In this document: piece after piece, positions 1 through 35,939 of the stretch
Layout: every line of letters begins with the position of its first letter
How positions within the stretch are numbered: the first letter of the stretch is position 1
Virus record (IMG/VR): IMGVR_UViG_2627853983_000005
DNA: 35,939 bases
Reading direction: 5' to 3' (one strand)
Origin: a virus
Lineage: Duplodnaviria > Heunggongvirae > Uroviricota > Caudoviricetes
Position numbers and translations under genes: made by a program
Notes under the pieces: model-generated
Database searches by the model: none
What the model saw: the letters and a program-made list of their open reading frames with translations, nothing else
Told to the model about the DNA's origin: nothing

Positions 1-2
1 AG

Positions 3-28
3 TTCTCGTAAACCGAGGTTTTAAATAA
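3..28. promoter_or_regulatory. gix/cix/hix-like invertase crossover site (left)
   Basis: TTCTCGTAAACC-GA-GGTTTTAAATAA: two 12-bp inverted half-sites around a 2-bp core, resembling recalled gix; bases 1-19 are the reverse complement of 35921-35939. Confidence 0.6.
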
Positions 29-82
29 TGGCCGTTTCTGGCCTGCATGGCATGATTTGCGCTTTTGGACGGGAGATTCAGT

Positions 83-682
83 GTGCTGATTGGCTATGTA
101 AGGGTATCAACAAATGACCAGAATACAGACCTGCAACGAAACGCTCTTGTTTGTGCAGGATGTGAACAAATATTTGAAGATAAATTAAGCGGGACAAAGA
201 CAGACCGACCGGGATTAAAACGCGCTTTAAAGCGCCTTCAAAAAGGTGACACGCTGGTTGTCTGGAAACTGGATCGCCTCGGGCGAAGCATGAAACATCT
301 GATTTCTCTCGTCGGGGAACTACGGGAGCGAGGGATTAATTTTCGCAGTCTGACCGACAGCATAGACACATCTTCTCCAATGGGGCGTTTTTTCTTCCAC
401 GTGATGGGTGCCCTGGCTGAAATGGAACGTGAATTAATTGTTGAACGTACACTGGCCGGGCTGGCGGCAGCGCGCGCAAGGGGGCGCACAGGCGGACGTC
501 GACCGAAGCTGACAAAAGAACAGCATGAGCAAATAGCAAGGCTAATCAAAAACGGGCACGACAGAAAACAACTGGCAATAATTTACGGCATTGGCACATC
601 GACGATTTATCGTTATCACCCTGTAGGCGATATACAGACTGAAGAAACAACCGGGCAGACTCAGGAAAATGAAAACCGCTAA
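83..682 (+). CDS. Serine DNA invertase, Gin/Pin/Cin/Hin family
   Basis: Translation from GTG at 83 reads MLIGYVRVSTNDQNTDLQRNAL..., with resolvase catalytic Ser motif and C-terminal HTH; closest to recalled e14 Pin. ORF track extends to a TTG at 65. Confidence 0.9.
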   Translation: MLIGYVRVSTNDQNTDLQRNALVCAGCEQIFEDKLSGTKTDRPGLKRALKRLQKGDTLVVWKLDRLGRSMKHLISLVGELRERGINFRSLTDSIDTSSPMGRFFFHVMGALAEMERELIVERTLAGLAAARARGRTGGRRPKLTKEQHEQIARLIKNGHDRKQLAIIYGIGTSTIYRYHPVGDIQTEETTGQTQENENR

Positions 683-703
683 TCTGACCATTAGCGGTTT
701 TTG
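672..703. terminator. Bidirectional rho-independent terminator between convergent invertase and U
   Basis: Perfect 12-bp stem AAAACCGCTAAT / ATTAGCGGTTTT with 6-nt loop, flanked by A/T runs. Confidence 0.6.
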
Positions 704-710
704 TGTTAAA

Positions 711-1205
711 TCAGAACAGCCCTTTAACTGAACTGGCCGCGCTGTTAAGAGATGATGTCACCTTATCTTTGAAGCCGGACAGCATATCACTGAACGATGA
801 GGATTGCAGGCGCTCCCGCAAATCCTCATCACAGCGTTCAAGAGTCAGTGAAAATTCTATCTTTTTCGCCTTACCGTAGCGATCAAACTCGGAGCGGGTC
901 GTATTCGTTTCAGTCAGGACATACATGCCGTAAATCTGCCCGACGCCATCAATCAAAGGCCAGGGTCGTCCTGTATACGCCTGCGTGGTCAGCAGCGACA
1001 GCGACACTTCGCCACCTGTAATTTCAGGATAAAGCACACCAGAAAGAACGATGCGATCATCACCTGCACCGATATACTGCCAGCTTGCTGAACGGTTAAC
1101 GCGTTCATTTTTCACATGCCGCCAGCTTTTGTTTTGCTGTAACTGCTGATGCGGCAGCGTGCGCAGCTCAAAAACAAACATGCCGTAGATCATCATCATG
1201 GCCAT
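711..1205 (-). CDS. U: Tail protein gpU
   Basis: 164 aa, directly downstream of tape measure gene in tail operon; size and position match P2 U. Confidence 0.75.
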   Translation of the reverse strand: MAMMMIYGMFVFELRTLPHQQLQQNKSWRHVKNERVNRSASWQYIGAGDDRIVLSGVLYPEITGGEVSLSLLTTQAYTGRPWPLIDGVGQIYGMYVLTETNTTRSEFDRYGKAKKIEFSLTLERCDEDLRERLQSSSFSDMLSGFKDKVTSSLNSAASSVKGLF

Positions 1206-1211
1206 GACTCC

Positions 1212-4055
1212 TCAATCTTTATCGTAAAAACTGCCACGCCCGGCACGGGCGCGCCGTTCCATTTCTGCCCTGACCATTTCACCGACCAGTTTCGCCAGTT
1301 CGCGGGGATTCTGCGTAACAACGTTATGCAGATGAACATGAATTTCACCACCAAATCCGGAGGCAACAGGCTCCCGGTTACGGGAAGTTACAGGAACTGA
1401 TGCCACTGGAGATCGTATAGCCTCCGCCACCGGGCGGGAGCTGGCCGCAACAACAGGGACCAGCGCCGGAGGCAGCGGAGCCGGGACCACGGGTGTGATA
1501 TTAATTGCGGGGGCAGGCTTACTGACCTGCGCAATCTTCCGCTCCTGCCACTCCCCACGAACAGCAAGTGCTCGGGGCAGGTTTTTAAAGACAATATCGC
1601 CGGGGCCAATGCGTTTTTTCGTCTCCTCAACCAGCTTACCTGTGTTATCAGCAATTTTGCTGAGTCTGCGCAGCGTACCGGTATTGCTGTCTGTGAGCGG
1701 TTTATTGTCTTTGGGGTTATCACCTCCGGTGCCATTGCCATTTTCCACAGGCTTCGGCGGATTGATTTTCGCCAGGTCCCCCTGAAGCAAGGCAACCTTG
1801 TCCTGAAGAATGGCCGCACGCTGTGCGTCTTCGATTTTCTTGCGCGCCCTTTCCGCTTCATCCGGAAGCACACCAAGCTTTTCAAGTATCCACGCCAGCG
1901 TATCCAGCAACATTTTTGCAGGTGTCAGAACAAGTTGTAACGCACCGCCAAGAACGTTACCGAATATCTCGCCAGCACTGGTACATTTATCCAGAGTTTC
2001 CTTGCTGGACTCCATCGGAGACAGCAGCGATTTAAACCAGTTAAACACCTGGCTGATCCCACTCCCGATTGCGTCAAAAACAGGACCAAACCGTTCAAAG
2101 GTTTCGCGCAACGGGGTCAGCCTTTCCATAATCCCGCTGAACACCCCGGCAAAAAATGCCCTGATGGGATCCCAGTATTTCCAGATGAGAACGGCAGCTC
2201 CGGCAAGCGCAGCCACGATAAGGCCGACCGGACTGAACAACGCCCCGATAGCGCCCCCCAGTAACGAAACGGAACCCGTCACCATTCCCCATAGTGCTGG
2301 CAGGAGTCTGACAGCATTCATTGAACCGGTCAGGAGGGAAAAGCCAAGACGCAGTTTTGCCAGCGGGCCAGCAAGCACACCAATAGCCAGCGACAACGAG
2401 CCAACCGTTGCAGTCATTGCCAGCAACGCACCGCCTGCTATCAGTAGCTGGCGCGTCAGTACCGGATGGGCCTGCGCCAGCGAGGTGATTTTTTCAAGCA
2501 CCCGCGTGAGCCACTGCGTGACAGAACGCAGCGGACCGTCAACCAGATCACTGATGCGAATACGAAGACCTTCCCATGCGCTGTCGAGATTTTTCAGGTC
2601 CCCATCAAGATTATCGGCCATTACTTTTGCAACGCGATCGGCCTCTCCCCTTGCCCCCTGCAATTCTCTGGTCAGTTTTTGCAGCTCTCCTGAACCAGCC
2701 GCCGCAACAAGCGTCTGCAAACCAACGAACGCCTCTTCTCCGGCGATGTCCTTGAAGAAGGAAACCTGGTCCACCTGTCCGTATTTTTGTGTCGCCTTAT
2801 AGAGATCAAGCAGCACATCCTCCATCGGGCGCATTTTGCCTCTGGCGTCAGCAACTGACACCCCCAGCTCTTTCAGCGCATCAGCCGCAGCTTTTGGCGG
2901 TGATGCAAGGCGGGACAGACTTGCGCGCATGGCCGTACCAGCATCGCTTCCACGAAGACCATTATTGGCAAGCATCCCGGCCATGGCTGCCGCTTCTTCA
3001 AGACTGATACCAAGTTTTGCGGCAACCGGACCGGTATACTTCATGGTTTCGCCCAGCGCGCGTAAATCAGTATTGGTCCGGGTGAATGCCGCTGTCAGCG
3101 TATCGCCAACCCGGTCCATTTGATCGGCTGTCAGGTTGAACTGTGTGAGGATATTGGAGCCTATATCAGCCGTCTCGCCGAGTTCGACGCCACCTGCCAG
3201 CGCCATATTAAGAACACCGGGCAATGCGGCCTGAATGGCCTGCGGAGTAAAACCAGCCATTGCCAGAAAGCTCTGCCCACTGGCGGCATCACTCGCAGTA
3301 AACTGTGTTTCAGAGCCAAGTTTTAACGCCTGCTCACGCAGCGCCTTAAACTGCGGGCTGTTTTTGTCGATTCGCGTCAGCGCCTGAACGCGGGACATCT
3401 CTTTGCCGAACCCGATCGCGGGCTGCAAAAAACGCCCGGCAGCATAGCCGCCCGCCGCTGCCGCACCAATTGCCAGCGCACCACCTGTTTTCAGTTTTCC
3501 CGCGGTTTCCTGCGCGCGCGAATACCGCTCACGAGCCTGCGTTACACGCGCAAGCGCCTGCCGTTCGCGTTCAAGCTGGTTGTTGTATTGTTCGGTGCGT
3601 CTGATGGCCTGCTGGATGGTGTTATCGCTGCCTGTCAGGGAAATGCCGTGGCGTTTCAGTTCTCCGCCAAGCTCCCGCATTTTCTGAATTTCCCGTGTGC
3701 GCGATTCATTCAGGCGTTCAAGCCGGGTGCTTAACTGCTGCATCAGCTTTTGTTGTTTTTCGCTGAGCACTGTACCCGTGCGTTGTAACTGATTAAGGGC
3801 GTTAAGCTGGCGTCGTGCTTTCACGATACCCGCATCCGCTTTACTGACAGCGTCGCGGGCGCGCTCAAATGAACGCGCCTGACGCTCGAGATTTTTGATC
3901 GCCCCCTGCGTTCGCTGAATGGAGTCACCAAACTGCCCCATCAGGCGGCGGGCGTTTTCGGCAGGCCGGGTCAGCCTGTCAACGGCGCTGAAAGCGACCC
4001 GGATGTCAAGAGTCTTCATTATCTGCATTCCCGCTGCGAAGTGCCGCCCGCTCAC
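1212..4055 (-). CDS. T: Tail tape measure protein gpT
   Basis: 947-aa ORF, coiled-coil N-terminal half, Gly/Ala-rich hydrophobic central segment, follows E/E'. True start may be an internal Met near 4019-4028. Confidence 0.85.
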   Translation of the reverse strand: MSGRHFAAGMQIMKTLDIRVAFSAVDRLTRPAENARRLMGQFGDSIQRTQGAIKNLERQARSFERARDAVSKADAGIVKARRQLNALNQLQRTGTVLSEKQQKLMQQLSTRLERLNESRTREIQKMRELGGELKRHGISLTGSDNTIQQAIRRTEQYNNQLERERQALARVTQARERYSRAQETAGKLKTGGALAIGAAAAGGYAAGRFLQPAIGFGKEMSRVQALTRIDKNSPQFKALREQALKLGSETQFTASDAASGQSFLAMAGFTPQAIQAALPGVLNMALAGGVELGETADIGSNILTQFNLTADQMDRVGDTLTAAFTRTNTDLRALGETMKYTGPVAAKLGISLEEAAAMAGMLANNGLRGSDAGTAMRASLSRLASPPKAAADALKELGVSVADARGKMRPMEDVLLDLYKATQKYGQVDQVSFFKDIAGEEAFVGLQTLVAAAGSGELQKLTRELQGARGEADRVAKVMADNLDGDLKNLDSAWEGLRIRISDLVDGPLRSVTQWLTRVLEKITSLAQAHPVLTRQLLIAGGALLAMTATVGSLSLAIGVLAGPLAKLRLGFSLLTGSMNAVRLLPALWGMVTGSVSLLGGAIGALFSPVGLIVAALAGAAVLIWKYWDPIRAFFAGVFSGIMERLTPLRETFERFGPVFDAIGSGISQVFNWFKSLLSPMESSKETLDKCTSAGEIFGNVLGGALQLVLTPAKMLLDTLAWILEKLGVLPDEAERARKKIEDAQRAAILQDKVALLQGDLAKINPPKPVENGNGTGGDNPKDNKPLTDSNTGTLRRLSKIADNTGKLVEETKKRIGPGDIVFKNLPRALAVRGEWQERKIAQVSKPAPAINITPVVPAPLPPALVPVVAASSRPVAEAIRSPVASVPVTSRNREPVASGFGGEIHVHLHNVVTQNPRELAKLVGEMVRAEMERRARAGRGSFYDKD

Positions 4056-4274
4056 GCCAGCTAACCACTTCGCCGGGCGTCATCATGAAGATTTCGGCGG
4101 GCGACCAGTTGAAAATGGCGGCAATATCCGCCACCAGATCTTCGATGTGCTCAAAGCACACCAGGGTGATTACGCTGCCGTCTCCTGCACGCTCTTCGCG
4201 CCAGAGTCTGGCTCGCTCATAAAATTTACAGCCACAGCGCACAACTGAATAAAATCGCGTGACGACATTTTTTT
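4006..4274 (-). CDS. E' extension reached by programmed -1 frameshift (gpE+E' product)
   Basis: A AAA AAA run at 4268-4274 (minus strand) near E codon 91; the -1 frame is open from there to the stop at 4006. Confidence 0.5.
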
Positions 4275-4544
4275 AATCATCACTTCATCCAGTCGTGGCG
4301 AGGTCACGCGAGGCAACAGCGTGAACATGGTATCCGCTTTCAGATTCAGCACATCAGACAGCGACAGACCACGCAGGGATCCCGCCTGCTCAATAGCCCC
4401 GGTGATCTCCACATATGTGATTTTTTCGGCACCACGCTCAATTGGCCGGGAAAGTTTTACACCACGTTCGACAGCCATATCCTCACCTGACGTCACATCA
4501 TCCGCTACGGTGTTATTCCGGGTTTCAGTATCGATATCTTTCAT
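4170..4544 (-). CDS. E: Tail assembly chaperone gpE
   Basis: ORF starting MKDIDTETRNN between tail tube and tape measure genes; contains A7 slippery run near codon 91. Confidence 0.7.
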   Translation of the reverse strand: MKDIDTETRNNTVADDVTSGEDMAVERGVKLSRPIERGAEKITYVEITGAIEQAGSLRGLSLSDVLNLKADTMFTLLPRVTSPRLDEVMIKKMSSRDFIQLCAVAVNFMSEPDSGAKSVQETAA

Positions 4545-4599
4545 CAGTTGTCTCCTTTTCAGTCAGAGGCGACGCACTGCGCCGCCTGCATATTACTTA

Positions 4600-5112
4600 T
4601 CAGCCAAGCCCAAGCGCGGAACGAATGCGGTCAGGCACAATGTCCTTGCCGTCCTTCCGGTAGATGTGGTTCAACAGGTCGATTTCCCACAGCGGGCGAT
4701 CGTTAACGCTCAGCTTGTAGTAGGTGTTTTTGACAGCGTAAGTGTGTGATGTGGCTTCGCCCTGTTTGGCCTCCCCCATATCAATTTCCGTCACACGCCC
4801 GCGCATCTCGATTTCATACAGATCGCTTTCTGCATCGGTGTAATATTCACCCGCAAAACGCAGCAGCGTGCCGTCAATCGTGCCGCCATACTTAAGGAAC
4901 AGTGCACGAACAGCTCCCCCCATGACAAAGCTCGCATCAAGCGCGGAGTCGTCCAGACCGAGATCAATACTTACTGCTCCCATCATGCCACCACCACGAT
5001 AGCTGTCGGTTTTGCGCGTCAGTTTGGGCGGCGTGACGGATGTCACTTTACCCACTTCGTTTTCACCATCCACAAACAACGTAAAAAAGCGAAGATGTTT
5101 TGGTACAGCCAT
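4600..5112 (-). CDS. FII: Tail tube protein FII
   Basis: 170 aa, immediately downstream of sheath gene; size and position as P2 FII. Confidence 0.85.
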   Translation of the reverse strand: MAVPKHLRFFTLFVDGENEVGKVTSVTPPKLTRKTDSYRGGGMMGAVSIDLGLDDSALDASFVMGGAVRALFLKYGGTIDGTLLRFAGEYYTDAESDLYEIEMRGRVTEIDMGEAKQGEATSHTYAVKNTYYKLSVNDRPLWEIDLLNHIYRKDGKDIVPDRIRSALGLG

Positions 5113-6296
5113 CAGGCACCTCCCAGCACCGCAAATGCGGGACCAAAGAATTCATCAGTAAACGTCTGGTAAAGCTCCATGTCTTCCAGCGGGGGAACGG
5201 GCGTATATTTGTAGCGAATACGCACACGCCCCTGACGTAAATCCGTGGTGCCGTTATCCACCACGTCATACCAGCACTCCGCGCCAATCAGTTTCCCGGC
5301 AGTAACCAGCGAATCCAATTTTGCCCTGATGGCACTGATAACATCCTTCACGTTCGCAGGCGTCAGTGGACTGTCGATGGTTTCAAACTGCGCTTCCGCA
5401 ATTGAATCAGCCAGCACCTGTGCGGTTCGGGTATACACCTCAAAGATGTAGGCGTTCGTTTCCGGTGTGCGGTTGCCCCAGAAGCGGAACCCGTTACGAC
5501 GAATAATGGTCGTGATTTCTTTGTTGTTGAGGCTGTTGGCATCACTGTCTTCGGCCTGTAACGACCAGAACACATGCCTCGACATCCCCAGCACATTTTT
5601 AACCGGAACGTTGGACAGCGATTTGTGCCAGCCCTGCTCATGGTCAATGTACGCACGAAGGCCGCACGCATAAGCAGGCGCGGGGAACGTTTCGTTTTTG
5701 CCACTTTTCGGGTTGTAGGCGATGAAGTCAGGCCATAAGAGCATCACCTCACGTTCGTTGAATTTCTGGCGGTAGGTAATCGCCTCAGCCATCGTGTTAC
5801 AACCATGACATGTGGCATACACAAACGCGCGCAGTTTACCCGCAATCACGCACAGGGATTTTGTCACCGCCTCCGTGTCCAGCTCCGGCGCGGCCAGAAT
5901 ACGCGGACGGTATCCGATGCTTTCATCCTGCTCTGCAACAAGCAGCGCATACATCCCCGTATAGCTGCCGTCAGATTCAGAACCACCGATAACCAGTTGA
6001 TCCTGCGTCCTACCGCCTTCTTCTTTGTGTTCAGCCACGCGAACGACGATCACTTTTGTGCTCACCTGGTCTGCGATAGCCTTAAGCGCACGATAAAGCG
6101 TCCCCGTAGTCCCGCATTTTCCCAGCACGTCATTGACGCGGGTCAGCAGTGTGGGCTTGTTCAGCGGGAACAGCTCCGCATCCGCATCATCCGCCGTTGC
6201 CACGATACCGATAACGCTGGAATCAACATCATTAATCGCTGTTACCAGGTCGGTACTTTCCGTGACACGGGCACCATGAAAACGAGTTTCACTCAT
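5112..6296 (-). CDS. FI: Contractile tail sheath protein FI
   Basis: 394 aa with conserved sheath motifs (KLRAF, AYRQ, EQGWHK, LIRRNGFRFWGNRT, TPVPPLE) recalled from P2 FI. Confidence 0.9.
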   Translation of the reverse strand: MSETRFHGARVTESTDLVTAINDVDSSVIGIVATADDADAELFPLNKPTLLTRVNDVLGKCGTTGTLYRALKAIADQVSTKVIVVRVAEHKEEGGRTQDQLVIGGSESDGSYTGMYALLVAEQDESIGYRPRILAAPELDTEAVTKSLCVIAGKLRAFVYATCHGCNTMAEAITYRQKFNEREVMLLWPDFIAYNPKSGKNETFPAPAYACGLRAYIDHEQGWHKSLSNVPVKNVLGMSRHVFWSLQAEDSDANSLNNKEITTIIRRNGFRFWGNRTPETNAYIFEVYTRTAQVLADSIAEAQFETIDSPLTPANVKDVISAIRAKLDSLVTAGKLIGAECWYDVVDNGTTDLRQGRVRIRYKYTPVPPLEDMELYQTFTDEFFGPAFAVLGGA

Positions 6297-6453
6297 AGCT
6301 TCAGCCCCTTGTATCCGTTAAATGATTCGGCAACAATCATCACCCACCACGCGCGTAATCTCACCCCTGCGCCGTTCTCCCGCCACGGCGACAACAAAAA
6401 GCAGTAACCCCCTCCGCACGCACATGCGACCATGCCGCACAGGGAGGGAGCAG

Positions 6454-7563
6454 ATGACCGACACCACCATGCAATTGCTCAGTCAGGGCACAGACCCCGT
6501 GAAAATGCCGGATTTTGATATTCTCGCGGAGGGTAAAACGCTGTCAGGCGTGGCAGAGCGCCTGATGAGCCTGTCACTGACCGACAACCGGGGATTTGAG
6601 GCGGACCAGCTCACCATCACGCTGGATGATGCGGATGGTCAGTTGCAGCTACCGCCACGGGGCGCGCGCCTGACGGTTCTCATTGGCTGGAAAGGAGAAC
6701 CGCTGACAGAAAAAGGCACTTACATTGTTGATGAAATCGCTCACGAAGGACCGCCGGACAGGCTGACTGTTTCAGCCAGAAGCGCAGATTTTCGGGATGA
6801 ATTTAACGTTAAACGTGAGGTGTCCTGGCATGATGTGACCGTTGAGCGTGTGGTATCCGCCATCGCTCATCGGTATGGTCTGAAACCGCAAATCAGCGAA
6901 ATGCTGATGGATATCGAAATCGACCACGCCGACCAGACCGAAGAAAGCGACATGTCCTTCCTTACGCGCATGGCGGAAATGCTGGGCGCAATCACCACGG
7001 TAAAAAGCGGTAATCTGTTATTCATCATGCCCGGCGGTGGCGTGAACGCACAGGGCCAGCCGTTGCCATCGTTTGCCATCACACGCAGCAGCGGCGATCG
7101 CCATCAGTTCCGCATTGCTGACCGCGAAGCGTATACGGGGGTACGCGCTTACTGGCTTGATCTTAATTACGGGAAAAAGAAAAAAGTCAGCGTGAAACGC
7201 CGTAAACCGCCAAAACCCAAAAAGGAGAAAAGCAGCAGCCGCGAAGGTGATTATATGGAAGGCGCGGAAGGCAATGTGTTTGTGTTACGCAAGACTTATC
7301 AGAACGAGCAGGCAGCAAGACGCGCAGCGGCGGCAAAGTGGCAGCAACTACAACGCGGAGCCGCATCATTCTCCATCACGCTGGCGCGTGGACGTGCAGA
7401 ACTCTACCCCGAAATGCATGGCACGGTAACAGGATTTAAAAGCGAGATTGATAATCAGGACTGGATCATTGCAAAAGCCGAGCACACCATTGATAACAGC
7501 GGTTTTACCACGCAGCTTGAGCTTGAGGCAAAAATCCCGGAATGGATAGCGGAAACAGAGTGA
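6454..7563 (+). CDS. D: Tail/baseplate hub protein gpD (gp27/VgrG-like)
   Basis: ATG at 6454 with GGAGGGAG RBS; 369 aa; immediately upstream of ogr as in P2. ORF track start 6322 lacks an RBS. Confidence 0.85.
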   Translation: MTDTTMQLLSQGTDPVKMPDFDILAEGKTLSGVAERLMSLSLTDNRGFEADQLTITLDDADGQLQLPPRGARLTVLIGWKGEPLTEKGTYIVDEIAHEGPPDRLTVSARSADFRDEFNVKREVSWHDVTVERVVSAIAHRYGLKPQISEMLMDIEIDHADQTEESDMSFLTRMAEMLGAITTVKSGNLLFIMPGGGVNAQGQPLPSFAITRSSGDRHQFRIADREAYTGVRAYWLDLNYGKKKKVSVKRRKPPKPKKEKSSSREGDYMEGAEGNVFVLRKTYQNEQAARRAAAAKWQQLQRGAASFSITLARGRAELYPEMHGTVTGFKSEIDNQDWIIAKAEHTIDNSGFTTQLELEAKIPEWIAETE

Positions 7564-7603
7564 GCAACTTAGAATAGGCAGCACCACGTTAAGGGAGGTC
7601 GCT

Positions 7604-7864
7604 ATGTTCCGTTGTCCGCTTTGTGGCGCATCTGCCCGTATCCGCACCAGTCGTCCGGAAAATGATTCAAACACCGTGCGGCAAAAGTATTACCAGTGTA
7701 ACAATCTGGAATGCGGCGTATGCTTCTCAACACTGGAAGCTTTCCATAAATTCACATCAAAACACGCCTCCGGCGTTCACTCTTCAGAAGGTATCCCGTG
7801 GCATGATCTGCCAGCTTCACACAGGGGAAACAATCAGATGAGTTTGCCTTTATCTCAGAATTAA
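7604..7864 (+). CDS. ogr: Late gene transcriptional activator, Ogr/Delta zinc-finger family
   Basis: MFRCPLCGASARIRTS...YYQCNNLECGVCF: C-x2-C ... C-x4-C zinc finger; position after D as in P2. Confidence 0.85.
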   Translation: MFRCPLCGASARIRTSRPENDSNTVRQKYYQCNNLECGVCFSTLEAFHKFTSKHASGVHSSEGIPWHDLPASHRGNNQMSLPLSQN

Positions 7865-7952
7865 CAGGCAGAATTGCCGGAGTAACAAAAAAGCGATAGA
7901 TTACGTGCGGGTGCCTTTCGGCTGATGGTCGGAGGGAATACCCGAAGGCCAG

Positions 7953-8138
7953 ATGTGGAAAGGCCCCGAGTCAACTTTAACGTTAACCCGAGGCCCTAAC
8001 CATCTACCCTCAGCAAGTGATAGGTTAGCGCCTCCCCGAAAAAGGAGCAAGCGCTATGTCGCAAAAATCGCTTACGGCCATCACATTCTGCGTGACGGCA
8101 ATCCTCATCATCTGGATGCTGCACGGTTCGCTGTGTGA
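7953..8138 (+). CDS. mok-like overlapping reading frame of hok locus (tentative)
   Basis: 61-codon ORF starting upstream of and overlapping hok in another frame, as mok does in hok/sok loci. Confidence 0.3.
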   Translation: MWKGPESTLTLTRGPNHLPSASDRLAPPRKRSKRYVAKIAYGHHILRDGNPHHLDAARFAV

Positions 8139-8196
8139 AATACGGATGAGTTTCTGGGGAGCGGAGTTTGCGGCGTTCTTACAGTGTAAGCAGTAA
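8056..8196 (+). CDS. hok: Hok/Gef-family type I toxin (small membrane peptide)
   Basis: 46 aa MSQKSLTAITFCVTAILIIWMLHGSLCEIRMSFWGAEFAAFLQCKQ: N-terminal TM helix, SLCEIR and AAF motifs of Hok/Gef; AAGGAG RBS 8 nt upstream; below ORF-track size cut-off. Confidence 0.75.
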   Translation: MSQKSLTAITFCVTAILIIWMLHGSLCEIRMSFWGAEFAAFLQCKQ

Positions 8197-8289
8197 GGAA
8201 ACCGCGACGGGGAAGGCAACTTCCCCGTCAATCGGTTGCCAGGGTAAAGGTCGAAAAGGCACCCTATTTCCAGTTGACGTGAACAACAA

Positions 8290-8322
8290 GCCCGCAGCGT
8301 AAAAACTGCGGGTTTTCTTTTT
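8290..8322 (+). terminator. Rho-independent terminator ending hok/ogr transcript
   Basis: Stem GCCCGCAG/CTGCGGGT with 8-nt loop followed by TTTCTTTTT. Confidence 0.6.
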
Positions 8323-8356
8323 GGTTCCCTCACTCATGAGGACACCAAAAAACAAA

Positions 8357-8385
8357 GCCCACAGCATAGAAGCTGTGGGCTTTTT
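8357..8385. terminator. Second hairpin terminator, bidirectional
   Basis: 9-bp stem GCCCACAGC/GCTGTGGGC followed by TTTTT; A-run on the other side. Confidence 0.55.
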
Positions 8386-8395
8386 GCATTCAAAG

Positions 8396-8590
8396 ATGGA
8401 CGTTATATGGACACTTAAAAATAAAATCCATTTATTTTCAAATGATTAAACCTCTACTTAAAGCGCCCGCAGGCGCTTTAACGTTTCTTGCCCCTCCTGA
8501 TGATTTACTTATTTTTCAACGAATAAGCCAAAACAGGGGGAACAAATTAACACAAATTATAACTAATCGATGGACAGTTTATGGACACTT
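8396..8590. other. Putative attP region with Int arm-type direct repeats
   Basis: ATGGACGTTATATGGACACTT (8396-8416) and ATGGACAGTTTATGGACACTT (8570-8590) flank an AT-rich stretch and a GCGCC hairpin (8460-8479); lies at int 3' end where P2 attP sits. Confidence 0.4.
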
Positions 8591-9570
8591 TCAGCCAGCG
8601 GATTAAAGTTGATCGCGTCCAGTAAAAAGTCCGGCGAAAAATGAGCGTACGTCATTGTTTGCTGAATCGTTGCGTGCCCCAGGATTCGTTGCAACGTAAC
8701 AATATTTCCGCCATTCATCATAAAGTGTGTGGCAAATGTATGACGCATGACATGCGTAGCCTGCCCCTTCGGCAAATCCGGTTTCACCTCCTGAAGAATC
8801 TCCCGGAACTTCAGATAATCAACCTGATACAATAACCCCGTTCGACGGGTTTTAATCAGAGGCACGACCGAATCCGCCACAGGAACCGAACGGGATTTTC
8901 CGTTTTTGGTGTTAAAGAACGTCACCCGGTTGCCAACGATATGCTCTCCACGTAGTTCCGATGCTTCACTCCATCGGGCACCAGTAGAAAGACACAGAAT
9001 GGCAACACGACGCACATCACCCTCCAGTCGCTCAAGAAGCCGTTCAATCTCATCATCAGAAAGAAAGGCCATCTCTGTGTTCTGAACTTTCAGTTTTCGT
9101 ATACCGCGTACAGGGTTCGCGTTGTGAAAGACCTCAGCTTCAATCAGCACCGTGAACATGGTAGACAGTACGCATAAGTCACGATTAATACTGGACGGCA
9201 TTAATCCGGCCTGTAATTTCTCTGACCGATATTCAAGCATAAATTTTCGCGTCATCTGACTGGCGCGAGGATCTCCCATTTCACGAACAACCTTCCCTAG
9301 CCTAACCCTGTAGCTATCCCCGTAAGCCTGATTACGCCCATCAAGCATCCACCACGCATCAAGCAGCTCTGATAATCGCCGCTGATCAGCTGGCTTAGCC
9401 TGCCATGGCTTGTCATGAAAGTTCTGTAACACATACTTCTCAAACTCCTGAGCCTTTGATTTCAGGGCAAAGATTTTTCGAATCCGCTTTCCTTCCGCCC
9501 CCTGCGGTCTGACATCGACCTGATAACGTCCGTCTTTGAGTTGCTTAATCGACATGATTAGCCCCTCCAA
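8563..9570 (-). CDS. int: Tyrosine integrase, P2-type
   Basis: 335 aa with C-terminal catalytic region (...ATHVMRHTFATHF...LGHATIQQTMTYAH); adjacent to C repressor as in P2. Confidence 0.9.
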   Translation of the reverse strand: MEGLIMSIKQLKDGRYQVDVRPQGAEGKRIRKIFALKSKAQEFEKYVLQNFHDKPWQAKPADQRRLSELLDAWWMLDGRNQAYGDSYRVRLGKVVREMGDPRASQMTRKFMLEYRSEKLQAGLMPSSINRDLCVLSTMFTVLIEAEVFHNANPVRGIRKLKVQNTEMAFLSDDEIERLLERLEGDVRRVAILCLSTGARWSEASELRGEHIVGNRVTFFNTKNGKSRSVPVADSVVPLIKTRRTGLLYQVDYLKFREILQEVKPDLPKGQATHVMRHTFATHFMMNGGNIVTLQRILGHATIQQTMTYAHFSPDFLLDAINFNPLAESVHKLSID

Positions 9571-9624
9571 CGGATAAATTAACTAAACACTCCTTGCGAT
9601 ATGTAATTCGCTCAATGTGTAGAG

Positions 9625-9966
9625 TCAGCCAACATTGCGGCCTGATCGGGGTGATTTTTGGGTAATACCGATTGAAACCTGATCGCCCTCCGACTGAATA
9701 GATCCATCAAGAGAGAGAGCCGGAGCAATCTGCCCGGCGACAGGTAGCGTCTTATCTTTTATTAGCCACAGCATGTATTTTTCAAAGCGATCGACTTGCA
9801 GAACCGCCTCAACGATTTTTGCTCTAGCGTTCTTTTGCCCCGATTCGTAATTCCTTATGGTTGCCAAAGACAACCCAGTAATATCCGCAAACTGCTTTTG
9901 TGTTAACCCTTCCGCCTTACGTATCTGACGTAACTTTTTTGCGTAGTCTATTGACAAGATAACCAT
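9625..9966 (-). CDS. C: Immunity repressor C (HTH)
   Basis: HTH ...LTQKQFADITGLSLATIRNYESGQ and QIAPAL motif resembling recalled P2 C; start taken at ATG 9966 (ORF track uses TTG at 10020). Confidence 0.8.
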   Translation of the reverse strand: MVILSIDYAKKLRQIRKAEGLTQKQFADITGLSLATIRNYESGQKNARAKIVEAVLQVDRFEKYMLWLIKDKTLPVAGQIAPALSLDGSIQSEGDQVSIGITQKSPRSGRNVG

Positions 9967-9987
9967 TTGAGTATTAACCTCTCGCAC

Positions 9988-10011
9988 AAAGATAACCTTT
10001 TGGTTATCTTT
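9988..10011. promoter_or_regulatory. Operator-like palindrome in C/cox promoter region
   Basis: AAAGATAACC-TTTT-GGTTATCTTT perfect 10-bp inverted repeat 22 bp upstream of C start. Confidence 0.5.
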
Positions 10012-10070
10012 ACAAGCCAAAACAAACCATCACAAGGCGCGACAAGCGCACCAACGCAAGAGGATAACAA

Positions 10071-10592
10071 ATGCGGGACTTCATTGCCGATAAAGAGTTA
10101 TCTGACCACCAACCACTTCAGGAAAGTGACGCACTCAGCGGATCCATTGATGCCGCCAACGACGACGAGCACGAAGAAAACAAGAAAAAGCGTTCCTACA
10201 AAAAAGGAGCGACTTTGCGGCTGGATGGTCCGATCGCCGGGCTTTGCTCTCTGGAAAAAGGCGCGGCATATATTGGGCTAACAAAATCTGCACTGCGCGT
10301 AGCCATTCATCGCGGTCAAATGCCGGGACACAAGACGCGCACAAACCCGGAAGATGAAAACTCAGACGGAGTATGGTGGTTTAACGCCAAAGAGTGGGAC
10401 AAGTTGGCTGATGAGCTACCAGAGCACGAGCCCCCAGAATGGCACAACTGGAAAAGTTACTGGACGTATGACCGCCAGAAAAGGAAGTTCTCTCCAGCTA
10501 ATAAAGAAGACTGCCAGACCATTAACGGTAAGCGAGTTTATACAGGCAGAAGCTCAAAACTGGACCAACTCAGAAACAACAGAGGCAACTAA
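10071..10592 (+). CDS. Cox/Apl-like early regulator, putative excisionase
   Basis: First gene of rightward early operon, facing C; central HTH-like segment AAYIGLTKSALRVAIHRGQMPG; acidic N-terminus. Alternative TTG start at 10215 with AAGGAG RBS. Confidence 0.5.
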   Translation: MRDFIADKELSDHQPLQESDALSGSIDAANDDEHEENKKKRSYKKGATLRLDGPIAGLCSLEKGAAYIGLTKSALRVAIHRGQMPGHKTRTNPEDENSDGVWWFNAKEWDKLADELPEHEPPEWHNWKSYWTYDRQKRKFSPANKEDCQTINGKRVYTGRSSKLDQLRNNRGN

Positions 10593-10596
10593 TCGT

Positions 10597-11019
10597 ATGA
10601 AAACAAACACGTCAGATTTCACAATAACTATTTCAAAAAATGACCAAGCATTAATTGATAACCTGAAATACCTTGCGGAAAAACATAATAACGGACGAAT
10701 TGCAATTAATTTACGACACATCACAGGAGTAACAATTGTAACCAGTTACTGGCATCTATATCTAATCGCTAAATCAGTACTTGAAAACAAAGATTCTGTT
10801 GTCAATGGAAGAGATATAGATACTCTTCCTGCACAAATCAAACCGATAGCCTATCAATTGCGTAATCGTTTTAAAAATGAAGGTGGGATTATATTTGACT
10901 TTCCCGCAGCTGTAGCCGTGAGCTTCTCTCGGGGGGATATACTTCACTCATTTCGTTTTGCTCTATCAGGTGACGAGACATTATGGCAGCTAGAAGATGC
11001 CGGGAGCAGCCCGGCATAA
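10597..11019 (+). CDS. Hypothetical protein in AT-rich island
   Basis: ATG 10597 with AGAGG RBS; 141 aa; sharp drop in GC relative to flanks. Confidence 0.55.
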   Translation: MKTNTSDFTITISKNDQALIDNLKYLAEKHNNGRIAINLRHITGVTIVTSYWHLYLIAKSVLENKDSVVNGRDIDTLPAQIKPIAYQLRNRFKNEGGIIFDFPAAVAVSFSRGDILHSFRFALSGDETLWQLEDAGSSPA

Positions 11020-11025
11020 ATCAAA

Positions 11026-11217
11026 TTAAAAATCAACCAGTTGTGTGACAGGTGGGTATTTACGCTGAATTTTGTCAGTTACTAACGCCAGTAATATATG
11101 AATCTCTGTGTTTAATGCGTCTTTATCACCCGTCGTTTTTACCCTGGGAGGGTTAATGTTATCCAGAGCAGCACTAAGTTCACTCAACAAATTAACAACT
11201 TTTTTATCTTCTGACAT
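11026..11217 (-). CDS. Hypothetical small protein (63 aa), antisense to early operon
   Basis: AAGAGG RBS 6 nt upstream of ATG; convergent with previous gene; AT-rich. Confidence 0.5.
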   Translation of the reverse strand: MSEDKKVVNLLSELSAALDNINPPRVKTTGDKDALNTEIHILLALVTDKIQRKYPPVTQLVDF

Positions 11218-11354
11218 GAAAACCTCTTAACAATTTAATTAAACATAAGCCAGGACCTGAACCGGCCAGTCCAAGTCCTAGACACACAAAAAAAATACCA
11301 CAAATCAATACAAGGTGACACGAGTACACCTTACCGAAGGTACAGAGTTTTAAT

Positions 11355-11705
11355 ATGAAACTACAGCGCAATTCTTCACAGCAGCGCTTCCGCAACGGTG
11401 CGGAACGCCATGCTAACCGTTTCGCTACCAGTGCATCACGTAGCAACTCTCGCTACAGCCTGAGCGAAACACACGCAACGCCGGATGGCTACCCAGTAAA
11501 ACAAATTGGTGAACACACTTGGCTGATTGAAAAAGCAGGAATCGTGGTTCACAGATGCCAGCGCAACCCATTTACCGGAAACCGCATTTTTGCACTGAGC
11601 AACGGCGACAATCAGTTCGGGCAGGATTTCACATTATACGAAGCACTTCGCACGGTTGATCGTCTGCTTCACGGGCAAAGTTTTATTAAACAGGCTGATT
11701 TATAA
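11355..11705 (+). CDS. Hypothetical early protein
   Basis: 116-aa ORF in early operon. Confidence 0.6.
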   Translation: MKLQRNSSQQRFRNGAERHANRFATSASRSNSRYSLSETHATPDGYPVKQIGEHTWLIEKAGIVVHRCQRNPFTGNRIFALSNGDNQFGQDFTLYEALRTVDRLLHGQSFIKQADL

Positions 11706-11715
11706 CAGGTGCTTT

Positions 11716-11994
11716 ATGACCAAAGAGCATGCACAAGGTGTATTTATCCGTTTTATTGATTTTCGCGGTGAACTGTTATTACGCGCATCAGCCATTGACG
11801 GAGTTGTTCCATCCGAAAAAAATGCAGCTACTTACGTTTATCTGAACGGCACGCGCCTGACCGTAGAACTTCCGTACCAGACTGTACACGAAATCATTAG
11901 CGAAGCGGAAAAAGCACGTAAGACTAATGGCGATGAACCCTATATCGAAATTATTTGTATGGATTCAGAAGCAGAAATTCAGAAAGCAGATTAA
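11716..11994 (+). CDS. Hypothetical early protein
   Basis: ATG 11716 with AGGTG RBS, in frame with ORF 11656-11994. Confidence 0.55.
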   Translation: MTKEHAQGVFIRFIDFRGELLLRASAIDGVVPSEKNAATYVYLNGTRLTVELPYQTVHEIISEAEKARKTNGDEPYIEIICMDSEAEIQKAD

Positions 11995-12005
11995 AGGGCG
12001 TTGCG

Positions 12006-12248
12006 ATGGGCAAAGAATATAAAACTCTCATTAACAAAGCACTTGAGCGTTTTTATTTTCGCTTAAGTGCATCAGGCGCTCATGCTGAACGTGCAGCCCG
12101 TGACTCATTGACCAGGGCAATCCGGAGTCTGTATGACGTGGCTTTTTACGCTGATGATCTGGATGCACTTAACGAACTTTCCGAGCTGATCTGTGCCGCA
12201 GAATGCGGGGAACATATTGAACCGTATAAGCTGGGGAATATCGCATGA
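12006..12248 (+). CDS. Hypothetical early protein
   Basis: ATG 12006 with AAGGG RBS; stop overlaps next start (ATGA). Confidence 0.55.
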   Translation: MGKEYKTLINKALERFYFRLSASGAHAERAARDSLTRAIRSLYDVAFYADDLDALNELSELICAAECGEHIEPYKLGNIA

Positions 12249-12358
12249 GTATATTTATGTCATGGATTGTTCTGATTATTTCAGTGGTCTGCGCAATTGG
12301 CATTGTGCGAATTATTCATTCAGTAAAAAAGATTGAACGTTTTTTCACTGGTGAATAA
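12245..12358 (+). CDS. Possible small single-TM peptide (37 aa)
   Basis: MSIFMSWIVLIISVVCAIGIVRIIHSVKKIERFFTGE; start overlaps previous stop (ATGA coupling). Confidence 0.3.
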   Translation: MSIFMSWIVLIISVVCAIGIVRIIHSVKKIERFFTGE

Positions 12359-12451
12359 CGATACAAATAAAACATCAAATTAAATAAGAAAACGTGAAAA
12401 CCATCCGTATTAACGGAGGTATTCGCACACGCAAATAACGGAGATACAAAA

Positions 12452-12862
12452 ATGCACGCAAAAGAAGAAGGTATCATCAGAGCACTGAAAGAAATTTCAA
12501 AGACAGAAAACGAAGTAGCGAAAAAAGCCATAGCAAATAATCATATGGACGTCGCAACCCACACACTGATAGTCGCAAGAGTCACGGCAGAAGCAGCCGA
12601 AATTATCGCAAAACAGGATGCTGAACTGGCGGTTCTCAGAACACAACCAGTCACCGGACTGGATTTGTCTAACACCGGACGCCTTATTTACACAATTGGC
12701 TCGGAGCTACAGCGATACACCATTATCGCCGGGTTACAGGATAAATACCTGATCACTCCTCACCCCATAAGGGAATCAGAAATTCTGACAAATCTCCGCC
12801 TGATAGAGCGCTCTCAAGTCGCATTCATTGATGACGCACAGTGCACCGTATTTAACGCATAG
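12452..12862 (+). CDS. Hypothetical early protein
   Basis: 136-aa ORF with AGGT/GGAG-type RBS upstream. Confidence 0.6.
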   Translation: MHAKEEGIIRALKEISKTENEVAKKAIANNHMDVATHTLIVARVTAEAAEIIAKQDAELAVLRTQPVTGLDLSNTGRLIYTIGSELQRYTIIAGLQDKYLITPHPIRESEILTNLRLIERSQVAFIDDAQCTVFNA

Positions 12863-12885
12863 AGTTACTGGACAAAGGGGGCGCA

Positions 12886-13089
12886 ATGGCAATTAAGCAT
12901 TTTCCCGTCGTTCGCTTTACCTCCAGAGGGCGCGAATACGAGGTCGACGAACGCCTGATTACCACTATCGACAAACATCGTTCGGAAAAGGATGCACACC
13001 ACATCTACCTCACTGACGGCACTTACTTCTGCGCCACTAATGTGGCGCGGGTAAACCTTATCCGACAGGTACAGGAGCCACGCAGATGA
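12886..13089 (+). CDS. Hypothetical early protein
   Basis: 67-aa ORF; stop overlaps next start. Confidence 0.5.
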   Translation: MAIKHFPVVRFTSRGREYEVDERLITTIDKHRSEKDAHHIYLTDGTYFCATNVARVNLIRQVQEPRR

Positions 13090-13352
13090 CCATTCTGGAC
13101 TACATCGCTACTCATCCGGGGTGTAGCGGCGGAGAGATCGCCGCAGCACTGAATACTCCAACCACAGCCATTAATGCTGAGTTACGCCAACTTTGGCGCG
13201 GCGGCTTAGTCATCAGAACAAACCGCAGCACAGGTGGTCGCGCTCGCAAAACTGGAGGCCAGGCTTCTTACCACGTAAACCCGATGCCGTTCGGGTGTAG
13301 CAATCCACTTACTCACATGTTTAACCAGCTACTGAAGGAAGCCAGAACATGA
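13086..13352 (+). CDS. Hypothetical early protein, possible winged-helix
   Basis: 88-aa ORF translationally coupled to neighbours. Confidence 0.55.
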   Translation: MTILDYIATHPGCSGGEIAAALNTPTTAINAELRQLWRGGLVIRTNRSTGGRARKTGGQASYHVNPMPFGCSNPLTHMFNQLLKEART

Positions 13353-13648
13353 GCACCATCAACCACCAGAAGCTACGCGAACTGGCATTTGCCCTGCAAC
13401 GAATGGCAACACCTCAAAAATTACTGGCATTTCGCGCAATGCTCTCGCCGTCTGCTGCGCTGGCATTGCTGGATGAGCTGGAGCACGCCAGAACCACGGC
13501 TCCTGCCATTCGCCTGACGCTCCATCATGAAATCGCTGATTTCTGCGCGACATTGGAGGTGCCAGGCGAACCGGAAACGCCGGAAGCAATACAGCAAGAG
13601 CTGCTGCAACGTATTGACAAGGTTTTTGATTTTTTTCTGAACCAGTAA
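13349..13648 (+). CDS. Hypothetical early protein
   Basis: 99-aa ORF translationally coupled (ATGA overlap). Confidence 0.55.
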   Translation: MSTINHQKLRELAFALQRMATPQKLLAFRAMLSPSAALALLDELEHARTTAPAIRLTLHHEIADFCATLEVPGEPETPEAIQQELLQRIDKVFDFFLNQ

Positions 13649-13970
13649 GAAACCAGAGCATGCACACACAAAAAAACCGCTTGCCATGCCGCAATCAGTC
13701 AGGTTACATTTCCGCTGCACCTCATAAAACGGGTGCCGGGTTTCGCAGCCTGCTGACTACACAAGCGCACAACCGCGCCAGCGGTTTTTTTGTGCGTACT
13801 GTATTGCCACGTTTTTTTCGCGTCAGAATTATGGCGGGGCGTACGGGGCCGACTTCGGTCGGGCCGGGTTCTTGTGTAGCCGGTACTGCGAACCTCGTAC
13901 GTCTCGCCACCCACAGTTTCGCAGCTCTGGATGGTGAGTTTTCACAACTTACTACACAAGGGGCCACACC

Positions 13971-14201
13971 ATGGCAAACCGCAAACAGCACCGCGCTATC
14001 GCGGAGCGTCGTCACATCCAGACTGAAATCAACCGCAGACTTTCCCGCGCATCACGCGTCGCGCAAATCATGCACATCAATATGCTGCATGAGCGCAGCC
14101 ACGCACTATCAAACATTTATTCCGCCTCTGTTTTCAGCTATCTGGCGGATGATCTGCACGAGCTTCAACAGCTCATCCAGCAGCAAAACAAACTCCATTA
14201 A
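13971..14201 (+). CDS. Hypothetical small basic protein
   Basis: 76-aa ORF with AAGGGG RBS after a structured non-coding stretch. Confidence 0.45.
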   Translation: MANRKQHRAIAERRHIQTEINRRLSRASRVAQIMHINMLHERSHALSNIYSASVFSYLADDLHELQQLIQQQNKLH

Positions 14202-14273
14202 TTCCTGTTCCGGGCCTTTCCTGCACCTTGCGGCGGGAGGCCTTCGCACATCTGTAACAAGAGGATTGCCGCA

Positions 14274-14639
14274 ATGATTCTCGCCAACGACTTTCTTGAA
14301 TACCTGCTCAATACAGAACGTGATCTTGCCGCTCGCGTGCGTGATCGTTATGACATGTACCTGAAATCCCTGCCTGTACCGCAGCTCGCTGACGGAAAGA
14401 TTGTTATTGATGGTCGCTACATGATTGACAGCCACGAGGGAAATTACAGGCTTTACCGCATTGAAGGTGGCACCCCGTCCGTTATTGGCATTTACCAGCG
14501 CCCATCCTCTGCAATCGTCGATGTGATTGCCGACAGCATCCGCATCACACATCGCCATGCCGACACAGAAGACACCGTGCTGGAAATTCAGCGGCTGGCT
14601 ACAGTCTGCCGCGACACCCTGAATGGCATGACGAAGTAA
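14274..14639 (+). CDS. Hypothetical early protein upstream of A
   Basis: 121-aa ORF with AAGAGGA RBS. Confidence 0.55.
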   Translation: MILANDFLEYLLNTERDLAARVRDRYDMYLKSLPVPQLADGKIVIDGRYMIDSHEGNYRLYRIEGGTPSVIGIYQRPSSAIVDVIADSIRITHRHADTEDTVLEIQRLATVCRDTLNGMTK

Positions 14640-14645
14640 ATCACT

Positions 14646-17468
14646 ATGACGGCAGAGTACCTCAGGGACTGGCAACAACCGCGCCACGCAGTGGGGCGTG
14701 AAGGAACGGGGATCCCCGCTCCTGAATCCGCGCTTTCCTCCTGGCTGGATGCCTACCGGGCAGAGAACGAGCGCCGCCAGGAAATGGCTGATGCGGCGTT
14801 CTCAGCCACGCCGCTGGGCAACCTGATTAATAAAAGCCTGGACGCACAGGAAAAACAGGACAAAACCATCACACTGGCAGGAGACGCCAGAAAACAGGCA
14901 CGTGGCGCGGTGGATGAAGCCATGGCCTCGCTGCGCCTGCTGCCGTCCTATCTGCGCGATCCGCTTATTCGCCACCTCTCCTTCCTGCGCAAAAAACAGG
15001 AAGCCGATCGCCGGAAAGGCAAAAAGAGCTGGCAGGCGGAACGCTATGCACGCGGAACCCTGCGCAAAATATTCGAACGTCTGGATAGCACTGACGGACG
15101 CTGGCTGACACCGGGTTATCGCTCCCTTGCCGGACGCGAACGCCTGGACGATTTGCTTTACCTGCCGCAGCTCAACAAACACCAGATACAGACGCTGGCC
15201 ACCATGACGGCGGCGATGTTCAGCAGCACCTTCGAAAAACTCTGCGATGGCTTTGGCGCGACCGATGGCGAGCTGACCATGGATGTAACCCTGAAGGCGT
15301 ATCAGATGCTGGCCCGCATGGCGTTACACCTGCACGCCATGCCTCCACATTATGACGCACTGACAACAGACAAAGACCGGAGGAACGAACCGGACACGGA
15401 GCTGCTGCCGGGCGCAATCCTTCGCCTGACCTGTGCGGAATGGTGGAAACGCAAACTGTGGCTGTTACGTTGCGAGTGGAGAGAAGAACAACTCCGCGCC
15501 GCCTGTCTGGTTTCCAGAAAAACATCACCCTATCTGAGCCAGGACGCGTTAAGCGAGTTTCGCGCACAGCGCGAGAAAACACGCGATTTCCTGAAAAGTT
15601 TCATGCTGGAAAATGAAGACGGGTTCACGATTGATCTCGAGACAGTGTATTACGCGGGAGTAAGTAACCCGGTTCACCGTAAGGCAGAAATGATGGCCAC
15701 CATGAAGGGACTGGAACTTCTGGCCGAAGCCCGTGGCGACAAAGCGGTGTTTCTGACTGTCACCTGCCCGTCAAAATACCACGCCACAACGGAGAACGGT
15801 CATCCGAATCCCAAATGGAACGGGGCCACAATGCGCGACTCCAGCGATTACCTGGTTAACACGTTTTTTGCGGCGGTCCGCAAAAAACTGAACCGCGACG
15901 GCCTGCGCTGGTATGGCATCCGCACGGTGGAGCCTCATCATGACGGCACCGTGCACTGGCATATGATGGTCTTTGCACATCCGGAAGAAATCGACACCAT
16001 TGTGTCCCATACCCGCGATATTGCCATTCAGGAAGACCGCCACGAGCTGGGCAATGATATTACTCCGCGCTTTAAGGTGGAGTATGTCGACGGCTCAAAA
16101 GGCACGCCAACCAGCTACATCGCCACCTACATCGGAAAGAACCTGGACAGCCGCGCCGTGGATGGCATCGACCCGAAAACGGGCAAGCCACGCGTGGACC
16201 ACGAAACCGGAAAATCAATGGCCGAGAGCGTGGAGCGCGCCATCGGCTGGGCGCGCCTTCACCGGGTCCGTCAGTTCCAGTTCTTTGGCATCCCCTCCCG
16301 TCAGGTGTGGCGTGAACTGCGCCGCCTTGCCAGCCAGATGGCACGCAATCCGGAAGGCCCGCAACGGCTGAAAGATGATGCAATGGATGCGGTACTCGCT
16401 GCCGCCGATGCCGGGTGTTTTGCCACCTACATTGAAAAACAGGGTGGCGTGCTTGTTCCACGCAAGGACTACCTGATTCGCACCGCCTACGACCTCGCAG
16501 ATGAGCTGAACGATTACGGCGAACAGAGCGTACAGATTTACGGGATCTGGTCACCACTCATCGGGGAATCCTCCCGTGTGTGCACGCATCCGGATAACTG
16601 GAAGCTGGTAAGACGTAAACCGGAAGCGGAAGACAGCGCCCGCGAAAATGGTTTTGACCTTCAGGGCGGCCCTGCCGCCCCTTGGACTCGTGGCAATAAC
16701 TGTCCCCGTGTACAGGAAACGGACAACAACGGGACAGAACAGCCGGAAGAACGGCCAGCACCGTGGCCGCAGCTCCCTGACGGCGTTGAAGTGAACGAAT
16801 GGATGCGCTCACTGAAACGACACGAACGCCGGGCGCTGATGCGTTCGCTTCGTGACAAACAGGCAAAAAACAGCAGCGATGAAATGCAGAGCTGGACACA
16901 GAGCCGCAAACAGCAGCGGCCTTTGCCTGATAACCACGAATTACTCGCTAAAGAATGGCGGGAGTCTGCTGAATCTCTCGGCCTGCATATCGGTGAACAA
17001 CAGATGCAGCACCTGTTACGGGGCGGCAGTCTGTACGTTGACGGCAGCATCATTGCACCGCAGGGATTTGAAATTGTACGCAAACCGGATACCCGCCCGG
17101 ACAGCCGAATCACGCAGCTCTGGCAGCGCCTGAGCCGTAATCATGGCGTAAGCAGCACGGAGATCCGCCATAACCCGGTCGCCAGCTATCTGGCACAGCT
17201 GGGGGCATCAGACCCTGAAGCCGCCGCACGCCTGGCATCCACACTTCAGCAGGGCCAGAACACCATGAAAACACCCGTTACCGTGCTTTCTGACATGCTG
17301 CGCGCCATCCGCGACGCAGAGCACGCACAGAGAATCAGTGAAACCACTGAACGCGCCAGCCGCAAAGCAGACCTGCTGCGGGGTGGCCTGACCAGTGGAA
17401 ACAAAAAACAGACAGAAACGGGACTTACGAATCCCGTAAATGAGCAAAAAACGCGCAGCGATATATGA
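14646..17468 (+). CDS. A: Rolling-circle replication initiator gpA (HUH endonuclease)
   Basis: HUH motif HHDGTVHWHMMVFAHP and paired-Tyr motif TSYIATYIGKN; 940 aa, about 180 aa longer than recalled P2 A at the C-terminus. Confidence 0.9.
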   Translation: MTAEYLRDWQQPRHAVGREGTGIPAPESALSSWLDAYRAENERRQEMADAAFSATPLGNLINKSLDAQEKQDKTITLAGDARKQARGAVDEAMASLRLLPSYLRDPLIRHLSFLRKKQEADRRKGKKSWQAERYARGTLRKIFERLDSTDGRWLTPGYRSLAGRERLDDLLYLPQLNKHQIQTLATMTAAMFSSTFEKLCDGFGATDGELTMDVTLKAYQMLARMALHLHAMPPHYDALTTDKDRRNEPDTELLPGAILRLTCAEWWKRKLWLLRCEWREEQLRAACLVSRKTSPYLSQDALSEFRAQREKTRDFLKSFMLENEDGFTIDLETVYYAGVSNPVHRKAEMMATMKGLELLAEARGDKAVFLTVTCPSKYHATTENGHPNPKWNGATMRDSSDYLVNTFFAAVRKKLNRDGLRWYGIRTVEPHHDGTVHWHMMVFAHPEEIDTIVSHTRDIAIQEDRHELGNDITPRFKVEYVDGSKGTPTSYIATYIGKNLDSRAVDGIDPKTGKPRVDHETGKSMAESVERAIGWARLHRVRQFQFFGIPSRQVWRELRRLASQMARNPEGPQRLKDDAMDAVLAAADAGCFATYIEKQGGVLVPRKDYLIRTAYDLADELNDYGEQSVQIYGIWSPLIGESSRVCTHPDNWKLVRRKPEAEDSARENGFDLQGGPAAPWTRGNNCPRVQETDNNGTEQPEERPAPWPQLPDGVEVNEWMRSLKRHERRALMRSLRDKQAKNSSDEMQSWTQSRKQQRPLPDNHELLAKEWRESAESLGLHIGEQQMQHLLRGGSLYVDGSIIAPQGFEIVRKPDTRPDSRITQLWQRLSRNHGVSSTEIRHNPVASYLAQLGASDPEAAARLASTLQQGQNTMKTPVTVLSDMLRAIRDAEHAQRISETTERASRKADLLRGGLTSGNKKQTETGLTNPVNEQKTRSDI

Positions 17469-17515
17469 AGCGCGCACAAAACAGGCAAAAACGGGATTTC
17501 AGAATCCCGTAAACG
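17405..17515 (+). repeat. Two ~38-bp direct repeats each containing a hairpin; candidate parC-like centromere or regulatory site
   Basis: AAAACAGRCARAAACGGGAYTTMNGAATCCCGTAAAYGA at 17405-17443 and 17477-17515; hairpin cores ACGGGA...TCCCGT at 17418-17437 and 17491-17510, directly upstream of parM. Confidence 0.45.
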
Positions 17516-17544
17516 ATTAATTAATCAACATAAGGAAAAGCGAC

Positions 17545-18504
17545 ATGAAAATTTGTATCGACGACGGCTCCACCAACATCAAGCTGGCATGGACTGAGAA
17601 TGGCGAACGCCGCAACGCCATCAGCCCGAACAGCTTCAAGTCGGAATGGTCTGCGCCGTTCGGTGGCATGCAGCCCGCGAACTACATGCTTGATGGCGTG
17701 CGCTATGGTTTTGATCCGGTTAGCGATCGCTTTGTCCAGACGACCGACACGCAATACCAGTACAGCGATGTGAATGTAATCGCCATTCATCACGCGCTGG
17801 TCAAATCAGGCATCACGCCACAGGAGGTGGATGTGGTTGTCACCCTGCCACTGAGCGAGTATTTCGACACAAACGCACAGCCGGACATGGCCAACATCAA
17901 CCGCAAAAAAGCGAACGTTATGCGCCCGGTGGAATACCAGAACGGCGAAGCATTCACTATCCGTAACGTGCGGGTTATGCCTGAATCCATTCCGGCTGGC
18001 TTTAAAGCACTGGCTGACATGAGTCCGTTTGAATCCCTGCTGATTGTGGATTTAGGCGGAACCACGCTGGATGTGGCAAAGGTTCAAGGGCAACTGGCAG
18101 GTATCAGCCAGGTGTTTTGCGATCCACACGTAGGCGTTTCCCTGATGGCCGATGCCGTACTGTCGGTGATGGCCACTAACGGTATGCGCACCAGTCACCA
18201 CATCGCCAATACCATTATCGAACATCGCCATGATGAAGCCTGGCTGCGCCAGCACATCCACAATGACGCGCATTACGCCAGCCTGATGGCGGTTATTCGT
18301 GAAAAGGAAGAAACACTGAAACAACGCGTGATCCGCGCGCTGGCGGTTTTTTCGGGTTACGGGCGGGTGATGGTTGTCGGTGGAGGGGCGGAGATTGTGG
18401 CACCCGCTATCCGCGAAGTCTGCGGAGTTAATGCGACTTTCATCGCGGACGGGGTGCCACAGTTTGCTCTGGTTAATGGGCTGTACGCAATGGACAAGGA
18501 GTAA
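17545..18504 (+). CDS. parM: Actin-like segregation ATPase, ParM/StbA family
   Basis: N-terminus MKICIDDGSTNIKLAW...ISPNSFKSEW...YQYSDVNVIAIHHAL matches recalled R1 ParM/StbA phosphate-binding motifs; 319 aa. Confidence 0.9.
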   Translation: MKICIDDGSTNIKLAWTENGERRNAISPNSFKSEWSAPFGGMQPANYMLDGVRYGFDPVSDRFVQTTDTQYQYSDVNVIAIHHALVKSGITPQEVDVVVTLPLSEYFDTNAQPDMANINRKKANVMRPVEYQNGEAFTIRNVRVMPESIPAGFKALADMSPFESLLIVDLGGTTLDVAKVQGQLAGISQVFCDPHVGVSLMADAVLSVMATNGMRTSHHIANTIIEHRHDEAWLRQHIHNDAHYASLMAVIREKEETLKQRVIRALAVFSGYGRVMVVGGGAEIVAPAIREVCGVNATFIADGVPQFALVNGLYAMDKE

Positions 18505-18508
18505 ACCA

Positions 18509-18823
18509 ATGACGACACCAACCAGACGGATAAGTTTCTATCTGAAGCCCGCCGCCGTCAAGAGTGAACAGGAGGCGTGCAATTACCTCGATAGCCTGCC
18601 AGCCTCCGAACGCAGCCGCGCGCAACGCGCGGCCTTTCTGGCTGGGCTAGCGCTCATAAAGCGCAACCCAGCATTTGCCTACTGGATGGCCGAATGGCCA
18701 GAGGACAACCTCCCCTTCAATACCGTTAGCATCAAGGAAACATACCAGGATAATCAGCCTAGCGGAGTTGAATGCAATTTTTATAAAATAAAAAAGAATA
18801 TTCAGACCTTATTCCCAGAATAA
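18509..18823 (+). CDS. parR: ParR/StbB-like centromere-binding adaptor
   Basis: AAGGAG RBS; RRISFYLKP...LDSLPASERSRAQRAAFLAGLALIK resembles recalled R1 ParR ribbon-helix-helix N-terminus; directly downstream of parM. Confidence 0.8.
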   Translation: MTTPTRRISFYLKPAAVKSEQEACNYLDSLPASERSRAQRAAFLAGLALIKRNPAFAYWMAEWPEDNLPFNTVSIKETYQDNQPSGVECNFYKIKKNIQTLFPE

Positions 18824-18906
18824 TCTGATAATTGTATGTGAACTAATAAAATACAGACCAACACATCATTCTGGCACCCTTGCTAACAGGGTGCCAATGT
18901 TTCAAA

Positions 18907-19749
18907 TCATGATGAAATTGCCGAAGTTTTTTTATCGTGCTGAAGTACCGCAAATGCCATTAAAACCTCAAGAGAATAGCGGCGATAATACTTAACAAAA
19001 CCATAATAAAATACTCGGGATGCAGCAATACAAAACAAGAGAAGAAAACAAAAAGGTAACAGTCTGATATTTATATCTATTAAAAAGGATAGAAGGAGCA
19101 GGAACATAAGCAACCAGACTGAAGCGAGAAAAACAAATGTAATGTTTCTACAAAAACCATACAAAGCAACATAGTTTTGCATTTTCACCTGATGATTTTT
19201 AGAATGTTCATACACATAATGATAAGCAAGGCGAAAAAGATCGCCCCTCAAGCCCTTACGTCGATATAGCGTAGATACAGAAAAAACATTTATATAACCA
19301 TCTCGTATTTGCGGCCAAAAGACTTTAATAAGTATAGAATGCAGTGTGGTTTTATGATGTTCTGCTTTATCAAAAGCTGATACAGGAAATAAAAAAACTC
19401 CACGAATAAAATTAACTATACTGAACTTAGTATTATGTCGTTTTATTTTCAGGGAGCTTCTTTTAGAAAACAGATAAATTGAAGGATACCCAAGTTTACT
19501 GTTCATGTATTTTTCAATTAAACAGGATGATAGAATAGATATGAAGTGACCTGAAATATATGATAGAACGATTAATACCACATATATAAATACACTTATT
19601 ATTTCTTTATATTTCAGGATATGGTTAAGAATACCTTCTATATAAACAGGGTTAATTTCAATAGAAAACAAAAAAAGGATAAACAGGAATAACCCACCTG
19701 GAATTAGATAGCCCAAAAAGTCATAAAATGAAAACGGATTCTGTGTCAC
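18907..19749 (-). CDS. Hypothetical integral membrane protein (2 N-terminal and 2 C-terminal TM helices), second gene of AT-rich cassette
   Basis: 280 aa; GTG start with CAGGGGGAAG RBS; very low GC; hydrophobic segments at both ends with a soluble middle. Confidence 0.6.
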   Translation of the reverse strand: MTQNPFSFYDFLGYLIPGGLFLFILFLFSIEINPVYIEGILNHILKYKEIISVFIYVVLIVLSYISGHFISILSSCLIEKYMNSKLGYPSIYLFSKRSSLKIKRHNTKFSIVNFIRGVFLFPVSAFDKAEHHKTTLHSILIKVFWPQIRDGYINVFSVSTLYRRKGLRGDLFRLAYHYVYEHSKNHQVKMQNYVALYGFCRNITFVFLASVWLLMFLLLLSFLIDINIRLLPFCFLLLFCIAASRVFYYGFVKYYRRYSLEVLMAFAVLQHDKKTSAISS

Positions 19750-19788
19750 ACTTCCCCCTGTGTTACTTGTAAATTAAAGGGTAAAACA

Positions 19789-20286
19789 TTATTTGTTTTT
19801 CCGTAAAGGATTAGCTTTCCATCTTCTTACTAACCATTCGAATTCTTGATATGTAGTATCCGAATTAATGCTTTCTCTGATTGCTTTAATTAATGGCTCG
19901 GCAATATCATATGTCTCTACAACTGTTGTGTAAGATGTTCTTTTTATCATTTTTTCATCATAAATACCTTCACGAATACTTACAGCAACTCGCTCGTAAA
20001 AATTTAAAATATATTGAAATTTTCGACGCTCGGCCATTTCTTCATCTGTTATTATGCAACCATCACAAGGAAAAACATAAGAACGAAATGATTTGCCTGA
20101 ACGATGCACTTGTTTCAGGGTATGCAATGACTCTATATATTGCATATCTTGCCGACTCTCAAAAAGAAAGTTGGCCGTTTGAGTTTTTTTTGCGGTACGC
20201 ACATTGTAGATAATGGTTCCAATGGCAACCAAAACGCCAAGCAGAACAATAGCATTGCTGATGATTTGTAGTGTTATTGGGTTCAT
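19789..20286 (-). CDS. Hypothetical single-pass membrane protein, first gene of AT-rich cassette
   Basis: 165 aa; N-terminal TM helix MNPITLQIISNAIVLLGVLVAIGTIIY then soluble domain; weak RBS. Confidence 0.6.
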   Translation of the reverse strand: MNPITLQIISNAIVLLGVLVAIGTIIYNVRTAKKTQTANFLFESRQDMQYIESLHTLKQVHRSGKSFRSYVFPCDGCIITDEEMAERRKFQYILNFYERVAVSIREGIYDEKMIKRTSYTTVVETYDIAEPLIKAIRESINSDTTYQEFEWLVRRWKANPLRKNK

Positions 20287-20299
20287 CCTATTTCATCCA

Positions 20300-20326
20300 T
20301 AAAAAAGGCGGGGAGCAAATCCCCGC
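20300..20326 (-). terminator. Rho-independent terminator/attenuator just upstream of AT-rich cassette
   Basis: On minus strand: stem GGCGGGGA/TCCCCGCC, 5-nt loop, then T6 run; ends 14 nt before cassette start codon. Confidence 0.55.
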
Positions 20327-21009
20327 CTCATTAGAGGTCAACGTAGCTTAGAAACCATCAAATTCATCATACATTTTTTTCATATCAACCCCCTCATAGA
20401 AATCATAACCACGTTTTGTGGTTTTTGTGACGTATAAACTACATCAAAGGCAAGCCACGGTCAAATATATAGGCATGCTTACCTGCACAAAAGTGCACAA
20501 ATTTGCACAATTTTTTTGAACGACTTTTTACCCTTCCGGCCCGCATGGCGGCTGGATCCGTCAAGGATCCGTGCGTGCACAAAAAAACGCGCTTTTTCTG
20601 CGCGCAGGTGACGGGGGAACAGCCCGCGTTTCAGGGGGTAAATAGCATTCCCTGAACGATGTCGCAGAGACACAACAGAATGGCCATATTTCTCACGCTG
20701 AGCATGAAAAAGGCGTGAGGGCTTTTGATTTGATGGGGTGAAAGGTAAGGCCGTCAAAATCGCACTGAGGCAGCGAGAACATGCAGTCAACGCGGTGGAA
20801 TTGCGTAAGAGTCTGACCGTCGATGGTGGCGATAAACTGGAAGGCGTCGTGAAATTATCTGATTGATACAGGAGCTGGAGAGCCGGGGCATAAATTTTTT
20901 ATGCCCCGGCGAAGCAGCAGACAAGCGAAGCGCGTCAGCGATACGGCACCTTGCCGACCATACTTCATAAGTGCAAAATACGAGCAAAGAAATCAATGGA
21001 GGCTGTCTT

Positions 21010-21534
21010 ATGGTCATTAATTACAAGCAGTTAAGAGAAAAACGGGAGCAGGTAAAGGAGAGCTTTCGCCGCAATGAAGATCTGACCCCGCTTGTACGCC
21101 TTGCCCAGGGCATTGTTGATGCTTATGAAATCTCGCTGGAGCTGCCATCACAGACCTGGACAGATAGCGACGGTAATCGCCAGCATTACGTTTCATGCGG
21201 ACTGGAAGCAGCCGAAGGATTTCGCAGAATGCCTTTATCCCAGATCCCTGCCGCTACCCCCAAAGCACGGGGCAGCAATGATGAGCGAAAACTGACTTTT
21301 AGTATTGAAACGGTGGTTGACGACACACCTGGCGAAGTCGCGTTCGTGCACACTCCTGTTTCGATCGCAATGTATAACGATGAAATACAGGTTCGCGTTA
21401 ATAATAATATCGTGCCACTTAAAGAAGGTAATTCACCCTACACCACCGTTTGTGAAGCCATTCAATATTACGTTCTCTCTGAAATTGATAATCTCAAGCC
21501 TGACGGCACCCAGAAAATGGTTCAACTCTGGTAA
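21010..21534 (+). CDS. Hypothetical protein between cos-proximal region and portal gene
   Basis: ATG 21010 with GGAGG RBS; 174 aa; convergent with Q. Confidence 0.5.
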   Translation: MVINYKQLREKREQVKESFRRNEDLTPLVRLAQGIVDAYEISLELPSQTWTDSDGNRQHYVSCGLEAAEGFRRMPLSQIPAATPKARGSNDERKLTFSIETVVDDTPGEVAFVHTPVSIAMYNDEIQVRVNNNIVPLKEGNSPYTTVCEAIQYYVLSEIDNLKPDGTQKMVQLW

Positions 21535-21540
21535 AAAGGA

Positions 21541-21565
21541 CAGCCCCATCACGGGGCTGTTTTTT
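21541..21565. terminator. Bidirectional terminator between convergent ORF and Q
   Basis: Stem CAGCCCC/GGGGCTG with 5-nt loop, T6 on + strand and T-rich on - strand. Confidence 0.55.
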
Positions 21566-22595
21566 CATCAAGAAGAGCATAAGAGTTAAAACGGATCACC
21601 TCTTCGCCAAGCCAGTCATTGATGTGCTTCATAGCCTCCATAACGGGCATCAGCTCGTTAATTGCGTAAACCCGCGCTGCCTTCTCCACATCGCCAAACG
21701 CACTTTTTTCGCCCGGCATCGCCCCCATCAGTTGCGGCGGAACGCGGTGCGCAGCCAGCACATCATCACGGGATGCCGCCTTAACATTCATGAATTCATC
21801 TTTTGCGGTGATCTGCTGGAACGGCAAAATTTGCACCCCCTCTTTGCCCCCGTTGGGCGCATGAATGAGCACGTTTTTAAACGCACCACCACCACGTGCC
21901 CCCTGTAGCGTTTCTTTCAGGGAGTCCATGCTTTCGCGGTTTACCTGCGCTGCACCGATGTAGATGATGCACCCGGCGTGGGATCCGTTGTCGTAGTACA
22001 GTTTTCTGAACATGTCCGCCGAATGAGAAAGGCTGGCCGAGAGTAATGCGCCAAGATATTCCGGCATGCCGTAGATTTCCTGGTTAATATCCGGATTCAT
22101 CAGGTGGCACACTTTGCCAGGACGAAACTGAAACGCGTCCTTGCCATCCTGCACATACCACCATGATTCAAGATCGCTTCCGCGTCGCATGTATTTCGCC
22201 AGGGCGTGCCGTAATTTAAGCGGTTCGCCGAGCATATTGCTTCGAAGCTCAAGGAATGCGTTACCGAACACAAACCAGTCCAGCGCCAGCGCCGAGAAAT
22301 CCTGCCGGGAAAGCAGCGGGTGCGGGATGTAGCAACCGAGTAATACATTGCGCTTAAAGTAAAGCGCAGACTGATGCCAGGACGTTTGCCGGGCTGCTCT
22401 TGCCAGACCGTACCAGTCCACCGGGGTTTCATACCACCGCCCGTTATCAGCACAGTACATATTGTCCAGCAGGTCATGCCCGGTCAGGCGATAAGGACCA
22501 TCAAATGTGAATGCACTGAGCGATGATTCTTTCCTGAGCGCATCAGCGAGATCAATGCGTGAACTCATGCGCACTTTTTTATTTTTTCTGCTCAT
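21549..22595 (-). CDS. Q: Portal protein gpQ
   Basis: 348 aa; start overlaps terminase stop; position and size as P2 Q. Confidence 0.9.
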   Translation of the reverse strand: MSRKNKKVRMSSRIDLADALRKESSLSAFTFDGPYRLTGHDLLDNMYCADNGRWYETPVDWYGLARAARQTSWHQSALYFKRNVLLGCYIPHPLLSRQDFSALALDWFVFGNAFLELRSNMLGEPLKLRHALAKYMRRGSDLESWWYVQDGKDAFQFRPGKVCHLMNPDINQEIYGMPEYLGALLSASLSHSADMFRKLYYDNGSHAGCIIYIGAAQVNRESMDSLKETLQGARGGGAFKNVLIHAPNGGKEGVQILPFQQITAKDEFMNVKAASRDDVLAAHRVPPQLMGAMPGEKSAFGDVEKAARVYAINELMPVMEAMKHINDWLGEEVIRFNSYALLDEKTAP

Positions 22596-24346
22596 CAGAA
22601 CTCCATAACCATGAAACGCTCGTTTTCTCCTTCGCCGCCAATTGGTTCGTTAATGACAGCAAGCATGGTTGCCCACGCAAGGTCGCCGTGGCTGATCCCC
22701 CTCGCGCGGTCCGTTTCGTAAGTGATAAAGCCGCCCGGTGTTTTCACCTTACGCACGGCGTTAAAGGCCGCGACCAGCTCGCGTTCGGCGCGATCGTATT
22801 CCCACCGCCCGGCACGCATTATTTGCAGCATTTTCAGTACCAGCGACCGTTTTGATGACAGCGTGAAGGTGTACGGAATAGCAGCAGGGAAAAACCGCTT
22901 CACTATCTGATAAACAGCCTCCCCGTTCCCGCCCGTCACATCAATGCCGATGTGTTCCACGTTGTAGCGACACGTGAACTCTTCAATGACTCTGGCCTGT
23001 TCTTCAAACTCCAGCCCCTGAACGCGTCGCGTCTCCACCGTTCGAAAACGGCCGCCAGGAACAGCCGGAGGAACCACCACGGACACAGCGCCGCTGTCGC
23101 CGTTGCCACTACTGCCGTTTGCGTCATACCCAATCCATACCGGACGATTCCCCATCGGGCGGGGAGCAAAAGGTTTCCAGTCTTTCCAGTCGTCGTATCC
23201 GTCAACACCGCAGCCAATCAGGATATTCAGGTTAAATGCCGATTCCCCTTCGCGGACAAACTCACACATATAGAGATTGAGGAACTCGTCTTCGGTGTTT
23301 TCATCACGAATTTCGTCGATATCGGTGTGTTTCCAGCCGTGATTAACCACATCTTCCAGCGTGACAATTTGCCGCCACGTCCGGTCAGGGCAGATAAGCC
23401 CATTATGCAGCGTTTTCCAGTCCACAGAAAAACGCTGGCGTTTATGCGAGGCCTTTTTCTCGTTCCAGCGGTCGCCGTTCCAGTAGGCGTATGCCTCGTG
23501 CGTTTCGGTGGATGGCGTGGAGAAGTAGGTGCGCCGCAGTCCGCTGAGGGTTGCCATAGCGCCAGCCACCTTGCGCAGTTCAGCAAAGCGACTGACCCAG
23601 AAAAATTCATCAAAATAAAAATTGCCCGTATAGGACTGTGCCGACGCAGCAGAAGTGCCGAGAAAATGCAGCTCTGCGCCGTTGGAGAGGATGATTTTAT
23701 CGCCCCCTTTCAGCTCCACATCAACTTCAGCCGCGGCCTTCTGAATAATGCTTTTAAACTGGAACGCCTGACGACGCGACGCAGACAAAAAAATCTGGTT
23801 ACGCTGGTAAGGTTGCGCCACATCGTCACGCAGCGCCATCAGCAGTGCTTCCTGTGCAAAATACCAGGTCGCCCCAATCTGTCGGGATTTCAGGATCATC
23901 CTGTTACGTATCCCGGCTTCCCTGCAAAGGGTCAGGGAGTCAAACCAGCCCCGCTGATGCCACTCCAGCCTGCTGATGATTTTTTCCCGCAGTGCGGCAA
24001 TCTGTTCCGGCGTGAAATGATTTTTGAGTTTTTTCGCCCGGCCTTTCTTTCCTGCGGCCATCACATCCGGCTGGCCATCATGCAGCTTTTTAAGCTGCCG
24101 GGTCAGCAGGTCTATTTCCTTAAAGTCACCGCCTGTTTTATTCTGTTTTTCAGTAAGCTGGATGAGGCGCGCATCGATGGACTGCGTGACACGCTGCACG
24201 GGTGGCGTTTCATCCCACTGGTCACGTTTTTTCCACGCATAAATCGTGTTCGGGTTTATTCCCATCAGACGTGATATTTCTGCGGGCGGATAACCCTGCC
24301 AGTAAAGTTGCCGCGCACGCTGGCGCACAAAAGCGTCCTGAATCAT
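22595..24346 (-). CDS. P: Terminase large (ATPase) subunit gpP
   Basis: 583 aa; N-terminal HTH; Q-P pair divergent from O as in P2. Confidence 0.9.
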   Translation of the reverse strand: MIQDAFVRQRARQLYWQGYPPAEISRLMGINPNTIYAWKKRDQWDETPPVQRVTQSIDARLIQLTEKQNKTGGDFKEIDLLTRQLKKLHDGQPDVMAAGKKGRAKKLKNHFTPEQIAALREKIISRLEWHQRGWFDSLTLCREAGIRNRMILKSRQIGATWYFAQEALLMALRDDVAQPYQRNQIFLSASRRQAFQFKSIIQKAAAEVDVELKGGDKIILSNGAELHFLGTSAASAQSYTGNFYFDEFFWVSRFAELRKVAGAMATLSGLRRTYFSTPSTETHEAYAYWNGDRWNEKKASHKRQRFSVDWKTLHNGLICPDRTWRQIVTLEDVVNHGWKHTDIDEIRDENTEDEFLNLYMCEFVREGESAFNLNILIGCGVDGYDDWKDWKPFAPRPMGNRPVWIGYDANGSSGNGDSGAVSVVVPPAVPGGRFRTVETRRVQGLEFEEQARVIEEFTCRYNVEHIGIDVTGGNGEAVYQIVKRFFPAAIPYTFTLSSKRSLVLKMLQIMRAGRWEYDRAERELVAAFNAVRKVKTPGGFITYETDRARGISHGDLAWATMLAVINEPIGGEGENERFMVMEF

Positions 24347-24500
24347 TGCTCCCCCTGAGTAATTACAGGAAGATTACCCGCGCGCGAAACTGTTCTCCTT
24401 AACCCTCTGTTCTGACTGTTTTCTTACAACAAAAGCCCTTTGTATCAGCCTGTTACGCTTTGCCATCATGACTGAAGAACCAGTCAGAGGGGCAAAAACT

Positions 24501-25337
24501 ATGGCTAATGAAAAAAAGACATCCCGCAAAAAGTTTCGCGTGGCTGTCTCCGGATCAACTGTTGATGGCCGTGAAATCAGTCCGGTGCATCTGCGTGAAG
24601 CCGCCGAGAACTTCAACCCGGATGTTTACGCTGCCCGCGTGAACGTTGAGCACTATCTCTCGCCATGTCCGTCAAGCGAATTTTCCGCAATGGGCGATGT
24701 CACCGCACTGAGTACGGAAGACATTACGGAAGGTCCGCTGGCCGGACGTACTGCGCTGTATGCAGAAATCGAACCGACCGAGCGCATGAAGCAGCTTGTC
24801 GCTGACGGCAAGAAAATCTATTCCAGTATCGAACTGCACCCGCAGTTCTCCGTTAACGGGCGCGCCTATCTGGTCGGGCTGGCGATGACCGACACCCCGG
24901 CAAGCCTGGGCACTGAGCGCCTGAAATTCACGGCACAGCAACGTCAGGCGGTGATGACGTTCAACAGTATCCAGGGTGAAGCACCGCTTATCTCCGAAGC
25001 CATCGAGTCTGAAATCATCGAAATGGCAGAACAACGCCAGGAAGAAGGCACCCAGTGGTTTAACCGCGTAATGGGGATTATTGGTCGTGGCCGCAAAGCG
25101 GATGACGCCAGTTTCTCCCGAATTCAGGAAGCGGTGGAAGGCGTTGCAACGTCACAGGCCGACATTATCGACCGTTTTAATGTGCTGGAAACCCGCCATC
25201 AGCAGGACCGCCAGAAAATCACGTCACTGACCACAGAGCTGACAGCATTGAAGGAAAAACTGCGCACGCAGGACGGCGATCCGCAGAACCGCTTCACCGC
25301 AACGGGCGCAGCCTCCGACCAGCTGGCTGACTTCTGA
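24501..25337 (+). CDS. O: Capsid scaffolding protein gpO
   Basis: ATG 24501 with GAGGGG RBS; motifs FRVAVSGSTVDGREIS and GRAYLVGLAMTDTPASLGTE match recalled P2 O. Confidence 0.85.
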   Translation: MANEKKTSRKKFRVAVSGSTVDGREISPVHLREAAENFNPDVYAARVNVEHYLSPCPSSEFSAMGDVTALSTEDITEGPLAGRTALYAEIEPTERMKQLVADGKKIYSSIELHPQFSVNGRAYLVGLAMTDTPASLGTERLKFTAQQRQAVMTFNSIQGEAPLISEAIESEIIEMAEQRQEEGTQWFNRVMGIIGRGRKADDASFSRIQEAVEGVATSQADIIDRFNVLETRHQQDRQKITSLTTELTALKEKLRTQDGDPQNRFTATGAASDQLADF

Positions 25338-25360
25338 TAAGACAAAGGAGCAAATTTTTT

Positions 25361-26413
25361 ATGAATCTGGTGATGTCAGATATTACCCGCAACAAGCTGG
25401 GTTGCTATATGGCGCAGCAGGCGTCGCTTAACAATATCCCGGTATCTGCACTGGTATCGCGATTTACCGTGGAACCCGCGGTGCAGCAGCGTTTTGAAAA
25501 CGCCTCAAAGGAAAGTACCGAATTTACGAAAAGAATTAACGTGATCGGCGTGACCGACCAGAAAGGCGAAAAAATCCTCCTGGACACCACCGGGCCAATT
25601 GCGCGCACGAATAGCAGTTATGACGGCATCAAACGCCGTAACCCGAATAACGTGATCGATATGAAGTCTCGTCAGTACCAGTGCGAACAGGTGAACTACG
25701 ATACCTTTATTTCGTACCCACAGCTTGATACCTGGGCGGCCCACAGCGATTTTCAGTCCCGTATCAGTACACAGATCGCCCGGCAGGTAGCGCTTGATCG
25801 CATCATGATTGGCTTTAACGGCACATCCCACGCCTACGAGTCTGATTTTCACACCAACAAGCTGCTTCAGGACGTTAACGTGGGCTGGCTGGAGCACATC
25901 AGAACCGATGCCAGCGAGCGCGTAATGAATGACGTGACGCTGACCTCCCGCAACATGGACAACACTGTGGCGCACGCGGGTAAGTATGCGAATGCCGATG
26001 CTCTGGTACAGGATGCGCGCTCATCCCTGCTGGATGAATGGCACAAGGAAGCTGACGACCTCGCGGTGATTATGGGGCGCAACCTGTTTAACTCGCTGCG
26101 TCTGCCCGTGCTGAACAGCATCAGCGGCCAGAATCCCAATGCGGAATTACTTGCCGGGCAGCTCATCCTGTCATCGCGCACCATTGGCGGGCTGGGCGTG
26201 TTCCTTGCGCCGTTCTTCCCGGATGCAACGATGCTTATCACCTCGTTCAACAACCTGTCGATTTACTGGCAGAAAGGTTCAATGCGTCGCCTGATGAAAG
26301 ACGAGCCGGAATACAACCGCATCGCCACCTACCAGTCCATCAATGACGCTTATGTCGTTGAAGACTATGGCAAGTGCGCGATGGTCACTGGCCTGAAGTT
26401 CGCCGACAGCTAA
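25361..26413 (+). CDS. N: Major capsid protein gpN
   Basis: 350 aa following O; AGGAG RBS. Confidence 0.9.
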   Translation: MNLVMSDITRNKLGCYMAQQASLNNIPVSALVSRFTVEPAVQQRFENASKESTEFTKRINVIGVTDQKGEKILLDTTGPIARTNSSYDGIKRRNPNNVIDMKSRQYQCEQVNYDTFISYPQLDTWAAHSDFQSRISTQIARQVALDRIMIGFNGTSHAYESDFHTNKLLQDVNVGWLEHIRTDASERVMNDVTLTSRNMDNTVAHAGKYANADALVQDARSSLLDEWHKEADDLAVIMGRNLFNSLRLPVLNSISGQNPNAELLAGQLILSSRTIGGLGVFLAPFFPDATMLITSFNNLSIYWQKGSMRRLMKDEPEYNRIATYQSINDAYVVEDYGKCAMVTGLKFADS

Positions 26414-26422
26414 TCAACTCAC

Positions 26423-26441
26423 GGCGGGCATCATGCCCGCC
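26423..26441 (+). promoter_or_regulatory. Stable hairpin just after capsid gene
   Basis: GGCGGGCAT-C-ATGCCCGCC: 9-bp stem with 1-nt loop, no T-run; possible partial terminator or mRNA stabiliser. Confidence 0.35.
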
Positions 26442-26458
26442 TGTAACGGAGAGAAAAA

Positions 26459-27259
26459 ATGATTACTCCTGCACAACAACACTGGCAGAACGTGATGGCA
26501 CAGCGCGCAGGCCGGGCGAATGAAGGTGTGGACCACGCCGCGTGTACCGCGCATGAAGAGGTGCTGTATCGTCTGCGTCTGGCACAGGCCAGGCTAAAGG
26601 CCATACAGGCCAGAAGCGCGAAAGCCGCCATCAAAAAAGAGTTGTTGCCGGACTTTTCCGGCTGGATTGAGGGAACGCTGGAGGCTGACGGCGGGCAACA
26701 GGACGAAGTAATTGCCACGCTGATGGTGTGGGCGATTGACTGCGGCGATCTTCCGCTGGCGCTGCGTATTGGTGCATATGTGGTCCGTCACAACCTCATC
26801 ATGCCGGATAACTTTGGCCGTACTGCTGCCACGGTACTGACCGAAGAAATCTGCAACCCGGTACTGACGCAGGCTGGGACGGATGCCGACGCGGATTTAT
26901 CCGCCTTTATCGAACCACTGGACACACTTTGGGAAATTATCGCCAACCAGGACATGCCGGACGAAGTGCGCGCCAAATTATGCAAGGCGTGTGCCTTTGC
27001 CCGTCGTGGCCTGACCGATGCAGACAACATGGCCTCATCACTGAAGCTGCTGCGCGAAGCGATGCACCTGAACCCGAACGCAGGTGTGAAACGCGAGATT
27101 GCAACCCTTTCCCGCGCCCTGAAAAAAGCCGATTCCGCAGCCGAACCAGAAGACGCCAGCGCACAGCAGGCGCAGGACGAAAGCAGCAAAAGTAAAAAGA
27201 CAACGCGGAAGCCTGCAACACGAAAAACCACCGCGACGCAGAAGGCAAAGCGCGGTTAA
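26459..27259 (+). CDS. M: Terminase small/endonuclease subunit gpM
   Basis: 266 aa after N; basic Lys/Arg-rich C-terminal tail. Confidence 0.85.
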   Translation: MITPAQQHWQNVMAQRAGRANEGVDHAACTAHEEVLYRLRLAQARLKAIQARSAKAAIKKELLPDFSGWIEGTLEADGGQQDEVIATLMVWAIDCGDLPLALRIGAYVVRHNLIMPDNFGRTAATVLTEEICNPVLTQAGTDADADLSAFIEPLDTLWEIIANQDMPDEVRAKLCKACAFARRGLTDADNMASSLKLLREAMHLNPNAGVKREIATLSRALKKADSAAEPEDASAQQAQDESSKSKKTTRKPATRKTTATQKAKRG

Positions 27260-27360
27260 CGACTGACCCCGTCAGCGGGCGGCGTGCGCGGTGTTCCGGT
27301 TTGACTCCGTGACCGTTTACACCGCGCACCCACCGCCCGATTTTTTCAGGAGTGAACCCC

Positions 27361-27855
27361 ATGAGTATGGTTGCCAGAACTAACCCCGGCCCCGCAGAGG
27401 ACGACATCACCGACACCGATGATGGCGATACCCGTATTTCAGCGGGTGCATTCTGGCCGGATATTGTGCTGCGCGAGCTGCGTCTGGCGGTACGACTGCC
27501 GGGCCGCGTGACCACCTCCCGCCTGCTGCATACCGCCACCGGGGCCATAGCACACGTTACCCGCGAGCTGGAAGCATGGCAGCAGGAACAACAGGCGGCT
27601 GGCTATCAGACGCTGGCCGATGTTCCGGCCCCTGTAATTAACGGAGAAAGCGTCAATCTCTGGCACTGGCGCAATGCTGTTTATACCGCCACACGCGCCC
27701 TGATTCTGGAGCGTTACCGCGATGCGGACACAACGGACAAGGGCGACCGCCGGGCGGACGCACTGGATATACAGACATCGGATTTGTGGCGCGATGTGAG
27801 CTGGGCCATCTCTGACATTCTGGGACGACCGCGAATGTTTGCGGAGCTGTGCTGA
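27361..27855 (+). CDS. L: Head completion/stabilisation protein gpL
   Basis: ATG 27361 with AGGAG RBS; 164 aa; position as P2 L. Confidence 0.8.
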   Translation: MSMVARTNPGPAEDDITDTDDGDTRISAGAFWPDIVLRELRLAVRLPGRVTTSRLLHTATGAIAHVTRELEAWQQEQQAAGYQTLADVPAPVINGESVNLWHWRNAVYTATRALILERYRDADTTDKGDRRADALDIQTSDLWRDVSWAISDILGRPRMFAELC

Positions 27856-28055
27856 TGAAAGTGAAGGCACTGGAAGGCGACACCGTGGATTCGCTCTGTT
27901 TCCGGTACTACGGCACGACACAGGGCGTCACCGAAAAGGTGCTGGATGCCAACCCCGGACTCTGTCAGCAGGTATTTCTGGACGCCGGGCAGGAAGTGGA
28001 GATGCCGGAGCCGGAGAAGAAGAAACGAGAAATGATTCAGTTGTGGGGGGAGTAG
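27849..28055 (+). CDS. X: Tail protein X (LysM-like)
   Basis: 68 aa between L and holin as in P2. Confidence 0.75.
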   Translation: MLMKVKALEGDTVDSLCFRYYGTTQGVTEKVLDANPGLCQQVFLDAGQEVEMPEPEKKKREMIQLWGE

Positions 28056-28057
28056 CA

Positions 28058-28381
28058 GTGAGCACCATTCAAACAGGGATCACAGAGCAGGTTATTGCGT
28101 GGCTCTTTGACCACCTGCCAACGGTGTATGCAGTAGGCGCGGCGGTCAGCATTTCCGCGCTGATGAGTCTTTATGACGGACGAACACTGGTTCAGACCGT
28201 AACGGGATCGCTGGCGTGCGGCGTTCTTGCCATGGCCGTGGCCGGGTCGCTGCGCTTCTTCGGGATCCCTGAGGATGCAGTGACGTTTTTTGGTGCCTCA
28301 ATCGGTTTTATGGGCGCAGAGAAAGCACGCGACAAGGTTATTGCAATATTTGATCGCAGGGTGAAGGAGAGGAACGAATGA
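28058..28381 (+). CDS. Holin (putative, 3 TM helices)
   Basis: GTG 28058 after GGGGGG; hydrophobic segments; immediately upstream of endolysin. Confidence 0.6.
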   Translation: MSTIQTGITEQVIAWLFDHLPTVYAVGAAVSISALMSLYDGRTLVQTVTGSLACGVLAMAVAGSLRFFGIPEDAVTFFGASIGFMGAEKARDKVIAIFDRRVKERNE

Positions 28382-28770
28382 GCAACACATTTAAATTCAG
28401 CAGCCGGAGCGAAAAGAATTTGCAGGGTGTAAATCCTGATCTGGTGAAAGTGACCCGACGGGCGCTGGAAATCTCGGAAGTGGATTTTGGTATCACCGAA
28501 GGATTGCGCAGTCGTTATCGTCAGAAGCAGCTCGTGACCACAGGCAAGAGCCAGACCATGAACAGTCGCCATCTCACAGGGCATGCCGTGGATGTTGTGG
28601 CTTATGTCGGCAACCAGGTGTCATGGGAATGGCCGCTGTACGAAAAAATCGCAGCAGCATTCAGACAGGCCAGCCAGGAACTGAATATTCCGGTGGAATG
28701 GGGCGGCGACTGGAAGACCCTGAAAGACGGACCGCATTTTCAGTTACCACACGGAGCCTATCCGGCATGA
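28378..28770 (+). CDS. Endolysin, L-alanyl-D-glutamate peptidase (M15 family)
   Basis: Motifs SRHLTGHAVDVV and DGPHFQL typical of M15/VanY-like phage endopeptidases; 130 aa. Confidence 0.75.
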   Translation: MSNTFKFSSRSEKNLQGVNPDLVKVTRRALEISEVDFGITEGLRSRYRQKQLVTTGKSQTMNSRHLTGHAVDVVAYVGNQVSWEWPLYEKIAAAFRQASQELNIPVEWGGDWKTLKDGPHFQLPHGAYPA

Positions 28771-29162
28771 AGCTCTGGCCCACGCTTGGCGTCGCTTTCC
28801 TTCTGATTACATCCATGCGTCTGTCGTGGTCGCTGGGCCGGGAGAACGCCAGAAACGAAGCGCAGGCCAGCACCCTGAAAAGTACCGTCGACACACTGAA
28901 TATCATCAGCGCCGGGGTACAGGATATGCAGCAGGTGCTGGCTCAGCTCCGCGCGGAAAATCAGCAACGCAATCAGGACGGAGAGGTAAGACGTGAACAG
29001 CTACGCAACGATATTGCAAAAGATGAATGCGCCCACGCTTTGCCTGACGCTCGTTTTACTGACAGGTTGCGCAGGCACGCAGAACGCGCCAGGGCCAGCG
29101 CCGTCAGTCCGGCTTATACCGCAGACGCTGACCATGCCGGTAACGCCTCCCCCCTTCCCTGA
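28767..29162 (+). CDS. i-spanin (Rz/LysB-like)
   Basis: ATG overlaps endolysin stop; N-terminal TM then coiled-coil; next ORF embedded out of frame. Confidence 0.6.
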   Translation: MKLWPTLGVAFLLITSMRLSWSLGRENARNEAQASTLKSTVDTLNIISAGVQDMQQVLAQLRAENQQRNQDGEVRREQLRNDIAKDECAHALPDARFTDRLRRHAERARASAVSPAYTADADHAGNASPLP

Positions 29163-29304
29163 CCCACCCACATGGGGAAACCTCGGAATATGGGGCGACC
29201 GCCTTCTGGATGCACTGGAAACCTGTAACGCGGATAAACGGGCCATTGCTGAACTGGATAAGAGAATAGCCGAACTGACACACCAGACGGGAGTAACACA
29301 ATGA
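29023..29304 (+). CDS. o-spanin lipoprotein (Rz1/LysC-like)
   Basis: Lipobox LLTGC after signal peptide; Pro-rich; embedded in +1 frame of i-spanin. Confidence 0.6.
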   Translation: MNAPTLCLTLVLLTGCAGTQNAPGPAPSVRLIPQTLTMPVTPPPFPDPPTWGNLGIWGDRLLDALETCNADKRAIAELDKRIAELTHQTGVTQ

Positions 29305-31178
29305 CCAGTAAGAACTTTGCACTGATTACAGCCATGACACAGGCTGAACTGACTCAAAAGGTGAATGAACATCTTGCGAAAGGGTGGCATCTTCAGGGGG
29401 AGACGCGGGTTGCCTACGAACCCGGCACCCCGTGGTATCTAATGCAGGCAATGGTGGCCGATGGCACTACAGACATCTCACCTGATTCCCCCCAGCACGG
29501 CAGCGTGCCGGAGTGGTATTACGTGGTGGTACTTGCTGGTCAATCCAATGCCATGTCATATGGTGAGGGAATGCCGCTGCCGGATTCTTACGATGCGCCC
29601 CACCCACGCATTAAGCAACTGGCCCGTCGCAACACAGTGACTCCCGGTGGTAAAGCATGCGCATTTAACGACATCATTCCGGCAGACCACTGCCTGCATG
29701 ATGTTCAGGATATGAGCGCACTGAATCACCCGAATGCAGACCTGAGCAAAGGGCAGTATGGCTGTGTCGGACAGGGCTTGCATATTGCCAAACGCCTGTT
29801 GCCTTACATTCCACAGAATGCCGGGATTTTACTGGTTCCATGCTGTCGTGGTGGTTCGGCATTCACCCAGGGCGCGGAGGGGACATTCAGCGAGTCCACA
29901 GGAGCCAGTCAGGATTCGGCTCGCTGGGGTGTGGGTAAACCTTTATATCAGGACCTGATTTTGCGCACGAAGGCCGCATTGCAGAAAAACCCAAAAAACA
30001 TGCTGCTGGCCGTATGCTGGATGCAGGGCGAATTTGACATGAGCGCCGCTACGTACTCACAGCAACCTCCGCTGTTTACGGCCATGCTGAAACAGTTTCG
30101 TGCGGACATTACCGAGTTTAACACGCAGTGTCATGGAGGCAGAGCGGCAAGTGTGCCATGGATTTGTGGTGACACGACGTATTACTGGAAAAACACCTAC
30201 GGCACGCAGTACGACACCATTTACGGGGCGTACAAAAACAGGGAGAGCGACAACGTTTTCTTTGTGCCGTTCCTGACCGATGGTAGTGGCAACAATACCT
30301 CCACCAACGCACCAACGGAAGATCCGGATGCTGCAAGTGAGGGATATTACGGTTCGGCATCCCGAACGAACAAAAACTGGGTATCATCAAATCGCCAGAC
30401 GCATTTCAGCTCATGGGCGCGTCGTGGCATTATTCCCGATCGTATGGCAACCGCTATTCTGAACGTAGCCGGTCGCACCTTAGCCTTCATCAGTGGTAAG
30501 GCACCGGAAATCAAACCCTCGCCCGGCGGCGACACGCCATCGGGGCCGTCTGAAGATGCATCCGTACGCACAATCTCCCTGTTGCCGACAGCCGGAGATG
30601 CTGCTGCGCAGGGCTGGAGCATTAAGAATGGCGGAATTCAGTTGTCAGAGGGTGTATTTAAGATCACCAAGCAGAGCAATAAAGCCTGGTCCCTGACGCG
30701 CCCGGTGGATGACGCAGTCTCCCTGCTGACACGGGGTGGCAGACTGAGCTGTAAGTTTCGACTGTCAGGCGCACTGACCAACAATCAGTTCGGTCTGGGA
30801 ATTTATCTGTATACCGATGTAGCGTTACCTGACGTCGTGGCGATGACCGGGACTGGTAACCCGTTCCTGATGTCGTTCTTCACCCAGACCACAGACGGCA
30901 AACTGAATCTGATGCATCACAAGAAAGCAGGAAACACAAAGTTGGGCGAGTTCGGGAATTACAGTAACGACTGGCAGACGCTGGAGCTGGTGTTCACCGC
31001 CGGCAGTGCCACGGTTACTCCGAAACTGAATGGAGTGGCTGGCCCGGCATTCCAGGTCATAAAAGACAGTCTGACACTGGGGCTGAATGCGCTGACGTTA
31101 ACTGATATCACTAAAAATGCCGCGTACGGCGTCGATATCGGCAGCCTGGTGCTGGAAATCAATAATCCCGCAGCATAA
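29301..31178 (+). CDS. NanS-like sialate 9-O-acetylesterase moron (N-terminal DUF1737-like, SASA/SGNH esterase core, C-terminal domain of unknown function)
   Basis: VVVLAGQSNAMSYGEG, HPRIKQLAR, CCRGGSAF, WMQGEFD motifs as recalled for E. coli NanS and prophage NanS-p; 625 aa; inserted between spanins and R. Confidence 0.7.
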   Translation: MTSKNFALITAMTQAELTQKVNEHLAKGWHLQGETRVAYEPGTPWYLMQAMVADGTTDISPDSPQHGSVPEWYYVVVLAGQSNAMSYGEGMPLPDSYDAPHPRIKQLARRNTVTPGGKACAFNDIIPADHCLHDVQDMSALNHPNADLSKGQYGCVGQGLHIAKRLLPYIPQNAGILLVPCCRGGSAFTQGAEGTFSESTGASQDSARWGVGKPLYQDLILRTKAALQKNPKNMLLAVCWMQGEFDMSAATYSQQPPLFTAMLKQFRADITEFNTQCHGGRAASVPWICGDTTYYWKNTYGTQYDTIYGAYKNRESDNVFFVPFLTDGSGNNTSTNAPTEDPDAASEGYYGSASRTNKNWVSSNRQTHFSSWARRGIIPDRMATAILNVAGRTLAFISGKAPEIKPSPGGDTPSGPSEDASVRTISLLPTAGDAAAQGWSIKNGGIQLSEGVFKITKQSNKAWSLTRPVDDAVSLLTRGGRLSCKFRLSGALTNNQFGLGIYLYTDVALPDVVAMTGTGNPFLMSFFTQTTDGKLNLMHHKKAGNTKLGEFGNYSNDWQTLELVFTAGSATVTPKLNGVAGPAFQVIKDSLTLGLNALTLTDITKNAAYGVDIGSLVLEINNPAA

Positions 31179-31201
31179 GGAAGAGCAGGAGAGCAAAACA
31201 G

Positions 31202-31669
31202 ATGCTTAAGACAAACAGTCTGCGAGAGTCCATGCTTCATGGGTGTCGGTGGTGCCAGGCTAATCCCGAGAAATTCACCATTTTCGTGGAGAGCGGCAAC
31301 ATTGAAACGACCGGAGAAGCGCCCTCGTTTGTTTACCGCTATCAGATGGTGATGTTTGTCATGGATTACGCCGGAGAGCTGGACGACCTCACGCTGCCGC
31401 TGCTGGCGTGGTTATCCGAAAATCAGCCACAGTTGTTGCTCAATCCGGAGCGTAATCAGGACATCAAATTTTCTGCCGTTATCAATGACGATGACAGCGC
31501 CGATCTCCTGTTTACGCTCCCCCTGCGGGAACGCGTTCGCATCACGCGCAACAGTCAGGGCACACCGCAGGCAGAACACCTGCCGGAGCCAAAACCCCGT
31601 CTGCCTTCTTCCGAAGGCGACTGGTCGCATGTATTCCAGGATGTGACGTGGGGTGAAAGCGATGGATAA
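31202..31669 (+). CDS. R: Tail completion protein gpR
   Basis: 155 aa, size and position as P2 R. Confidence 0.8.
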   Translation: MLKTNSLRESMLHGCRWCQANPEKFTIFVESGNIETTGEAPSFVYRYQMVMFVMDYAGELDDLTLPLLAWLSENQPQLLLNPERNQDIKFSAVINDDDSADLLFTLPLRERVRITRNSQGTPQAEHLPEPKPRLPSSEGDWSHVFQDVTWGESDG

Positions 31670-32297
31670 GGCATTCACCCGCGTGGATGAAACCTTTGAG
31701 GCTATCCGCGACAGCCTGAATCAGCAGGCCATCAATAACATCGCCAGAAAGCTGGCACAGGATTTACGTCGCGCCCAGCAGGCACGTATCCGGTCACAAA
31801 AAGCGCCGGACGGGACCGAATGGACACCACGCAGACGCCGCGTAACCCGGATACAGGAGCGCATTCGCTTTATCTGGAATAACGAAGCACGCACGCTGAA
31901 AAACTGGCATCACGACACAGGGAAATACGGGCGAACCATTACCGGGTGGGATGAGGATAAAAACAATATCCGCACGTTTTACCGGGATGACATCGACCGT
32001 TTTCTGGAAATACGCACCCGGCGCATCAACCAGGACAGCACAAAGCGCGTCCCCATGTTCGTAAAACTGCGCACCGCCCGCTACCTGAAAGCCCGTGCAG
32101 ATGCCTCCGGTGTGACGGTGGGTTACAGCGGCGTGGCCGCACGTATTGCACGCGTTCATCAGTTCGGTGAGCGCGATCAGGTTGCGCCGGGCATTTTCAC
32201 CGATTACCCGGTACGTGAGCTGTTGGGTATCAGCCAGGCAGATGAGCGCCTGATTTATAACACGGTGCTGGGCCGGATTGCGGAGGCTGTACGGTGA
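31662..32297 (+). CDS. S: Tail completion protein gpS
   Basis: Starts MDKAFTRV; overlaps R stop; 211 aa. Confidence 0.75.
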   Translation: MDKAFTRVDETFEAIRDSLNQQAINNIARKLAQDLRRAQQARIRSQKAPDGTEWTPRRRRVTRIQERIRFIWNNEARTLKNWHHDTGKYGRTITGWDEDKNNIRTFYRDDIDRFLEIRTRRINQDSTKRVPMFVKLRTARYLKARADASGVTVGYSGVAARIARVHQFGERDQVAPGIFTDYPVRELLGISQADERLIYNTVLGRIAEAVR

Positions 32298-32875
32298 GCG
32301 CAGAACTCATGCGACTGCTGAGCAACATCATCCGCACCGGGATCATCTCTGAAGTTGATGAGAAGTCCTGGCGCGTGCGCGTTCGCAGCGGCGAACTGGA
32401 AACAGGCTGGTTGCGCTGGAACACCACGCGCGCGGGAGCCTTCAATGTGTGGCTGCCGCCATCACCAGGCGAACAGGTGGTAATTGCCTGCATTGGCGGC
32501 AACCCGGAAACCGCCATGATAATTGGCAGCCTGTGGAGTGATGCCAGTCCGGCCCCCGGCAAAAGCCTGAAAGAAATCGTGGTCAGCGCGCCGGATGGCG
32601 CGGTGTTCCGCTACGACGCAGACGCTGGCGCACTGAGCGCCAGCGGCATGAAAACAGCCACCCTGCAGGCATCCGTCAGCGTGACACTGGATACGCCCGT
32701 CGTGGAATGCACAAACCTTCTGAGAACGGCGACGCTTGACGTCACAAAAGAGGGAAAGATGAGCGGCAATATCACGCACAGCGGCGGCAATTTCACCTCA
32801 AACGGCATTACCGTGCATACGCATAAGCACGGTGGCGTTAAAGGTGGCAGCGATTCGACAGGAGGCCCGCAGTGA
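32294..32875 (+). CDS. V: Baseplate central spike gpV
   Basis: 193 aa; position as P2 V. Confidence 0.85.
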   Translation: MSAELMRLLSNIIRTGIISEVDEKSWRVRVRSGELETGWLRWNTTRAGAFNVWLPPSPGEQVVIACIGGNPETAMIIGSLWSDASPAPGKSLKEIVVSAPDGAVFRYDADAGALSASGMKTATLQASVSVTLDTPVVECTNLLRTATLDVTKEGKMSGNITHSGGNFTSNGITVHTHKHGGVKGGSDSTGGPQ

Positions 32876-33222
32876 CAACCCGCTACACAGGAATGAACCC
32901 GGACGGGACGGGAAACCTGAACGATATGGAGCACCTGAAACAGTCAGTCAGGGACATCCTGATCACCCCGCTGGCAAGCCGGGTTATGCGACGGGAATAT
33001 GGCAGCCTTGTGCCTGATTTGATTGACGAACCCATGAATAACACCACGCGTCTGCAATGCATGAGTGCTGCCGTGATTGCGCTGACACGATGGGAACCCC
33101 GCATTGCCCTGGACGCCATCGACGTTGTCTGGAAGGCAGGAGGCCGCGCCGGGGTGACGCTGTCGGGCACTGTCATGCAGACCATGCAGAATGTTGAATT
33201 AACCATCACGCTGAGAGAGTAA
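32872..33222 (+). CDS. W: Baseplate wedge protein gpW (gp25-like)
   Basis: 116 aa; position and size as P2 W. Confidence 0.85.
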   Translation: MTTRYTGMNPDGTGNLNDMEHLKQSVRDILITPLASRVMRREYGSLVPDLIDEPMNNTTRLQCMSAAVIALTRWEPRIALDAIDVVWKAGGRAGVTLSGTVMQTMQNVELTITLRE

Positions 33223-33225
33223 ATC

Positions 33226-34122
33226 ATGCCTGCTGTTGATCTTTCCCAGTTACCGGAACCCGCCATCATCGCGGAGCCTGATTTTGAGGCAATTCTGGCT
33301 GACACAAAGGCCATGATGATTGCGTCCTATCCTGCCGAACAGCGTGAAGCCGTCTCCGCCGCGCTGGAGCTGGAATCAGAACCCCTGAACGTTATCGCTC
33401 AAACCATGTCGTTTCGTGAAATGCTGTTACGCCAGCGGGTTAACGAGGGCGCACGCGCCTGCATGTTAAGCCACGGTTCAGGGACAAACCTGGACAACCT
33501 CGCGGGCAATATGAACACAAAGCGCCTGGTTATCACTCCGGCAACGGATACCACCGACGCGGTGATGGAGAGCGACACCTCGCTGAGACTGCGGGCGCAG
33601 CGGGCGTATGACGGCCTGAGTGTTGCTGGCCCGTCAGGTGCATACGAGTATTTTGCACGCAGCGCCAGCGGTCTGGTGCGTGATGCGCGGGCCATCAGCC
33701 CGTCTCCGGCCTGTGTGACGGTTTCCATTCTGTCCACTGAAGGCGACGGCACAGCAACGGAGGCGTTGCTTAATACCGTTCGCGCCGTTCTGAATGCAGA
33801 GGATACCCGCCCGGTGGCCGACCGACTGACCGTACAGAGCGCCAGCATCGTGACATGGCGGCTGAATGCAAAACTGTACTTTTACCCCGGCCCGGAATCC
33901 GAACCTATTCTGGCTGCGGCTGAATCGTCGTTCAGGAAGTGGCTGGCTGAGCAGGGGCTTATTGGTCAGGACGTGGCGTTGTCAGCCATTGCTGCCGCAC
34001 TTCATGTGCACGGCGTGCAACGCGTGGAGATAATCGAACCCACACAGAATATGGCCATCAGCGACATACAGGCGGCGCGCTGTGAGTCATTCACCATCAG
34101 CGAAGGTGGGCGTAATGAGTAA
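33226..34122 (+). CDS. J: Baseplate wedge protein gpJ
   Basis: 298 aa; position and size as P2 J. Confidence 0.85.
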   Translation: MPAVDLSQLPEPAIIAEPDFEAILADTKAMMIASYPAEQREAVSAALELESEPLNVIAQTMSFREMLLRQRVNEGARACMLSHGSGTNLDNLAGNMNTKRLVITPATDTTDAVMESDTSLRLRAQRAYDGLSVAGPSGAYEYFARSASGLVRDARAISPSPACVTVSILSTEGDGTATEALLNTVRAVLNAEDTRPVADRLTVQSASIVTWRLNAKLYFYPGPESEPILAAAESSFRKWLAEQGLIGQDVALSAIAAALHVHGVQRVEIIEPTQNMAISDIQAARCESFTISEGGRNE

Positions 34123-34645
34123 TTCACTGTTACCGCCATCAGCCAGCAATTTCATGCGTTGCGCCGAAGCTGTCGGAGCGCGCATTACAGACATCCCGGT
34201 AGACCTCAACACGCTGTGGTCACCGGACACCTGCCCGGTGCATCTGCTGCCTTATCTCGCCTGGGCATTTTCCGTTGACCGCTGGGATCGCAACTGGCCG
34301 GAAGAGACAAAGCGACAGGTGATTCGTGATGCATGGCTGATACACCGACACAAAGGGACCATCAGCGCACTGCGCCGGGCCATTGAGCCGCTGGGATACC
34401 TCATTCGCGTGTCTGAGTGGTGGGAGTTCGGCGGAGAACCGGGAACATTTACCGTTGAAGTCGGCACGCTGGACAGTGGCGTGACGGAGGAAATGTATCT
34501 GGAAATGGAGCGGTTGATTGCTGATGCCCGCCCGGTCAGCCGCCACATGACAGGGCTGAATATCATTCAGGAGATTCAGGGAGATATTTTCGCGGCGGCA
34601 GCAACTTACGACGGCGAAGTCATTACCATTTATCCGGACGATTAA
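34115..34645 (+). CDS. I: Baseplate protein gpI
   Basis: ATG 34115 overlapping J stop; 176 aa. Confidence 0.85.
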   Translation: MSNSLLPPSASNFMRCAEAVGARITDIPVDLNTLWSPDTCPVHLLPYLAWAFSVDRWDRNWPEETKRQVIRDAWLIHRHKGTISALRRAIEPLGYLIRVSEWWEFGGEPGTFTVEVGTLDSGVTEEMYLEMERLIADARPVSRHMTGLNIIQEIQGDIFAAAATYDGEVITIYPDD

Positions 34646-34646
34646 G

Positions 34647-35939: not shown

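Follow-up and report, generated by a model that had tools for sequence, protein, structure and literature searches.

Small serine invertases of about 190 aa acting on two inverted 26-bp sites (for the definition of these recombination sites, see PMC3798978 and PMC4134206) are known from Cin/cix of P1, Pin/pix of e14, Hin/hix of Salmonella, and Min of p15B. Cin, Pin, and Min switch the C-termini of tail fibres, whereas Hin flips a promoter and not a coding segment. The systems of the Din family have a Fis-dependent enhancer in the invertase gene, an element of about 60 bp with two Fis sites that is situated in the 5' coding region, about 100 bp away from the nearer crossover site; PMC3798978 and PMC2724282 place the recombinational enhancer inside this gene in Mu and Hin, the former citing Kahmann et al. 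(1985) on this point. In the G segment of Mu, the constant N-terminal part of the fibre gene is followed by a site, a variable C-terminus with its assembly gene, the mirror pair of these two, and the second site, beyond which the gin gene begins.

The closest described case is that of prophage Phi1 of Escherichia coli EC958, in which Forde et al. (2014, PLoS One, PMC4134206) reported a 2,773-bp invertible tail-fibre segment bounded by the sites TTATCGAATACCTC GGTTTACGAGAA and TTATTTAAAACCTC GGTTTACGAGAA (their Table 3). About 50% of the EC958 PacBio reads were found in each orientation of the segment, and according to these authors mixed orientations yield spurious or broken contigs (PMC4134206). 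Inversions in the P2-like prophages of EPEC strains have been shown experimentally (Goldberg et al., 2014, PMC4272514). The related phage P88, the attP site of which was reported as GCCACCCGAAGGTG, was described in a paper that makes no mention of inversion (PMC5285337).

The DNA analyzed here is a stretch of 35,939 nucleotides from a tailed phage (IMG/VR record IMGVR_UViG_2627853983_000005), referred to below as the window. It is almost certain that the window is the circular map of the excised Phi1, broken off at its Gin-type invertible tail-fibre segment, and none of the results contradicts this reading. The crossover sites, the invertase, and the H gene are the same as in Phi1 of EC958, and the element is the same; in EC958 it is integrated between serS and dmsA and its segment is assembled, whereas the window is an attP permutation from which the segment is missing. 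The switch itself is therefore the one already published for the ST131 strain EC958, and its mechanism adds nothing new. The positions of the main features are given in Table 1.

Table 1. Positions of the features discussed in the text (window coordinates)
Feature	Position	Strand	Description
Terminal inverted repeat, left arm	1..19	.	Outermost 19 nt of a repeat extending beyond the window
Left crossover site, gixR-like	3..28	+	TTCTCGTAAACC GA GGTTTTAAATAA; core dinucleotide 15-16
Serine DNA invertase gene, Gin orthologue	83..682	+	199 aa, GTG start
Candidate recombinational enhancer (sis-like)	101..170	.	Proposed from DNA identity to Mu gin
attP core	8460..8479	.	AAAGCGCCCGCAGGCGCTTT; 20-bp overlap of the two JJ1886 prophage arms
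Tyrosine integrase gene, adjoins attP	8563..9555	-	Pfam Int_N and Phage_integrase; integrase in the JJ1886 annotation
Tail-fibre gene H, constant N-terminal part	34648..35939	+	430 codons, open at the window end
Right crossover site, gixL-like, inside H	35912..35937	+	TTATCGAATACC TC GGTTTACGAGAA; core 35924-35925
Terminal inverted repeat, right arm	35921..35939	.	Exact reverse complement of 1-19

The window shows 99.99-100% identity, in circularly permuted form, with the prophages of JJ1886 and EC958 and with a plasmid-borne copy described below, and the flanks of the segment in EC958 match it at 2996/3000 and 1433/1433 positions. Its identity with P88, P88_4B11, 520873, and Citrobacter phiSM amounts to 93-97% at the DNA level over the tail and head genes. 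The gene order read in the annotation of the identical JJ1886 sequence is that of the P2 type (Q P O N M L ... lysis ... V W J I H ... FI FII E T U D ogr, followed by att and then int C cox ... A). On the strength of these identities, the window is assigned to a P88-like Xuanwuvirus (P2 family, Peduoviridae), prophage Phi1 of E. coli ST131. No match to P2 cos was found in the window, either with a 19-mer at up to 3 mismatches or with the 400-bp P2 cos region by blastn. The arrangement H - cassette - invertase is common to members of Xuanwuvirus: in the P88-like records, the two ends of the window map 2.7-3.0 kb apart, with the cassette between them and the invertase gene directly after it. P88 and the other members of Xuanwuvirus differ from the window phage in their att site and in the variable H C-termini, and the inner half-sites of the P88-like phages differ slightly from those of the window (CAGGAA versus CGAGAA).

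The integrated prophage of JJ1886 is located between serS and dmsA and matches the window in two blocks, namely 1-8479 at 100% and 8460-35939 at 99.993% identity. The 20-bp core in which these two blocks overlap is present at both prophage junctions; it forms a near-perfect hairpin identical to the stem-loop of the intrinsic terminator of the host serS gene. The empty attB, as rebuilt from the host flanks, is this same terminator: it occurs at 100% identity in other E. coli strains and is uninterrupted in 5,077 of the 5,426 E. coli genomes. Since the two prophage arms overlap in the core and the empty attB exists, the window carries attP, and by this comparison it represents the Phi1 prophage in an excised and circularly permuted state. 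The proposal made previously that the element is not integrated at this att thus holds, attP being present in the window and neither attL nor attR. As a side observation, integration rebuilds the serS terminator hairpin at both prophage junctions.

Whether the source was free phage DNA or an ordinary lysogen, in which two prophages in tandem, or a minor fraction of excised circles that the assembler chanced to follow, would have supplied the attP junction, bears on how this junction came to be sequenced. Phi1 is integrated in hundreds of complete E. coli genomes: when the ogr-int region was used as a query, hundreds of matches at 100% were obtained, all of them breaking at 8460. None of the viral, metagenome, and species-representative genome contig collections contained an exact copy of the 51-bp attP junction, a result that favors a lysogenic source and also fits the idea that free phage DNA of this type is rarely sequenced. 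However, the simultaneous presence of attL, attR, and attP would be expected to branch the assembly graph at the 20-bp core and to stop the contigs there, whereas the window runs straight through the att core and contains no host DNA anywhere. Because the contig crosses the core unbranched and without any host DNA, a lysogenic source is possible but rather unlikely.

In the plasmid collection, the attP junction was detected once, in the IncC plasmid pC-Ec2-KPC (NZ_MK439959.1). This plasmid carries, contiguously and at 100% identity, window 34564-35939, a segment of 2,718 bp, and window 1-12217 through attP; the segment is flipped, so that H encodes 740 aa. Behind this stretch come IS26 and then window 34571 to 12210, inverted and flanked by additional IS26 copies (the loci examined are L019, NZ_MK439959.1 46014-87214, and L020, 36000-46500). 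The two 8-bp overlaps, CATTCAGG (34564-34571) and GAACATAT (12210-12217), are target duplications of IS26; the plasmid therefore holds the complete phage circle of 38,657 bp (the window plus the segment), which three copies of IS26 have opened and in part inverted. As read from these junctions, the plasmid shows that an excised phage circle was captured by IS26 into a KPC resistance plasmid; no description of this capture was found in the literature searched. It means that attP circles can take part in recombination in clinical strains. The possibility that the window itself was derived from pC-Ec2-KPC was considered and rejected, since the window shows no interruption at either of the points where IS26 inserted (12217 and 34564).

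The earlier note had also stated that the replicon closes into a circle. The circular topology is borne out by the contiguous stretch in pC-Ec2-KPC, but the term replicon goes further than the sequence data, which would fit virion DNA, replicative circles, and excised circles alike. Downstream of the replication endonuclease gene A, the JJ1886 annotation places a ParM plasmid-segregation ATPase gene (17545-18504, +) and a partitioning/stability gene (18509-18823, +), a pair which is an unusual cargo for an integrating phage of the P2 type; a gene for a toxin of the Hok/Gef family is located at about 8056-8196 (+), between ogr and attP, at the extremity of the prophage adjoining serS. Because the phage carries this ParM/ParR-like pair (17545-18823) and the hok/gef gene, Phi1 might have been abundant as a free circle in the source sample and might persist as a plasmid-like episome, although we regard this as improbable.

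The two ends of the window lie where the complete genomes have the invertible segment. The first 19 nucleotides, AGTTCTCGTAAACCGAGGT, are the exact reverse complement of the last 19, and the 20th base differs; the probability that an exact match of this length would fall right at the two ends by chance is about 4^-19 (4e-12). Each end carries a 26-bp site composed of two 12-bp half-sites around a 2-bp core, and the two sites are mutually inverted. The inner half-site and the core are common to both sites, the outer half-sites having 3 mismatches in 12 positions. When the 35.9-kb window was scanned with a degenerate gix-type pattern (TTN5AWACCNNGGTWTN5AA), the only matches were these two terminal sites, and none was obtained in 100 shuffles. 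The left site differs from Mu gixR at 4 of 26 positions, with an identical GA core, and the right site from Mu gixL at 4 of 26, again with an identical core. The right site is the published Phi1_5prime and the reverse complement of the left site is Phi1_3prime (PMC4134206, Table 3); in EC958 coordinates, the left site occupies 958322-958347 and the right site 961070-961095, as published. The reading frame of H crosses the right site and is still open at the last base of the window. Three points proposed from the letters alone, that is, the exact inverted match at the termini with a differing 20th base, the gix-type sites with one half-site in common, and an H frame running through the right site, were thus recovered on recomputation.

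The 19 nucleotides are only the outer tip of a repeat which, in the complete genomes, runs on into the segment. In JJ1886 and EC958, the arms are exact over 70 bp and near-exact over about 130 bp, and the full imperfect repeat extends over about 480-510 bp at 77% identity, decaying into paralogous coding sequence (see also PMC4134206, Table 3). This deep reach of the inverted repeat, with 70 exact bp in an imperfect repeat of about 500 bp, distinguishes the element from Mu. The two also differ in the length of the constant part of the fibre, which comprises 430 codons of a P2-type H in the window and about 170 codons of S in Mu, and in their lifestyle, Mu being a transposable phage and the window phage a P2-type cos phage. 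The order of the parts of the G segment is nevertheless the same in both, and in both elements the invertase gene lies about 55-70 bp beyond the second site.

In the window, the invertase gene starts with a GTG located 55 nt past the last base of the left site and preceded by a GGGAGA ribosome-binding site, and this start agrees with the annotation of P88. The product consists of an N-terminal resolvase catalytic domain (Resolvase, PF00239, 1.4e-50) and a C-terminal DNA-binding domain (HTH_7, PF02796, 4e-13), and the closest solved structures are those of Gin (4m6f and 3uj3, E about 1e-100). It is identical to Mu Gin at 154/181 positions (85%), with 129/134 identical residues in the catalytic domain and only 25/47 in the DNA-binding domain. 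The other relatives were a phage-borne Fin (74% identical), a Yersinia phage protein named hin (56%), and PinL of phi80 (50%). By these comparisons, the enzyme is an orthologue of Gin, nearer to Gin than to the other members of the family; the earlier note was right about its position 55 bp inside the left site and about its family, but the gene it had called Pin-like is a Gin orthologue.

The residues reported to be important for the activity and regulation of these enzymes are present. Serine 9 is the catalytic residue of Gin and mutation of M114 in the E-helix relieves the Fis dependence (PMC3575834); both S9 and M114 are conserved in a gap-free alignment with Mu Gin. In Hin, Q151, R154, and L155 together with a basic patch on helix B contact Fis and the enhancer, and these contact residues are conserved among invertases and not in resolvases (PMC3798978). 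The DNA-binding domain of the window enzyme contains the motif E-Q-I-A-R-L, which corresponds to the Fis-contact motif Q-x-x-R-L, and its helix-B basic patch, TDRPGLKRALKRLQKG, is identical to that of Gin.

At the DNA level, window 83-322 is identical to the 5' part of Mu gin at 234 of 240 positions (97.5%). Because these first 240 nt are nearly identical to the region of Mu gin in which the enhancer resides, they very probably retain the Mu enhancer, the coordinates 104-167 being candidate ones only. Two candidate Fis-like 15-mers, 104-118 and 153-167, have their centers 49 bp apart, although the motif is degenerate, and the first of them lies about 95 bp from the left core. When the beginning of the gene was scanned with the Fis motif, several pairs of 15-mers at a spacing of 44-52 bp were obtained, the motif being too degenerate to be used alone. 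Past the first 240 nt, the identity with Mu gin decreases to about 89% over 323-442 and to about 55% beyond about 440, in the part encoding the DNA-binding domain. This mosaic pattern suggests a recent exchange of the part carrying the catalytic domain and the enhancer between phages of the Mu type and of the P2 type.

The constant part of H encodes a Phage_tail_fib domain and three Phage_fiber_2 repeats (Pfam). As a minor point, these repeats are encoded in the window at 35172-35516 by three tandem units of about 130 bp which are about 86% identical. The DNA linking the end of the window to its start amounts to 2,718 bp in EC958 and 2,728 bp in JJ1886, where the missing portion corresponds exactly to positions 11815-14542 of the locus analyzed (L004). 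It contains, in this order, Hv (the H C-terminus), tfa (its assembly gene), and then in inverted orientation tfa' and Hv', i.e., a second assembly gene and a second H C-terminus; this cassette, which is located outside the window, was examined in JJ1886, EC958, P88, 520873, and other assemblies. The way the segment is turned decides whether the completed H has 661 aa or 740 aa; in both cases, H is followed by its own assembly gene.

Compared with EC958, the segment of JJ1886 contains 10 additional gap bases distributed over 5 places; these are probably sequencing errors, and its assembly gene appears to be frameshifted because of them. The idea that this frameshift in the second assembly gene is a real defect of one orientation was rejected, since the gene is intact (175 aa) in EC958 and in most of the assemblies.

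The orientation of the segment was determined using two 1,100-bp junction queries, each composed of the constant part of H and one of the two ends of the segment. Both queries gave full-length matches at 100% identity, in different sister ST131 chromosomes. The first orientation occurs, for example, in JJ1886, JJ1887, and EC958, and the other one in JJ2434, MNCRE44, 4/4, and O25b:H4; full coverage was obtained in 166 genomes for the first junction type and in 213 for the second. The DNA joining the two ends had been predicted to be an invertible cassette with alternative H C-termini and assembly genes, present in two orientations: the cassette was found in the complete genomes, and both orientations are seen at 100% identity in sister ST131 chromosomes and in the PacBio reads (PMC4134206).

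Based on its orthology to Gin, the inversion can be pictured as follows. Dimers of the invertase would bind the two inverted 26-bp sites, and Fis bound to the enhancer in the 5' part of the invertase gene would presumably activate the reaction. The enzyme would then cut at the central GA/TC dinucleotide, rotate the strands, and flip the segment of about 2.7 kb. The dependence on Fis and the enhancer, the dependence on supercoiling, and the phosphoserine intermediate would likewise follow those of Gin. The flip would fuse the 430 constant codons of H to one of the two receptor-binding C-termini (661 or 740 aa for the complete protein) and place the matching assembly gene downstream of H, which would switch the host range.

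It might be argued that the segment flips by homologous recombination across the imperfect repeat of about 500 bp and not by means of the invertase. The repeat is long enough for this reading to be considered (70 bp exact, about 480 bp at 77%), and an exchange between the arms does occur: in the copy carried by pC-Ec2-KPC (L019 9384-12101), the arms are 95% alike over 475 bp, versus 76.5% in EC958, a homogenization which indicates gene conversion or homologous exchange between them, as far as can be judged from the two copies. However, the invertase is intact, with all its catalytic and regulatory residues; the 26-bp sites are canonical and have identical cores; and a mixture of about 50:50 orientations in one culture (PMC4134206) is typical of switching by an invertase. 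In addition, in the flipped ST131 genomes the first mismatch between the arms, at repeat position 80, moves with the segment, whereas each flank keeps its own outer half-site, so that the crossovers must have taken place inside the 70 exact bp containing the 26-bp site. Flipping by homologous recombination is thus very unlikely, and inversion by the Gin orthologue is the reading retained here.

The terminal inverted repeat of the window is most likely due to a break of the assembly inside the repeat of the switch. The ends look like terminal repeats because the contig stops inside the repeat and carries its first bases at both ends. The assembler would have stopped 19 nt into each arm since the sites lie in a long inverted repeat and both orientations would be present in the culture: the path through the segment becomes ambiguous when the repeat exceeds the word of the assembler or the population holds both orientations. 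The presence of the segment in the source sample is suggested by the genomes that are 99.99-100% identical to the window. The retained 19 nt do not correspond to any obvious standard k-mer overlap; a k of about 19-20 would be required, which is plausible for some assemblers.

Exact inverted repeats are also found at true physical ends, such as those of protein-primed phages and transposons, and when tools check the completeness of a genome, inverted repeats of about this length at the termini are commonly taken for its ends. That the 19-bp repeats, placed as they are precisely at both ends of the window, are the true termini of a linear genome or a transposable element can be dismissed. Joined copies exist: the 2.7-kb segment links the two ends, with flanks at 100%, in pC-Ec2-KPC, in JJ1886 and EC958, and in about ten other assemblies. 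Moreover, the frame of H is cut in the middle of the gene at the right end, the repeat extends past the ends of the window in every complete copy, and the genes present (terminase, portal, rolling-circle replication endonuclease) are those of a P2-type cos phage.

The element is a textbook host-range switch, and the main value of the case is as a caution for calls of genome completeness. An exact inverted repeat at the ends of a phage contig does not necessarily denote a linear genome with terminal repeats, and a contig that seems to be complete may lack, as is the case here, the 2.7 kb encoding the receptor-binding tips of the tail fibre, which are the part most relevant to the prediction of the host range. 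Gix-type sites at the ends of contigs can serve as a flag for recognizing and closing such contigs.

One further open reading frame differs among the relatives of Phi1. This ORF, at 29301-31178 (+), encodes 625 aa with a SASA domain (sialate O-acetylesterase-like, PF03629) and a DUF6645 domain. It is absent from several otherwise collinear relatives (L007, L009, L010, and L012, for example), and in the window it is inserted between the lysis genes and the tail gene R.

Follow-up and report, generated by a model that had tools for sequence, protein, structure and literature searches.

Gene organization of the tail region

The window, by which we mean the whole 35,939 bp stretch of DNA that was analysed, is by its sequence that of a P88-like phage (genus Xuanwuvirus) within the P2-like phages (Peduoviridae). 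When we combined Pfam and tblastn searches, all seven tail genes of the P2 F operon (FI, FII, E, E', T, U and D) were found to be present, in the internal order of P2. The genes from FI to U are on the minus strand and encode the tail sheath gpFI (5112-6296; three Pfam sheath domains, 46% identity to P2 FI), the tail tube gpFII (4600-5112; Pfam Phage_tube 2.1e-45, 42% identity to P2 FII), the tail assembly chaperone gpE (4170-4544; 35% identity to P2 E, with an uncertain start codon, the P2 alignment running from 4478), the tape measure gpT (1212-4055; Pfam PhageMin_Tail 1.6e-56, 34% identity to P2 T) and the tail protein gpU (711-1205; Pfam Phage_P2_GpU 5.5e-39, 46% identity to P2 U). A further minus-strand frame of the GpE family, E' (4006-4242; Pfam Phage_P2_GpE 2.1e-12), overlaps the ends of E and T in what appears to be the manner of the E/E' chaperone pair of P2, and in relatives it carries its own annotation as a GpE-family tail protein. 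On the plus strand are the baseplate hub gene gpD (6454-7563; Pfam Phage_GPD 4.2e-17, 48% identity to P2 D) and an Ogr/Delta zinc-finger late activator gene (7604-7864; Pfam Ogr_Delta 5e-14, 42% identity to P2 Ogr). This assignment of strands is the one made in the initial annotation, and the ORF list, Pfam and tblastn with P2 proteins concur on it.

The longest ORF for D starts at 6322. We place the real start at 6454 because a ribosome-binding site (GGGAGGGAG) is found upstream of it, because the P88 annotation has an equal FI-D gap of 157 bp, and because the interval 6322-6453 holds conserved promoter elements. The gap between FI and D is indeed 157 bp long (6297-6453), as had been reported. 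The other virion genes (O, N, M, L, X, R, S, V, W, J, I and H) are on the plus strand, while Q and P, as in P2, lie on the opposite (minus) strand, and the tail-fibre gene H runs up to the window's final base.

In P2, FI-FII-E-T-U-D-ogr are co-directional, and relative to this order the block is inverted, as was originally proposed; D is neither co-directional with U nor directly 3' of it. The locus shares with the P2 F operon (promoter PF) its genes and their internal order, a protein identity of 34-48%, an Ogr homologue and a putative activator dyad upstream of FI, at what would be the P2 distance. In contrast to P2, D and ogr are separated from the operon and run in the opposite direction; U and D no longer overlap, D is preceded by a ribosome-binding site and a putative promoter of its own, and U ends at a predicted terminator shared with an invertase gene.

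This gene (65-682, plus strand; Pfam Resolvase 1.5e-50 and HTH_7) encodes a serine DNA invertase of the Gin/Pin/Hin family and shows 93-97% nucleotide identity to gin of Mu and D108. In the interval where the invertase and U genes converge, a terminator scan detected a hairpin (672-701) with an A-run on its left and a T-run on its right, likely a bidirectional intrinsic terminator, at which the far end of the block would meet the invertase tail to tail. It folds with -17.1 kcal/mol on the plus strand and -15.7 kcal/mol on the minus strand (z = -4.8 and -4.9), and 0 of 200 shuffles folded as well. A Gin/Hin-type crossover site (TTCTCGTAAACCGAGGTTTTAAATAA), whose match coincides with a 'G-segment boundary' annotation of Mu, is located at 3-28 and bounds the invertible tail-fibre segment on its right, while a second site, its reverse complement, lies inside H at the end of the window (35912-35937). 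The block therefore adjoins both an invertase and a genuine crossover site, as the initial annotation stated. The two sites at the ends of the window bound the tail-fibre segment, as in the Mu G segment/Gin and Salmonella Hin systems, with an invertase gene 93-97% identical to gin of Mu and D108; what those systems flip, however, is a tail-fibre segment, absent from the window, and not the FI-U block.

Predicted late promoters between FI and D

The divergent control region between FI and D (6297-6453) has a similar length in, and could be aligned across, 47 distinct relatives. It contains a putative Ogr-type activator dyad, TCT-N12-ACA (6376-6393, centre 6384.5), found at the same aligned position in all 47 distinct intergenic regions and kept while its flanks diverge; the variants among them are two with CCT and two palindromic TCTC-N10-GAGA forms. 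Phylogenetic footprinting showed that more distant relatives have TGT-N12-ACA at this position and that TCT-N12-ACA belongs to the sub-branch of the window, and a strict search for TGT-N12-ACA returned no site in the FI/D gap. For the longer motif GTTCT-N12-ACAAC we counted three occurrences in the window (about 0.07 expected), of which two fall within divergent late control regions, the window having just these two. The second such region, between the head genes P and O, has a TCT-N12-ACA dyad at 24411-24428, and GTTCT-N12-ACAACAAAA is common to it and the FI/D site.

On either side of the FI/D dyad we found a candidate -10 element. The leftward (FI) late promoter would use the minus-strand hexamer GATGAT (6336-6341; conserved A-T-x-x-T columns), with a predicted start at about 6329, and the rightward (D) late promoter would use the extended -10-like TGcGACCAT on the plus strand (6425-6433; conserved 'CGCGCGCG.G.....AT' block), with a predicted start at about 6440. 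The last base of the FI-side hexamer is 48.5 bp from the dyad centre, the same distance being found for the D-side hexamer in most relatives, and the FI ATG is 88.5 bp away from the dyad, the -10-like hexamer having the expected spacing. The strand of the left element is ambiguous, because, read on the plus strand, it also makes a good rightward -10, which in many relatives resembles TATAAT. The rule that a start lies at the dyad centre +/- 55.5, which was calibrated on P2, matches the four annotated P2 late starts to 1-3 nt.

This organization is similar to that of the P2 PP/PO region, where one dyad also stands midway between divergent units, with -10-like ends 48.5 bp from its centre, and where the annotated starts (3016 and 3127) are 111 bp apart, the predicted starts in the window being about 111 bp apart as well. 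It differs in that the FI/D site is predicted to control FI and D, which are tail and not head genes, and in that its left half-site is TCT and not TGT. Since a dyad with -10-like elements 48.5 bp to each side has the PP/PO geometry, the FI/D gap is probably a bidirectional late promoter that drives D as well as FI. The FI-to-U and D-ogr units would be transcribed divergently from the 157-bp gap, the single Ogr-type dyad lying exactly midway between the two -10-like elements in what would be a copy of the one-site design of PP/PO, and Ogr bound to this dyad would switch on both the FI promoter and the D promoter. The initial annotation had anticipated that D would need a late promoter of its own, and one appears to be present, as predicted from the conserved dyad and the -10-like element.

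The -10-like hexamers are weak, with 3-4 of 6 positions, and the gap gave no promoter in a generic sigma-70 consensus scan, a method that says little about activator-dependent promoters. Both observations are expected for activator-dependent promoters, yet they bring no positive support. The half-site TCT of the window dyad, where TGT is canonical, counts against the promoter model.

Distribution of the inverted order

Phages P88, P884B11, phiSM, PhiR44_2 and Chuche align with 91-99% of window positions 1-8400 at 92-96% nucleotide identity, each in a single collinear place, while 500465-2 and 520873 align over 97% of the same interval at 94.7-96.1% identity in two to three joined pieces. The annotated gene tables of P88 and phiSM agree with the window gene for gene, from the tail fibres (and the invertase) through U-T-E-FII-FI on the opposite strand to D-ogr. 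The order invertase (+), U-T-E'-E-FII-FI (-), D-ogr (+), like the 157-bp spacing of FI and D, is common to P88 and the Xuanwuvirus phages P884B11, 500465-2, 520873 and Citrobacter phage phiSM; these relatives differ from the window in cargo only, some of them being without the invertase. Klebsiella phage ST16-OXA48phi5.4, of another genus (Reipivirus), has the same inverted block and divergent FI/D with a D about 70% identical, but it is without the invertase and carries DUF262 and other cargo between its tail fibre genes and U. Any impression that the block is unusual for this genome was thus not borne out, its orientation being that of the reference genomes P88, P884B11, phiSM and Reipivirus; reference P2-like genomes with the same orientation do exist, in the P88-like lineage.

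When we searched more broadly, FI (-) and D (+) were found in 80 of 80 IMG/VR loci, a scan with D whose relatives are 99-100% identical only and which therefore checks for orientation polymorphism and not diversity. The inverted order is present in roughly one in four complete E. coli genomes. With the FI/D junction as query, 1,357 of the 1,382 matching records from complete E. coli genomes were collinear over at least 80% of the query, and those sampled from the remainder were truncations and not flips. No genome of the inverted-type lineage was found with the opposite orientation, either among the 80 IMG/VR loci or among the E. coli junction records sampled.

A graded sample was obtained by a one-genome-per-species scan with an alignment of the window and P2, which gave 80 loci, all from Enterobacterales except one (L087) labelled Vagococcus, probably a contamination. 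All 48 species-representative loci in which D is 61-99% identical to that of the window, from more than 20 genera of Enterobacterales, are inverted, whereas the 32 with a D of 54% identity or less all have the order of P2, so that FI-U orientation splits the sample 48 to 32 with zero exceptions. Phages of Burkholderia, Ralstonia, Pseudomonas and Mannheimia have the P2 order. Across the genomes compared, FI-to-U opposite to D is the fixed, inherited order of the whole P88-like branch and not the product of a recent flip. Literature searches on Xuanwuvirus, phage P88 and inversion in P2-like phages or Peduoviridae gave no explicit description of the inverted block; what they returned was limited to switching of the tail-fibre segment in P88-like prophages.

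Origin of the inverted block

A past inversion, which the initial annotation had put forward, is the right kind of explanation, since the co-directional order is widespread and hence ancestral. Indeed, U and D are neighbours on one strand in 384 of 510 phage records, including phages of Burkholderia, Ralstonia, Pseudomonas, Mannheimia and Microcystis, and we therefore consider the P2 order to be ancestral. The inverted type groups as an exclusive clade in the neighbour-joining trees of both D (46/46) and FI (47/47), which points to one ancient inversion that is now fixed, although 'single event' rests on distance trees, midpoint rooting and a sample of 80 loci. Over 48 loci, FI and D identities co-vary (r = 0.95).

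The sequences at the junction bear on where the break occurred. In P2-type relatives U and D overlap by 1-4 nt, and the inversion must therefore have cut a coupled junction. The C-terminus of U is similar in both types, a Ser/Ala-rich tail ending in G-L-F or G-L-L, which rules out a breakpoint inside U and places the break downstream of it.

Taken together, it is highly probable that a P88-like ancestor inverted the F promoter with FI-U once, and that the result is fixed and not switchable, with a shared dyad that probably drives FI and D. The segment inverted in this ancestor would have comprised the F late promoter and FI-FII-E/E'-T-U, turned in a single inversion with one break just upstream of the activator site of the F promoter and the other in the tight U/D junction. 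The arrangement would then have become fixed, to be inherited today by a large prophage clade across Enterobacterales.

The reverse polarity, with the divergent order ancestral and the co-directional order of P2 derived, draws on the fact that midpoint rooting by itself cannot polarise the change, but we regard it as very unlikely: the co-directional U-D records come from hosts among the Beta- and Gammaproteobacteria and from more distant phages, the divergent order is confined to phages whose D is at least 61% identical to that of the window, and the tight U/D overlap of the P2 type is typical of a long-standing operon.

It is equally improbable that the FI-to-U module was taken from another phage lineage and inserted in reverse, replacing the resident genes, in place of an inversion in situ. 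P2-like phages are mosaic, and a mosaic boundary does exist at about 705, many E. coli relatives aligning only from 705 on and having other genes upstream. However, FI, FII, E, T and U are 34-46% identical to their P2 counterparts, compared with 48% for D and 41-46% for V, W and N (and 26-74% for the window's virion proteins outside FI-to-U), and a block that is as P2-like as the other virion proteins argues against a foreign module. The tight FI-D correlation given above, the bipartition shared by the FI and D trees, and an inner gene order and promoter-proximal dyad exactly as in the P2 F operon are likewise at odds with replacement.

The neighbouring invertase suggests another scenario, in which the block is a second invertible segment flipped, now or recently, by the Gin-family enzyme through the 3-28 site and a site near 6300-6450. 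The invertase gene and a genuine crossover site do lie directly beside the block, and one IMG/VR locus (L060) is rearranged otherwise, the invertase being present twice and T being split, from which we conclude that recombination does occur around the block genes. Against this, the boundaries of the block show no crossover-like sequence, the best matches scoring 14-15/24, within the chance range, while the sites at 3-28 and 35912-35937, the only ones in the window to do so, score 24/24; a search for inverted repeats flanking the block was also negative. On both points the initial annotation was correct. An inversion between 3-28 and about 6300 would also flip the invertase, yet the invertase is on the plus strand like D, and the IMG/VR and E. 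coli surveys described above revealed no orientation variants (0 of 80 loci in the former). The link to the invertase that had been suggested likewise fails in the graded sample: 43 of the 48 inverted-type loci are without an invertase match beside the block and only five have one beside U, whereas some P2-type loci (such as L133, L150 and L164) do have an invertase at that place. In E. coli relatives where an acetyltransferase-like gene (annotated 'transferase') replaces the invertase, the block is still inverted. This scenario is thus largely refuted and has a very small probability; the FI-U block is not switchable and has no demonstrable link to the adjoining tail-fibre invertase.

Finally, mis-orientation of the block at contig building is refuted, for although both ends of the window coincide precisely with inverted crossover sites and the invertible tail-fibre segment is lacking, so that assembly must have broken at this repeat, several closed E. 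coli chromosomes are 100% identical over 1-8400 in the same order, which also recurs in over 1,300 complete genomes and in phages isolated independently.

Possible consequences for late gene control and classification

If the single ancestral inversion is accepted, we lean somewhat towards a further reading, in which it put the symmetric Ogr site of PF beside D and so created, in a single step, a second bidirectional Ogr-dependent promoter after the pattern of PP/PO, making D and ogr a separate unit. This rewiring would be a derived character of a deep, unnamed branch of Peduoviridae comprising Xuanwuvirus, Reipivirus and many prophages of Xenorhabdus, Photorhabdus, Providencia, Morganella, Yersinia and plant-associated Enterobacterales. 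Our literature searches found no paper describing rewired late control or an inversion-marked branch. A symmetric activator site may let an operon be cut and inverted with the detached gene keeping its regulated expression. The orientation of FI-U tells the P88/Reipivirus branch cleanly apart from the P2 type, which is useful for annotation and for synteny-based classification. The locus also calls for caution, in that an adjoining invertase need not be the cause of a nearby inversion. The current understanding of P2-like phages is unchanged.

Accessory genes

The cargo of the window includes genes of its own when compared with P88 and its Xuanwuvirus relatives. Among the cargo ORFs, Csx27 was the sole PADLOC match, and it was too weak (1e-5) to be trusted. 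A gene for a 625-amino-acid SASA-type esterase separates R from the lysis genes, and near 19-20 kb the low-GC insert is a different one.

Gene organization of the block

Genes were identified from an ORF map, a Pfam scan and tblastn searches with all P2 proteins, and by its gene content the window appears to be a complete P2-like phage genome. Next to a plus-strand serine invertase (65-682) lie, all on the minus strand, gpU (711-1205), the tape measure T (1212-4055), the E' frame (4006-4242, with a GpE Pfam match), E (4170-4544), the tube FII (4600-5112) and the sheath FI (5112-6296); D (6454-7563) and ogr (7604-7864) are on the plus strand. Beyond ogr follow a hok/gef-like region, int and C (minus), the early genes and those for replication, then Q and P on the minus strand and O to H on the plus strand. 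The block is as delimited and described in the initial annotation, including a D start at 6454. We rejected the start of the longest D ORF (6322) because a GGGAGGGAG ribosome-binding site precedes 6454, because the resulting FI/D gap of 157 bp is that of the P88 annotation, and because conserved non-coding elements occupy 6322-6453.

The convergent invertase and U genes meet at a hairpin with a 12-bp stem (672-701) and an A-run and a T-run on either side, which is likely a bidirectional terminator (-17.1 kcal/mol on the plus and -15.7 kcal/mol on the minus strand; z about -4.9; no shuffle folds as well). Many E. coli relatives align with the window only from 705 onward, which makes this position a mosaic boundary.

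Distribution and polarity of the inverted arrangement

The first 8.4 kb form a single collinear alignment, at 92-96% identity, with Escherichia phage P88, Xuanwuvirus P884B11, Citrobacter phage phiSM and other isolates, and the annotation tables of P88-like relatives give an identical orientation gene by gene. Positions 1-8400 occur at 100% identity in several closed E. coli chromosomes, and at least 80% of them are found in one place in 1,107 of 5,426 complete E. coli genomes. FI is on the minus and D on the plus strand in all 80 IMG/VR relatives. A query spanning the FI/D junction only (5850-6900) matched 1,382 records, 1,357 of them collinear across at least 80% of its length; the sampled remainder were truncations, for example by IS elements, and not flips. 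The recurrence of this order in isolates, closed chromosomes and junction matches excludes an assembly artefact, and its uniformity in the IMG/VR relatives and junction matches excludes ongoing switching of the block. The inverted FI-to-U block is real and not unusual for the P88-like lineage. In P88-like prophages, switching has been reported for the tail-fibre segment only (10.1101/2022.05.07.487787).

One genome per bacterial species was then scanned with an alignment of the window and P2 D proteins, and tail genes were mapped at each of the 80 loci returned. Wherever D is 61-99% identical to that of the window (48 of 48 loci), U-T-E-FII-FI is on the strand opposite D-ogr, whereas all 32 loci with a D at most 54% identical have the co-directional P2 order (FI-FII-E-E'-T-U-D-ogr), without exception. 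Inverted loci come from Salmonella, Trabulsiella, Symbiopectobacterium, Edwardsiella, Serratia, Erwinia, Enterobacter, Pantoea, Kosakonia, Citrobacter, Pectobacterium, Brenneria, Klebsiella, Xenorhabdus, Photorhabdus, Providencia, Morganella, Hafnia, Yersinia and others, and form an exclusive clade in neighbour-joining trees of both D (46/46) and FI (47/47). Klebsiella phage ST16-OXA48phi5.4, from a second ICTV genus (Reipivirus), has the same layout as the window. One P88-type prophage, with a D 98% identical to that of the window, lies in a 226-kb contig labelled Vagococcus sp. WN89Y (L087, NZ_JBQPOM010000071.1); in a Gram-positive host, contamination or a mislabelled assembly seems likely.

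A fused U+D protein, searched against 50,697 phage records, matched 510, of which 384 have U and D adjacent on one strand, Burkholderia, Ralstonia, Pseudomonas, Mannheimia, Aeromonas and Microcystis phages included. Among the matches listed, D alone with U elsewhere occurred only in the P88/Reipivirus group (D about 65-100% identical). On this distribution, the co-directional order is the ancestral state, from which the divergent order of one branch is derived. Reference P2-like genomes with the window's orientation exist in that branch (P88, P884B11, phiSM and Reipivirus).

The arrangement is plain in reference genomes deposited since 2014. In the literature on Xuanwuvirus, phage P88, and inversion or opposite orientation in P2-like phages or Peduoviridae, we found neither the inverted block nor a D promoter explicitly described, and the P88 paper (PMC5285337) and the phiSM paper (PMC6456863) are both silent on the block.

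Origin of the inversion

The past large inversion proposed initially was right in kind, but its proposed connection with the invertase is not supported; the event is ancient, fixed and lineage-defining. By tblastn, the proteins of the block (FI, FII, E, T and U) share 34-46% identity with those of P2, the same range as D (48%), V, W and N (41-46%) and Q and P (45-47%), and FI and D identities co-vary across loci (r = 0.95). We therefore favour inversion in place over acquisition of a foreign tail module. In relatives with the P2 order, the U stop and D start overlap by 1-4 nt, in agreement with the P2 annotation, so the inversion would have cut a translationally coupled junction. The Ser/Ala-rich C-terminal tail of U is of the same kind in both arrangements, which places the break downstream of U. 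Sub-branches differ in the first 12-18 residues of D, which cannot be aligned.

The invertase is homologous to Gin (93-97% identical in DNA to the gin genes of Mu and D108), with a genuine crossover site beside it (3-28) and a partner in inverted orientation inside the tail-fibre gene H (35912-35937). The window ends are thus the two ends of a tail-fibre invertible segment that is itself absent, the contig evidently having been broken at the switching repeat (1-28 and 35912-35939). Gene H runs off the window end; the missing segment, about 2-3 kb in P88, holds alternative fibre tips and assembly genes.

As initially noted, the block boundaries lack such sites: at 683-710 and 6297-6453 the best crossover-like match was 14-15 of 24, a score reached by dozens of random positions, and a search for inverted repeats flanking the block found none. 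An invertase match lies beside U in only 5 of the 48 inverted loci, loci with the P2 order such as L133, L150 and L164 carry one between tail fibres and FI, and the block is still inverted in E. coli relatives where a transferase gene replaces the invertase. As far as any trace remains, this marks the invertase as cargo, carried at a variable site, and speaks against its having caused the inversion.

One IMG/VR relative (L060, IMGVR_UViG_2654587728_000014) has, within 1-6700, two copies of the invertase, inverted relative to each other and separated by about 2.5 kb, and a split T gene, with its C-terminal part and U on one strand and its N-terminal part on the other; either a rearrangement of its own took place near the invertase or two prophages lie side by side.

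Predicted late promoters in the FI/D gap

When we aligned the FI/D gap (6297-6453) of 47 distinct inverted loci, the flanks had diverged and four elements were conserved: A-T-x-x-T (6336-6340), TCACG (near 6361), a dyad T(G/C)T-N12-ACA(AC) (6376-6393) and a CGCGCGCG(T/A)G...AT block (6413-6433). The left half of the dyad is TCT in the window's sub-branch, TGT in those of Xenorhabdus, Photorhabdus, Hafnia and Salmonella, and CCT in two loci (L100 and L144). In two Providencia loci (L113 and L121) it is replaced by a perfect palindrome, GTTCTC-N8-GAGAAC (TCTC-N10-GAGA; TCT-N12-AGA), which suggests a changed Ogr specificity there.

Since the annotated Ogr/Delta activator sites of P2 contain TGT-N12-(A/C)CA cores, we infer that the dyad is a putative site of this family. 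Calibrated on P2, the rule that transcripts start 55.5 bp either side of the dyad centre falls within 1-3 nt of the annotated starts of PP (3016), PO (3127), PF (17626-17628) and PV (10308); in P2, the divergent PP and PO share a single site placed exactly midway between them. The window's dyad is centred on 6384.5, and 48.5 bp from it end a -10-like GATGAT on the left (6336-6341, minus) and an extended -10-like TGcGACCAT on the right (6425-6433, plus), a spacing found again in most relatives. FI is predicted to start near 6329, 33 nt before its ATG, and D near 6440, 14 nt before its ATG and just ahead of the ribosome-binding site, about 111 bp apart as for PP and PO. Both hexamers are weak, the left element also makes a good plus-strand -10 for rightward transcription, and a generic promoter scan of the gap found no promoter.

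The inversion would have brought the symmetric activator site of PF next to D; a suitably spaced -10-like element would then have been all that D still required. The need of D for its own late promoter, raised initially, thus has a plausible putative answer from motif geometry, and a bidirectional Ogr site serving both FI and D is a reasonable model that can be tested.

The extended motif of the FI/D dyad, GTTCT-N12-ACAACAAAA, recurs with comparable geometry in the phage's own P/O control region (24409-24434). The window contains three copies of GTTCT-N12-ACAAC where about 0.07 would be expected; the third (about 1934-1955, minus) lies within the tape measure gene, on its coding strand, and could be an internal late promoter upstream of U or a chance occurrence. 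The predicted PO start (~24475) would lie inside the longest ORF of the scaffold gene O (from 24468); alignment to P2, the gene length annotated in P88 and a ribosome-binding site GAGGGG all favour an ATG at 24501.

Accessory regions

Between ogr and the integrase, the hok/gef-family toxin region (7953-8400), with several terminator-like hairpins at 8205-8383, also matches Stx-converting phages at ~85% identity. As in P88, replication gene A is followed by a ParM/StbA actin-like plasmid segregation protein (17545-18504, plus) and a small partner ORF, unusual equipment for an integrating P2-like phage. A low-GC island (~18500-20500; 31-39% against about 54%), which takes the place of the tin/old cargo of P2, may be a module for defence or exclusion; of its two minus-strand ORFs, 18907-19749 (280 aa) gave no Pfam match and a single weak PADLOC match to Csx27, and 19789-20286 encodes DUF4760. 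Between the lysis genes and R, where P88 has no gene, 29301-31178 (plus) encodes a protein of 625 aa that combines DUF1737, a SASA (sialate O-acetylesterase-type) domain and DUF6645 and resembles the NanS-p esterases of Stx prophages.

What the first reader, a model, noticed from the sequence alone, without database searches (positions are those of the whole stretch)
7870..8330. hok/mok/sok-type type I toxin-antitoxin locus between ogr and attP
A 46-aa peptide (8056-8196) has the Hok/Gef signature: N-terminal TM helix, SLCEIR and AAF motifs, strong RBS. A mok-like overlapping frame (7953-8138) starts upstream. A 9-bp perfect stem (8206-8229) and a terminator (8290-8322) lie in the 3' region, fitting the folded hok mRNA architecture. 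The antisense Sok RNA should be encoded on the minus strand around 7940-8050 but cannot be delimited by eye. Post-segregational killing loci are plasmid hallmarks and are not part of canonical P2.
Basis: partly seen in the sequence, partly recalled or inferred. Interest (0 to 1): 0.6.

Follow-up and report, generated by a model that had tools for sequence, protein, structure and literature searches.

The report
Hok/Sok toxin–antitoxin cassette in P2-like phage
The region is a real hok/sok-type RNA-controlled toxin–antitoxin cassette at the right end of a P2-like phage; it is very common and already annotated in E. coli, and its one unusual point is that its whole subfamily lacks the 'mok' leader gene that the classical system needs.

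Summary
The 46-aa ORF at 8056-8196 passes Pfam's Hok/Gef threshold. The leader at 7909-8069 matches Rfam's hok-leader model (E 3e-8, below the gathering score). The predicted 414-nt mRNA closes by 5'/3' (tac/fbi) pairing. The classical alternative pairings hold up in 48 homologues. A Sok-like antisense gene (about 8014 to 7955, minus strand) has a conserved promoter and hairpin.

The locus is ordinary. It is 100% identical in more than 230 complete E. coli genomes and related in 1756 of 5426, where it is annotated 'Hok/Gef family protein'. It also occurs in P88-like phages and, unannotated, downstream of lom in Stx phages.

The 'mok-like' ORF 7953-8138 exists but is not homologous to mok. It reaches the hok ribosome-binding site in only 13 of the 63 relatives that keep its ATG. 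None of 74-75 unique loci has a start codon at the canonical mok position, and all 75 carry an in-frame stop 9-39 nt upstream of hok. This HokA-like 46-aa subfamily therefore appears mok-less.

How hok translation is switched on without mok is unresolved; my structural-switch idea was not supported by ensemble folding. The biological role (prophage addiction, abortive infection or lysis help) is inferred, not shown.

The parts
7874..7902 (+). hok promoter: -35 TTGCCG (7874-7879), 17-nt spacer, -10 TAGATT (7897-7902)
   Evidence: Read from the sequence. Both hexamers and the spacing are conserved in relatives from other contexts (alignment). It falls below the strict consensus scan (8 of 12 matches).
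7909..8322 (+). Predicted full-length hok mRNA (414 nt), from the invariant 5' GGGUGCC to the terminator U-tract
   Evidence: MFE -172.6 kcal/mol, z -6.35. Rfam RF01794 matches 7909-8069 in the sense orientation, 42.8 bits, E 3.4e-8. 86.8% of cells are paired in 48 homologues, against 39-47% for the slid controls.
7909..7923 (+). tac element (5' end). Pairs with fbi in the full-length RNA and with ucb in the 3'-truncated RNA.
   Evidence: Pair partners. tac/fbi helix: 86.7% paired, 3 compensatory pairs. tac/ucb helix: 96.3% paired, 3 compensatory pairs.
7958..7967 (+). ucb (upstream complementary box), GAAAGGCCCC
7955..8014 (-). Predicted Sok antisense RNA (about 59 nt; ends +/- 3-4 nt): variable 5' single-stranded tail, 16-bp hairpin, then UUUCC
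   Evidence: Fold -33.7 kcal/mol, z -5.37. All 45 distinct homologous sequences fold the same way, with covarying apical stems. Ends were placed by analogy with the annotated sokC of K-12.
8022..8050 (-). Sok promoter: -35 TTGCTC (reverse complement of 8045-8050, overlapping the hok SD), 17-nt spacer, -10 TAACCT (reverse complement of 8022-8027)
   Evidence: Homologous in position to the R1-type TTGCGC-17-TATCCT. The block AGGTTAGCGCCTC is nearly invariant in 48 loci. It falls below the consensus scan threshold.
7990..7993 (+). 'mok-SD'-like GAGG box, retained without a start codon. Pairs with ucb (full-length) or dcb (truncated).
8026..8035 (+). dcb / anti-SD segment UAGCGCCUCC. Contains the TAG (8026-8028) that closes the hok frame upstream.
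   Evidence: In the full-length fold it pairs with the hok SD and start region. The two helices are 99.3% and 90.6% paired in 48 loci, and the base changes are of the GC-to-GU type.
8043..8047 (+). hok Shine-Dalgarno AGGAG
   Evidence: Sequence.
8056..8196 (+). hok toxin gene: 46 aa, one N-terminal transmembrane helix, SLCEIR and AEFAAFLQCKQ motifs
   Evidence: Pfam HOK_GEF 29.9 bits against a cut-off of 22. 43% identical to K-12 HokA. All relatives are 46-48 aa and median dN/dS is 0.27. Annotated as WP_000078916.1 'Hok/Gef family protein'.
7953..8138 (+).
8206..8229 (+). 3'-UTR stem-loop (10 bp, loop GCAA). By analogy with R1 this is the stop point for 3' trimming.
   Evidence: 99.5% paired, compensatory changes in 5 of 9 pairs. 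The role in 3' processing is inferred from the R1 model (PMC9841398).
8248..8264 (+). fbi (fold-back inhibition) element AGGUCGAAAAGGCACCC. Homology between cassettes from different contexts ends just after it.
8288..8322 (+). Rho-independent terminator. It is the first one downstream of ogr, so it probably also ends ogr and late-operon transcripts.
   Evidence: P2 has its ogr terminator directly after ogr.
8455..8479 (.). Right-hand limit of the shared phage/host sequence (attP core region, at the serS terminator hairpin); only the 8479 end was determined, and the 8455 start is approximate.
   Evidence: Ungapped identity with lysogen L001 ends at 8479.

Best explanation
This is a self-contained hok/sok-family type I toxin-antitoxin cassette, a 'moron' with its own promoter. 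It sits between ogr and attP of a P88-like (Xuanwuvirus, P2-like) phage.

**Shown in silico.**
- A weak constitutive promoter gives a roughly 414-nt mRNA.
- The mRNA's 5' end (tac) pairs with a 3' box (fbi). This closed form hides the Sok target and pairs the hok ribosome-binding site with an upstream anti-SD segment.
- The minus strand encodes a roughly 59-nt Sok RNA complementary to leader positions 7955-8014.

**Inferred from the R1 paradigm.**
- Slow 3' trimming removes fbi. tac then switches to ucb, and the leader refolds into the Sok-target hairpin.
- While the prophage is present, unstable Sok pairs with this form and the duplex is destroyed by RNase III.
- When Sok synthesis stops, the stable mRNA pool is translated. 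Possible triggers are prophage loss, host transcription shut-off by another phage, or induction with late read-through from ogr.
- The 46-aa Hok peptide inserts into the inner membrane and depolarises or lyses the cell.

**Difference from R1, hokC and hokW.** This HokA-like 46-aa subfamily has no conserved mok leader ORF, so hok initiation must be controlled without mok coupling. How is not resolved.

**Biological pay-off (my rough weighting, all inferred).** Prophage or remnant addiction about 40%, abortive infection against other phages about 30%, help with lysis on induction about 30%.
For: - **Toxin family.** Pfam HOK_GEF is above its cut-off. The peptide is HokA-like.
- **Leader.** It matches Rfam RF01794 in the sense orientation. 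The same model hits hokC and R1-type loci on the hok strand.
- **Fold.** The full-length fold has tac/fbi closure, z -6.35. The truncated fold switches to tac/ucb and SD-box/dcb.
- **Conservation of both folds.** They are 87-90% paired in 48 homologues, against about 40-47% for the slid controls. Compensatory changes occur in tac/fbi, tac/ucb, the long-range helix that hides the Sok-tail target (7 of 14 pairs) and the 3' hairpin.
- **Sok.** Its promoter block and hairpin are conserved in 45 distinct variants.
- **Coding selection.** The ORF length is constant and dN/dS is 0.27.
- **Absence of mok.**, with positive controls.
- **Context.** ogr lies immediately upstream and co-oriented in 36 of 79 loci, and lom in 15 of 79. 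There is no terminator between ogr and hok.
- **Experimental precedent in a phage.** hokW-sokW of Sp5 (PMC8621323).
- **R1 mechanism.** PMC9841398.
Against: - No expression, toxicity or RNA data exist for this locus or its subfamily in what I could search.
- Both promoters fall below a strict sigma-70 consensus scan.
- Rfam (42.8 against 59) and the NCBIfam HokA model (34 against 89) are below their curated cut-offs.
[quoted passage not shown] A mok-less locus could therefore be poorly translated.
- The window itself does carry an ORF (7953-8138) that could serve as a mok.
- My proposed mok-independent switch was not supported. The ensemble accessibility of the hok SD is the same in the full-length, truncated and Sok-blocked states (0.45, 0.43, 0.45).
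Confidence: 0.78

Rival explanations
1. A canonical hok/mok/sok locus. The ORF 7953-8138 is a functional mok. Sok blocks its initiation, and hok is translated only by coupling to it.
For: The ORF exists, has a GAAGG 4 nt upstream of its ATG and runs across the hok RBS. The predicted 3' end of Sok reaches the ATG at 7953-7955. An ATG at this position is present in 63 of 75 relatives. mok translation is essential in R1 (PMC9841398).
Against: - Only 13 of the 63 relatives with that ATG have an ORF that reaches the hok RBS. In the rest it stops after 1-29 codons.
- Close relatives at 91-94% identity lose the frame while keeping hok intact.
- Salmonella, Klebsiella and Citrobacter members lack the ATG.
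- The start is about 50 nt upstream of the mok start of R1, hokC and hokW, inside a conserved RNA helix that by itself explains its conservation.
Confidence: 0.14
2. A decayed, inactive hok relic, like most chromosomal hok loci of E. coli K-12, carried passively at the prophage end.
For: There is no mok. The promoters are weak by consensus. The locus is often found in degraded prophage remnants. The K-12 loci hokA and hokC are flanked or interrupted by IS elements.
Against: The ORF is intact at 46-48 aa in all 75 unique loci and median dN/dS is 0.27. Every RNA element keeps its pairing, with compensatory changes. The cassette has spread into unrelated phage contexts and been amplified to three tandem copies. 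42 of 45 Hok homologues tested elsewhere were toxic (bioRxiv 10.1101/2025.08.07.668861).
Confidence: 0.06
3. Primarily a late-expressed lysis accessory (holin-like) rather than an addiction module. Read-through from the D-ogr late transcript makes 5'-extended hok RNA that cannot form the tac/fbi lock and also interferes with the convergent Sok promoter, so Hok helps lysis at induction.
For: There is no terminator between ogr and hok, whereas P2 has one directly after ogr. The cassette sits co-oriented at the distal end of late operons in two phage families. hokW-sokW of Sp5 raises phage release about two-fold after induction (PMC8621323).
Against: The cassette keeps its own promoter, the full fold-back lock and the Sok gene, none of which a late gene would need. 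It persists in remnants that can no longer lyse. This is a rival about the cassette's role, not about what it is.
Confidence: 0.3

Closest known systems
hok/mok/sok (parB) of plasmid R1, the paradigm type I toxin-antitoxin system
   Same: Hok/Gef-family membrane peptide. The mRNA has tac/fbi 5'-3' closure, ucb and dcb alternative pairings, a 3' stem-loop and a terminator. The antisense Sok gene has its promoter placed the same way: the -10 lies in the AGG(T/A)TAGC block and the -35 overlaps the hok SD.
   Different: There is no mok ORF at the homologous position: ATG is replaced by ATC and an in-frame TAG follows. The toxin is 46 aa rather than 52, with about 28% identity. The Rfam leader model scores 42.8 bits, against 87 for an R1-type locus. 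The setting is a phage rather than a plasmid.
hokA of E. coli K-12 (NCBIfam NF007290)
   Same: Closest characterised toxin: 43% identity, with the same ...W(M/I)..SLCE...AAFL.CK... C-terminal pattern including the second cysteine.
   Different: It scores 34 bits against an equivalog cut-off of 89, so it is not a HokA orthologue. K-12 hokA has an annotated in-frame mokA and is disrupted by IS150.
hokW-sokW of Stx2 phage Sp5/933W (Takada et al. 2021, PMC8621323)
   Same: A hok/sok system carried by a functional temperate phage. It was shown experimentally to be a type I TA system and to increase phage release after induction.
   Different: It is a different locus and subfamily: a 51-aa toxin with a 70-codon in-frame Mok. 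The window's relative in Sp5/933W is a second, unannotated cassette downstream of lom, about 83% identical in DNA.
Identical or near-identical annotated loci: WP_000078916.1 in E. coli chromosomes; 'MokW-like host killing' genes of phages P88, P884B11, 500465-2 and Chuche
   Same: The same cassette in the same position after ogr, 91-100% identical in DNA.
   Different: Only the CDS is annotated, and the label MokW is a misnomer. The Sok RNA and the mRNA elements are not annotated.
tisB/istR-1 (ribosome standby control of a type I toxin)
   Same: The antisense RNA binds well upstream of the toxin RBS rather than over it. An SD-like leader element without an ORF could act as a standby site. This comparison is from my own knowledge of that system and is a lead only.
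   Different: There is no sequence relationship. A standby role for GAGG 7990-7993 is untested.

Membership tests
Hok/Gef toxin family (Pfam PF01848) | Peptide matches the family HMM above the curated gathering score | tested here: met
   29.9 bits against a cut-off of 22, E 4.1e-7, covering profile positions 5-42 of 42.
Hok/Gef toxin family (Pfam PF01848) | Peptide of about 50 aa with one N-terminal transmembrane helix and the conserved L-C-E core | tested here: met
   46 aa. The hydrophobic stretch is LTAITFCVTAILIIWML, followed by SLCEIR. C27 and E28 are invariant in the alignment with R1 Hok and HokW.
Hok/Gef toxin family (Pfam PF01848) | Membrane-depolarising toxicity on expression | not testable with these tools
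   An experiment is needed. 42 of 45 diverse homologues were toxic in bioRxiv 10.1101/2025.08.07.668861, but I could not confirm that this cluster was among them.
HokA equivalog (NCBIfam NF007290) | Score above the equivalog cut-off | tested here: not met
   34 bits against a cut-off of 89. The toxin is HokA-like but belongs to a separate subfamily.
hok/sok type I TA locus (R1 paradigm) | Long-range 5'/3' pairing (tac/fbi) closing the full-length mRNA | tested here: met
   7909-7923 pairs with 8249-8264 in the MFE. 86.7% paired with 3 compensatory pairs in 48 homologues.
hok/sok type I TA locus (R1 paradigm) | Alternative tac/ucb and SD-box/dcb pairings in the 3'-truncated mRNA | tested here: met
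   Predicted for truncations ending at 8235-8255. The two helices are 96.3% and 87.6% paired, each with compensatory changes.
hok/sok type I TA locus (R1 paradigm) | cis-encoded antisense Sok RNA with its own promoter, complementary to the leader | tested here: inconclusive
   The promoter hexamers are homologous in position to R1 and conserved. The hairpin plus 5' tail is predicted in all 45 variants. The promoter is below the consensus scan and no transcript data exist.
hok/sok type I TA locus (R1 paradigm) | mok leader ORF starting behind the leader SD box and translated across the hok RBS (translational coupling) | tested here: not met
   None of 74 loci has ATG, GTG or TTG in the canonical start window. 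37 of 74 have no open frame from there to the hok RBS. All 75 have an in-frame stop 9-39 nt upstream of hok. The controls R1, hokC and hokW all have the ORF.
hok/sok type I TA locus (R1 paradigm) | Slow 3' processing of the mRNA and RNase III cleavage of the Sok duplex | not testable with these tools
   Requires northern blots or RNA-seq in wild-type and rnc strains.
Rfam RF01794 'sok' (in fact the hok mRNA leader, sense strand) | Covariance-model score at or above the gathering score | tested here: not met
   42.8 bits against 59, although E is 3.4e-8 locally. Other members of the subfamily score 33-52 bits, while hokC scores 118 and an R1-type locus 87.

The most novel reading that the evidence does not exclude
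A large HokA-like subfamily of hok/sok cassettes, present in about a third of complete E. coli genomes, in Salmonella, and in both P2-like and Stx phages, has dispensed with mok altogether. It keeps the 'mok SD' box only as an RNA-switch or ribosome-standby element. Hok translation would then be gated directly by mRNA refolding and Sok, contrary to the textbook rule that mok translation is obligatory. The variable Sok 5' tails would let several such cassettes coexist without cross-talk, as in the three tandem copies in Salmonella and the two loci in Sp5.
Probability: 0.45. Interest if true: 0.5.

Novelty: already known. Interest (0 to 1): 0.27.

Why it matters
As a finding it mostly confirms existing annotation. 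hok cassettes in prophages are documented, and this exact gene is already labelled in thousands of records.

It has practical value in three ways:
- It delimits the unannotated parts (promoters, Sok RNA, tac, ucb, dcb, fbi) of a cassette that Rfam's curated threshold misses.
- It shows that 'MokW-like' is a mislabel for this Hok toxin.
- It marks the ogr-attP interval as a cargo site of P2-like phages.

The mok-less architecture could interest type I TA specialists if it has not been reported and is experimentally true. It offers a natural test of whether leader-ORF coupling is really required for Hok expression. It also bears on the Sp5 hokW-sokW deletion phenotypes, because a second hok locus remains in that phage.

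Tried and rejected
1. **Direct anti-SD switch.** I proposed that in the truncated mRNA the GAGG box captures the anti-SD (8030-8034) and frees the hok SD, and that Sok binding reverses this. The MFE of the window shows it. Ensemble accessibilities over 48 homologues do not: SD unpaired probability is 0.45, 0.43 and 0.45, and for the whole RBS 0.31, 0.37 and 0.30. I do not claim it.
2. **Consensus promoter scan.** It found no sigma-70 sites in 7800-8450. The promoters are assigned by positional homology and conservation only.
3. **Rfam at gathering threshold.** It found nothing in the region. The hit appears only with the E-value threshold.
4. **The search for related loci with the single 46-aa peptide.** With an alignment it returned only 7 species-level loci, some from evidently contaminated assemblies.
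5. **Non-AUG mok.** Near-cognate starts (CTG, ATH) in an open frame occur in only 12 of 74 loci, so I rejected this as a conserved solution.
6. **Literature on mok-less hok loci.** I found none in the searchable library. The older subscription papers (Pedersen & Gerdes 1999; Steif & Meyer 2012) could not be read, so I cannot exclude that this is already described.
7. **Structure prediction and fold search.** Not run, as they are uninformative for a 46-aa single-helix peptide.

Full report
**1. What is there**

The window is a P88-like (Xuanwuvirus, P2-like) phage genome. It is 94-96% identical over about 75% of its first 25 kb to Citrobacter phage Shae_phiSM, Xuanwuvirus P884B11 and Escherichia phage P88.

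Around the finding lie:
- gpD, 6322-7563;
- ogr, 7604-7864 (Pfam Ogr_Delta);
- a tyrosine integrase, 8563-9570 on the minus strand.

Ungapped identity with an E. coli lysogen ends at 8479, about 25 nt beyond the serS stop codon of the host, so the attP core lies about there. The finding therefore sits between ogr and attP. In P2 itself that interval is only about 100 bp and holds just the ogr terminator and Int/IHF sites.

**2. The toxin**

- The ORF 8056-8196 encodes MSQKSLTAITFCVTAILIIWMLHGSLCEIRMSFWGAEFAAFLQCKQ. An AGGAG lies 8 nt upstream of its ATG.
- It passes Pfam HOK_GEF: 29.9 bits against a cut-off of 22.
- It is closest to HokA: 43% identity. It scores 34 bits on the NCBIfam HokA model, far below the equivalog cut-off of 89.
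- A database search returns a coherent 46-aa subfamily in E. coli, Shigella, Salmonella and Klebsiella oxytoca, all named 'Hok/Gef family protein' where named.
- Among 43 distinct 46-codon ORFs, median dN/dS is 0.27 at median dS 0.71. This is a conservative figure, because RNA structure also constrains synonymous sites.

**3. The RNA architecture**

*Rfam match.* At gathering thresholds Rfam finds nothing here. A local E-value scan places RF01794 ('sok') at 7909-8069 on the plus strand with 42.8 bits, E 3.4e-8.

That model is really the hok mRNA leader in the sense orientation. It hits hokC of K-12 on the hokC strand (118 bits) and an R1-type locus likewise (87 bits). Members of this subfamily score 33-52 bits (annotation). 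This explains why curated scans miss the subfamily.

*Promoter.* By positional homology the hok promoter is TTGCCG (7874-7879), a 17-nt spacer, then TAGATT (7897-7902). The invariant GGGUGCC start is at 7909.

*Full-length fold.* The 414-nt RNA 7909-8322 folds at -172.6 kcal/mol, z = -6.35. In that fold:
- tac 7909-7923 pairs with fbi 8249-8264;
- ucb 7962-7971 pairs with the SD-like box region 7986-7995;
- the hok SD (8044-8047) and start region (8051-8056) pair with 8026-8035.

*Truncated fold.* RNAs ending at 8235-8255 switch to tac/ucb (7909-7919 with 7958-7967) and GAGGC 7990-7994 with GCCUC 8030-8034. This is the classical hok switch as summarised in PMC9841398.

*Conservation.* I tested both folds on an alignment of 48 non-redundant homologues at 62-92% identity (A3).
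- The full-length structure has 86.8% of cells paired, against 39-47% when partners are slid.
- The truncated structure has 89.8% paired, against 39-45%.
- Compensatory changes occur in tac/fbi (3 pairs) and tac/ucb (3 pairs).
- They also occur in the long-range helix that buries the Sok-tail target (7 of 14 pairs).
- The 3' hairpin 8206-8229 has them in 5 of 9 pairs, and that hairpin is 99.5% paired.

Homology between cassettes from different genomic contexts stops just after fbi. The mobile unit is therefore promoter-to-fbi, and the terminator (8288-8322) belongs to the host context.

**4. Sok**

On the minus strand, TTGCTC (reverse complement of 8045-8050), a 17-nt spacer and TAACCT (reverse complement of 8022-8027) occupy the same places as TTGCGC-17-TATCCT in an R1-type locus. 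The block AGGTTAGCGCCTC is nearly invariant.

By analogy with the annotated sokC, the RNA runs from about 8014 to about 7955. It folds into a 5' single-stranded tail plus a 16-bp hairpin at -33.7 kcal/mol, z -5.37.

All 45 distinct homologous versions fold the same way. The hairpin base is conserved, the apical stem covaries, and the 5' tail is highly variable. That is what a specificity determinant should look like.

Both promoters are below the strict consensus scan, and no transcript data are available. Sok is therefore predicted, not shown.

**5. mok**

In R1-type, hokC and hokW loci an ATG at -57, just behind GAGGC, opens a 69-71-codon ORF that runs through hok. Here the homologous triplet is ATC (8002-8004), and a TAG at 8026-8028 closes the hok frame.

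Across 74-75 unique loci gathered from E. coli genomes, Salmonella contigs and IMG/VR:
- All 75 have an in-frame stop 9-39 nt upstream of hok, with no start codon in between.
- None of 74 has ATG, GTG or TTG in the canonical start window.
- 37 of 74 have no open frame at all from that window to the hok RBS.
- 40 of 75 have no leader ORF of any kind reaching the RBS.

Its ATG lies inside the conserved ucb-side helix, and the ORF reaches the hok RBS in only 13 of the 63 loci that keep the ATG. In the others it stops after 1-29 codons, including relatives 91-94% identical to the window. I conclude that the subfamily has no conserved mok and that the window's ORF is probably fortuitous. I cannot exclude that it is used in this particular phage.

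**6. How hok is switched on without mok is not resolved**

The window's MFE suggested a mechanism. In the truncated RNA the retained GAGG box captures the anti-SD and frees the hok SD, and Sok would reverse this.

Partition-function accessibilities over 48 homologues do not support it:

| State | SD unpaired probability | Whole RBS unpaired probability |
|---|---|---|
| Full-length | 0.45 | 0.31 |
| Truncated | 0.43 | 0.37 |
| Truncated, Sok target blocked | 0.45 | 0.30 |

Two options remain, both inferences:
- Sok acts mainly by triggering RNase III decay.
- The GAGG box acts as a standby site, as in tisB/istR-1.

**7. Distribution and context**

- The 541-bp region is 100% identical in more than 230 complete E. 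coli genomes. Related sequence is present in 1756 of 5426, almost always chromosomal and always annotated 'Hok/Gef family protein'.
- In phage records it is 91-94% identical in Chuche, P88, P884B11, 500465-2 and PhiR44_2, where it is often labelled 'MokW-like host killing'.
- It is about 83% identical to an unannotated locus downstream of lom in 933W, VT2-Sakai and many Stx phages.
- The experimentally studied hokW-sokW of Sp5 (PMC8621323) is a different locus in the same phage: orf74, a 51-aa Hok with a 70-codon Mok.
- Of 79 loci, 36 have ogr immediately upstream in the same orientation and 15 have lom.
- P2-like prophages carrying ogr-hok sit at serS, ihfA, the tRNA-Leu region and flk. Some loci retain only ogr+hok or a truncated gpD. 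One Salmonella lineage has three tandem cassettes after ogr.
- A recent survey reports hok in 5% of Enterobacteriaceae phages and a four-fold enrichment in prophages. It explicitly left mok and Sok unanalysed (bioRxiv 10.1101/2025.08.07.668861).

**8. Verdict**

The identification as a hok/sok type I TA locus is right and the 'mok' assignment is not. The locus is already known and annotated, so overall interest is low.

The residual interest is the apparent absence of mok from a very widespread subfamily. I could not find this described, but I also could not read the older subscription literature.

The biological role is inferred only. The candidates are addiction of the prophage end, abortive infection, or help with lysis through late read-through, given that no terminator separates ogr from hok.

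Noticed in passing
window 13717-13791 and 13827-13914 (+): Rfam gathering-level hits to isrK (65.2 bits) and C4 antisense RNA (83.2 bits), side by side. This is a P1/P7/P4-type antisense-RNA immunity module inside a P2-like (P88-like) genome.
   Followed up: no
window 8455-8479: Identity with an E. coli lysogen junction next to serS ends at 8479. The shared core includes the hairpin AAAGCGCCCGCAGGCGCTTT, apparently the serS terminator. The phage therefore integrates just downstream of serS and rebuilds its terminator.
   Followed up: partly
window 8354-8383: A second, bidirectional terminator-like hairpin (12 bp, AAAGCCCACAGC...GCTGTGGGCTTT) lies between the hok terminator and attP. Its purpose is unknown.
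   Followed up: no
window 7865-7873, compared with P2 (L149 1766-1789): There is no terminator between the ogr stop and the hok promoter, whereas P2 has its ogr/F-operon terminator 10 nt after ogr. Late transcripts probably read into hok and across the convergent Sok promoter.
   Followed up: partly
L025 and L026 (Salmonella enterica contigs), hok ORFs at 1505, 2003 and 2501: gpD-ogr is followed by three tandem hok cassettes spaced exactly 498 bp apart. Their toxins are diverged and their predicted Sok 5' tails differ.
   Followed up: partly
L005, L006, L001, L007 (E. coli chromosomes): In 4 of the 6 sampled E. coli chromosomal loci with ogr upstream of hok, the prophage is a remnant. Only ogr+hok remain beside ihfA or beside yecA/tRNA-Leu, or gpD is truncated. 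This is compatible with hok resisting deletion, but the sample is tiny.
   Followed up: no
L004 20170-20310 (VT2-Sakai/Sp5, AP000363.1 about 44.7 kb); also 933W under L0129: An intact hok cassette of this 46-aa subfamily lies downstream of lom. It is unannotated in the original records and is not mentioned in the hokW-sokW study, whose deletion mutant therefore still carries one hok locus.
   Followed up: partly
L003 2563-3505 (phage Chuche); L007 2077-3010: Relatives carry a com-like regulator plus a DNA methyltransferase between hok and the attachment site. The ogr-att interval therefore behaves as a variable cargo site.
   Followed up: no
Public phage records NC_026014.1, NC_049391.1, NC_049343.1, NC_029120.1, PP925824.1: The 46-aa Hok-family toxin gene is labelled 'MokW-like host killing'. 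Mok is the leader peptide, not the toxin, and this subfamily has no mok, so the label is misleading.
   Followed up: yes
L013, L014, L017 (genome-contig hits titled Planococcaceae MAG, Vagococcus sp., Xanthomonas pisi): Near-identical E. coli-type hok loci appear in assemblies of unrelated taxa. Contamination of those assemblies is the most likely cause.
   Followed up: no

Follow-up and report, generated by a model that had tools for sequence, protein, structure and literature searches.

The attachment region of a P2-like temperate phage of Escherichia coli and its site between serS and dmsA

Genes and features around the attachment region

The DNA analyzed in this work (hereinafter "the window") is the whole stretch of 35,939 nucleotides corresponding to IMG/VR virus record IMGVR_UViG_2627853983_000005. 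As in P2, its attachment region has ogr as the left boundary gene and extends from there to the 3' end of int, which is transcribed leftward. The stop codons of ogr (7864) and int (8563) are 699 bp apart, in agreement with the distance of 700 bp given by the first-pass annotation. The features relevant to the following discussion, with their positions in the window and their strand, are:

65-682 (+): serine invertase gene (Pfam Resolvase and HTH_7)
7604-7864 (+): ogr, late-gene activator (Pfam Ogr_Delta, E=5e-14), in the position of P2 ogr
8056-8196 (+): hok, small toxin of the Hok/Gef family, 46 aa (HOK_GEF, PF01848)
8354-8383 (bidirectional, no strand): terminator-like hairpin, the 12-bp stem of which stands between an A-run and a T-run, directly before the P arm
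8395-8416 (+): P arm, two direct ATGGAC(R) motifs, GATGGACGTTATATGGACACTT, predicted site for the Int N-terminal domain
8419-8452 (+): predicted AT-rich IHF-type bending segment, with the element TTTCAAATGATTA at 8436-8448
8460-8479 (+): common core AAAGCGCCCGCAGGCGCTTT, 20 bp, identical in attP, attB, attL and attR
8523-8565 (+): candidate Cox boxes ATAAGCC, ACAGGGG, ACAAATT, ACAAATT and ACTA, in about 10-bp phase, including AATAAGCC
8569-8590 (+): P' arm, two direct ATGGAC motifs, GATGGACAGTTTATGGACACTT, inside the last nine int codons (…ESVHKLSID-stop)
8563-9555 (-): int, P2-type heterobivalent tyrosine integrase, 330 aa (Pfam Int_N and Phage_integrase)
9625-9966 (-): C-type repressor (HTH)
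10012, 10022, 10032 and 10042 (+, start positions): ACAAGCC, ACAAACC, ACAAGGC and ACAAGCG, in exact 10-bp phase just upstream of cox
10071-10592 (+): cox, DNA-binding protein of the Cox family, 173 aa (Pfam Phage_Cox, PF10743, E=1.9e-7, above the curated cutoff)

The homology of the two recombination proteins was established computationally. The integrase is 51% identical to P2 Int over the full length, starting from residue 1 (E=3e-132), and carries Y11, D14 and R16, as does P2 Int. According to Nilsson, Cardoso-Palacios and Haggård-Ljungquist (2011; PMC3448106), three N-terminal residues of Int (alignment positions 16, 19 and 21) separate P2-type from 186-type arm binding; by our own matching of the two numberings, Y11, D14 and R16 would correspond to these positions. 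The product of cox, predicted to be the excision directionality factor, is 173 aa long, whereas P2 Cox has 91 residues.

In the interval from ogr to the P arm, the window has two additions with respect to P2, a hok/sok-like module and one more terminator. The module (type I toxin-antitoxin, 7909-8196, +) is located between ogr and attP, and with about 85% identity its segment matches a region present in many Stx phages. The sok-like RNA match (7909-8069) reached 42.8 bits, under the Rfam gathering score of 59; at the attachment site itself the Rfam search returned no RNA family, the only matches being this sub-threshold sok and a spurious miRNA. Two terminator-like hairpins (8288-8316 and 8354-8383), 67 bp apart and 79% identical, are located between hok and the P arm and jointly make a 39-nt imperfect inverted repeat (8284-8322/8348-8386). 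The second one occupies the place of the P2 ogr terminator, which ends 4 nt before the P2 P arm.

Some other traits of the genome can be mentioned. The tail block (711-6296, -), which runs from sheath through tube, tape measure and gpU and is followed by gpD and ogr (6322-7864, +), is inverted with respect to the P2 order (FI FII E T U D ogr on a single strand), and the same arrangement is shared by the prophage of strain EC958 and by the plasmid copy described below. Directly 3' of replication gene A (14646-17468) there is an R1-type plasmid partition module (17545-18823, +), comprising ParM (319 aa; PF06406/PF21523) and a StbB-like protein (PF10784), which is not a usual cargo of P2-like phages. 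Between the lysis and the tail genes (29301-31178, +) there is the gene, probably an accessory or cargo one, of a 625-aa protein in which the domains DUF1737, SASA (sialate O-acetylesterase-like) and DUF6645 were recognized. The P2 cos sequence had no match in the window, even allowing up to three mismatches.

Common core, host site and prophage junctions

The hairpin noticed between the two repeats is an inverted repeat, AAAGCGCC-CGCA-GGCGCTTT, at 8460-8479, which extends to 10+10 bp at 8458-8481. The position of the core, the host site and the attL and attR junctions were obtained computationally from the comparison with E. coli chromosomes. In ST131 and other E. coli chromosomes, the segment 8200-8479 has a 100% match at the serS-proximal end of a prophage, and the segment 8460-8700 has a 100% match at its dmsA-proximal (int) end. 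The two halves of the region are thus found at the opposite ends of a 38.7-kb prophage in hundreds of E. coli chromosomes, with at least 248 records matching the int-side junction at 99% identity or more; when 8250-8700 was compared with complete E. coli genomes, no single place covered the whole query. In EC958 the serS-side junction reads ...CCTCTACTT-AAAGCGCCCGCAGGCGCTTT-TTAGATTC... and the dmsA-side junction ...GAGACAAAAA-AAGCGCCCGCAGGCGCTTT-AACGTTTC... Since only 8460-8479 is common to attP and to both prophage junctions, this segment represents the core shared by attP and attB. In the lysogens the P arm remains at the serS-side end of the prophage, and the P' arm is found with int at the dmsA-side end.

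A synthetic empty attB, composed of the two host flanks and the core, was searched in the complete genomes of E. coli and was found with 100% identity in strain SK1144; the serS-dmsA site is uninterrupted in 5,075 of the 5,426 complete genomes. The exact Int protein is listed in 14,023 collection blocks, and at every locus returned dmsA is placed immediately downstream of int, i.e., in the integrated arrangement. The core of attB begins 23 nt past the serS stop codon, precedes seven consecutive T and folds as a stable hairpin; judging from its sequence, it is the stem-loop of the intrinsic terminator of host serS. The attB hairpin escaped a simple terminator scan, which draws the stem into the T-run. 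A fragment of a tRNA or tmRNA gene as the core found no counterpart, no gene of either type being present in the window.

On the basis of these sequences, strand exchange must occur within the 20-bp core. The core is a nearly perfect palindrome and, as the central CGCA is its sole asymmetric part, CGCA must set the orientation of recombination. It can also be observed that in the lysogens the terminator tails are swapped, serS being followed by the hairpin and TTTAAG, and int by the hairpin and the host TTTTTTT upstream of dmsA (read at 2860-2900 and 41520-41560 of the EC958 locus, L003; window 8458-8481). This exchange may affect serS read-through and insulate dmsA.

The site is not new. PMC3448106 lists the prophage PhiECO5 of E. 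coli UTI89 at 911187-948481, and in the UTI89 chromosome (NC_007946) this interval starts just past serS and stops just before dmsA, the published end coordinates falling mid-way in the two core copies of the prophage. No substitution was found between PhiECO5 and the window at the 44 arm and 20 core positions, and a single one is present in the P-side spacer, whereas 12 of the 89 positions of the core-to-P' spacer differ. The two phages share the same gene order, with hok and ogr on one side and cox, C and int on the other; however, the accessions of their C and Cox proteins differ, and PhiECO5 is known only in the integrated form (attL and attR), whereas the window has the joined attP. Hence, on the strength of the published coordinates, the site, core and arm repeats of the window appear to be already catalogued as the PhiECO5 site. 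P2 itself has its chromosomal attB at a map position other than the serS terminator, according to PMC3448106. A literature search on serS/dmsA prophages found nothing specific.

Source DNA and physical state of the sequenced attP

Both ends of the window are formed by a 19-nt inverted repeat, AGTTCTCGTAAACCGAGGT, at 1-19 and, as its reverse complement, at 35921-35939. The completeness of the phage was evaluated against EC958 by end-mapping and length arithmetic. The two ends map to positions 11350 and 14069 of the EC958 prophage locus, and the 2,718 bp between them embed tail-fibre and assembly genes next to the serine invertase; judging from EC958, this invertible tail-fibre segment is missing from the window. 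Measured from core to core, the EC958 prophage has 38,677 bp; subtraction of one 20-bp core leaves 38,657 bp, which is exactly the sum of 35,939 and 2,718 bp. Apart from the invertible segment, the window thus comprises the entire phage, closed through attP and free of host DNA, and the contig ends are assembly breaks at the inverted repeat and invertible segment, not ends of a DNA molecule. This correspondence to the base also indicates that attP is truly intact, and it bears out two statements of the first-pass annotation, namely that the region has no host junction and that it is the unrecombined form of attP; indeed, the halves that are 38.7 kb apart in lysogens are joined here.

A joined attP might derive from a free circle, from virion DNA with joined ends, from a tandem lysogen or from a captured circle, all of which are possible. 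That it came from a context other than a virion or an episome, i.e., from a tandem double lysogen or from a circle captured in a larger replicon, appears to us unlikely, even though it has some arguments on its side. A tandem double lysogen regenerates attP between its two copies. Moreover, the same intact attP was found in a single public record, that of the IncC plasmid pC-Ec2-KPC of E. coli Ec-2Lar (NZ_MK439959.1), identical at 451 of 451 nt over 8250-8700, in which IS26 copies bound and split the phage blocks (6890-24736, locus L018); this organization suggests that IS26 captured an excised phage circle on the plasmid. The exact attP junction, searched as a 44-mer and as a 24-mer, gave zero matches in IMG/VR viral contigs, JGI metagenome contigs and GTDB representative genomes, and no joined attP was found among the phage records or complete E. 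coli chromosomes searched; also the fact that the window ends are assembly breakpoints fits this idea. On the other hand, the window contains neither IS26 nor host DNA, its length together with the missing segment equals that of the whole phage, as a closed circle would give, and the short-read assembly of a tandem lysogen would be expected to branch at the core.

A more specific proposal is that the phage can persist as a circular episome that is actively partitioned and keeps its attP unrecombined, i.e., as a P2-type "phage-plasmid", and that the window is the sequence of such an episome. The ParM/StbB module, the closed circle without host junction and the attP form captured by IS26 make this proposal compatible with the data, but we consider it quite improbable.

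Architecture compared with P2 and proposed recombination

Whatever its physical source, the segment 8395-8590 very probably represents the attP, in its complete form, of an E. coli temperate phage of the P2-like group (Peduoviridae). The comparison with P2 attP that had been proposed in the first-pass annotation was carried out using RefSeq NC_001895, where attP (24293-24496) is annotated with P arm, IHF, core, Cox and P' arm. The corresponding segments are:

P arm (Int): P2 24293-24320, window 8389-8418
IHF: P2 24324-24357, window 8422-8455
Core: P2 24356-24383, window 8454-8481
Cox: P2 24399-24472, window 8497-8570
P' arm (Int): P2 24470-24496, window 8568-8594

This computational alignment revealed that the two regions are collinear, the paired repeats of the window falling exactly at the annotated P2 Int arm sites P and P'. 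There is no net length difference between the arms, the start-to-start spacing of which is 174 bp in both phages; each side has two direct 8-bp arm repeats, 11 bp apart and all in the same orientation; in both cases the P' arm (20 of 27 positions identical) is contained in the final codons of int, and the AT-rich IHF-type block on the P side is closely similar. Conversely, only 11 of 28 positions are identical in the core, which is the 20-bp near-palindrome AAAGCGCCCGCAGGCGCTTT in the window and the 27-bp AAAAAATAAGCCCGTGTAAGGGAGATT in P2, and 23 of 74 in the Cox region, as expected for different integration and Cox specificities. The arm repeats themselves carry ATGGAC in the window and GTGGAC in P2. 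An alignment including 11W, YpM46, SEN4, fiAA91-ss and P2, whose integrases are 49-56% identical to that of the window, revealed that the cores of these phages are unrelated and that each of them is surrounded by paired repeats of the GTCCA type, present on either side, and by a conserved AAATAAAAGGATTTATTTC block. The ogr/int layout, the arms, the duplicated core and the P2-type Int all support the initial description of this region as attP-like and allow it to be specified as a P2-type attP.

As regards the arms, the repeats ATGGACGTTATATGGACACTT (8396-8416) and ATGGACAGTTTATGGACACTT (8570-8590), read from the sequence, share one more G, and therefore the two direct repeats that had been described as 21-bp elements flanking an AT-rich segment and a hairpin do so as 22-nt copies (8395-8416 and 8569-8590) identical at 19 of 22 positions. 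ATGGAC occurs twice in each copy, 11 bp apart (8396/8407 and 8570/8581). None of 150 shuffles of 8200-8700 gave a 22-mer direct match above 17/22. In the 35.9-kb window the two arms are the only places where the pattern ATGGAC-N5-ATGGACAC is found, and with up to two mismatches 0.28 matches would be expected; RTGGAC alone is found 23 times on both strands, against 31.7 expected, and four of these 23 constitute the two pairs with 11-bp spacing. The P2-type arm consensus is given as tgTGGaCa in PMC3448106, and TATGGACA agrees with it at seven of eight positions.

One might argue that recombination does not use these repeats as signals, the right copy being kept as the code for the Int C-terminus and the left one being a chance or regulatory element. 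In favor of this view, the P' copy lies within the terminal int codons, the encoded ESVH is a C-terminal motif of P2 Int too, and a weak promoter-like match overlaps 8582-8609. However, the left copy is non-coding and yet conserves the sequence of the right one, both copies are at the base-exact positions of the annotated P2 arm sites with the same spacing, the same pair surrounds unrelated cores in five other phages, and the pattern counts and shuffles make the chance expectation negligible. The paired repeats are not due to chance, and their lack of a role in recombination is, in our opinion, highly improbable.

The bending site is a candidate suggested by its position and by its similarity to the P2 site. 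The element TTTCAAATGATTA has one mismatch to the IHF consensus WATCAANNNNTTR, and the P2 element TTTCAATTTATTG, which is located inside the region annotated as IHF binding site, has the same mismatch; one-mismatch matches to this consensus are at chance level across the window (27 against 27.4 expected). The block AAATAAATCC..TTTATTTC around the element is kept in six P2-type phages.

The 186-type attP belongs to the same family (Peduoviridae) and has the same general layout, but its arm repeats are tgccGCCActt and its attB is a tRNA gene, whereas the attB of the window is the putative serS terminator. The 186-type repeats were not found flanking the core (about 8300-8700) and, given also the lack of tRNA genes in the window and the P2-type Int residues, an assignment to this type was rejected. 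The attP of phage lambda follows the same logic, in that one integrase bridges arm-type and core-type sites with a host bending protein in between, and its excision factor has its binding site between the core and one of the arms, as proposed for the window phage. However, the number, arrangement and consensus of the lambda arm sites are different and Xis is unrelated in sequence to Cox; the site of the window is not a member of the lambda family.

A last point concerns the AATAAGCC motif, which the first-pass annotation had placed at 8520-8527 and compared with the P2 attP core. The motif is actually two bases to the right, at 8522-8529, and the octamer is indeed part of the P2 core AAAAAATAAGCCCGTGTAAGGGAGATT, but it is not the core here. 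The idea that this motif (near 8520-8529) is the attP core, prompted by such likeness, has practically no chance of being correct and is ruled out by the attL and attR sequences, in that the prophage junctions break at 8460/8479, at least 43 bp to the left of it, the motif is wholly on the int side in attR, the P2 core aligns collinearly to 8454-8481 and not to about 8522, and PhiECO5 of UTI89, with the same attB, has AATAAACC in its place; the core is the hairpin at 8460-8479.

It is more likely that AATAAGCC belongs to an array of Cox-type boxes, an idea of moderate strength. Such candidate boxes start at 8523, 8533, 8542, 8552 and 8562, and fall within the window equivalent (8497-8570) of the annotated Cox binding region of P2. 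The 11-mer AAGCCAAAACA at 8525-8535 has a second copy between C and cox, at 10014-10024; a shared sequence of this length was reached in 2 of 1000 shuffles, and its probability by chance is about 0.2-2%. We propose that the boxes at 10012-10048, which match those of attP, might be the Cox operator at the C/cox switch. The P2 RefSeq has the promoter Pc at the equivalent position just upstream of cox, and in P2 the Cox boxes overlap Pc (PMC3936717). In the window, six ACAA triplets at 10-bp phase were found against 0.25 expected, and none of the tetranucleotide cores of the boxes is substituted in UTI89, despite the differences in the core-to-P' spacer. The P2 Cox box consensus TTAAAG(G/C)NCA is absent from this spacer. 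Further ACAA arrays in 10-bp phase, which enter into the six counted together with those of attP and of the C-cox switch, are present at 11290-11323 (+), upstream of a DUF4761 gene (11355), and at 20484-20510 (+), where TGCACAA is repeated three times in a large non-coding region before the portal gene. Their existence implies that the motif is not exclusive to attP and to the C-cox switch, and another protein could read them.

Based on these data, a scheme can be proposed in which all the protein-DNA contacts are drawn by analogy with P2 and the cleavage positions are inferred. Int would use its N-terminal domains to occupy the ATGGAC motifs, of which each arm has two, and its core-binding and catalytic domains to contact the inverted half-sites AAAGCGCC and GGCGCTTT around CGCA at 8460-8479, with IHF bending the AT-rich P-side spacer at about 8436-8448. 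In the interval between serS and dmsA, the resulting intasome would recombine with the identical 20 bp that form the terminator stem-loop of serS, placing ogr and hok beside serS and int beside dmsA. Cox, bound to the phased boxes (8523-8565) between the core and the P' arm, would probably direct excision.

Overall, this is an ordinary and already known system, i.e., a P2-type attP at the PhiECO5 site, and the current understanding of P2-type site-specific recombination is unchanged. The analysis fixes the anatomy of attP (arms, candidate IHF block, 20-bp core and probable Cox boxes) and its attB, and corrects the assignment of the core. An orthogonal tool for integration could be derived from the small 20-bp attB and the P2-type Int. 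Of minor interest is the use as a core of what appears to be an entire, almost perfectly palindromic terminator hairpin. The prophage concerned is found in the pandemic ST131 lineage and in related ones.

Follow-up and report, generated by a model that had tools for sequence, protein, structure and literature searches.

Directly after the cox gene of a P2-family prophage lies a 745-bp AT-rich region that, we conclude with high confidence, is a mobile two-gene cargo cassette (moron) sitting in a hypervariable slot. The cassette occupies positions 10593..11337 of a 35,939-nucleotide stretch of DNA, hereafter the window, which carries a P88-like (Peduoviridae) prophage preceded by host genes (dmsABC side). 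The window matches E. coli prophage records with 100% identity over 3 kb, including one from an O25b:H4-ST131 strain; the prophage backbone shares ~90% identity with phage P88 (genus Xuanwuvirus, Peduoviridae), and the same prophage adjoins dmsA in both JJ1886 (ST131) and UTI89. An integrase gene (8563-9570) and the gene for the HTH immunity repressor C (9625-10020) lie on the minus strand, followed on the plus strand by cox (10071..10592), whose 173-aa product matches Pfam Phage_Cox (E=1.9e-7) and phrog_23196 (E=1e-116). Opening the rightward early operon, cox anchors the slot on the left; on the right the slot is anchored by the next backbone gene of that operon, a DUF4761 gene (11355..11705, plus strand; Pfam DUF4761, E=2e-68). 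Both anchors are context and not cargo, and the early genes beyond the cassette run DUF4761, phrog_3800 and DUF4754.

The cassette holds two ORFs, both annotated as CDS in RefSeq and GenBank. ORF140 (10597..11019, plus strand; ATG at 10597, TAA at 11017-11019) encodes a soluble, near-neutral protein of 140 aa, and ORF63 (11026..11217, minus strand) a soluble, mildly acidic protein of 63 aa. The original prediction had described a sharp drop in GC at 10597-11217 and, within it, a plus-strand ORF of 141 aa and a minus-strand ORF of 63 aa facing each other 6 bp apart. The drop is borne out (37.8% GC against 52.5% for the window, a value as low being reached in 3.8% of 621-bp windows), as are the minus-strand ORF (ATG at 11217, stop at 11026-11028) and the gap, with 11020-11025 separating the two stop codons. 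The plus-strand ORF is also present, at 140 codons for amino acids, since the stop codon had been included in the earlier length.

Aligning the window to EC571, P88, Shae, Chuche and E300010 defines the borders of the cassette. Homology with relatives that lack it ends exactly at the cox stop (10592) and restarts at ~11338-11348, which places the right border ~17 bp upstream of the DUF4761 start. Between these borders (10593-11337) GC content is 38.3%, compared with 52.3% for the prophage part of the window. We found no flanking direct repeats or transposon-like ends at the cassette, and no Rfam family for it. In P88 the slot amounts to 38 geneless bp between cox and the DUF4761 gene, and in Shae, Chuche and EC571 it carries a single 68-aa plus-strand ORF, a version also present in 77-95 E. 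coli genomes. In E300010 a 202-aa plus-strand gene faces a 155-aa minus-strand gene of the ECs1072 family; G1/2 has a third arrangement, again with a minus-strand gene; and Salmonella L019 and L040 carry other cargo, a plus-strand gene of 259/292 aa together with a minus-strand gene of 103 aa. Like the cassette in the window, these cassettes (E300010, G1/2 and the 259/292+103 aa genes of L019/L040) use the same slot in a plus-then-minus convergent layout, and those of E300010 and G1/2 also have the leftward −10 motif and 5′ hairpin described below, but the proteins they encode are unrelated to those of ORF140 and ORF63 and likewise uncharacterised, scans of neighbouring cargo against Pfam, PHROGs, NCBIfam and PADLOC giving sub-threshold noise. 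The Salmonella 259-aa neighbour and the E300010 cargo were tested as ORF140 paralogues, and neither is one. A minus-strand gene within the rightward early operon, which the original prediction considered atypical for P2, is indeed so for P2 itself, where cox through orf91 all lie on the plus strand, but not for this slot, in which E300010, G1/2 and Salmonella L019 have such genes.

The whole cassette is present in 270 of 5,426 complete E. coli genomes, always single-copy, chromosomal and at least 95% identical. A total of 272 E. coli genomes gave matches, and none of them holds a half-cassette. In one E. coli strain, PRO_A-1504-6M-A_ESBL, both genes are cleanly deleted, the missing stretch running from the cox stop to ~11277. 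The proposal that the region is an acquired moron is thus well supported by its precise borders, its absence or replacement in close relatives and this deletion. Carriers show 1-3 variable sites per 100 bp in cox plus the cassette and 11 per 100 bp in the adjacent DUF4761 gene, a step suggesting that the right edge is a recombination boundary. With only 14 variable sites in the cassette, there is too little variation within E. coli for a selection test, and because the cassette is nearly clonal in this species, co-occurrence of the two genes within E. coli is weak evidence that they are coupled. EC571 and E300010 have a C repressor (WP_001368591) identical to that of cassette carriers such as JJ1886, and a cox gene with ~95% nucleotide identity to that of the window. 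Since the same repressor and a near-identical cox occur without the cassette, the cassette is not tied to immunity type.

Morons were reportedly defined for lambdoid phages by Hendrix and Juhala. A moron is an extra transcription unit between backbone genes, with promoter and terminator of its own, deviant in base composition, oriented against the lytic genes and patchily present in near-identical phages. The window cassette resembles one in that it is present patchily at a precise junction, its composition deviates and it has an orientation against the lytic genes; a promoter and terminator are predicted for ORF63. It differs from the classical moron in having a second gene that would be carried on the transcript of the host operon and not governed by signals of its own. 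Morons have also been defined for P2-like prophages (PMC3573123), in which moron or hotspot positions are found between A and Q (old/tin), at G-FI or Z/fun, and from the tail genes to CI/att, the first two being the classical P2 moron positions (PMC3573123; bioRxiv 10.1101/2024.10.15.618418). The slot directly after cox is not among the classical positions. In a 2026 survey, 8% of recognisable P2-like prophage defence systems lay between integrase and primase (PMC13586616). The P2 lysogenic-conversion genes old/tin are, like the cassette, AT-rich and non-essential P2-family cargo, and are transcribed leftward from their own promoter in the lysogen; in contrast to the cassette, they follow gene A outside the early operon and encode larger proteins of known activity. 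No similarity between old/tin and the cassette proteins was found with PADLOC or Pfam.

Comparison of divergent loci shows that ORF140 and ORF63 are genuine genes and that they are passed on together, as a single convergent unit, in E. coli, Salmonella and a third lineage. Word-indexed searches returned near-identical E. coli proteins only, tblastn against a phage database returned only the same three E. coli records, and the GTDB representative genomes contained no relative of ORF140 or ORF63. An exhaustive HMMER search of 1.84 billion representatives revealed one true distant relative of ORF140, the 138-aa protein P0014 (34% identity, E=2.7e-7). The gene for P0014 comes after cox in a P2-like prophage of Salmonella enterica; next to it, convergent and with a 4-bp overlap, lies a 62-aa ORF whose product shares 40% identity with ORF63. 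Searching with a profile of the two small proteins brought up members from E. coli and Salmonella only. The prophages that carry the Salmonella pair represent at least three immunity modules and integration sites, and the pair is convergent every time. A pattern scan of IMG/VR uncovered a third pair, on contig L040, with proteins of 136 aa (28% identity) and 60 aa (25% identity), a 4-bp overlap and the same location. Conservation in related elements, raised by the original prediction as a point to examine, thus extends to diverged pairs in Salmonella prophages and L040.

Every one of these diverged copies is convergent and follows a cox-like gene. The ORF140 homologues, at 28-35% identity, occupy the equivalent position, and the ORF63 homologues, at 25-40% identity, are each convergent with an ORF140 homologue. 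The 3′ ends of the two genes are 6 bp apart or overlap by 4 bp in all variants but one, Salmonella L021, which has an altered C-terminus and a 31-bp overlap. The ORF140 family retains about 23 invariant positions. In the ORF63 family the N-terminus reads M-x-E-D and then LL, and the conserved positions comprise M1, E3, D4, L10, L11, A17 and a K-Y-P motif near the C-terminus. Among Salmonella alleles dN/dS is 0.27-0.63 over both genes, with 0.35-0.52 for ORF63. Chance ORFs would not keep their length, frame, partner and orientation at such divergence, and we therefore regard both ORFs as real; that the two form a functionally coupled pair we consider likely. The 62-aa minus-strand 'gp13' of P88 was examined as a possible relative and proved to be an unrelated GC-rich sequence.

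On balance, ORF63 appears to constitute an autonomous leftward transcription unit, with a predicted promoter, 5′ stem-loop, Shine-Dalgarno site, ORF and terminator. Motif comparison places the putative promoter at TTGTGGTATTTTT (11291..11303, minus strand), which contains an extended −10 element (TGgTATTTT, 11300->11292). This 13-mer occurs once in the window, where 0.10 occurrences are expected even allowing one mismatch. E300010 has the identical 13-mer in the same relative position, upstream of its unrelated minus-strand ECs1072-family gene; the counterpart in G1/2 is TTGTGGTAATTT, and in Salmonella and L040 the equivalent sequence reads TGcTAT(G/C)TT. The leftward −10 motif is absent from versions of the slot that have no minus-strand gene. 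Written in general form, the putative leftward −10 element of the slot is TTGTGGTA(T/A)TTT.

The putative promoter has no −35 hexamer, and exactly over that position sits the dyad AAGGTG-N9-CACCTT. The dyad was reported in the original prediction and is real, but it lies at 11312..11332, one base away from the 11313-11333 given there. It could be an operator and we list it as a candidate; the dyad alone is not significant, because chance would give 0.71 such 6-bp dyads in every 137 bp. The corresponding place in E300010 and G1/2 is taken by a different dyad, GCCGGG..CCCGGC. As a test of repressor control we compared the C/cox switch region with the cassette intergenic region, and they have no k-mer of 7 nt or longer in common. 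The intergenic region had also been described as a divergent promoter region. The leftward half of that description has good comparative evidence behind it, but a separate rightward promoter finds none, because the DUF4761 gene of P88 directly follows cox.

Just downstream of the −10 motif, in what would be the 5′ leader of the ORF63 mRNA, is a 14-bp hairpin (11250..11281, minus strand). It depends on G-U pairs and is therefore stable only in minus-strand RNA; the intergenic region folds with −36.9 kcal/mol on the minus strand versus −18.7 kcal/mol on the plus strand. Hairpins are found at the same leader position in L019, L022, L040 and E300010. Together with a U-rich stretch, the leader hairpin could instead terminate leftward transcripts before they reach ORF63. 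The AAGAGG ribosome-binding site named in the original prediction is present 5 nt before the ORF63 ATG (11223..11228, minus strand, reading 11228->11223), and its natural variants, AAGGGG and TAGAGG, keep the site purine-rich. At the other end of the unit, 9 nt after the ORF63 stop and inside the last ORF140 codons, is a terminator-like hairpin, AUGCCGGG-CUGCU-CCCGGCAU with the tail CUUCUAGCU (10997..11017, minus strand). It could terminate leftward transcripts only, because on the plus strand the hairpin is followed by an A-rich stretch. L019, L022 and L040 have hairpins of unrelated sequence in the same position, with UUCCUUUUG as the tail in L040. Terminator-like hairpins are thus present on the small-gene strand in all three lineages, and in none of the three did we find a comparable structure after the large gene on its own strand. 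A consensus promoter scan called no sigma-70 site for ORF63, and in a terminator scan the 10997..11017 hairpin fell below the T-run threshold; the putative promoter and terminator of ORF63 were recognised by comparison, outside the calls of a simple consensus scan.

ORF140 is probably translated from the early (Pe) transcript without signals of its own. Its start lies 4 nt after the cox stop and a scan of the plus strand upstream of it found no promoter-like site, and for these two reasons we expect it to be read from that transcript. A weak Shine-Dalgarno sequence, AGAGG (10581..10585, plus strand), is located 11 nt before the start.

The function of the two proteins was approached through profile searches and structure prediction, as the original prediction had advised; the searches gave no family match and the AlphaFold2 models of ORF140 were poor. 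In Pfam, PHROGs, NCBIfam and PADLOC, both proteins and their Salmonella and L040 homologues returned sub-threshold noise only (e.g., DUF1408, E=0.022). No PADLOC-DB 2.0 model reached E<=1 with either protein, whether in its E. coli or its Salmonella version, and sequence and profile searches of the PDB gave no match for either protein. No database hit speaks for the superinfection exclusion, anti-defence or toxin-antitoxin-like role that the original prediction had put forward as possibilities. AlphaFold2 reached a pLDDT of 42 for ORF140 from a single sequence and 49 with a 3-sequence alignment, making the models unusable, and fold searches with the ORF140 model returned noise. ORF63 is probably made up of two helices. 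The two proteins are alike in being soluble and near-neutral to acidic, and their charges show no obvious complementarity. P2 Orf78, which follows cox in P2, was tried as a relative of ORF63 and rejected (hhalign probability 1.6%; opposite strands). No paper citing the protein accession or locus tag of either gene turned up in the literature.

The account we favour, as a whole at somewhat less than even probability, is that of a moron cassette whose two genes are expressed in opposite states; with low confidence, ORF140 would be an early-lytic effector and ORF63 its prophage-expressed partner. As a self-contained leftward unit, ORF63 could be expressed in the lysogen while the early promoter Pe is repressed. 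With no promoter of its own and a start so close behind cox, ORF140 would yield product only once Pe fires, upon infection or induction. To reach the essential downstream genes the Pe transcript would cross the small gene antisense; with 3′ ends that abut or overlap, this antisense passage of Pe transcription through ORF63 would be unavoidable, and the two products would belong to opposite states. ORF140 might then serve as an early-lytic effector in host takeover, anti-defence or exclusion, and ORF63 as its prophage-state antidote or regulator, the two proteins acting on each other. We regard such an effector/antidote relationship as doubtful: it is gene linkage and layout that suggest it, because neither protein matches a family or a known fold and the models were unusable.

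This layout recalls the operons of pore-forming colicins, in which an inducible effector gene is followed by a small immunity gene on the opposite strand with a constitutive promoter, and transcription of the operon reads through the immunity gene to downstream genes. The likeness to ORF140 and ORF63 is one of layout and regulatory logic only, with no homology, and ORF63 is soluble, unlike the colicin immunity proteins, which are located in the membrane. We think it rather unlikely that the pair is an unrecognised two-component conflict module of P2-family phages, its members mutually exclusive through convergent overlapping transcription and acting in exclusion, self-immunity or anti-defence, in a slot with a resident leftward promoter. 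Were that so, the cox-proximal slot would be a third or fourth cargo hotspot, and its resident leftward promoter would drive any minus-strand gene landing there.

The two genes might also have nothing to do with each other, ORF140 being a solo early anti-defence or host-takeover protein and ORF63 a separate prophage moron or a regulator of transcription in the slot. The start of a phage early operon is a typical location for anti-defence and host-takeover functions, the fil and dhr genes of 186 lie in the same neighbourhood, and unrelated cargo genes of many kinds occur in the slot. Two independent morons should come apart, however, and this pair stays convergent and abutting in three lineages at 25-40% identity and with differing backbones; we consider independence unlikely.

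That the pair serves prophage addiction or defence as a toxin-antitoxin or abortive-infection module, with ORF63 as antitoxin and ORF140 as toxin, appears improbable. The genes do form a tightly linked unit on a mobile element, with one small and one larger protein, as such a module would. Yet type II genes are co-transcribed and autoregulated, whereas ORF140 and ORF63 are convergent, as they are in all homologous loci, and so a classical type II operon is not supported; nor was any toxin, antitoxin or defence model matched in Pfam or PADLOC. ORF140 would moreover fit poorly as an addiction toxin because it would be silent in the lysogen. The natural deletion of both genes is uninformative here, since losing both is tolerated for such pairs.

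A part in the lysis-lysogeny decision, after the manner of cII and pE in phage 186, we judge very unlikely. ORF140 would in that case activate the leftward promoter through the dyad, and the resulting transcript would counter cox and favour C and int. The parallel is attractive in that 186 has cII and the leftward, CII-dependent pE directly after its cox homologue apl, so that both phages have a gene in this position and a leftward promoter inside the rightward early operon, and in the window the dyad takes exactly the place of the −35 hexamer that the putative leftward promoter lacks. Against it, ORF140 has no helix-turn-helix (no such family in Pfam) and no similarity to 186 CII, tested as a homologue and rejected at an hhalign probability of 0.45%. 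The dyad is at chance level, and no motif is common with the C/cox switch region. Unlike the 186 module, the leftward unit of the cassette is protein-coding and ends at a predicted terminator, and since the terminator-like hairpin follows ORF63 in all lineages, the leftward transcript should not reach cox or C. The cassette is also dispensable in prophages with the same immunity genes: prophages with an identical repressor lack it or carry other cargo, and P88 has no cassette. The reading of one or both ORFs as chance frames in AT-rich non-coding DNA, to which their orphan status in the family databases might lend itself, is effectively refuted, because AT-rich DNA is rich in stop codons and poor in GC-rich codons, so that such frames are unlikely a priori, and because lengths, layout and motifs are kept at 25-40% amino acid identity in three lineages, dN/dS is below 1 and both ORFs have Shine-Dalgarno sites.

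While the kind of element is familiar, the cox-proximal slot and both protein families are essentially undescribed. The cassette is present in about 5% of complete E. coli genomes, among them pandemic ST131 and the model uropathogen UTI89, and is widespread in ExPEC lineages. If it proves to be without phenotype, it would be one more orphan moron. An early-operon gene facing a self-contained antisense gene would provide a compact natural case of reciprocal expression by convergent transcription. Should the pair turn out to act in defence, in anti-defence or as effector and immunity, the P2-family repertoire would gain a new system, and the cox-proximal slot, barely covered by hotspot surveys, would be a place in which to seek more.

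Directly 5' of the DUF4761 gene, in the slot that this gene and cox delimit, lies a segment of about 75 bp (within L006 3925-4065 and L048 1440-1573) that is common to two different cassettes, those of the E. coli relatives E300010 and G1/2, and to several other genomes. The segment includes the sequence TTGTGGTA(T/A)TTT and a dyad, GCCGGG..CCCGGC, and may represent a resident leftward promoter/operator that belongs to the slot itself and not to a single cassette.

A natural deletion derivative of the window prophage was found in E. coli PRO_A-1504-6M-A_ESBL (L047 983-1577). This strain has lost the sequence corresponding to window positions 10590 to about 11277, and only the final 61 bp of the cassette remain, retaining both the −10 motif of the putative leftward ORF63 promoter and the AAGGTG-N9-CACCTT dyad. 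The Cox protein of the derivative is lengthened to 185 aa. Cox is already unusually long in the window prophage itself (10071-10592), with 173 aa as compared to 91 aa in P2; an acidic stretch of about 55 aa extends it at the N-terminus and a tail at the C-terminus, and the Pfam Cox model covers residues 58-129 only.

A second, small AT-rich dip in the early operon (33.5% GC) is followed on its 3' side by a 136-aa gene of unknown function, phrog_9338 (12452-12862), which is found in the window prophage, UTI89 and Shae and is missing from P88 and Chuche. Because this gene is patchily distributed among the relatives, window 12200-12862 is another small variable slot of the early operon. The lowest GC content of the whole window, down to 29% in 621-bp windows, occurs in an AT-rich island at about 18590-20600; the gpA replication gene and a pair of "plasmid partition" genes precede it, and portal gene Q follows. 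P2-like phages have their classical old/tin cargo hotspot at this site, where the window prophage has unannotated ORFs, one of which (approximately 225 aa) is on the minus strand.

Two database records that match the window, ON470599.1 and ON470623.1, bear phage names (vB_EcoM-569R5 and vB_EcoM-705R2, respectively). Since the first 11.5 kb or so of the annotated record, ON470599.1, consists of the host genes ycaO, focA, pflB and dmsABC, and since it is labelled "partial genome", this record is a prophage region with flank and not a packaged genome. ON470623.1 is almost equal in length with identical match coordinates and is probably a prophage region with flank as well. Neither record is evidence for phage activity.

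The Salmonella P2-like prophage locus L019 and the IMG/VR contig L040 each carry a second uncharacterised plus-strand cargo gene 3' of their ORF140/ORF63-type pair (259 aa, in the region L019 6766-7804; 292 aa, in L040 4461-5339), and the gene in L019 opposes a 103-aa minus-strand ORF. The junction sequence TTAACGAGGTACAAAATGAAA occurs twice in L019, before the ORF140 homologue and again at the start region of the second cargo gene, and may mark a cassette boundary used in recombination. Finally, a Logan contig encodes a 40-aa hybrid small protein, P0020. At its N-terminus (MKIILSSESKKWLW) it is similar to the 151-aa cargo protein that E. coli G1/2 encodes on the minus strand; at its C-terminus it is identical to the Salmonella homologue of ORF63. 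The joining of these two termini in one protein suggests recombination between one minus-strand cargo gene of the slot and another.

Follow-up and report, generated by a model that had tools for sequence, protein, structure and literature searches.

In phage P1, an antisense RNA processed from the same transcript pairs with the a2 and b2 sites where ribosomes bind for the first gene downstream, which prevents expression of the anti-repressor, and the specificity alleles of P1 and P7 define heteroimmunity. The Rfam family RF01695 was presumably seeded from the C4 RNAs of these two phages. In the satellite P4, inactivation by the epsilon protein works by binding of the P2 C repressor. P1, P7, and N15 employ systems of similar structure (PMC3632133), and the P4/P1 family is characterized by antisense control of both translation and transcription termination before replication or anti-repressor genes (PMC4825925, PMC3632133). 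IsrK, which is structurally homologous to P4 seqA, has a processed RNA downstream (PMC4825925). Hfq binding by IsrK and its trans-activation of a read-through mRNA are known for Gifsy-1 alone, and the published Gifsy-1 model emphasizes trans-activation by the short IsrK and translation of orf45 from the conserved AUG in AAUUAUGG more than repression by the C4-like RNA (PMC4825925).

Here we analyzed a 35,939-nt stretch of DNA (the window), in which region 13650-13970 is probably a P4/P1-type antisense-RNA immunity cassette ('IsrK-C4' or 'seqA-CI-seqC'), placed within the early operon of a prophage that is P88-like and belongs to the P2 family. The cassette is an instance of a known system; its RNA genes are unannotated here and sometimes mis-annotated as 'ash family protein'. 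Judged by analogy with P4 CI, P1 C4, and Gifsy-1 IsrK, from which the mechanism is inferred, it most likely switches off a downstream anti-repressor gene and a replication gene.

Genomic context and distribution

The 35.9-kb window is a P88-like prophage (Xuanwuvirus, P2 family) with an IsrK-C4 cassette inside the rightward early operon. The order of genes here begins with the minus-strand gene for a P2 C-like repressor (9625-10020) and continues with cox (10071-10592), the gap under study, and gene A (14646-17468). An earlier, sequence-only reading of this DNA had described the gap as a non-coding, highly structured stretch inside the early operon. The gene order bears out its placement, and most RefSeq/GenBank copies have no protein gene annotated in 13649-13970, while in some copies a CDS or pseudo-CDS named 'ash family protein' occupies this place. 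The structure is real as well: the fold of 13655-13800 beats chance (-55.5 kcal/mol, z -4.4), and the C4 part reaches a z of -4.5.

Of the complete E. coli genomes, approximately 24% carry the IsrK-C4 element, ST131 and O157:H7 among them, and the isrK and C4 Rfam pair is also present in all six other phages first examined and in loci L010-L012. A profile search of genome contigs with the epsilon alignment recovered six loci only. The canonical P2 early region (24000-33593) has no isrK or C4 Rfam match; thus, the cassette is not a general P2 feature. No description of an IsrK-C4 cassette in P88-like phages was found in literature searches. A tRNA/tmRNA search across the window gave no hits, and no LexA box was detected near the cassette, the sole CTGT-N8-ACAG of the window being located inside gene A.

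IsrK-like and C4-like RNA genes

A covariance scan against Rfam, proposed in the sequence-only reading as a check, yielded tandem, full-length matches to isrK and C4 on the plus strand, both above their gathering scores. The IsrK-like part of the cassette includes the following features:

13681-13710, plus strand: putative promoter P_isrK, with -35 hexamer TTGCCA, an 18-nt spacer, and -10 hexamer TACATT (consensus scan)
13717-13791, plus strand: IsrK-like RNA (65.2 bits with Rfam RF01394, whose gathering score is 50; model positions 1-77 of 77)
13717-13736, plus strand: hairpin 1 of the IsrK-like RNA
13737-13752, plus strand: IsrK hairpin 2, carrying target b1 (13740-13748)
13757-13765, plus strand: target a1 in the single-stranded linker of the IsrK-like RNA
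13771-13786 with U7 at 13785-13791, plus strand: IsrK intrinsic terminator (terminator scan)

The predicted start of P_isrK lies at about 13717, and the -10 hexamer TACATT ends 6 nt before IsrK position 1. A -35/-10 pair occurs at an equal distance from IsrK position 1 in all eight lineages compared (P4, four lambdoid phages, and three P88-like phages), and the hexamers are kept in 96 of 97 related loci. At the consensus level, the 75-nt IsrK-like RNA appears to have its own promoter and its own Rho-independent terminator. Its isolated fold is unexceptional relative to shuffled sequences (z -1.0).

The second RNA gene starts 35 nt past the 3' end of IsrK and has the following elements:

13827-13914, plus strand: C4/CI-like antisense RNA (Rfam RF01695, 83.2 bits against a gathering score of 45, E-value 4e-15, model positions 1-87 of 87)
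13832-13848 with 13893-13909, plus strand: 17-bp closing stem of C4, enclosing hairpins 1 and 2
13849-13862, plus strand: C4 hairpin 1, with core CCGAC/UUCG/GUCGG in both the Rfam alignment and the minimum free energy (MFE) structure
13863-13884, plus strand: C4 hairpin 2, with recognition segment a' as its loop
13871-13879, plus strand: recognition segment a', CUUGUGUAG, in the hairpin 2 loop
13886-13893, plus strand: recognition segment b', CUGCGAA(C), unpaired

The MFE structure of C4 is the Rfam structure (-47.7 kcal/mol, z -4.5). The GC-rich UUCG hairpin pointed out earlier, GGCCGAC-TTCG-GTCGGGCC, is present at 13847-13865, with its core at 13849-13862. Conservation of the predicted pairings in relatives is complete for the C4 helices: in the eight lineages all 27 pairs are 100% paired, 12 of them with compensatory changes, while none of 500 shuffles reached the observed value and slid controls were at most 45% paired. 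The 5' context AAUUAUGG is conserved, and the 3' tail is CC(C)A, which in the window reads C-CCA and resembles the end of a tRNA.

The consensus scan revealed no correctly placed promoter directly before C4. The promoter-like site TTGCCA-17-AATTAT (13804-13832) is probably not a C4 promoter: the start would fall approximately 7 nt inside the closing stem, the -35 element is not conserved in P88 or Shae_phiSM, and the spacer in lambdoid cassettes is just 24 nt long at this place. By analogy with the known systems, we infer that a stable C4 RNA of ~77-80 nt is released from a longer transcript by RNase P-type processing.

Three options had been offered for the gap: a small RNA, a terminator/antiterminator element, or an accessory origin. 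The first two are essentially right and belong to one joint system, since two small RNAs with Rfam matches above gathering scores are encoded and the intrinsic terminator (13771-13786 plus U7) ends the IsrK-like RNA; the third did not stand. The RNA family, the trans-pairing target sites, and the epsilon-like gene described below had not been recognized in the sequence-only reading.

Recognition segments and their targets

The recognition segments a' and b' of C4 are complementary to a1 and b1 inside IsrK and to two further sites between C4 and the next gene:

13916-13924, plus strand: downstream target b2, GUUUCGCAG, complementary to b'
13952-13960, plus strand: downstream target a2, CUACACAAG, running into the Shine-Dalgarno sequence AAGGGG (13958-13963)

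Three matches to the a motif exist in the window (a1, a2, and the complement of a'), compared with 0.18 expected, and the b motif occurs in the 35.9 kb as b1 and b2 only. In the MFE structure of the long transcript (13717-14000), a1/b1 are paired in cis with a'/b'. All eight lineages have a2 abutting the Shine-Dalgarno sequence, ~8 nt before the ATG, and each lineage possesses its own recognition sequences, matched at all sites.

The 17 P88-like loci represent 12 types, whose cognate sets pair at 29-35 of 38 positions versus a mean of 24 for non-cognate sets; 11 of the 12 types show cognate pairing of 33-35, and the value of 29 reflects misalignment caused by an indel in L011. Among 97 related loci, we counted 12 alleles of a' and 5 of b', which form 17 combinations. 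The recognition and target sites co-vary perfectly across these types: a' pairs with a1 at 9/9 positions in each of them and with a2 at 8-9/9. Sequence entropy over the 97 loci peaks at the six recognition and target sites (0.6-0.9 bit vs at most 0.3 elsewhere). Natural a'/b' alleles are exemplified by CUGUAGUUG/GUGGAAA in P88 and CUUUGCUCU/UUGAGAA in the O157 type. The anatomy of the cassette, together with this allele diversity, argues for specificity-dependent immunity that would operate via repression of the downstream genes.

Genes downstream of the cassette

Three genes follow the cassette:

13971-14201, plus strand: gene for an epsilon-like 'derepression' protein of 76 aa (32.7 bits with Pfam PF25738, cutoff 27; phrog_3688)
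14274-14639, plus strand: ORF121, no assigned function
14646-17468, plus strand: gene A, encoding a gpA-type replication endonuclease (Phage_GPA, 437 bits)

The epsilon-like gene is the first after the cassette, with its ATG at 13971 and the Shine-Dalgarno sequence AAGGGG at 13958-13963, and its product is 29% identical to P4 epsilon over 66 aa (BLASTP, E-value 4e-9). The phage repressor is a homologue of P2 C (36% identity, E-value 2e-23). Since P4 epsilon renders the helper phage's repressor inactive (PMC8628076) and the repressor of this phage is a P2 C homologue, the epsilon-like protein is, by analogy, most likely an anti-repressor of P2-type C repressors. Such a role would make the arrangement a P1-like two-part immunity, in which a repressor is combined with an RNA-controlled anti-repressor. 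ORF121, which has no similarity to P4 orf151, and gene A are presumed to be under cassette control through polarity.

Long inverted repeat and predicted terminator bypass

A repeat search identified two complementary arms around IsrK:

13664-13684, plus strand: upstream inverted-repeat arm, ACACACAAAAAAACCGCTTGC, comprising an A7 tract (13670-13676) plus ACCGC
13777-13797, plus strand: downstream inverted-repeat arm, GCCAGCGGTTTTTTTGTGCGT, comprising the terminator loop, the 3' stem half, the U-tract, and GUGCGU

The arms are 21 nt each, lie 92 nt apart, and are complementary at 19 of 21 positions (90%). This score exceeds the maximum of 16 obtained with 200 dinucleotide shuffles of 13650-13970, none of which reached 19. 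An inverted repeat had been noted here before as an 18-bp element at 13665-13685 and 13773-13796; its existence holds, with the length and coordinates corrected as above, and the nested dyads seen between its arms are the three IsrK hairpins.

The upstream arm is located directly 5' of the -35 hexamer, within the conserved cassette (left edge at ~13668), and hardly varies across the 97 loci, although the genes upstream of it come in at least three different arrangements. The same near-invariance holds for both arms; A6/T6 length changes occur in single loci and are anecdotal. The upstream arm is a candidate for an UP-element-like A-tract and/or for an anti-terminator strand exclusive to transcripts started upstream. 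In folding of a 5'-extended RNA, it is predicted to displace the terminator hairpin. Disabling of the IsrK terminator by the inverted repeat in upstream-started transcripts only would possibly be a new feature. The predicted bypass in 5'-extended transcripts is not consistent in P4 or Stx-phage cassettes; this modeled behavior is either lineage-specific or an artefact of equilibrium folding.

Proposed mechanism

The proposed mechanism comprises the following steps: (i) in the lysogen, the cassette's own promoter would be active, and the IsrK terminator would stop most transcripts, (ii) the read-through transcripts would be cut, with RNase P-type processing at the 5' side and a CCA-like 3' end, to give a stable C4-like RNA, (iii) this RNA would pair with b2 and a2 in cis and in trans and block ribosome binding at the epsilon-like gene, and (iv) the block of epsilon translation would lead to premature, probably Rho-dependent, termination before ORF121 and gene A. 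The excess of C over G downstream does not surpass that of the neighboring genes and is uninformative for Rho utilization. Through the block of translation and the premature termination, the anti-repressor and replication functions would be kept off in the prophage itself as well as in superinfecting phages that share its specificity.

The a1/b1 sites would form an upstream cis-target, as in P4 seqA. When carried by the short IsrK RNA, they may be a decoy that titrates C4, the activating role reported in Gifsy-1. Because the published Gifsy-1 model is one of positive control (PMC4825925), the net sign of regulation could depend on the IsrK:C4 ratio.

A broader proposal is more tentative, and we consider it possible though doubtful. 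It holds that P88-like phages carry a second RNA immunity layer, with at least 17 specificities, that gates the epsilon-like anti-repressor and gene A, and that the inverted repeat is a promoter-selective anti-terminator. RNA started at the cassette's own promoter would end at the IsrK terminator and keep immunity in place, whereas in transcripts from the repressor-controlled early promoter Pe the upstream arm would block the terminator and allow read-through to epsilon and gene A. If true, this arrangement could explain the inducibility of a P2-like phage lacking a LexA-controlled tum gene, and a recent shared origin would be suggested for the P4 immunity-epsilon block and the P88-like helper-type cassette.

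Alternative explanations

The recognition segments are extremely diverse, with 17 combinations in 97 otherwise near-identical loci, as expected of an arms race or heteroimmunity. One may ask, then, if the cassette is mainly a weapon against other mobile elements and less a device of self-regulation, with C4 silencing replication or anti-repressor genes in incoming P88-like, lambdoid, and P4-like elements that have matching targets and the epsilon-like protein derepressing rival P2-like prophages. The b' allele CTGCGAAC is indeed common to lambdoid Stx phages and an integrase/TOPRIM island, an anti-satellite role has been proposed for such cassettes in lambdoid prophages (PMC3632133), and P4 epsilon acts on the repressor of a heterologous phage (PMC8628076). 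However, perfectly matched cis targets precede the own epsilon-like and A genes in every cassette, so that self-control is built in, and none of the non-P88 elements examined matches both the a and the b specificity of the window. We regard a predominantly offensive function as unlikely; it is, moreover, compatible with the immunity-cassette explanation.

The canonical terminator at 13771-13791, together with the long-range pairing predicted to remove it in 5'-extended transcripts, would also be in line with a passive transcription stop or attenuator that consists of a terminator and hairpins and has no functional trans-acting RNA; this is the terminator/antiterminator option of the sequence-only reading in isolation. 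Such a device leaves unexplained the match to the C4 model, the compensated helices, and the three-way co-variation, seen in 97 loci, between loops and targets, which makes it very improbable.

Hardly any weight can be given to the explanation that ORF 13660-14277 is a genuine gene for an 'Ash family' protein, with the conserved structure resulting from protein-coding constraint. The ORF is present (205 aa, ORF205), its frame lacks stop codons in 17 of 17 variants examined, it matches Pfam Phage_ASH (PF10554) exactly at the cutoff (26.0 vs 26 bits) and several PHROG 'transcriptional regulator' families, and PGAP annotates an Ash CDS in some genomes, often marking it as partial or pseudo. A 45-codon ORF from a conserved AUG was reported to be translated in Gifsy-1 (PMC4825925). 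However, the Phage_ASH match covers aa 16-108, or nt 13705-13984, which is exactly IsrK, C4, and the downstream targets, and the P4 member of the Ash family is the old 'cI' ORF (59.7 bits), although the P4 immunity factor is the CI RNA (PMC4825925, PMC3632133). The variation tracks RNA pairing, not codons, as the non-genic status assigned to this ORF from the sequence alone would imply: compensated +1/-1 indels in three loci replace 56 codons completely with all RNA pairings kept, and substitutions at sites 100-200 nt from one another compensate each other. The ORF also overlaps the epsilon-like gene in a different frame, and few stops are expected in GC-rich structured sequence, the other frames having 1-2 stops per 93 codons. 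A translated protein under coding constraint is rejected as the main explanation on these sequence grounds; some translation across C4 may occur, since the frame is open in all 17 variants.

An accessory replication origin, suggested by a non-coding, repeat-containing stretch upstream of a replication gene, can practically be dismissed, because 13650-13970 has no iterons (the a, b, and I1 motifs are explained by RNA pairing or the terminator, and the other two-copy short repeats look like chance), no DnaA-box-like sites, and no AT-rich unwinding block (GC content 0.41-0.64), the P2 origin is annotated as a nick site inside gene A, and lambdoid phages, P4, and other islands, whose replication systems are unrelated, carry the same cassette.

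Implications

Read as an antisense-RNA immunity cassette, the 320-bp 'empty' gap becomes a pair of RNA genes whose regulatory circuit can be tested. On this reading, IsrK-C4 RNA immunity is not confined to P4 satellites, P1, and lambdoid phages, and extends to helper-type P2-family phages, where it is coupled to a homologue of the protein by which P4 derepresses P2. This coupling has a bearing on helper-satellite co-evolution and on the induction of P88-like prophages. The 17 natural specificity alleles constitute a ready orthogonal set of short RNA-RNA recognition pairs. Finally, it appears that IsrK-C4 RNA, in translated form, is what the Pfam 'Ash' family and a number of PHROG 'regulator' families represent. 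Since PF10554 has been used as an 'epsilon' marker in searches for P4-like satellites (PMC8628076), P88-like prophages and lambdoid cassettes can be miscounted.

Comparison with known systems

The lambdoid Stx-phage cassettes have the same Rfam pair and the same a2-Shine-Dalgarno-ATG layout. In lambdoid phages, N-type antitermination of the operon transcripts is expected. The Gifsy-1 locus of Salmonella (isrK - orf45 (STnc1160) - anrP) combines an IsrK that has a promoter of its own and a terminator that leaks, a processed RNA of ~80 nt downstream of IsrK, and an anti-repressor gene immediately downstream (PMC4825925). Structure A of Gifsy-1, in which the middle of IsrK pairs in cis with the downstream RNA (PMC4825925), is reproduced in the MFE structure of 13717-14000 in the window. 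The downstream anti-repressor is of the Rha/Ant type in the Gifsy-1 and Stx cassettes and epsilon-like in the window.

With the immI region of P1 and P7 (C4 - icd - ant), the window shares the RNA family RF01695 and the regulatory logic proposed here. The controlled protein is epsilon-like (76 aa) in the window and Icd/Ant in P1. The primary repressors differ as well, being of the P2 C type in the window and C1 in P1, and the window also has a replication gene downstream.

A close likeness exists to the experimentally defined P4 immunity region (P_LE - seqA - CI (seqB) - seqC ... epsilon ... alpha), which contains isrK and C4 in identical order and orientation. The P4 seqA region matches the isrK model with 60.8 bits and the P4 CI RNA matches the C4 model with 74.9 bits; the IsrK-like RNA is the equivalent of the P4 seqA leader, and P_isrK is the positional equivalent of P_LE. 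Comparison of the two loci revealed several common features: (i) a promoter directly precedes the leader, which has an intrinsic terminator at its end, (ii) the recognition segments are complementary to one upstream and one downstream set of targets, with an a site abutting the Shine-Dalgarno sequence downstream, and (iii) an epsilon homologue and then a replication gene are located downstream. The a1/b1 targets are already curated in Rfam as c4-a1b1 (RF03163, clan CL00128), which overlaps the isrK matches in P4-like loci; the a1/b1 region of the window is below the RF03163 gathering score and is captured by the isrK model instead.

The differences between the two loci concern both sequence and setting. 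The recognition segments are CUUGUGUAG (a') and CUGCGAA (b') in the window versus CCUGUGAA and UUCUCAC in P4, and IsrK is separated from C4 by 35 nt versus 107 nt. The first ORF after a2 is epsilon-like in the window, whereas in P4 it is another ORF and epsilon follows ~245 nt after CI. The 21-nt inverted repeat around IsrK is present in the window and absent from P4. Unlike that of P4, the window cassette is located inside an operon whose driving promoter lies upstream and is controlled by a repressor. Lastly, P4 is a satellite, whereas the window encodes a full P2-type phage of the helper class, with capsid, tail, gpA rolling-circle initiator, C-like repressor, and cox.

An IsrK-C4 RNA cassette in the early region of a P88-like prophage

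The gap at about 13650-13970 is flanked by a 99-aa ORF on the left (13349-13648) and a 76-aa ORF on the right (13971-14201). Its neighboring genes are P2-like and include a C repressor homolog (36% identity to P2 C, E 2e-23), cox, and a gpA-type replication endonuclease gene (gene A; Phage_GPA, 437 bits). Escherichia phages vB_EcoM-569R5 and vB_EcoM-705R2, as well as an ST131 'P88-like' prophage record, match the region at 100% identity; phage P88 matches it at 94% and Citrobacter phage Shae_phiSM at 90%, these last two being classified in the genus Xuanwuvirus, family Peduoviridae. A 336-bp query over the gap has matches in 1283 of 5426 complete E. coli genomes. No RNA gene is annotated at the gap in the RefSeq and GenBank copies inspected, some of which instead have a CDS or pseudo-CDS there named 'ash family protein', and the window contains no tRNA or tmRNA.

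The sequence-only reading had proposed a small RNA in the gap and an Rfam search as a check. The whole window, scanned at gathering thresholds, yielded exactly two matches above cutoff, isrK and C4, both in the gap and on the plus strand, and the small-RNA proposal is borne out by these matches and by the co-variation of the targets. The cassette has the following parts:

13681-13710, plus strand: promoter-like site TTGCCA-18-TACATT from a sequence scan, ending 6 nt before IsrK position 1
13717-13791, plus strand: isrK match (RF01394; 65.2 bits, cutoff 50); in the IsrK-like RNA, two hairpins are followed by a single-stranded linker and then a terminator (13771-13786 plus U7)
13740-13748: b1, inside IsrK, complementary to a C4 recognition segment
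13757-13765: a1, inside IsrK, complementary to a C4 recognition segment
13827-13914, plus strand: C4 antisense RNA match (RF01695; 83.2 bits, cutoff 45)
13871-13879: a' CUUGUGUAG, in the loop of C4 hairpin 2
13886-13892: b' CUGCGAA, in an unpaired stretch adjacent to the a' hairpin
13916-13924: b2, complementary to a C4 recognition segment
13952-13960: a2, complementary to a C4 recognition segment

The two RNAs are separated by 35 nt. A -35/-10 pair occupies the matching position in P4, as the counterpart of P_LE, in four lambdoid phages, and in three P88-like phages. The minimum free energy fold of the C4-like RNA (-47.7 kcal/mol, z -4.5) is the Rfam consensus. Across eight lineages (the window, P88, Shae_phiSM, P4, and four lambdoid Stx-type phages), 27 of 27 helix pairs are kept in each sequence, with both-side changes in 12 pairs; this level was matched by 0 of 500 shuffles, and register-shifted controls reached at most 45%. 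Site a2 enters the Shine-Dalgarno sequence AAGGGG, 8 nt ahead of the ATG of the epsilon-like gene. The a motif has three copies in 35.9 kb, all in the cassette (0.18 expected), and the b motif occurs there only as b1 and b2. From a second sigma-70-like site, TTGCCA-17-AATTAT (13804-13832, plus strand), transcription would begin some 7 nt into the closing stem of C4; this site is probably not a promoter, its -35 element being weaker in P88 and Shae_phiSM (TCGCCA), the spacing being absent from lambdoid cassettes, and AATTAT being conserved C4 5' context.

The structures reported earlier from sequence were recovered: the GC-rich hairpin, closed as C(UUCG)G, lies at 13849-13862, hairpins are present between both arms of the inverted repeat, and the repeat itself, displaced by a few bases from its claimed coordinates, spans 21 nt (13664-13684 and 13777-13797) with 19 of 21 positions complementary. 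The best of 200 dinucleotide shuffles of the region reached 16 of 21, and none equaled the observed value.

Co-variation of recognition sites and their targets

In the sequences compared, the strongest evidence for the identity of the cassette is co-variation. The a' and b' sequences differ in each of the eight lineages, all four targets fit their own a' and b', and a2 adjoins the Shine-Dalgarno sequence in all eight. The 17 P88-like loci, elsewhere 85-97% identical, fall into 12 types of specificity. Of the 38 possible pairs, 29-35 form in cognate sets, versus a non-cognate mean of 24; eleven types have 33-35, and the low value of 29 results from indel misalignment in locus L011. With 80 further loci from IMG/VR (97 in all), we observed 12 alleles of a' and 5 of b', which occur in 17 combinations, with a':a1 pairing of 9/9 in every type and a':a2 pairing of 8-9/9. 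The six recognition sites have a sequence entropy of 0.6-0.9 bit, against at most 0.3 bit for the promoter, stems, terminator, and spacer. Such site-limited variation is what is expected of RNA-RNA recognition under diversifying selection for specificity (heteroimmunity); P1/P7 and P4/phiR73 reportedly show the same pattern.

Lambdoid Stx1/Stx2 phages and an integrase/TOPRIM-DUF927 island have in common with P88-like phages the b' allele CUGCGAAC and its target GUUUCGCAG (L007 1616-1703, L009 1602-1689, and L028 3140-3227, compared with window 13886-13893), and the a' allele differs in each element carrying this b'. Recognition segments seem to have been exchanged or independently re-invented, and partial cross-talk between unrelated elements sharing b' is conceivable.

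A mainly 'offensive' function of the cassette, directed against other phages or satellites, is compatible both with the allele diversity and with the sharing of b' alleles by unrelated elements; since every cassette also targets its own genes, we treat this as an additional role and not as an alternative. The terminator suggested by the sequence-only reading is present as an intrinsic terminator (13771-13786 plus U7), but a purely passive terminator leaves the C4 model match and the three-way co-variation unexplained. The accessory replication origin, also suggested there, has no supporting features.

The 'Ash' reading frame

The only ORF across the region, ORF205 (205 aa, 13660-14277), had been described as looking non-genic, and the comparison agrees. 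Its match to Pfam Phage_ASH is exactly at the cutoff and covers aa 16-108 (nt 13705-13984), the RNA module alone. The frame is open in 17 of 17 variants examined, and one or two stops are all that the other frames contain in this GC-rich stretch; in three loci, compensated +1/-1 indels rewrite 56 codons with all RNA pairings retained. The family also matches the old 'cI' ORF of P4 (59.7 bits), whose immunity factor is the CI RNA and not a protein (PMC4825925, PMC3632133). It further matches a lambdoid 'antirepressor' CDS (42.8 bits), in a spurious extension of the N-terminus that precedes a genuine Rha domain. The pattern is similar for several PHROG 'transcriptional regulator' families. The 'Ash' ORF, we conclude, arises as a by-product of a structured RNA that is conserved. 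As a caveat, translation is reported in Gifsy-1 for a short ORF that begins at the conserved AUG of AAUUAUGG (PMC4825925); this AUG is at 13831 in the window, in the frame of ORF205.

Translations of the IsrK-C4 module in the window (13705-13984, ORF 13660-14277), L003 (8168-8584, minus strand), and L006 (1441-2304) give hits to Pfam PF10554 ('Ash protein family') and to PHROGs 995, 6928, 821, and 3960 ('transcriptional regulator/repressor'), the matches including the old cI ORF of P4 and the over-extended N-terminus of the lambdoid antirepressor CDS. At the module, PGAP calls an 'ash family protein', often pseudo, and no ncRNA. PF10554 served as an 'epsilon' marker for P4-like satellites (PMC8628076); true epsilon is PF25738.

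Proposed mechanism

From P4, P1, and Gifsy-1 we infer the steps that would connect the parts, the fold, and the co-varying complementarities observed here. The cassette promoter would be independent of the C repressor and therefore active in the lysogen. Most transcripts would stop at the IsrK terminator, and processing of the read-through RNA would yield a stable C4-like RNA; the conserved 5' context AAUUAUGG and the CC(C)A 3' tail fit an RNase P-type substrate. Pairing of C4 with b2 and a2 would block the ribosome-binding site of the epsilon-like gene, and termination of the RNA, left untranslated, would follow ahead of ORF121 (14274-14639) and gene A. Upstream, a1/b1 would be the cis-target, and as part of free IsrK RNA these sites may in addition titrate C4.

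P4 epsilon acts through binding of P2 C. Because P4 epsilon disables the helper phage's repressor (PMC8628076) and the window repressor is P2 C-like, the epsilon-like protein is probably an anti-repressor. A probable RNA-gated anti-repressor together with the C repressor would therefore constitute a two-layer immunity, as in P1. P88 was obtained after mitomycin C treatment (PMC5285337). Neither a LexA box near the cassette nor a LexA-controlled, tum-like anti-repressor arrangement was found in the window; the single CTGT-N8-ACAG in 35.9 kb (16700-16715) is within gene A and looks like chance. The cassette might play a part in induction, but this is speculative.

Long inverted repeat

The 3' arm of the repeat consists of the terminator loop, 3' half-stem, and U-tract. 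The 5' arm (A7 plus ACCGC) is just upstream of the -35 element and therefore present only in RNA started further upstream, for example at the repressor-controlled early promoter Pe. In equilibrium folding, the terminator hairpin has a probability of ~0.85 in RNA from 13717 and at most 0.07 in RNA from 13687 or further upstream for most 5'/3' ends tried, even when the RNA stops where the stem ends (0.21 at the longest extension, 200 nt, with that 3' end). With the U-tract exposed, the long helix has a probability of ~0.75, and forcing the terminator costs ~7 kcal/mol. P88 behaves likewise for 5' extensions up to 80 nt; at 120-200 nt, for RNA that stops where the stem ends, its terminator probability returns to 0.23-0.71. 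The P4 and Stx-phage cassettes showed no consistent effect on the terminator in such folding.

This difference would make sense if lambdoid transcripts are N-antiterminated and a P2-type early operon has to find a different route past a terminator that precedes gene A. Both arms are almost invariant in the 97 loci, which makes a covariation test impossible, and the A-tract could equally be a UP-element-like promoter feature. We therefore regard a promoter-selective terminator bypass, a purely thermodynamic prediction, as a tentative and rather doubtful reading of the repeat.

Gene setting of the cassette

The left edge of conservation is near 13668. Directly 5' of it, P88-like phages carry at least three different genes (an Ead/Ea22-like ORF, an SPFH-domain protein, and a DNA-binding protein; L005, L010, L012, and L022 compared with the window, L004/L024, and L023), and this edge marks a recombination boundary as well as a slot for accessory genes immediately ahead of the cassette. 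The gpA-type protein (14646-17468) has 940 aa versus 761 aa in P2 (2286-nt CDS), with the Phage_GPA domain at residues 179-503 and long N- and C-terminal extensions outside it. Directly 3' of gene A is a complete ParM-type plasmid segregation ATPase (17545-18504, plus strand; StbA_N 275 bits, ParM_N, the ParM C-terminal domain, 231 bits), which hints at a plasmid-like maintenance option for the prophage. Near-identical enterobacterial P88-like or P4-like IsrK-C4-epsilon cassettes occur under non-enterobacterial labels, on a Vagococcus sp. contig (L012) and in MAGs labeled bacterium isolate W0P28.011, Ferruginibacter, and Clostridiales (L013-L015), most likely through contamination or mis-binning in those assemblies.

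Comparison with known systems

The cassette is absent from the early region of canonical P2. In the literature searched, we found no description of it in a helper-type P2-family lineage, joined directly to an epsilon homolog and a gpA gene, nor of the breadth of natural specificity alleles or the predicted promoter-selective terminator bypass. P4 has isrK and C4 matches in the same order as the window within its experimentally defined immunity region: the seqA leader (8692-8615), the CI RNA (8507-8420), and then the epsilon gene. The 76-aa ORF of the window is an epsilon homolog (Pfam Derepression 32.7 bits, cutoff 27; 29% identity to P4 epsilon, E 4e-9). The Rfam family of C4 targets a1/b1, RF03163, scored in the P4-like loci L013 and L015. 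IsrK is a structural homolog of P4 seqA, and in Gifsy-1 a processed RNA, STnc1160, lies downstream of it (PMC4825925). In the minimum free energy fold of 13717-14000, a1/b1 are paired with a'/b', as in 'structure A' of Gifsy-1. The RNA families, architecture, and mechanism are already well known, and the finding is ordinary in kind; the Rfam check proposed in the sequence-only reading would have been enough to resolve it.

Follow-up and report, generated by a model that had tools for sequence, protein, structure and literature searches.

What two palindrome-bearing repeats do between a replication gene and the gene of an actin-like segregation ATPase is the question raised by the A–parM junction of a P88-like (Xuanwuvirus, P2-family) prophage, analysed here within a window of 35,939 bases, i.e. 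the whole stretch of DNA under study. Such repeats could serve as DNA, being a site for a partition adaptor, a regulator or a replication initiator, or they could serve as structured RNA or as terminators. By homology, the window contains an actin-like ParM gene followed by the ParR adaptor gene of a type II (ParMRC) locus, and the repeats would provide the repeated cis site which in such loci lies directly upstream of parM (Table 1).

Table 1. Features of the A–parM–parR region, in positions of the window
Feature	Position	Strand	Description
Gene A	14646..17468	+	P2-type replication endonuclease; Pfam Phage_GPA 4.9e-131; 31% identity to P2 A
parM	17545..18504	+	Actin-like segregation ATPase; Pfam StbA_N 2.7e-82, ParM C-terminal 1.1e-68
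parR-like	18509..18823	+	Adaptor, 104 aa; Pfam PF10784 7.7e-29
A-tract array	17399..17525	+	AAAAC-type, phased 10.5 bp, both repeats inside; proposed full parC-like site
Repeat 1	17402..17443	+	42-nt direct repeat; inside 3' end of A
Repeat 2	17475..17516	+	42-nt direct repeat; between A stop and parM start
Palindrome H1	17418..17437	.	ACGGGACTTACGAATCCCGT; distal box, ~-127 from parM ATG
Palindrome H2	17491..17510	.	ACGGGATTTCAGAATCCCGT; proximal box, ~-54 from parM ATG
AACAGGCAAAAACGGGA	17480..17496	+	17-nt block identical in Serratia P2-like prophage, ParM 59% identical
ATTAATCAA	17520..17528	+	Kept at -25 to -29 from ATG in Hafnia and Plesiomonas relatives

The cassette and its phased repeats

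When compared with plasmid proteins, the window ParM matches the structure of R1 ParM (1mwk) with an E value of 1.1e-92 and is 46.5% identical to the ParM of an R1-type locus, L007, at which the iteron array of that type is visible. As in R1, parR lies downstream of parM. The window ParR is 40% identical to R1 ParR over the N-terminal 63 aa (BLASTP, E 4e-16), and the only solved structure that it matched is pB171 ParR (2jd3), through a weak, N-terminal match (residues 6–57, E 0.012). An AlphaFold2 model of the monomer, of low confidence (pLDDT 57.8), has an extended N-terminus and helices at residues 20–29 and 37–52, a topology compatible with a ribbon-helix-helix fold. Although pairs of ParR alleles share as little as 39% and as much as 100% identity, the RRISFYLKP β-strand is invariant in all of them, matching the nearly invariant boxes upstream of parM. 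The C-terminal NI..FP tail is kept as well, and the K/N-N-I-x-x-L/F-F-P motif there is one that the phage ParR shares with plasmid ParRs; in the R1 system this tail binds ParM.

The junction holds one family of direct repeats, of 42 nt in two copies that are 83% identical and start 73 bp apart (~7 helical turns). The initial annotation had reported two ~38-bp repeats 72 bp apart, so that the pair itself stood while its size and spacing had to be corrected; the ACGGGA-loop-TCCCGT core ascribed to each repeat was located in both. Since the stop codon of A lies at 17466–17468, beyond repeat 1, this copy falls within the coding sequence, as had been proposed, and repeat 2 is non-coding; as a whole, the repeat region covers the last 67 nt of A plus the 76-nt gap before parM. 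Each 42-nt unit consists of about four phased sub-units, two of which make the palindrome. With one mismatch at most, the pattern ACGGGA-N8-TCCCGT occurs exactly twice in the window against 0.06 occurrences expected from 100 dinucleotide shuffles, none of which held two or more matches. The arms of H2 pair perfectly over 8 bp (ACGGGATT/AATCCCGT); H1 in the window has six pairs and a C·A mismatch at pair 7, and its sequence is a minority haplotype carried by 4 of 179 related loci. A dispersed REP/MITE-like repeat was also considered and rejected, the window holding just two copies and all 107 pattern-bearing IMG/VR stretches being this same A–parM junction, the one place where the pattern was found in that collection.

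Both repeats are embedded in the strongest 10–11.5-bp phased A-tract signal of the window, both strands considered, and the top 8 of ~7,000 sliding 127-nt windows all overlap this array. From the phasing we infer that the DNA would be intrinsically curved, in the manner of R1 parC. The latter is made of two clusters of 11-bp iterons (2×5, direct) that flank a 39-bp promoter core, and is strongly curved (PMC2241845). The two sites share their position directly upstream of parM in cassettes with homologous ParM and ParR, and the arrangement of the repeats in two clusters that face the same side of the helix, with A-rich units phased at 10.5–11 bp and of equal periodicity strength (AAA power at 10.5 bp of 1.09–1.26 in the window array vs 1.02 in R1 parC). 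They differ in that the window has a pair of 42-bp repeats with a 20-bp palindrome in the middle of each, instead of a 2×5 iteron array; in that the stop codon of A, and no recognizable promoter, lies in the spacer, half of the site being coding; and in the carrier, here an integrating P2-like phage.

Conservation of the boxes and the question of hairpins

Variation among 179 related loci almost spares the CGGGA/TCCCG cores (pi 0.018) and affects the loops (pi 0.14), a contrast that holds also for the non-coding H2. Of 160 related loci, 157 have an intact parM, with a pN/pS of ~0.16, which rules out a relic or pseudogene cassette; judged by these values, the cassette is under purifying selection.

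Conserved palindromic arms could mean that hairpins act in a plus-strand A–parM–parR mRNA, either by processing or stabilizing it or by tuning the translation of parM relative to A. A and parM are co-oriented across their short gap with neither a plus-strand terminator nor a clear promoter between them, the region folds better than its shuffles (z = -3.7), and the common variants in the arms of H2 (17491 A>G and 17508 C>T) keep G·U pairs on the plus strand. However, two copies of a palindrome are enough by themselves to account for the low folding energy. No compensatory changes occur among the 179 loci, whose near-identity gives this count little power, 85 of them carry a mismatch at pair 7 of H1, and the other H1 variants break pairs. 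Moreover, only the P88 group has the full palindrome: in the more distant relatives from Hafnia, Plesiomonas, Serratia and Enterobacter the right arm is gone, and it is the left half-site with its A-tract flank that persists, as primary sequence. No known RNA family was matched either (Rfam 15 covariance models, 17300–17650, E up to 1). A function in the mRNA is thus unlikely, and no evidence emerged that the elements first described as hairpins form or act as such.

The ParMs linked to a P2-type A protein (gpA) form one clade, spanning Escherichia, Hafnia, Plesiomonas, Serratia and Enterobacter, and most of this clade has two boxes upstream of parM at similar offsets, the distal one at -110 to -133 and the proximal one at -38 to -61, with lineage-specific spacings of 73, 72, 84 and 83 bp (7 or 8 helical turns). 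For instance, a 167-aa ORF separates A from parM in L196, and a methylase and a 71-aa ORF do so in L200; in both loci the boxes are still found upstream of parM. By this gene order, the boxes of diverged P2-like phages are shown to be linked to parM and not to A. Between the window and the Serratia prophage that shares the 17-nt block (Table 1), the longest exact match within the 960 nt of parM coding sequence has this same length. The enrichment of AAACGGGA (at most one mismatch) upstream in independent loci is modest (P ~0.02), and the motif is absent at that threshold from L196 and L198. The repeats that stand out most in the Serratia and Enterobacter relatives are GAAATAGAAAAAT arms in inverted orientation, which resemble the iterons of IncL/M and IncF; the full site may thus extend beyond the CGGGA box. 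The conserved ATTAATCAA is possibly a weak -10 or leader element.

The absence of a trailing T-run had been taken to argue against termination, and this is true for the plus strand, on which neither hairpin resembles an intrinsic terminator. On the minus strand, T-rich tails follow both, and the two were flagged there as terminator-like, with 8-bp stems and the tails TTTTGCCTGT and TTCTGTCTGT. They might accordingly end minus-strand transcripts coming through parR and parM and so shield gene A, and L199 and L200 do have other small G+C-rich palindromes with minus-strand T-tails ahead of parM. The resemblance is nevertheless marginal, the tails being interrupted, with 4 and 2 consecutive T, and they amount to no more than the phased A-tracts read on the opposite strand. 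A 9-bp stem-loop at 18872–18896 already lies between parR and the leftward cargo genes, which end at 18907. Neither a 17-nt block of primary sequence kept across lineages with 59% identical ParMs nor a pair of elements 73 bp apart with conserved direct-repeat flanks would normally be expected of terminators, and we hold this reading to be very unlikely.

A candidate parC-type site and its expression

The position of repeat 1 could also point to a replication origin, or part of one, recognized by the A protein, since P2-type origins are located within A, in its 3' portion, and HUH-type initiators often nick at hairpins. In the P2 record the nick is assigned to residue 620 of A, and the homologous block in the window is at 16676–16703 (GCCCCTTGGACTCGTGGCAATAACTGT), ~730 nt upstream of the repeats. 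This block is conserved at the DNA level in distant A genes, and 16662–16723 is the only part of a 2.5-kb query that matches Klebsiella P2-like phages, among the matches listed. With the nick-site homologue outside the repeats, and the boxes following parM instead of A in L196 and L200, an origin was rejected as extremely improbable.

A further possibility is that the boxes act purely as an operator, or serve another phage or host regulator (e.g. of the Cox type, with direct repeats one helical turn apart), and have no centromere function. The location of H2, 35–54 nt upstream of the ATG, suits an operator; recombination directionality factors, Apl among them, bind direct repeats spaced by one turn (PMC7498355); and, with nearly all copies integrated, a centromere would seem to have little to act on. 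Nonetheless, the boxes co-occur with parMR across lineages whatever lies upstream, and the maintenance under purifying selection of both ParM and the ParM-binding tail of ParR is hard to explain without a role in segregation. In R1, operator and centromere are in fact the same DNA (PMC2241845). An operator alone is, in our view, quite unlikely.

The repeats are instead probably a parC-type centromere/operator bound by ParR, in which the palindromes would be paired inverted half-sites for a protein and not functional hairpins. The initial annotation had likewise placed a parC here; what stands of this is the site and its homology (R1-type ParM and ParR, linkage to parM and A-tract phasing), and neither a role for the hairpins as such nor an own promoter gained support. 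ParR dimers of the ribbon-helix-helix type would bind the CGGGA boxes and the flanking AAAAC-type units, which, phased over ~120 bp in two clusters seven turns apart, would occupy one face of the curved DNA; either the boxes or the A-tract units are candidates for the bases that ParR reads. Through its conserved C-terminal tail, ParR would go on to capture ParM filaments, and these would push circular copies of the phage genome apart after infection or excision. ParR bound at H2, 21–54 nt ahead of the start codon, may also modulate expression. We infer ParR binding, partition activity and the timing of expression. It counts against a parC-type site that nearly all copies (1,442 of 1,444 places) are chromosomal, so that the element served by partition would exist only transiently.

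As regards expression, the autoregulated promoter expected at the repeats did not emerge: a scan yielded no σ70-like promoter ahead of parM, either in the window or in four diverged relatives; it also misses the known R1 promoter, and it detects clear promoters in IncL/M and IncF cassettes. Inspection by eye revealed no P2 late-promoter dyad (TGT-N12-ACA) and no DnaA, CRP or IHF consensus sites. Co-transcription with A by read-through is at least as likely as an own promoter, and because the cassette lies 3' of A in the same orientation, with neither a plus-strand terminator nor a recognizable promoter intervening, it is probably expressed with the early (replication) operon.

A putative partition cassette in an integrating phage

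As a sequence feature the repeats are of moderate surprise, since they are the expected component of a recognizable cassette; what they represent is most likely an element of an ordinary kind in an unusual carrier, namely a phage that integrates and is present in roughly one in four complete E. coli genomes. The cassette subfamily was counted in 1,304 of 5,426 such genomes (~24%), including O157:H7 and ST131 strains. In a collection of 50,697 records, the only other phage with a ParM of this family is D6, a P1-like phage-plasmid whose StbA/ParM is 47.8% identical; a partition system is no surprise in D6, whose prophage is a plasmid, whereas P88-like phages integrate.

What partition machines do for integrating elements has so far been studied in just two cases, the SXT/R391 ICEs and the CGP3 prophage, and nothing relevant was found in the literature on what parMR does in P88-like or P2-like phages. 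In SXT/R391, srpC comprises four short direct and inverted repeats upstream of an actin-like gene and is bound by SrpR, and srpMRC stabilizes the excised form (PMC4489591). The window shares with it a type II partition system on a normally chromosomal element; in contrast, SrpR has no detectable similarity to ParR, and the carrier is an ICE that replicates from oriT and not a phage. Another example is AlpAC/alpS of the Corynebacterium prophage CGP3, which is reported to be needed for efficient replication and transport of viral DNA (PMC4446434, PMC5539076) and likewise combines a prophage-encoded actin-like protein with a DNA-binding adaptor and specific DNA sites. This likeness is one of description, the host being actinobacterial and the adaptor and sites unrelated.

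P2-family phages replicate as monomeric circles. A more tentative proposal, which we put forward as possible but doubtful, is that a P2-family sublineage in at least five enterobacterial genera has long kept a dedicated actin-like machine that segregates or positions infecting or excised circles instead of a plasmid prophage. If so, a compact two-box centromere would partly overlap a replication-initiator gene, and the machine would affect the frequency of lysogenization, curing or burst size; should the cassette leak in lysogens, it would instead act on a chromosomal parC copy in the E. coli genomes that carry it. Should ParR bind the boxes, a centromere would be defined for a ParMRC subfamily that belongs to integrating P2-like phages and not to plasmids, and the four CGGGA half-sites would offer a small handle on what a plasmid-partition machine does for such a phage. 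For annotation, finally, a 'plasmid segregation protein ParM' in an E. coli chromosome usually denotes this P88-like prophage and not the remnant of a plasmid.

Paired repeats, their hairpins and their variation

The paired repeats upstream of parM are very probably the cis site, a putative parC, of a phage-borne ParMRC cassette. The initial annotation had described two direct repeats with a palindromic core, and both copies were recovered (83% identical), with size and spacing corrected from 38 to 42 nt and from 72 to 73 bp start to start. Each copy holds one palindrome, ACGGGA-N8-TCCCGT, termed H1 in the distal and H2 in the proximal repeat, and a search of the whole 35,939-base window allowing up to one mismatch returned only these two sites, both in the repeats (shuffle expectation 0.06). 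The arms of H2 are perfect over 8 bp, and pair 7 of H1 is a C.A mismatch in the window's sequence. Since gene A, a 940-aa ORF for the P2-type replication endonuclease (Phage_GPA, 4.9e-131), stops between the repeats according to the ORF list, repeat 1 is coding, as had been proposed, and repeat 2 is non-coding. All 107 IMG/VR stretches with the palindrome pattern carry it at the same A-parM junction, so that a dispersed repeat could be rejected.

Coordinates of the features in the window
Feature	Position	Strand
isrK Hfq-binding RNA	13717-13791	+
C4 antisense RNA	13827-13914	+
Gene A	14646-17468	+
Block shared with Klebsiella phages	16662-16723	
P2 nick-site homologue	16676-16703	+
Phased AAAAC-type units	about 17399-17525	
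Repeat 1 / H1	17402-17443 / 17418-17437	
Stop codon of A	17466-17468	+
Repeat 2 / H2	17475-17516 / 17491-17510	
17-mer shared with Serratia	17480-17496	
parM	17545-18504	+
parR	18509-18823	+
Variable part of parR	18563-18823	+
Stem-loop after parR	18872-18896	
Two cargo genes	18907-20286	-

Searches of IMG/VR with the pattern and with ParM yielded 179 near-identical loci, in which pi is 0.018 in the nearly invariant CGGGA/TCCCG cores, 0.047 in the spacer and 0.14 in the 4-nt loops, where variation peaks, against 0.029 at four-fold sites of the flanking genes; non-coding H2 shows the same pattern of conserved core and variable loop as coding H1. No haplotype of these loci contains a compensatory double change and H1 pair 7 is mismatched in 85 of the 179, so that, at the low power of this comparison, there is no positive sign of selection on pairing, and the hairpin part of the first reading is not supported. 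The window's own H1 sequence, ACGGGACTTACGAATCCCGT (17424-17429), is a rare haplotype (4/179), the commonest form being ACGGGATTCACAAATCCCGT (73/179), with perfect 8-bp arms; C/T at 17424 gives Leu/Phe in the C-terminal tail of A.

It is conceivable that the hairpins act as plus-strand RNA elements, as a folding z of -3.7 would suggest, but they lack covariation, their structures are not conserved and the repeat region has no Rfam match. They are also possible minus-strand terminators: the observation that no T-run trails them holds for the plus strand only, both being scored terminator-like on the other strand by a terminator scan. However, the T-tails on that strand are the complement of phased A-tracts, and interrupted, and the interval from parR to the leftward genes already has a stem-loop of its own. 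This 9-bp structure, TGGCACCCT-TGCTAAC-AGGGTGCCA, sits after the parR stop and before the end of the convergent leftward gene; the par transcript probably ends at it, and the terminator scan missed it because its T-run is weak.

Likeness to plasmid parC and the ParR adaptor

The parC-like position of the repeats is upheld by an R1-family ParM and ParR encoded downstream, by R1-like A-tract phasing and by boxes that track parM rather than A. ParM contains StbA_N (2.7e-82) and ParM C-terminal (1.1e-68) domains and matches R1 ParM structures at 1e-92. The gene 3' of parM encodes a 104-aa protein (Plasmid_stab_B, 7.7e-29) whose first 63 residues align with R1 ParR (40% identity, E 4e-16), the alignment with pB171 ParR 2jd3 being weak (E 0.012). 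According to Hoischen et al. (PMC2241845), R1 parC is a strongly curved stretch of 159 bp in which a 39-bp promoter core lies between two arrays of five 11-bp iterons, each iteron taking up about one ParR dimer. Upstream of the R1-type parM of an IncF plasmid (L007), A-rich 11-bp iterons form two obvious clusters, and the other plasmid cassettes compared have T-rich iterons. In the window, AAAAC-type units at 10.5-bp phase enclose both repeats; the best 8 of about 7,000 sliding windows for A-tract phasing (both strands, whole window) all overlap the phased units, and AAA periodicity power is 1.09-1.26 versus 1.02 for R1 parC. Given this comparable strength, the site has the physical character of R1 parC, although the layout of two sets of five direct iterons is absent.

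ParR alleles of P88-like prophages share 39-100% identity, with a hypervariable middle, whereas RRISFYLKP (residues 6-14) is invariant and a C-terminal NI..(L/F)FP, also the tail of plasmid ParRs, is kept. An invariant, presumably DNA-reading strand and nearly invariant boxes fit box recognition by ParR. In the low-confidence AF2 monomer model (pLDDT 57.8), the N-terminus is extended and followed by helices at 20-29 and 37-52 (and 54-61), after which come a disordered linker and a C-terminal helix. In alignment A3 of P88-like prophages, parM and the upstream site vary far less than the 3' two-thirds of parR; many megablast matches end near 18563 in the rows sampled, and divergent alleles, whose linker is hypervariable, share 39-50% identity.

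The autoregulated promoter of the initial annotation found no support: no sigma-70 consensus was detected in the window or four relatives by a scan that also misses the known R1 promoter, while finding clear promoters in IncL/M and IncF cassettes, and a conserved ATTAATCAA at -25 to -29 is the sole candidate element. In the mechanism that we infer, including ParR binding, partition activity and timing, the phased segment would be a parC-type site whose units are bound by ParR dimers, the two palindromes would act as pairs of inverted half-sites along a single face of curved DNA, and the ParR tail would capture ParM filaments. As no terminator separates the cassette from A and no clear promoter precedes it, it is probably expressed with the early replication operon and would act on the circular form of the phage genome once a cell has been infected or the prophage excised. 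Two systems serve as precedents: srpMRC of SXT/R391 ICEs, whose srpC consists of four direct and inverted repeats (PMC4489591), and AlpAC of prophage CGP3 (PMC4446434, PMC5539076).

Diverged relatives and the age of the site

ParM homologues of 54-62% identity were traced to contigs of Hafnia, Plesiomonas, Serratia and Enterobacter, and a genome scan added more. Each traced locus is a P2-like prophage in which A and the portal gene lie on either side of parM-parR, and all gpA-linked ParMs form one clade separate from plasmid ParMs in a neighbour-joining tree, which argues for a single old acquisition. A 167-aa ORF in Hafnia, and a methylase and a 71-aa ORF in Enterobacter, intervene between A and parM, yet repeats still directly precede parM; the cis elements are therefore part of the par module, not of A. 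The Plesiomonas site is a pair of direct GCGGGACAAC... repeats at a distance of 72 bp, with almost no palindrome; Serratia and Enterobacter have AAA(C/T)GGGAAC adjoining inverted GAAATAGAAAAAT arms, with a second AAACGGC box 83-84 bp downstream; and Hafnia has AAACGAAC in two copies, 11 bp apart. Offsets from the parM ATG are -110 to -133 for the distal and -38 to -61 for the proximal box, with a spacing of 7 or 8 helical turns where both boxes were located (window, Plesiomonas, Serratia, Enterobacter). The exact 17-mer AACAGGCAAAAACGGGA, common to the window and the Serratia locus, equals the longest exact block between their parM coding sequences, and AAACGGGA (up to one mismatch) is modestly enriched upstream among independent loci (P about 0.02). 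Since the left half-site is kept across lineages and the right arm is limited to the P88 group, the left half-site with its A-tract flank predates the palindrome. Enterobacterial parMR cassettes also occur in loci L203, L230, L231 and L245, whose records bear the titles Vagococcus sp., Streptomyces morookaense, Clostridiales and Lachnospiraceae; L203 has a ParM 97% identical to the window's and a P88-like A gene. These loci are probably contamination or mis-binning.

Gene A and the prophage context

A replication origin at the repeats was ruled out by a homologue of the annotated P2 ori nick site, GCCCCTTGGACTCGTGGCAATAACTGT, within A: the P2 record puts the nick within A at residue 620, distant A genes have kept the homologous block in their DNA sequence, and the stretch that contains it is the only part of a 2.5-kb query still matching Klebsiella P2-like phages among the matches listed. 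This block is likely to be the phage's origin.

The window belongs to the P2 family: it is a P88-like prophage (Xuanwuvirus, Peduoviridae) of E. coli, and one relative with 100% identity has it integrated beside dmsABC. The cassette together with its repeats is present in 1,304 of 5,426 complete E. coli genomes and chromosomal in 1,442 of its 1,444 places; with 157 of 160 loci having an intact parM and pN/pS at about 0.16, the cassette is kept by selection. The main interest is what a partition machine does for an integrating phage as common as this one. In one complete assembly, that of E. coli Z1323PEC0009, an entire P88-like genome with integrase and par cassette forms a circular 'plasmid' record of 34,461 bp (L267, NZ_CP148288.1), be it a phage replicating after excision or a plasmid-like state; it shows that the episomal form can be abundant and is no proof of plasmid maintenance.

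Two leftward cargo genes between parR and the portal gene, in the position of tin and old in P2, encode a DUF4760 protein and a multi-pass membrane protein of 280 aa that PADLOC matches weakly to Csx27 (E 1.1e-5); relatives have HicAB, KAP NTPase or DUF3800 there. In the early region, Rfam gathering-score matches to isrK (65 bits) and C4 (83 bits) form a P1/P7-type immunity RNA pair.

Follow-up and report, generated by a model that had tools for sequence, protein, structure and literature searches.

The window, the whole 35,939-nt stretch of DNA analysed here (Caudoviricetes; IMG/VR record IMGVR_UViG_2627853983_000005), is a P88/P2-like (Xuanwuvirus-type) prophage. Following the minus strand from the gpQ portal gene, a short non-coding stretch leads into a two-gene cassette, a ParM/ParR-like pair and then the gpA replication gene (Table 1). 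Rousset et al. 2022 (PMC9122126) described this cos-proximal gpQ-gpA interval of P2-like phages as a hotspot, and the leader unit considered here is the opening of the variable cargo cassette at this gpQ/cos-gpA site. Backbone similarity to other P2-like phages stops at ~20484, as in the case of phage PhiR44_2, which is 99.9% identical up to that point and carries different cargo beyond it. Therefore the region 20300-20470 belongs to the variable cargo, whose 5' end it forms, and not to the phage backbone, and the position of this boundary indicates that the leader unit moves with the cargo rather than with the backbone. Two further terminator-like hairpins already lie between gpQ and the cassette, hence late-operon transcription is probably halted before the leader.

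Table 1. Positions of the leader elements, cassette genes and neighbouring phage features in the window.
Feature	Position	Strand	Detail
gpP terminase gene	22595-24346	minus	
gpQ portal gene	21549-22595	minus	
Terminator-like hairpin between gpQ end and cassette	21560-21540	minus	
Terminator-like hairpin between gpQ end and cassette	20605-20587	minus	
Candidate sigma70 promoter	-35 20464-20459; -10 20441-20436	minus	TTGACC, 17-nt spacer, TAGTTT; inferred from consensus
Inverted repeat AACCAC-N5-GTGGTT	20423-20407	minus	spacer aaaac; 6-bp hairpin
Shine-Dalgarno sequence of micro-ORF	20395-20389	minus	GAGGGGG, 5 nt before ATG
Micro-ORF	20383-20348	minus	11 codons + TAA, MKKMYDEFDGF
Spacer with clade-specific box (T)TGACCTCT	20347-20330	minus	18 nt; ACCTCT at 20338-20333
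TTGACC after micro-ORF	20341-20336	minus	
Intrinsic terminator	20329-20305	minus	stem GAGGCGGGGA, loop TTTGC, stem TCCCCGCCTT
T6 run of terminator	20306-20301	minus	
Gap between T-run and DUF4760 start	20300-20287	minus	14 nt, ATGGATGAAATAGG
DUF4760 gene	20286-19789	minus	165 aa; Pfam PF15956, E = 1.8e-34
Second cassette gene	19749-18907	minus	280 aa; ~4 transmembrane/hydrophobic segments
gpA replication gene	14646-17468	plus	

The first cassette gene encodes a DUF4760 protein with one N-terminal transmembrane helix and a cytoplasmic all-helical domain, according to hydropathy and an AlphaFold2 model (pLDDT 91.5). The protein falls in PHROG 2284, of unknown function, and matched only unknown-function PHROGs; PADLOC-DB 2.0 yielded neither a match nor a model, and none of the Pfam, PHROGs and PADLOC scans returned a toxin annotation. 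Its alignment contains the invariant basic residues K34, R45, R68, K115 and R137, which could bind an acidic ligand. The AlphaFold2 model is similar to the EP domains of plant EDS1/PAD4. The product of the second gene matches PHROG 12528 (unknown function) and, weakly, Csx27 (PADLOC, 1.1e-5). This gene is an optional passenger that most other DUF4760 loci lack: it was seen beside the DUF4760 gene in the E. coli prophage lineage of the window and not elsewhere, the DUF4760 gene standing without it in the no107 prophage and in all lambdoid and chromosomal loci.

Upstream of the DUF4760 gene, transcription from the candidate promoter is predicted to start at ~20429, giving an RNA of ~129 nt to the terminator. 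This promoter is the positional homologue of TTGAC(T/G/A)-17-TA(A/G)NTT, which is found in most of 43 unique leaders, 50-75 nt ahead of the micro-ORF; a second consensus match, GTCACA-18-TATGAT at 20431-20402, is not conserved. The inverted repeat between promoter and micro-ORF may represent an operator or, within the leader RNA, a 5'-proximal stem-loop. Only close relatives share it, the copy on plasmid pMS21199B being CCACA-aga-TGTGG. A different repeat, ATTACC-N5-GGTAAT, with invariant arms and a variable spacer, lies over the -10 and start region of the leader promoter in 21 of the 43 unique leaders, from several clades, and has been lost from the copy in the window. It is found 36-91 nt upstream of the micro-ORF ATG (L086, L087, L093, L102, L107, L118, L120, L123 and others), and its form looks like that of an operator for a dimeric DNA-binding protein.

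A sequence-only reading of this region had described the 11-codon ORF with its GAGGGGG ribosome binding site, the TTGACC after it, a GC hairpin with a T6 run, a cassette start codon 14 nt further on with only a weak ribosome binding site, and a hairpin upstream at 20407-20423. Each of these is present on the minus strand: the ORF is conserved as protein, the terminator occupies 20329-20301 (the 20326-20300 noted earlier is slightly off for the same object), the ATG at 20286 is preceded by a weak SD-like GGATGA (20298-20293), and the upstream hairpin is the AACCAC-aaaac-GTGGTT repeat. The argument that no room remains for a promoter also holds, as a 14-nt gap cannot contain one, and hence the DUF4760 gene can be expressed only by read-through. 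The GGATGA is the homologue of GGAG(A/G) in other clades. A five-codon mini-ORF, MDEIG and a stop, overlapping the DUF4760 start via ATGA, was considered and rejected: relatives do not keep its frame, and the conserved ATGGA(T/G)GA is therefore better taken as a degenerate SD.

The last backbone-conserved bases before the cargo (20484-20510) comprise 2.7 copies of TTGTGCA with a 10-bp period, placed ~55-81 nt before the point at which cargo transcription is predicted to begin; in P2-like prophages of Xenorhabdus, too, the leader has a similar array ahead of it. The array in the window may serve in packaging or as a cos-proximal site, may anchor recombination, or may be an upstream element of the promoter. 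This array, upstream in the backbone, is the sole one detected, there being no tandem repeats within 20297-20466.

Recurrence of the micro-ORF and selection on its peptide

The arrangement of ORF, hairpin and gene was found again in ~60 independent loci, and it is this recurrence that decides against a chance occurrence. The recurring micro-ORF has an SD, 8-13 codons and the ending [KR]-D-[DET]-x-[DEG]-G-[FVL]-stop, with a GC hairpin after it. All complete DUF4760 loci examined, prophage or chromosomal and over a range that reaches from E. coli to Pseudomonas and the Xanthomonadales, have this pair in front of them. Three diverged E. coli copies encode MKKMYDEFDGF, MKKVFDEFDGF and MKKRYDEFDGF; besides synonymous substitutions, they differ where G:C has become A:T in the terminator stem, a compensatory change.

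Three very large collections were scanned with a degenerate DNA pattern that stands for the peptide, and matches came from 7 loci in representative genomes (Klebsiella, Atlantibacter, Xenorhabdus and an enterobacterium), from 37 viral contigs and from 23 metagenome contigs. These matches amount to 44 unique elements, just two of which are chance occurrences inside longer ORFs (L050 and L055), the remainder being leader elements. As the DNA pattern forced the motif, loci were also gathered through the DUF4760 protein alone, and the sample for co-occurrence consisted of 39 viral loci, 12 distant homologues (lambdoid, P2-like and chromosomal, with ~40% identity at the lowest) and 280 E. coli genomes. 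All complete loci among the 39 viral ones, which represent 29 distinct upstream regions, carry a micro-ORF ending in DEFDGF and a stop; the 10-codon form MKKFDEFDGF, missed by the pattern, was recovered in this way. The 12 increasingly distant homologues, checked one by one, had the micro-ORF without exception (12/12), each with its own SD, then a GC-rich hairpin, then the DUF4760 start.

Diverged peptides include MVNYIRDEFEGF in Providencia, MRYSDEYEGL at a chromosomal locus of Entomohabitans, MKKCDEFDGF and MKKFDEFDGF in the lambdoid tail region of Yersinia, MEKFDEYEGV and MKKFDEYEGV in Klebsiella and Serratia, MKRIICDEFEWV in Photorhabdus, MIKLVKRDDYEGF between dinB and queA in P. aeruginosa, MTFKRDDYEGF among the distant DUF4760 homologues, and MKDTDGGL or MKDTSGGL as the Xanthomonadales type. 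An SD (GGAGG, GGGGG or GGGAG) precedes the micro-ORF in all homologous leaders. The enterobacterial sample has D(-6) and E(-5) without exception and G(-2) almost always; all that remains in the Pseudomonas and Xanthomonadales types is D(-6), G(-2) and the hydrophobic last residue. Neither MKKMYDEFDGF nor its homologues contain a regulatory codon run or a repeated regulatory codon.

In ORFs extracted with a loose motif filter (unfiltered inspections found no locus without an ORF), the mean pairwise difference over the last six codons was 0.079 at position 1, 0.056 at position 2 and 0.530 at position 3, and the adjacent non-coding flanks differed at 0.59-0.74. As the first two positions are near-invariant and the third near-saturated, it is the amino-acid sequence that is selected; this codon-position pattern shows the peptide to be under purifying selection. 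Such strong amino-acid-level selection across the Gammaproteobacteria makes the leader far more credible than a single sequence would imply.

The module also occurs on its own. Phage-plasmids of the pMS21199B type carry an inserted 175-bp segment with promoter, micro-ORF and terminator, and without the DUF4760 gene. Comparison of pMS21199B (L003) with pMB9698_3 (L125) located the insert at 2990-3165 of the former, between a backbone terminator and ATGG and flanked by a 9-nt GCCTTTTTT repeat. Likewise, Xenorhabdus bovienii has two orphan modules with intact ORFs, followed by genes on the opposite strand. The junctions suggest that the T-runs of terminators serve as microhomology for cargo exchange, and the orphan modules may be recombination remnants, the plasmid junction falling within the GCCTTTTTT microhomology. 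A 33-aa hydrophobic ORF on pMS21199B was rejected as a target of regulation by the leader, as it belongs to the backbone and is present in ~50 plasmids without the module. The converse arrangement, a DUF4760 gene without the micro-ORF, was absent from the loci examined, except for truncated contigs and copies interrupted by IS421. Across the compared loci, promoter, micro-ORF, terminator and DUF4760 gene are conserved together.

The terminator and candidate RNA switches

The terminator stem in the window (20329-20320 with 20314-20305) has 10 pairs, 7 of them G-C, and a dG of -18.9 kcal/mol. It is the strongest of nine terminator-like sites in a 3-kb region, where shuffles gave 2.8 +/- 1.7. In an alignment of 28 diverse leaders made for structure analysis, RNAalifold identified the terminator hairpin as the sole conserved structure, and found no conserved alternative helix. 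By pair counts in these 28 leaders, 88.6% of the cells in the core helix were paired and both sides had changed in 5 of 8 pairs, with pairing at ~51% after a one-column slide of the partners; this covariation shows that compensatory changes maintain the hairpin. The U-run is short in a few distant loci (L112, L113 and L118). A scan of 19700-21700 against Rfam 15 (E-value <=10) brought no family near its gathering threshold, the best scores being 19.3 bits for SorX (threshold 46.6) and 16.7 for isrP (threshold 45), both from the terminator only.

Several candidates for a switch acting on this hairpin were assessed. An antiterminator was sought by computing, with the 3' arm of the terminator left out, how probable it is for the 5' arm to pair with leader RNA upstream of it, relative to 60 dinucleotide shuffles per sequence; over 43 leaders the mean z was 0.02, and no leader exceeded 2. 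A helix between the micro-ORF SD and the ACCUCU box was rejected, with 71.5% of cells paired against 69.3% in shuffles, no covariation, and the box itself missing outside the P2-hotspot clade, the only clade in which (T)TGACCTCT is conserved. Pairing of this box with the SD region of the DUF4760 gene also lacked covariation. In several copies RNAfold lengthens the terminator stem outwards (UCUAU:AUGGA), by which the DUF4760 SD would be sequestered; this extension was likewise set aside, as it varies on one side only. Nor is there a fixed geometry between ORF and hairpin: the distance from stop codon to hairpin is commonest at 16-18 nt, the value in most copies, but ranges overall from 12 to 56 nt. 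The size of the ribosome footprint is known, and this variable spacing probably extends beyond it, hence a ribosome at the stop codon could not be placed to block the hairpin. These substitution and pairing patterns give solid support for selection on the peptide sequence and on the hairpin rather than on an RNA switch.

An IS4-family element, IS421, is inserted at one and the same position in the terminator loop or 3' arm (~20311) in L005 (E. coli MSI001), L024, L037, L044 and L079. In several E. coli records this insertion splits the promoter and micro-ORF from the DUF4760 gene.

Candidate modes of action

Taken together, the ORF and hairpin are, on the comparisons above, a deeply conserved leader that was previously undescribed. 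It is set apart from known arrangements of upstream ORF and terminator by selection on the peptide and by the absent antiterminator. The terminator most likely sets a fixed ratio by leaking, with plentiful peptide and little DUF4760, and the peptide would either be a partner of this protein or act in cis, as an acidic nascent chain of the "hard-to-translate" kind.

We tentatively favour the first of these, while holding it to be plausible rather than probable: a fixed, leaky terminator would set a high ratio of peptide to DUF4760, and the peptide would act in trans on the protein. The locus would then be a small autonomous module, in which a sigma70 promoter is followed by a micro-ORF with strong translation, by an intrinsic terminator and by the gene of a DUF4760 membrane protein that is translated only weakly. 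Most transcripts would stop as a ~130-nt micro-ORF mRNA, yielding much peptide, and a minority would read through, yielding little DUF4760 protein. The selected product may be the acidic peptide of 8-13 residues with its free hydrophobic C-terminus (...D-E-F/Y-D/E-G-F/V/L), perhaps a short-lived regulator or antidote that works in trans on the helical domain which DUF4760 has in the cytoplasm. If host gene expression stopped, the ratio of peptide to protein would shift, following the antitoxin-terminator-toxin logic of ToxIN.

Four considerations lead us to favour this trans-acting peptide. Firstly, it needs no undetected RNA switch. Secondly, it accounts for both the universal terminator and the stand-alone modules. 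Thirdly, the gene is never seen alone, and the peptide module sometimes is. Fourthly, the ToxIN operon, a type III toxin-antitoxin system, shares the layout of a promoter, a small abundant product, a ratio-setting terminator and an effector made by read-through, and both are found on mobile elements involved in phage defence. The two nevertheless differ in their parts: the ToxIN antitoxin is a tandem-repeat RNA, whereas the upstream product of the DUF4760 locus is a translated peptide from a leader without repeats, and the ToxIN toxin is an endoribonuclease, whereas DUF4760 is a helical membrane protein. Against a trans-acting peptide, we know of no bacterial cytoplasmic peptides of 8-13 residues that act in trans, and peptides of this length upstream of genes are usually cis-acting leader peptides.

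The alternative, which we consider possible if rather doubtful, is that the nascent peptide acts in cis, the acidic chain causing the ribosome to pause, arrest at the stop codon or drop off. This could be an EttA-dependent intrinsic ribosome destabilisation, as for MgtL, or an arrest, as for TnaC, SpeFL and MsrDL; ribosome occupancy of the leader would then tune DUF4760 in response to Mg2+, energy state or translation stress, such as phage infection. An ORF of 8-13 codons with a strong SD, directly upstream of a gene and with conserved stop-proximal residues, is typical of regulatory leader peptides. In E. coli, ribosomes pause or drop off where acidic residues cluster near the start of the nascent chain; EttA/YbiT rescue such sequences and MgtL makes use of them (PMC11282234; PMC11162784), and the D-E-x-[DE] of the DUF4760 leader (D-D-x-E in Pseudomonas, D-x-D in the Xanthomonadales type) fits the class with acidic residues adjacent or one apart (PMC11282234; PMC11162784). 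However, di-acidic motifs are not sufficient for the effect (PMC11282234), and acidity alone fails to explain the invariant G and the hydrophobic last residue.

[quoted passage not shown] TnaC, SpeFL and MsrDL have conserved residues right before the stop of a short upstream ORF and a terminator after it, as here, but in these systems, of which MsrDL acts on an intrinsic terminator, the stalled ribosome covers or remodels a regulatory RNA, whereas the DUF4760 hairpin is at no fixed distance and probably outside the footprint. Of the marks of an arrest peptide, the DUF4760 leader has conserved residues towards the peptidyl-transferase-centre end of a chain selected for its amino-acid sequence; for pausing, arrest or drop-off the match is one of sequence class only; and overlap of the paused ribosome with a terminator arm or an SD-sequestering helix is not found. 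What stands against a cis-acting chain is the want of any route in these sequences from the state of the ribosome to DUF4760 output: there is no antiterminator, the SD-sequestering helix is unsupported, and the hairpin, typically 16-18 nt past the stop codon, is inferred to be out of the ribosome's reach.

A more specific form of the trans-acting peptide, which we regard as unlikely, is that of an antidote or ligand, continuously made and fast degraded, that sits in the EP-like domain of DUF4760; the terminator would fix its excess, and a shut-off of expression would let the effector fire. Were this true, the trigger would be a phage, or loss of the element, shutting off host expression, and the locus would represent a new kind of module for abortive infection or addiction, its protein antitoxin smaller by far than any other known; the modules that stand alone on phage-plasmids would in that case serve as anti-defence decoys.

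It is very improbable that the ~130-nt transcript is mainly a trans-acting sRNA, possibly with a dual function, or that the hairpin is an insulator against phage transcription and the ORF incidental. The short unit ends in a terminator with a U-tail, the module stands alone on plasmids, and there are weak, sub-threshold resemblances to sRNA families, from the terminator only, all of which would suit an sRNA. But the three-base periodicity of substitutions means that the ORF is selected as protein, and outside ORF and hairpin the RNA is as poorly conserved as its flanking differences indicate, with no Rfam family at threshold; as to an insulator, the two terminators between gpQ and the cassette are there already.

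Least credible of all is ribosome-mediated attenuation of the trp/his/phe type, in which the position of the ribosome selects antiterminator or terminator and which an SD-led ORF and an intrinsic terminator directly before a gene would suit, as there is no regulatory codon run, RNAalifold gives a terminator only, two candidate helices fail covariation tests, the 5' arm has no excess upstream pairing, the spacing varies, and the amino-acid sequence is under a selection that attenuation does not need beyond its regulatory codons. Thus the sequence-only reading was right to see a genuine leader of ORF and terminator at the head of the cassette, and its likening of this leader to leader-peptide attenuation is not supported in the classical sense. 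The resemblance to trpL, hisL, pheL, thrL, leuL and ilvL is that of a short SD-led ORF, an intrinsic terminator and a first gene reached by read-through. Unlike those attenuators, the DUF4760 leader has neither antiterminator nor anti-antiterminator, its peptide is itself conserved, and the gene it controls encodes a membrane protein of prophages and islands rather than belonging to a biosynthetic operon.

Place of the leader in the P2 hotspot and among upstream ORFs

In the supplementary hotspot table of Rousset et al. 2022 (PMC9122126), DUF4760 (WP_001068329) and a hypothetical protein are recorded next to StbA/ParM ~197 times, at the same location and with the exact gene set of the window. 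That study neither names nor tests the cassette, and mentions DUF4760 only in this table; a term search of its main text found no leader, terminator or DUF4760. In the wider literature searched, nothing was found on the peptide or the leader, and DUF4760 had a passing mention only.

The mechanism can be tested with a construct of ~200 bp. The choice of construct matters, as a DUF4760 gene cloned without its leader, or behind a foreign promoter, would have lost half of the system. The short list of bacterial upstream ORFs with a selected amino-acid sequence gains an unannotated micro-ORF, and one attached to a cargo that ranks among the commonest uncharacterised ones in the P2 defence hotspot. 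Either mechanism would depart from textbook attenuation, being a micropeptide partner whose stoichiometry is set by a terminator, or an acidic nascent-chain sensor without an RNA switch.
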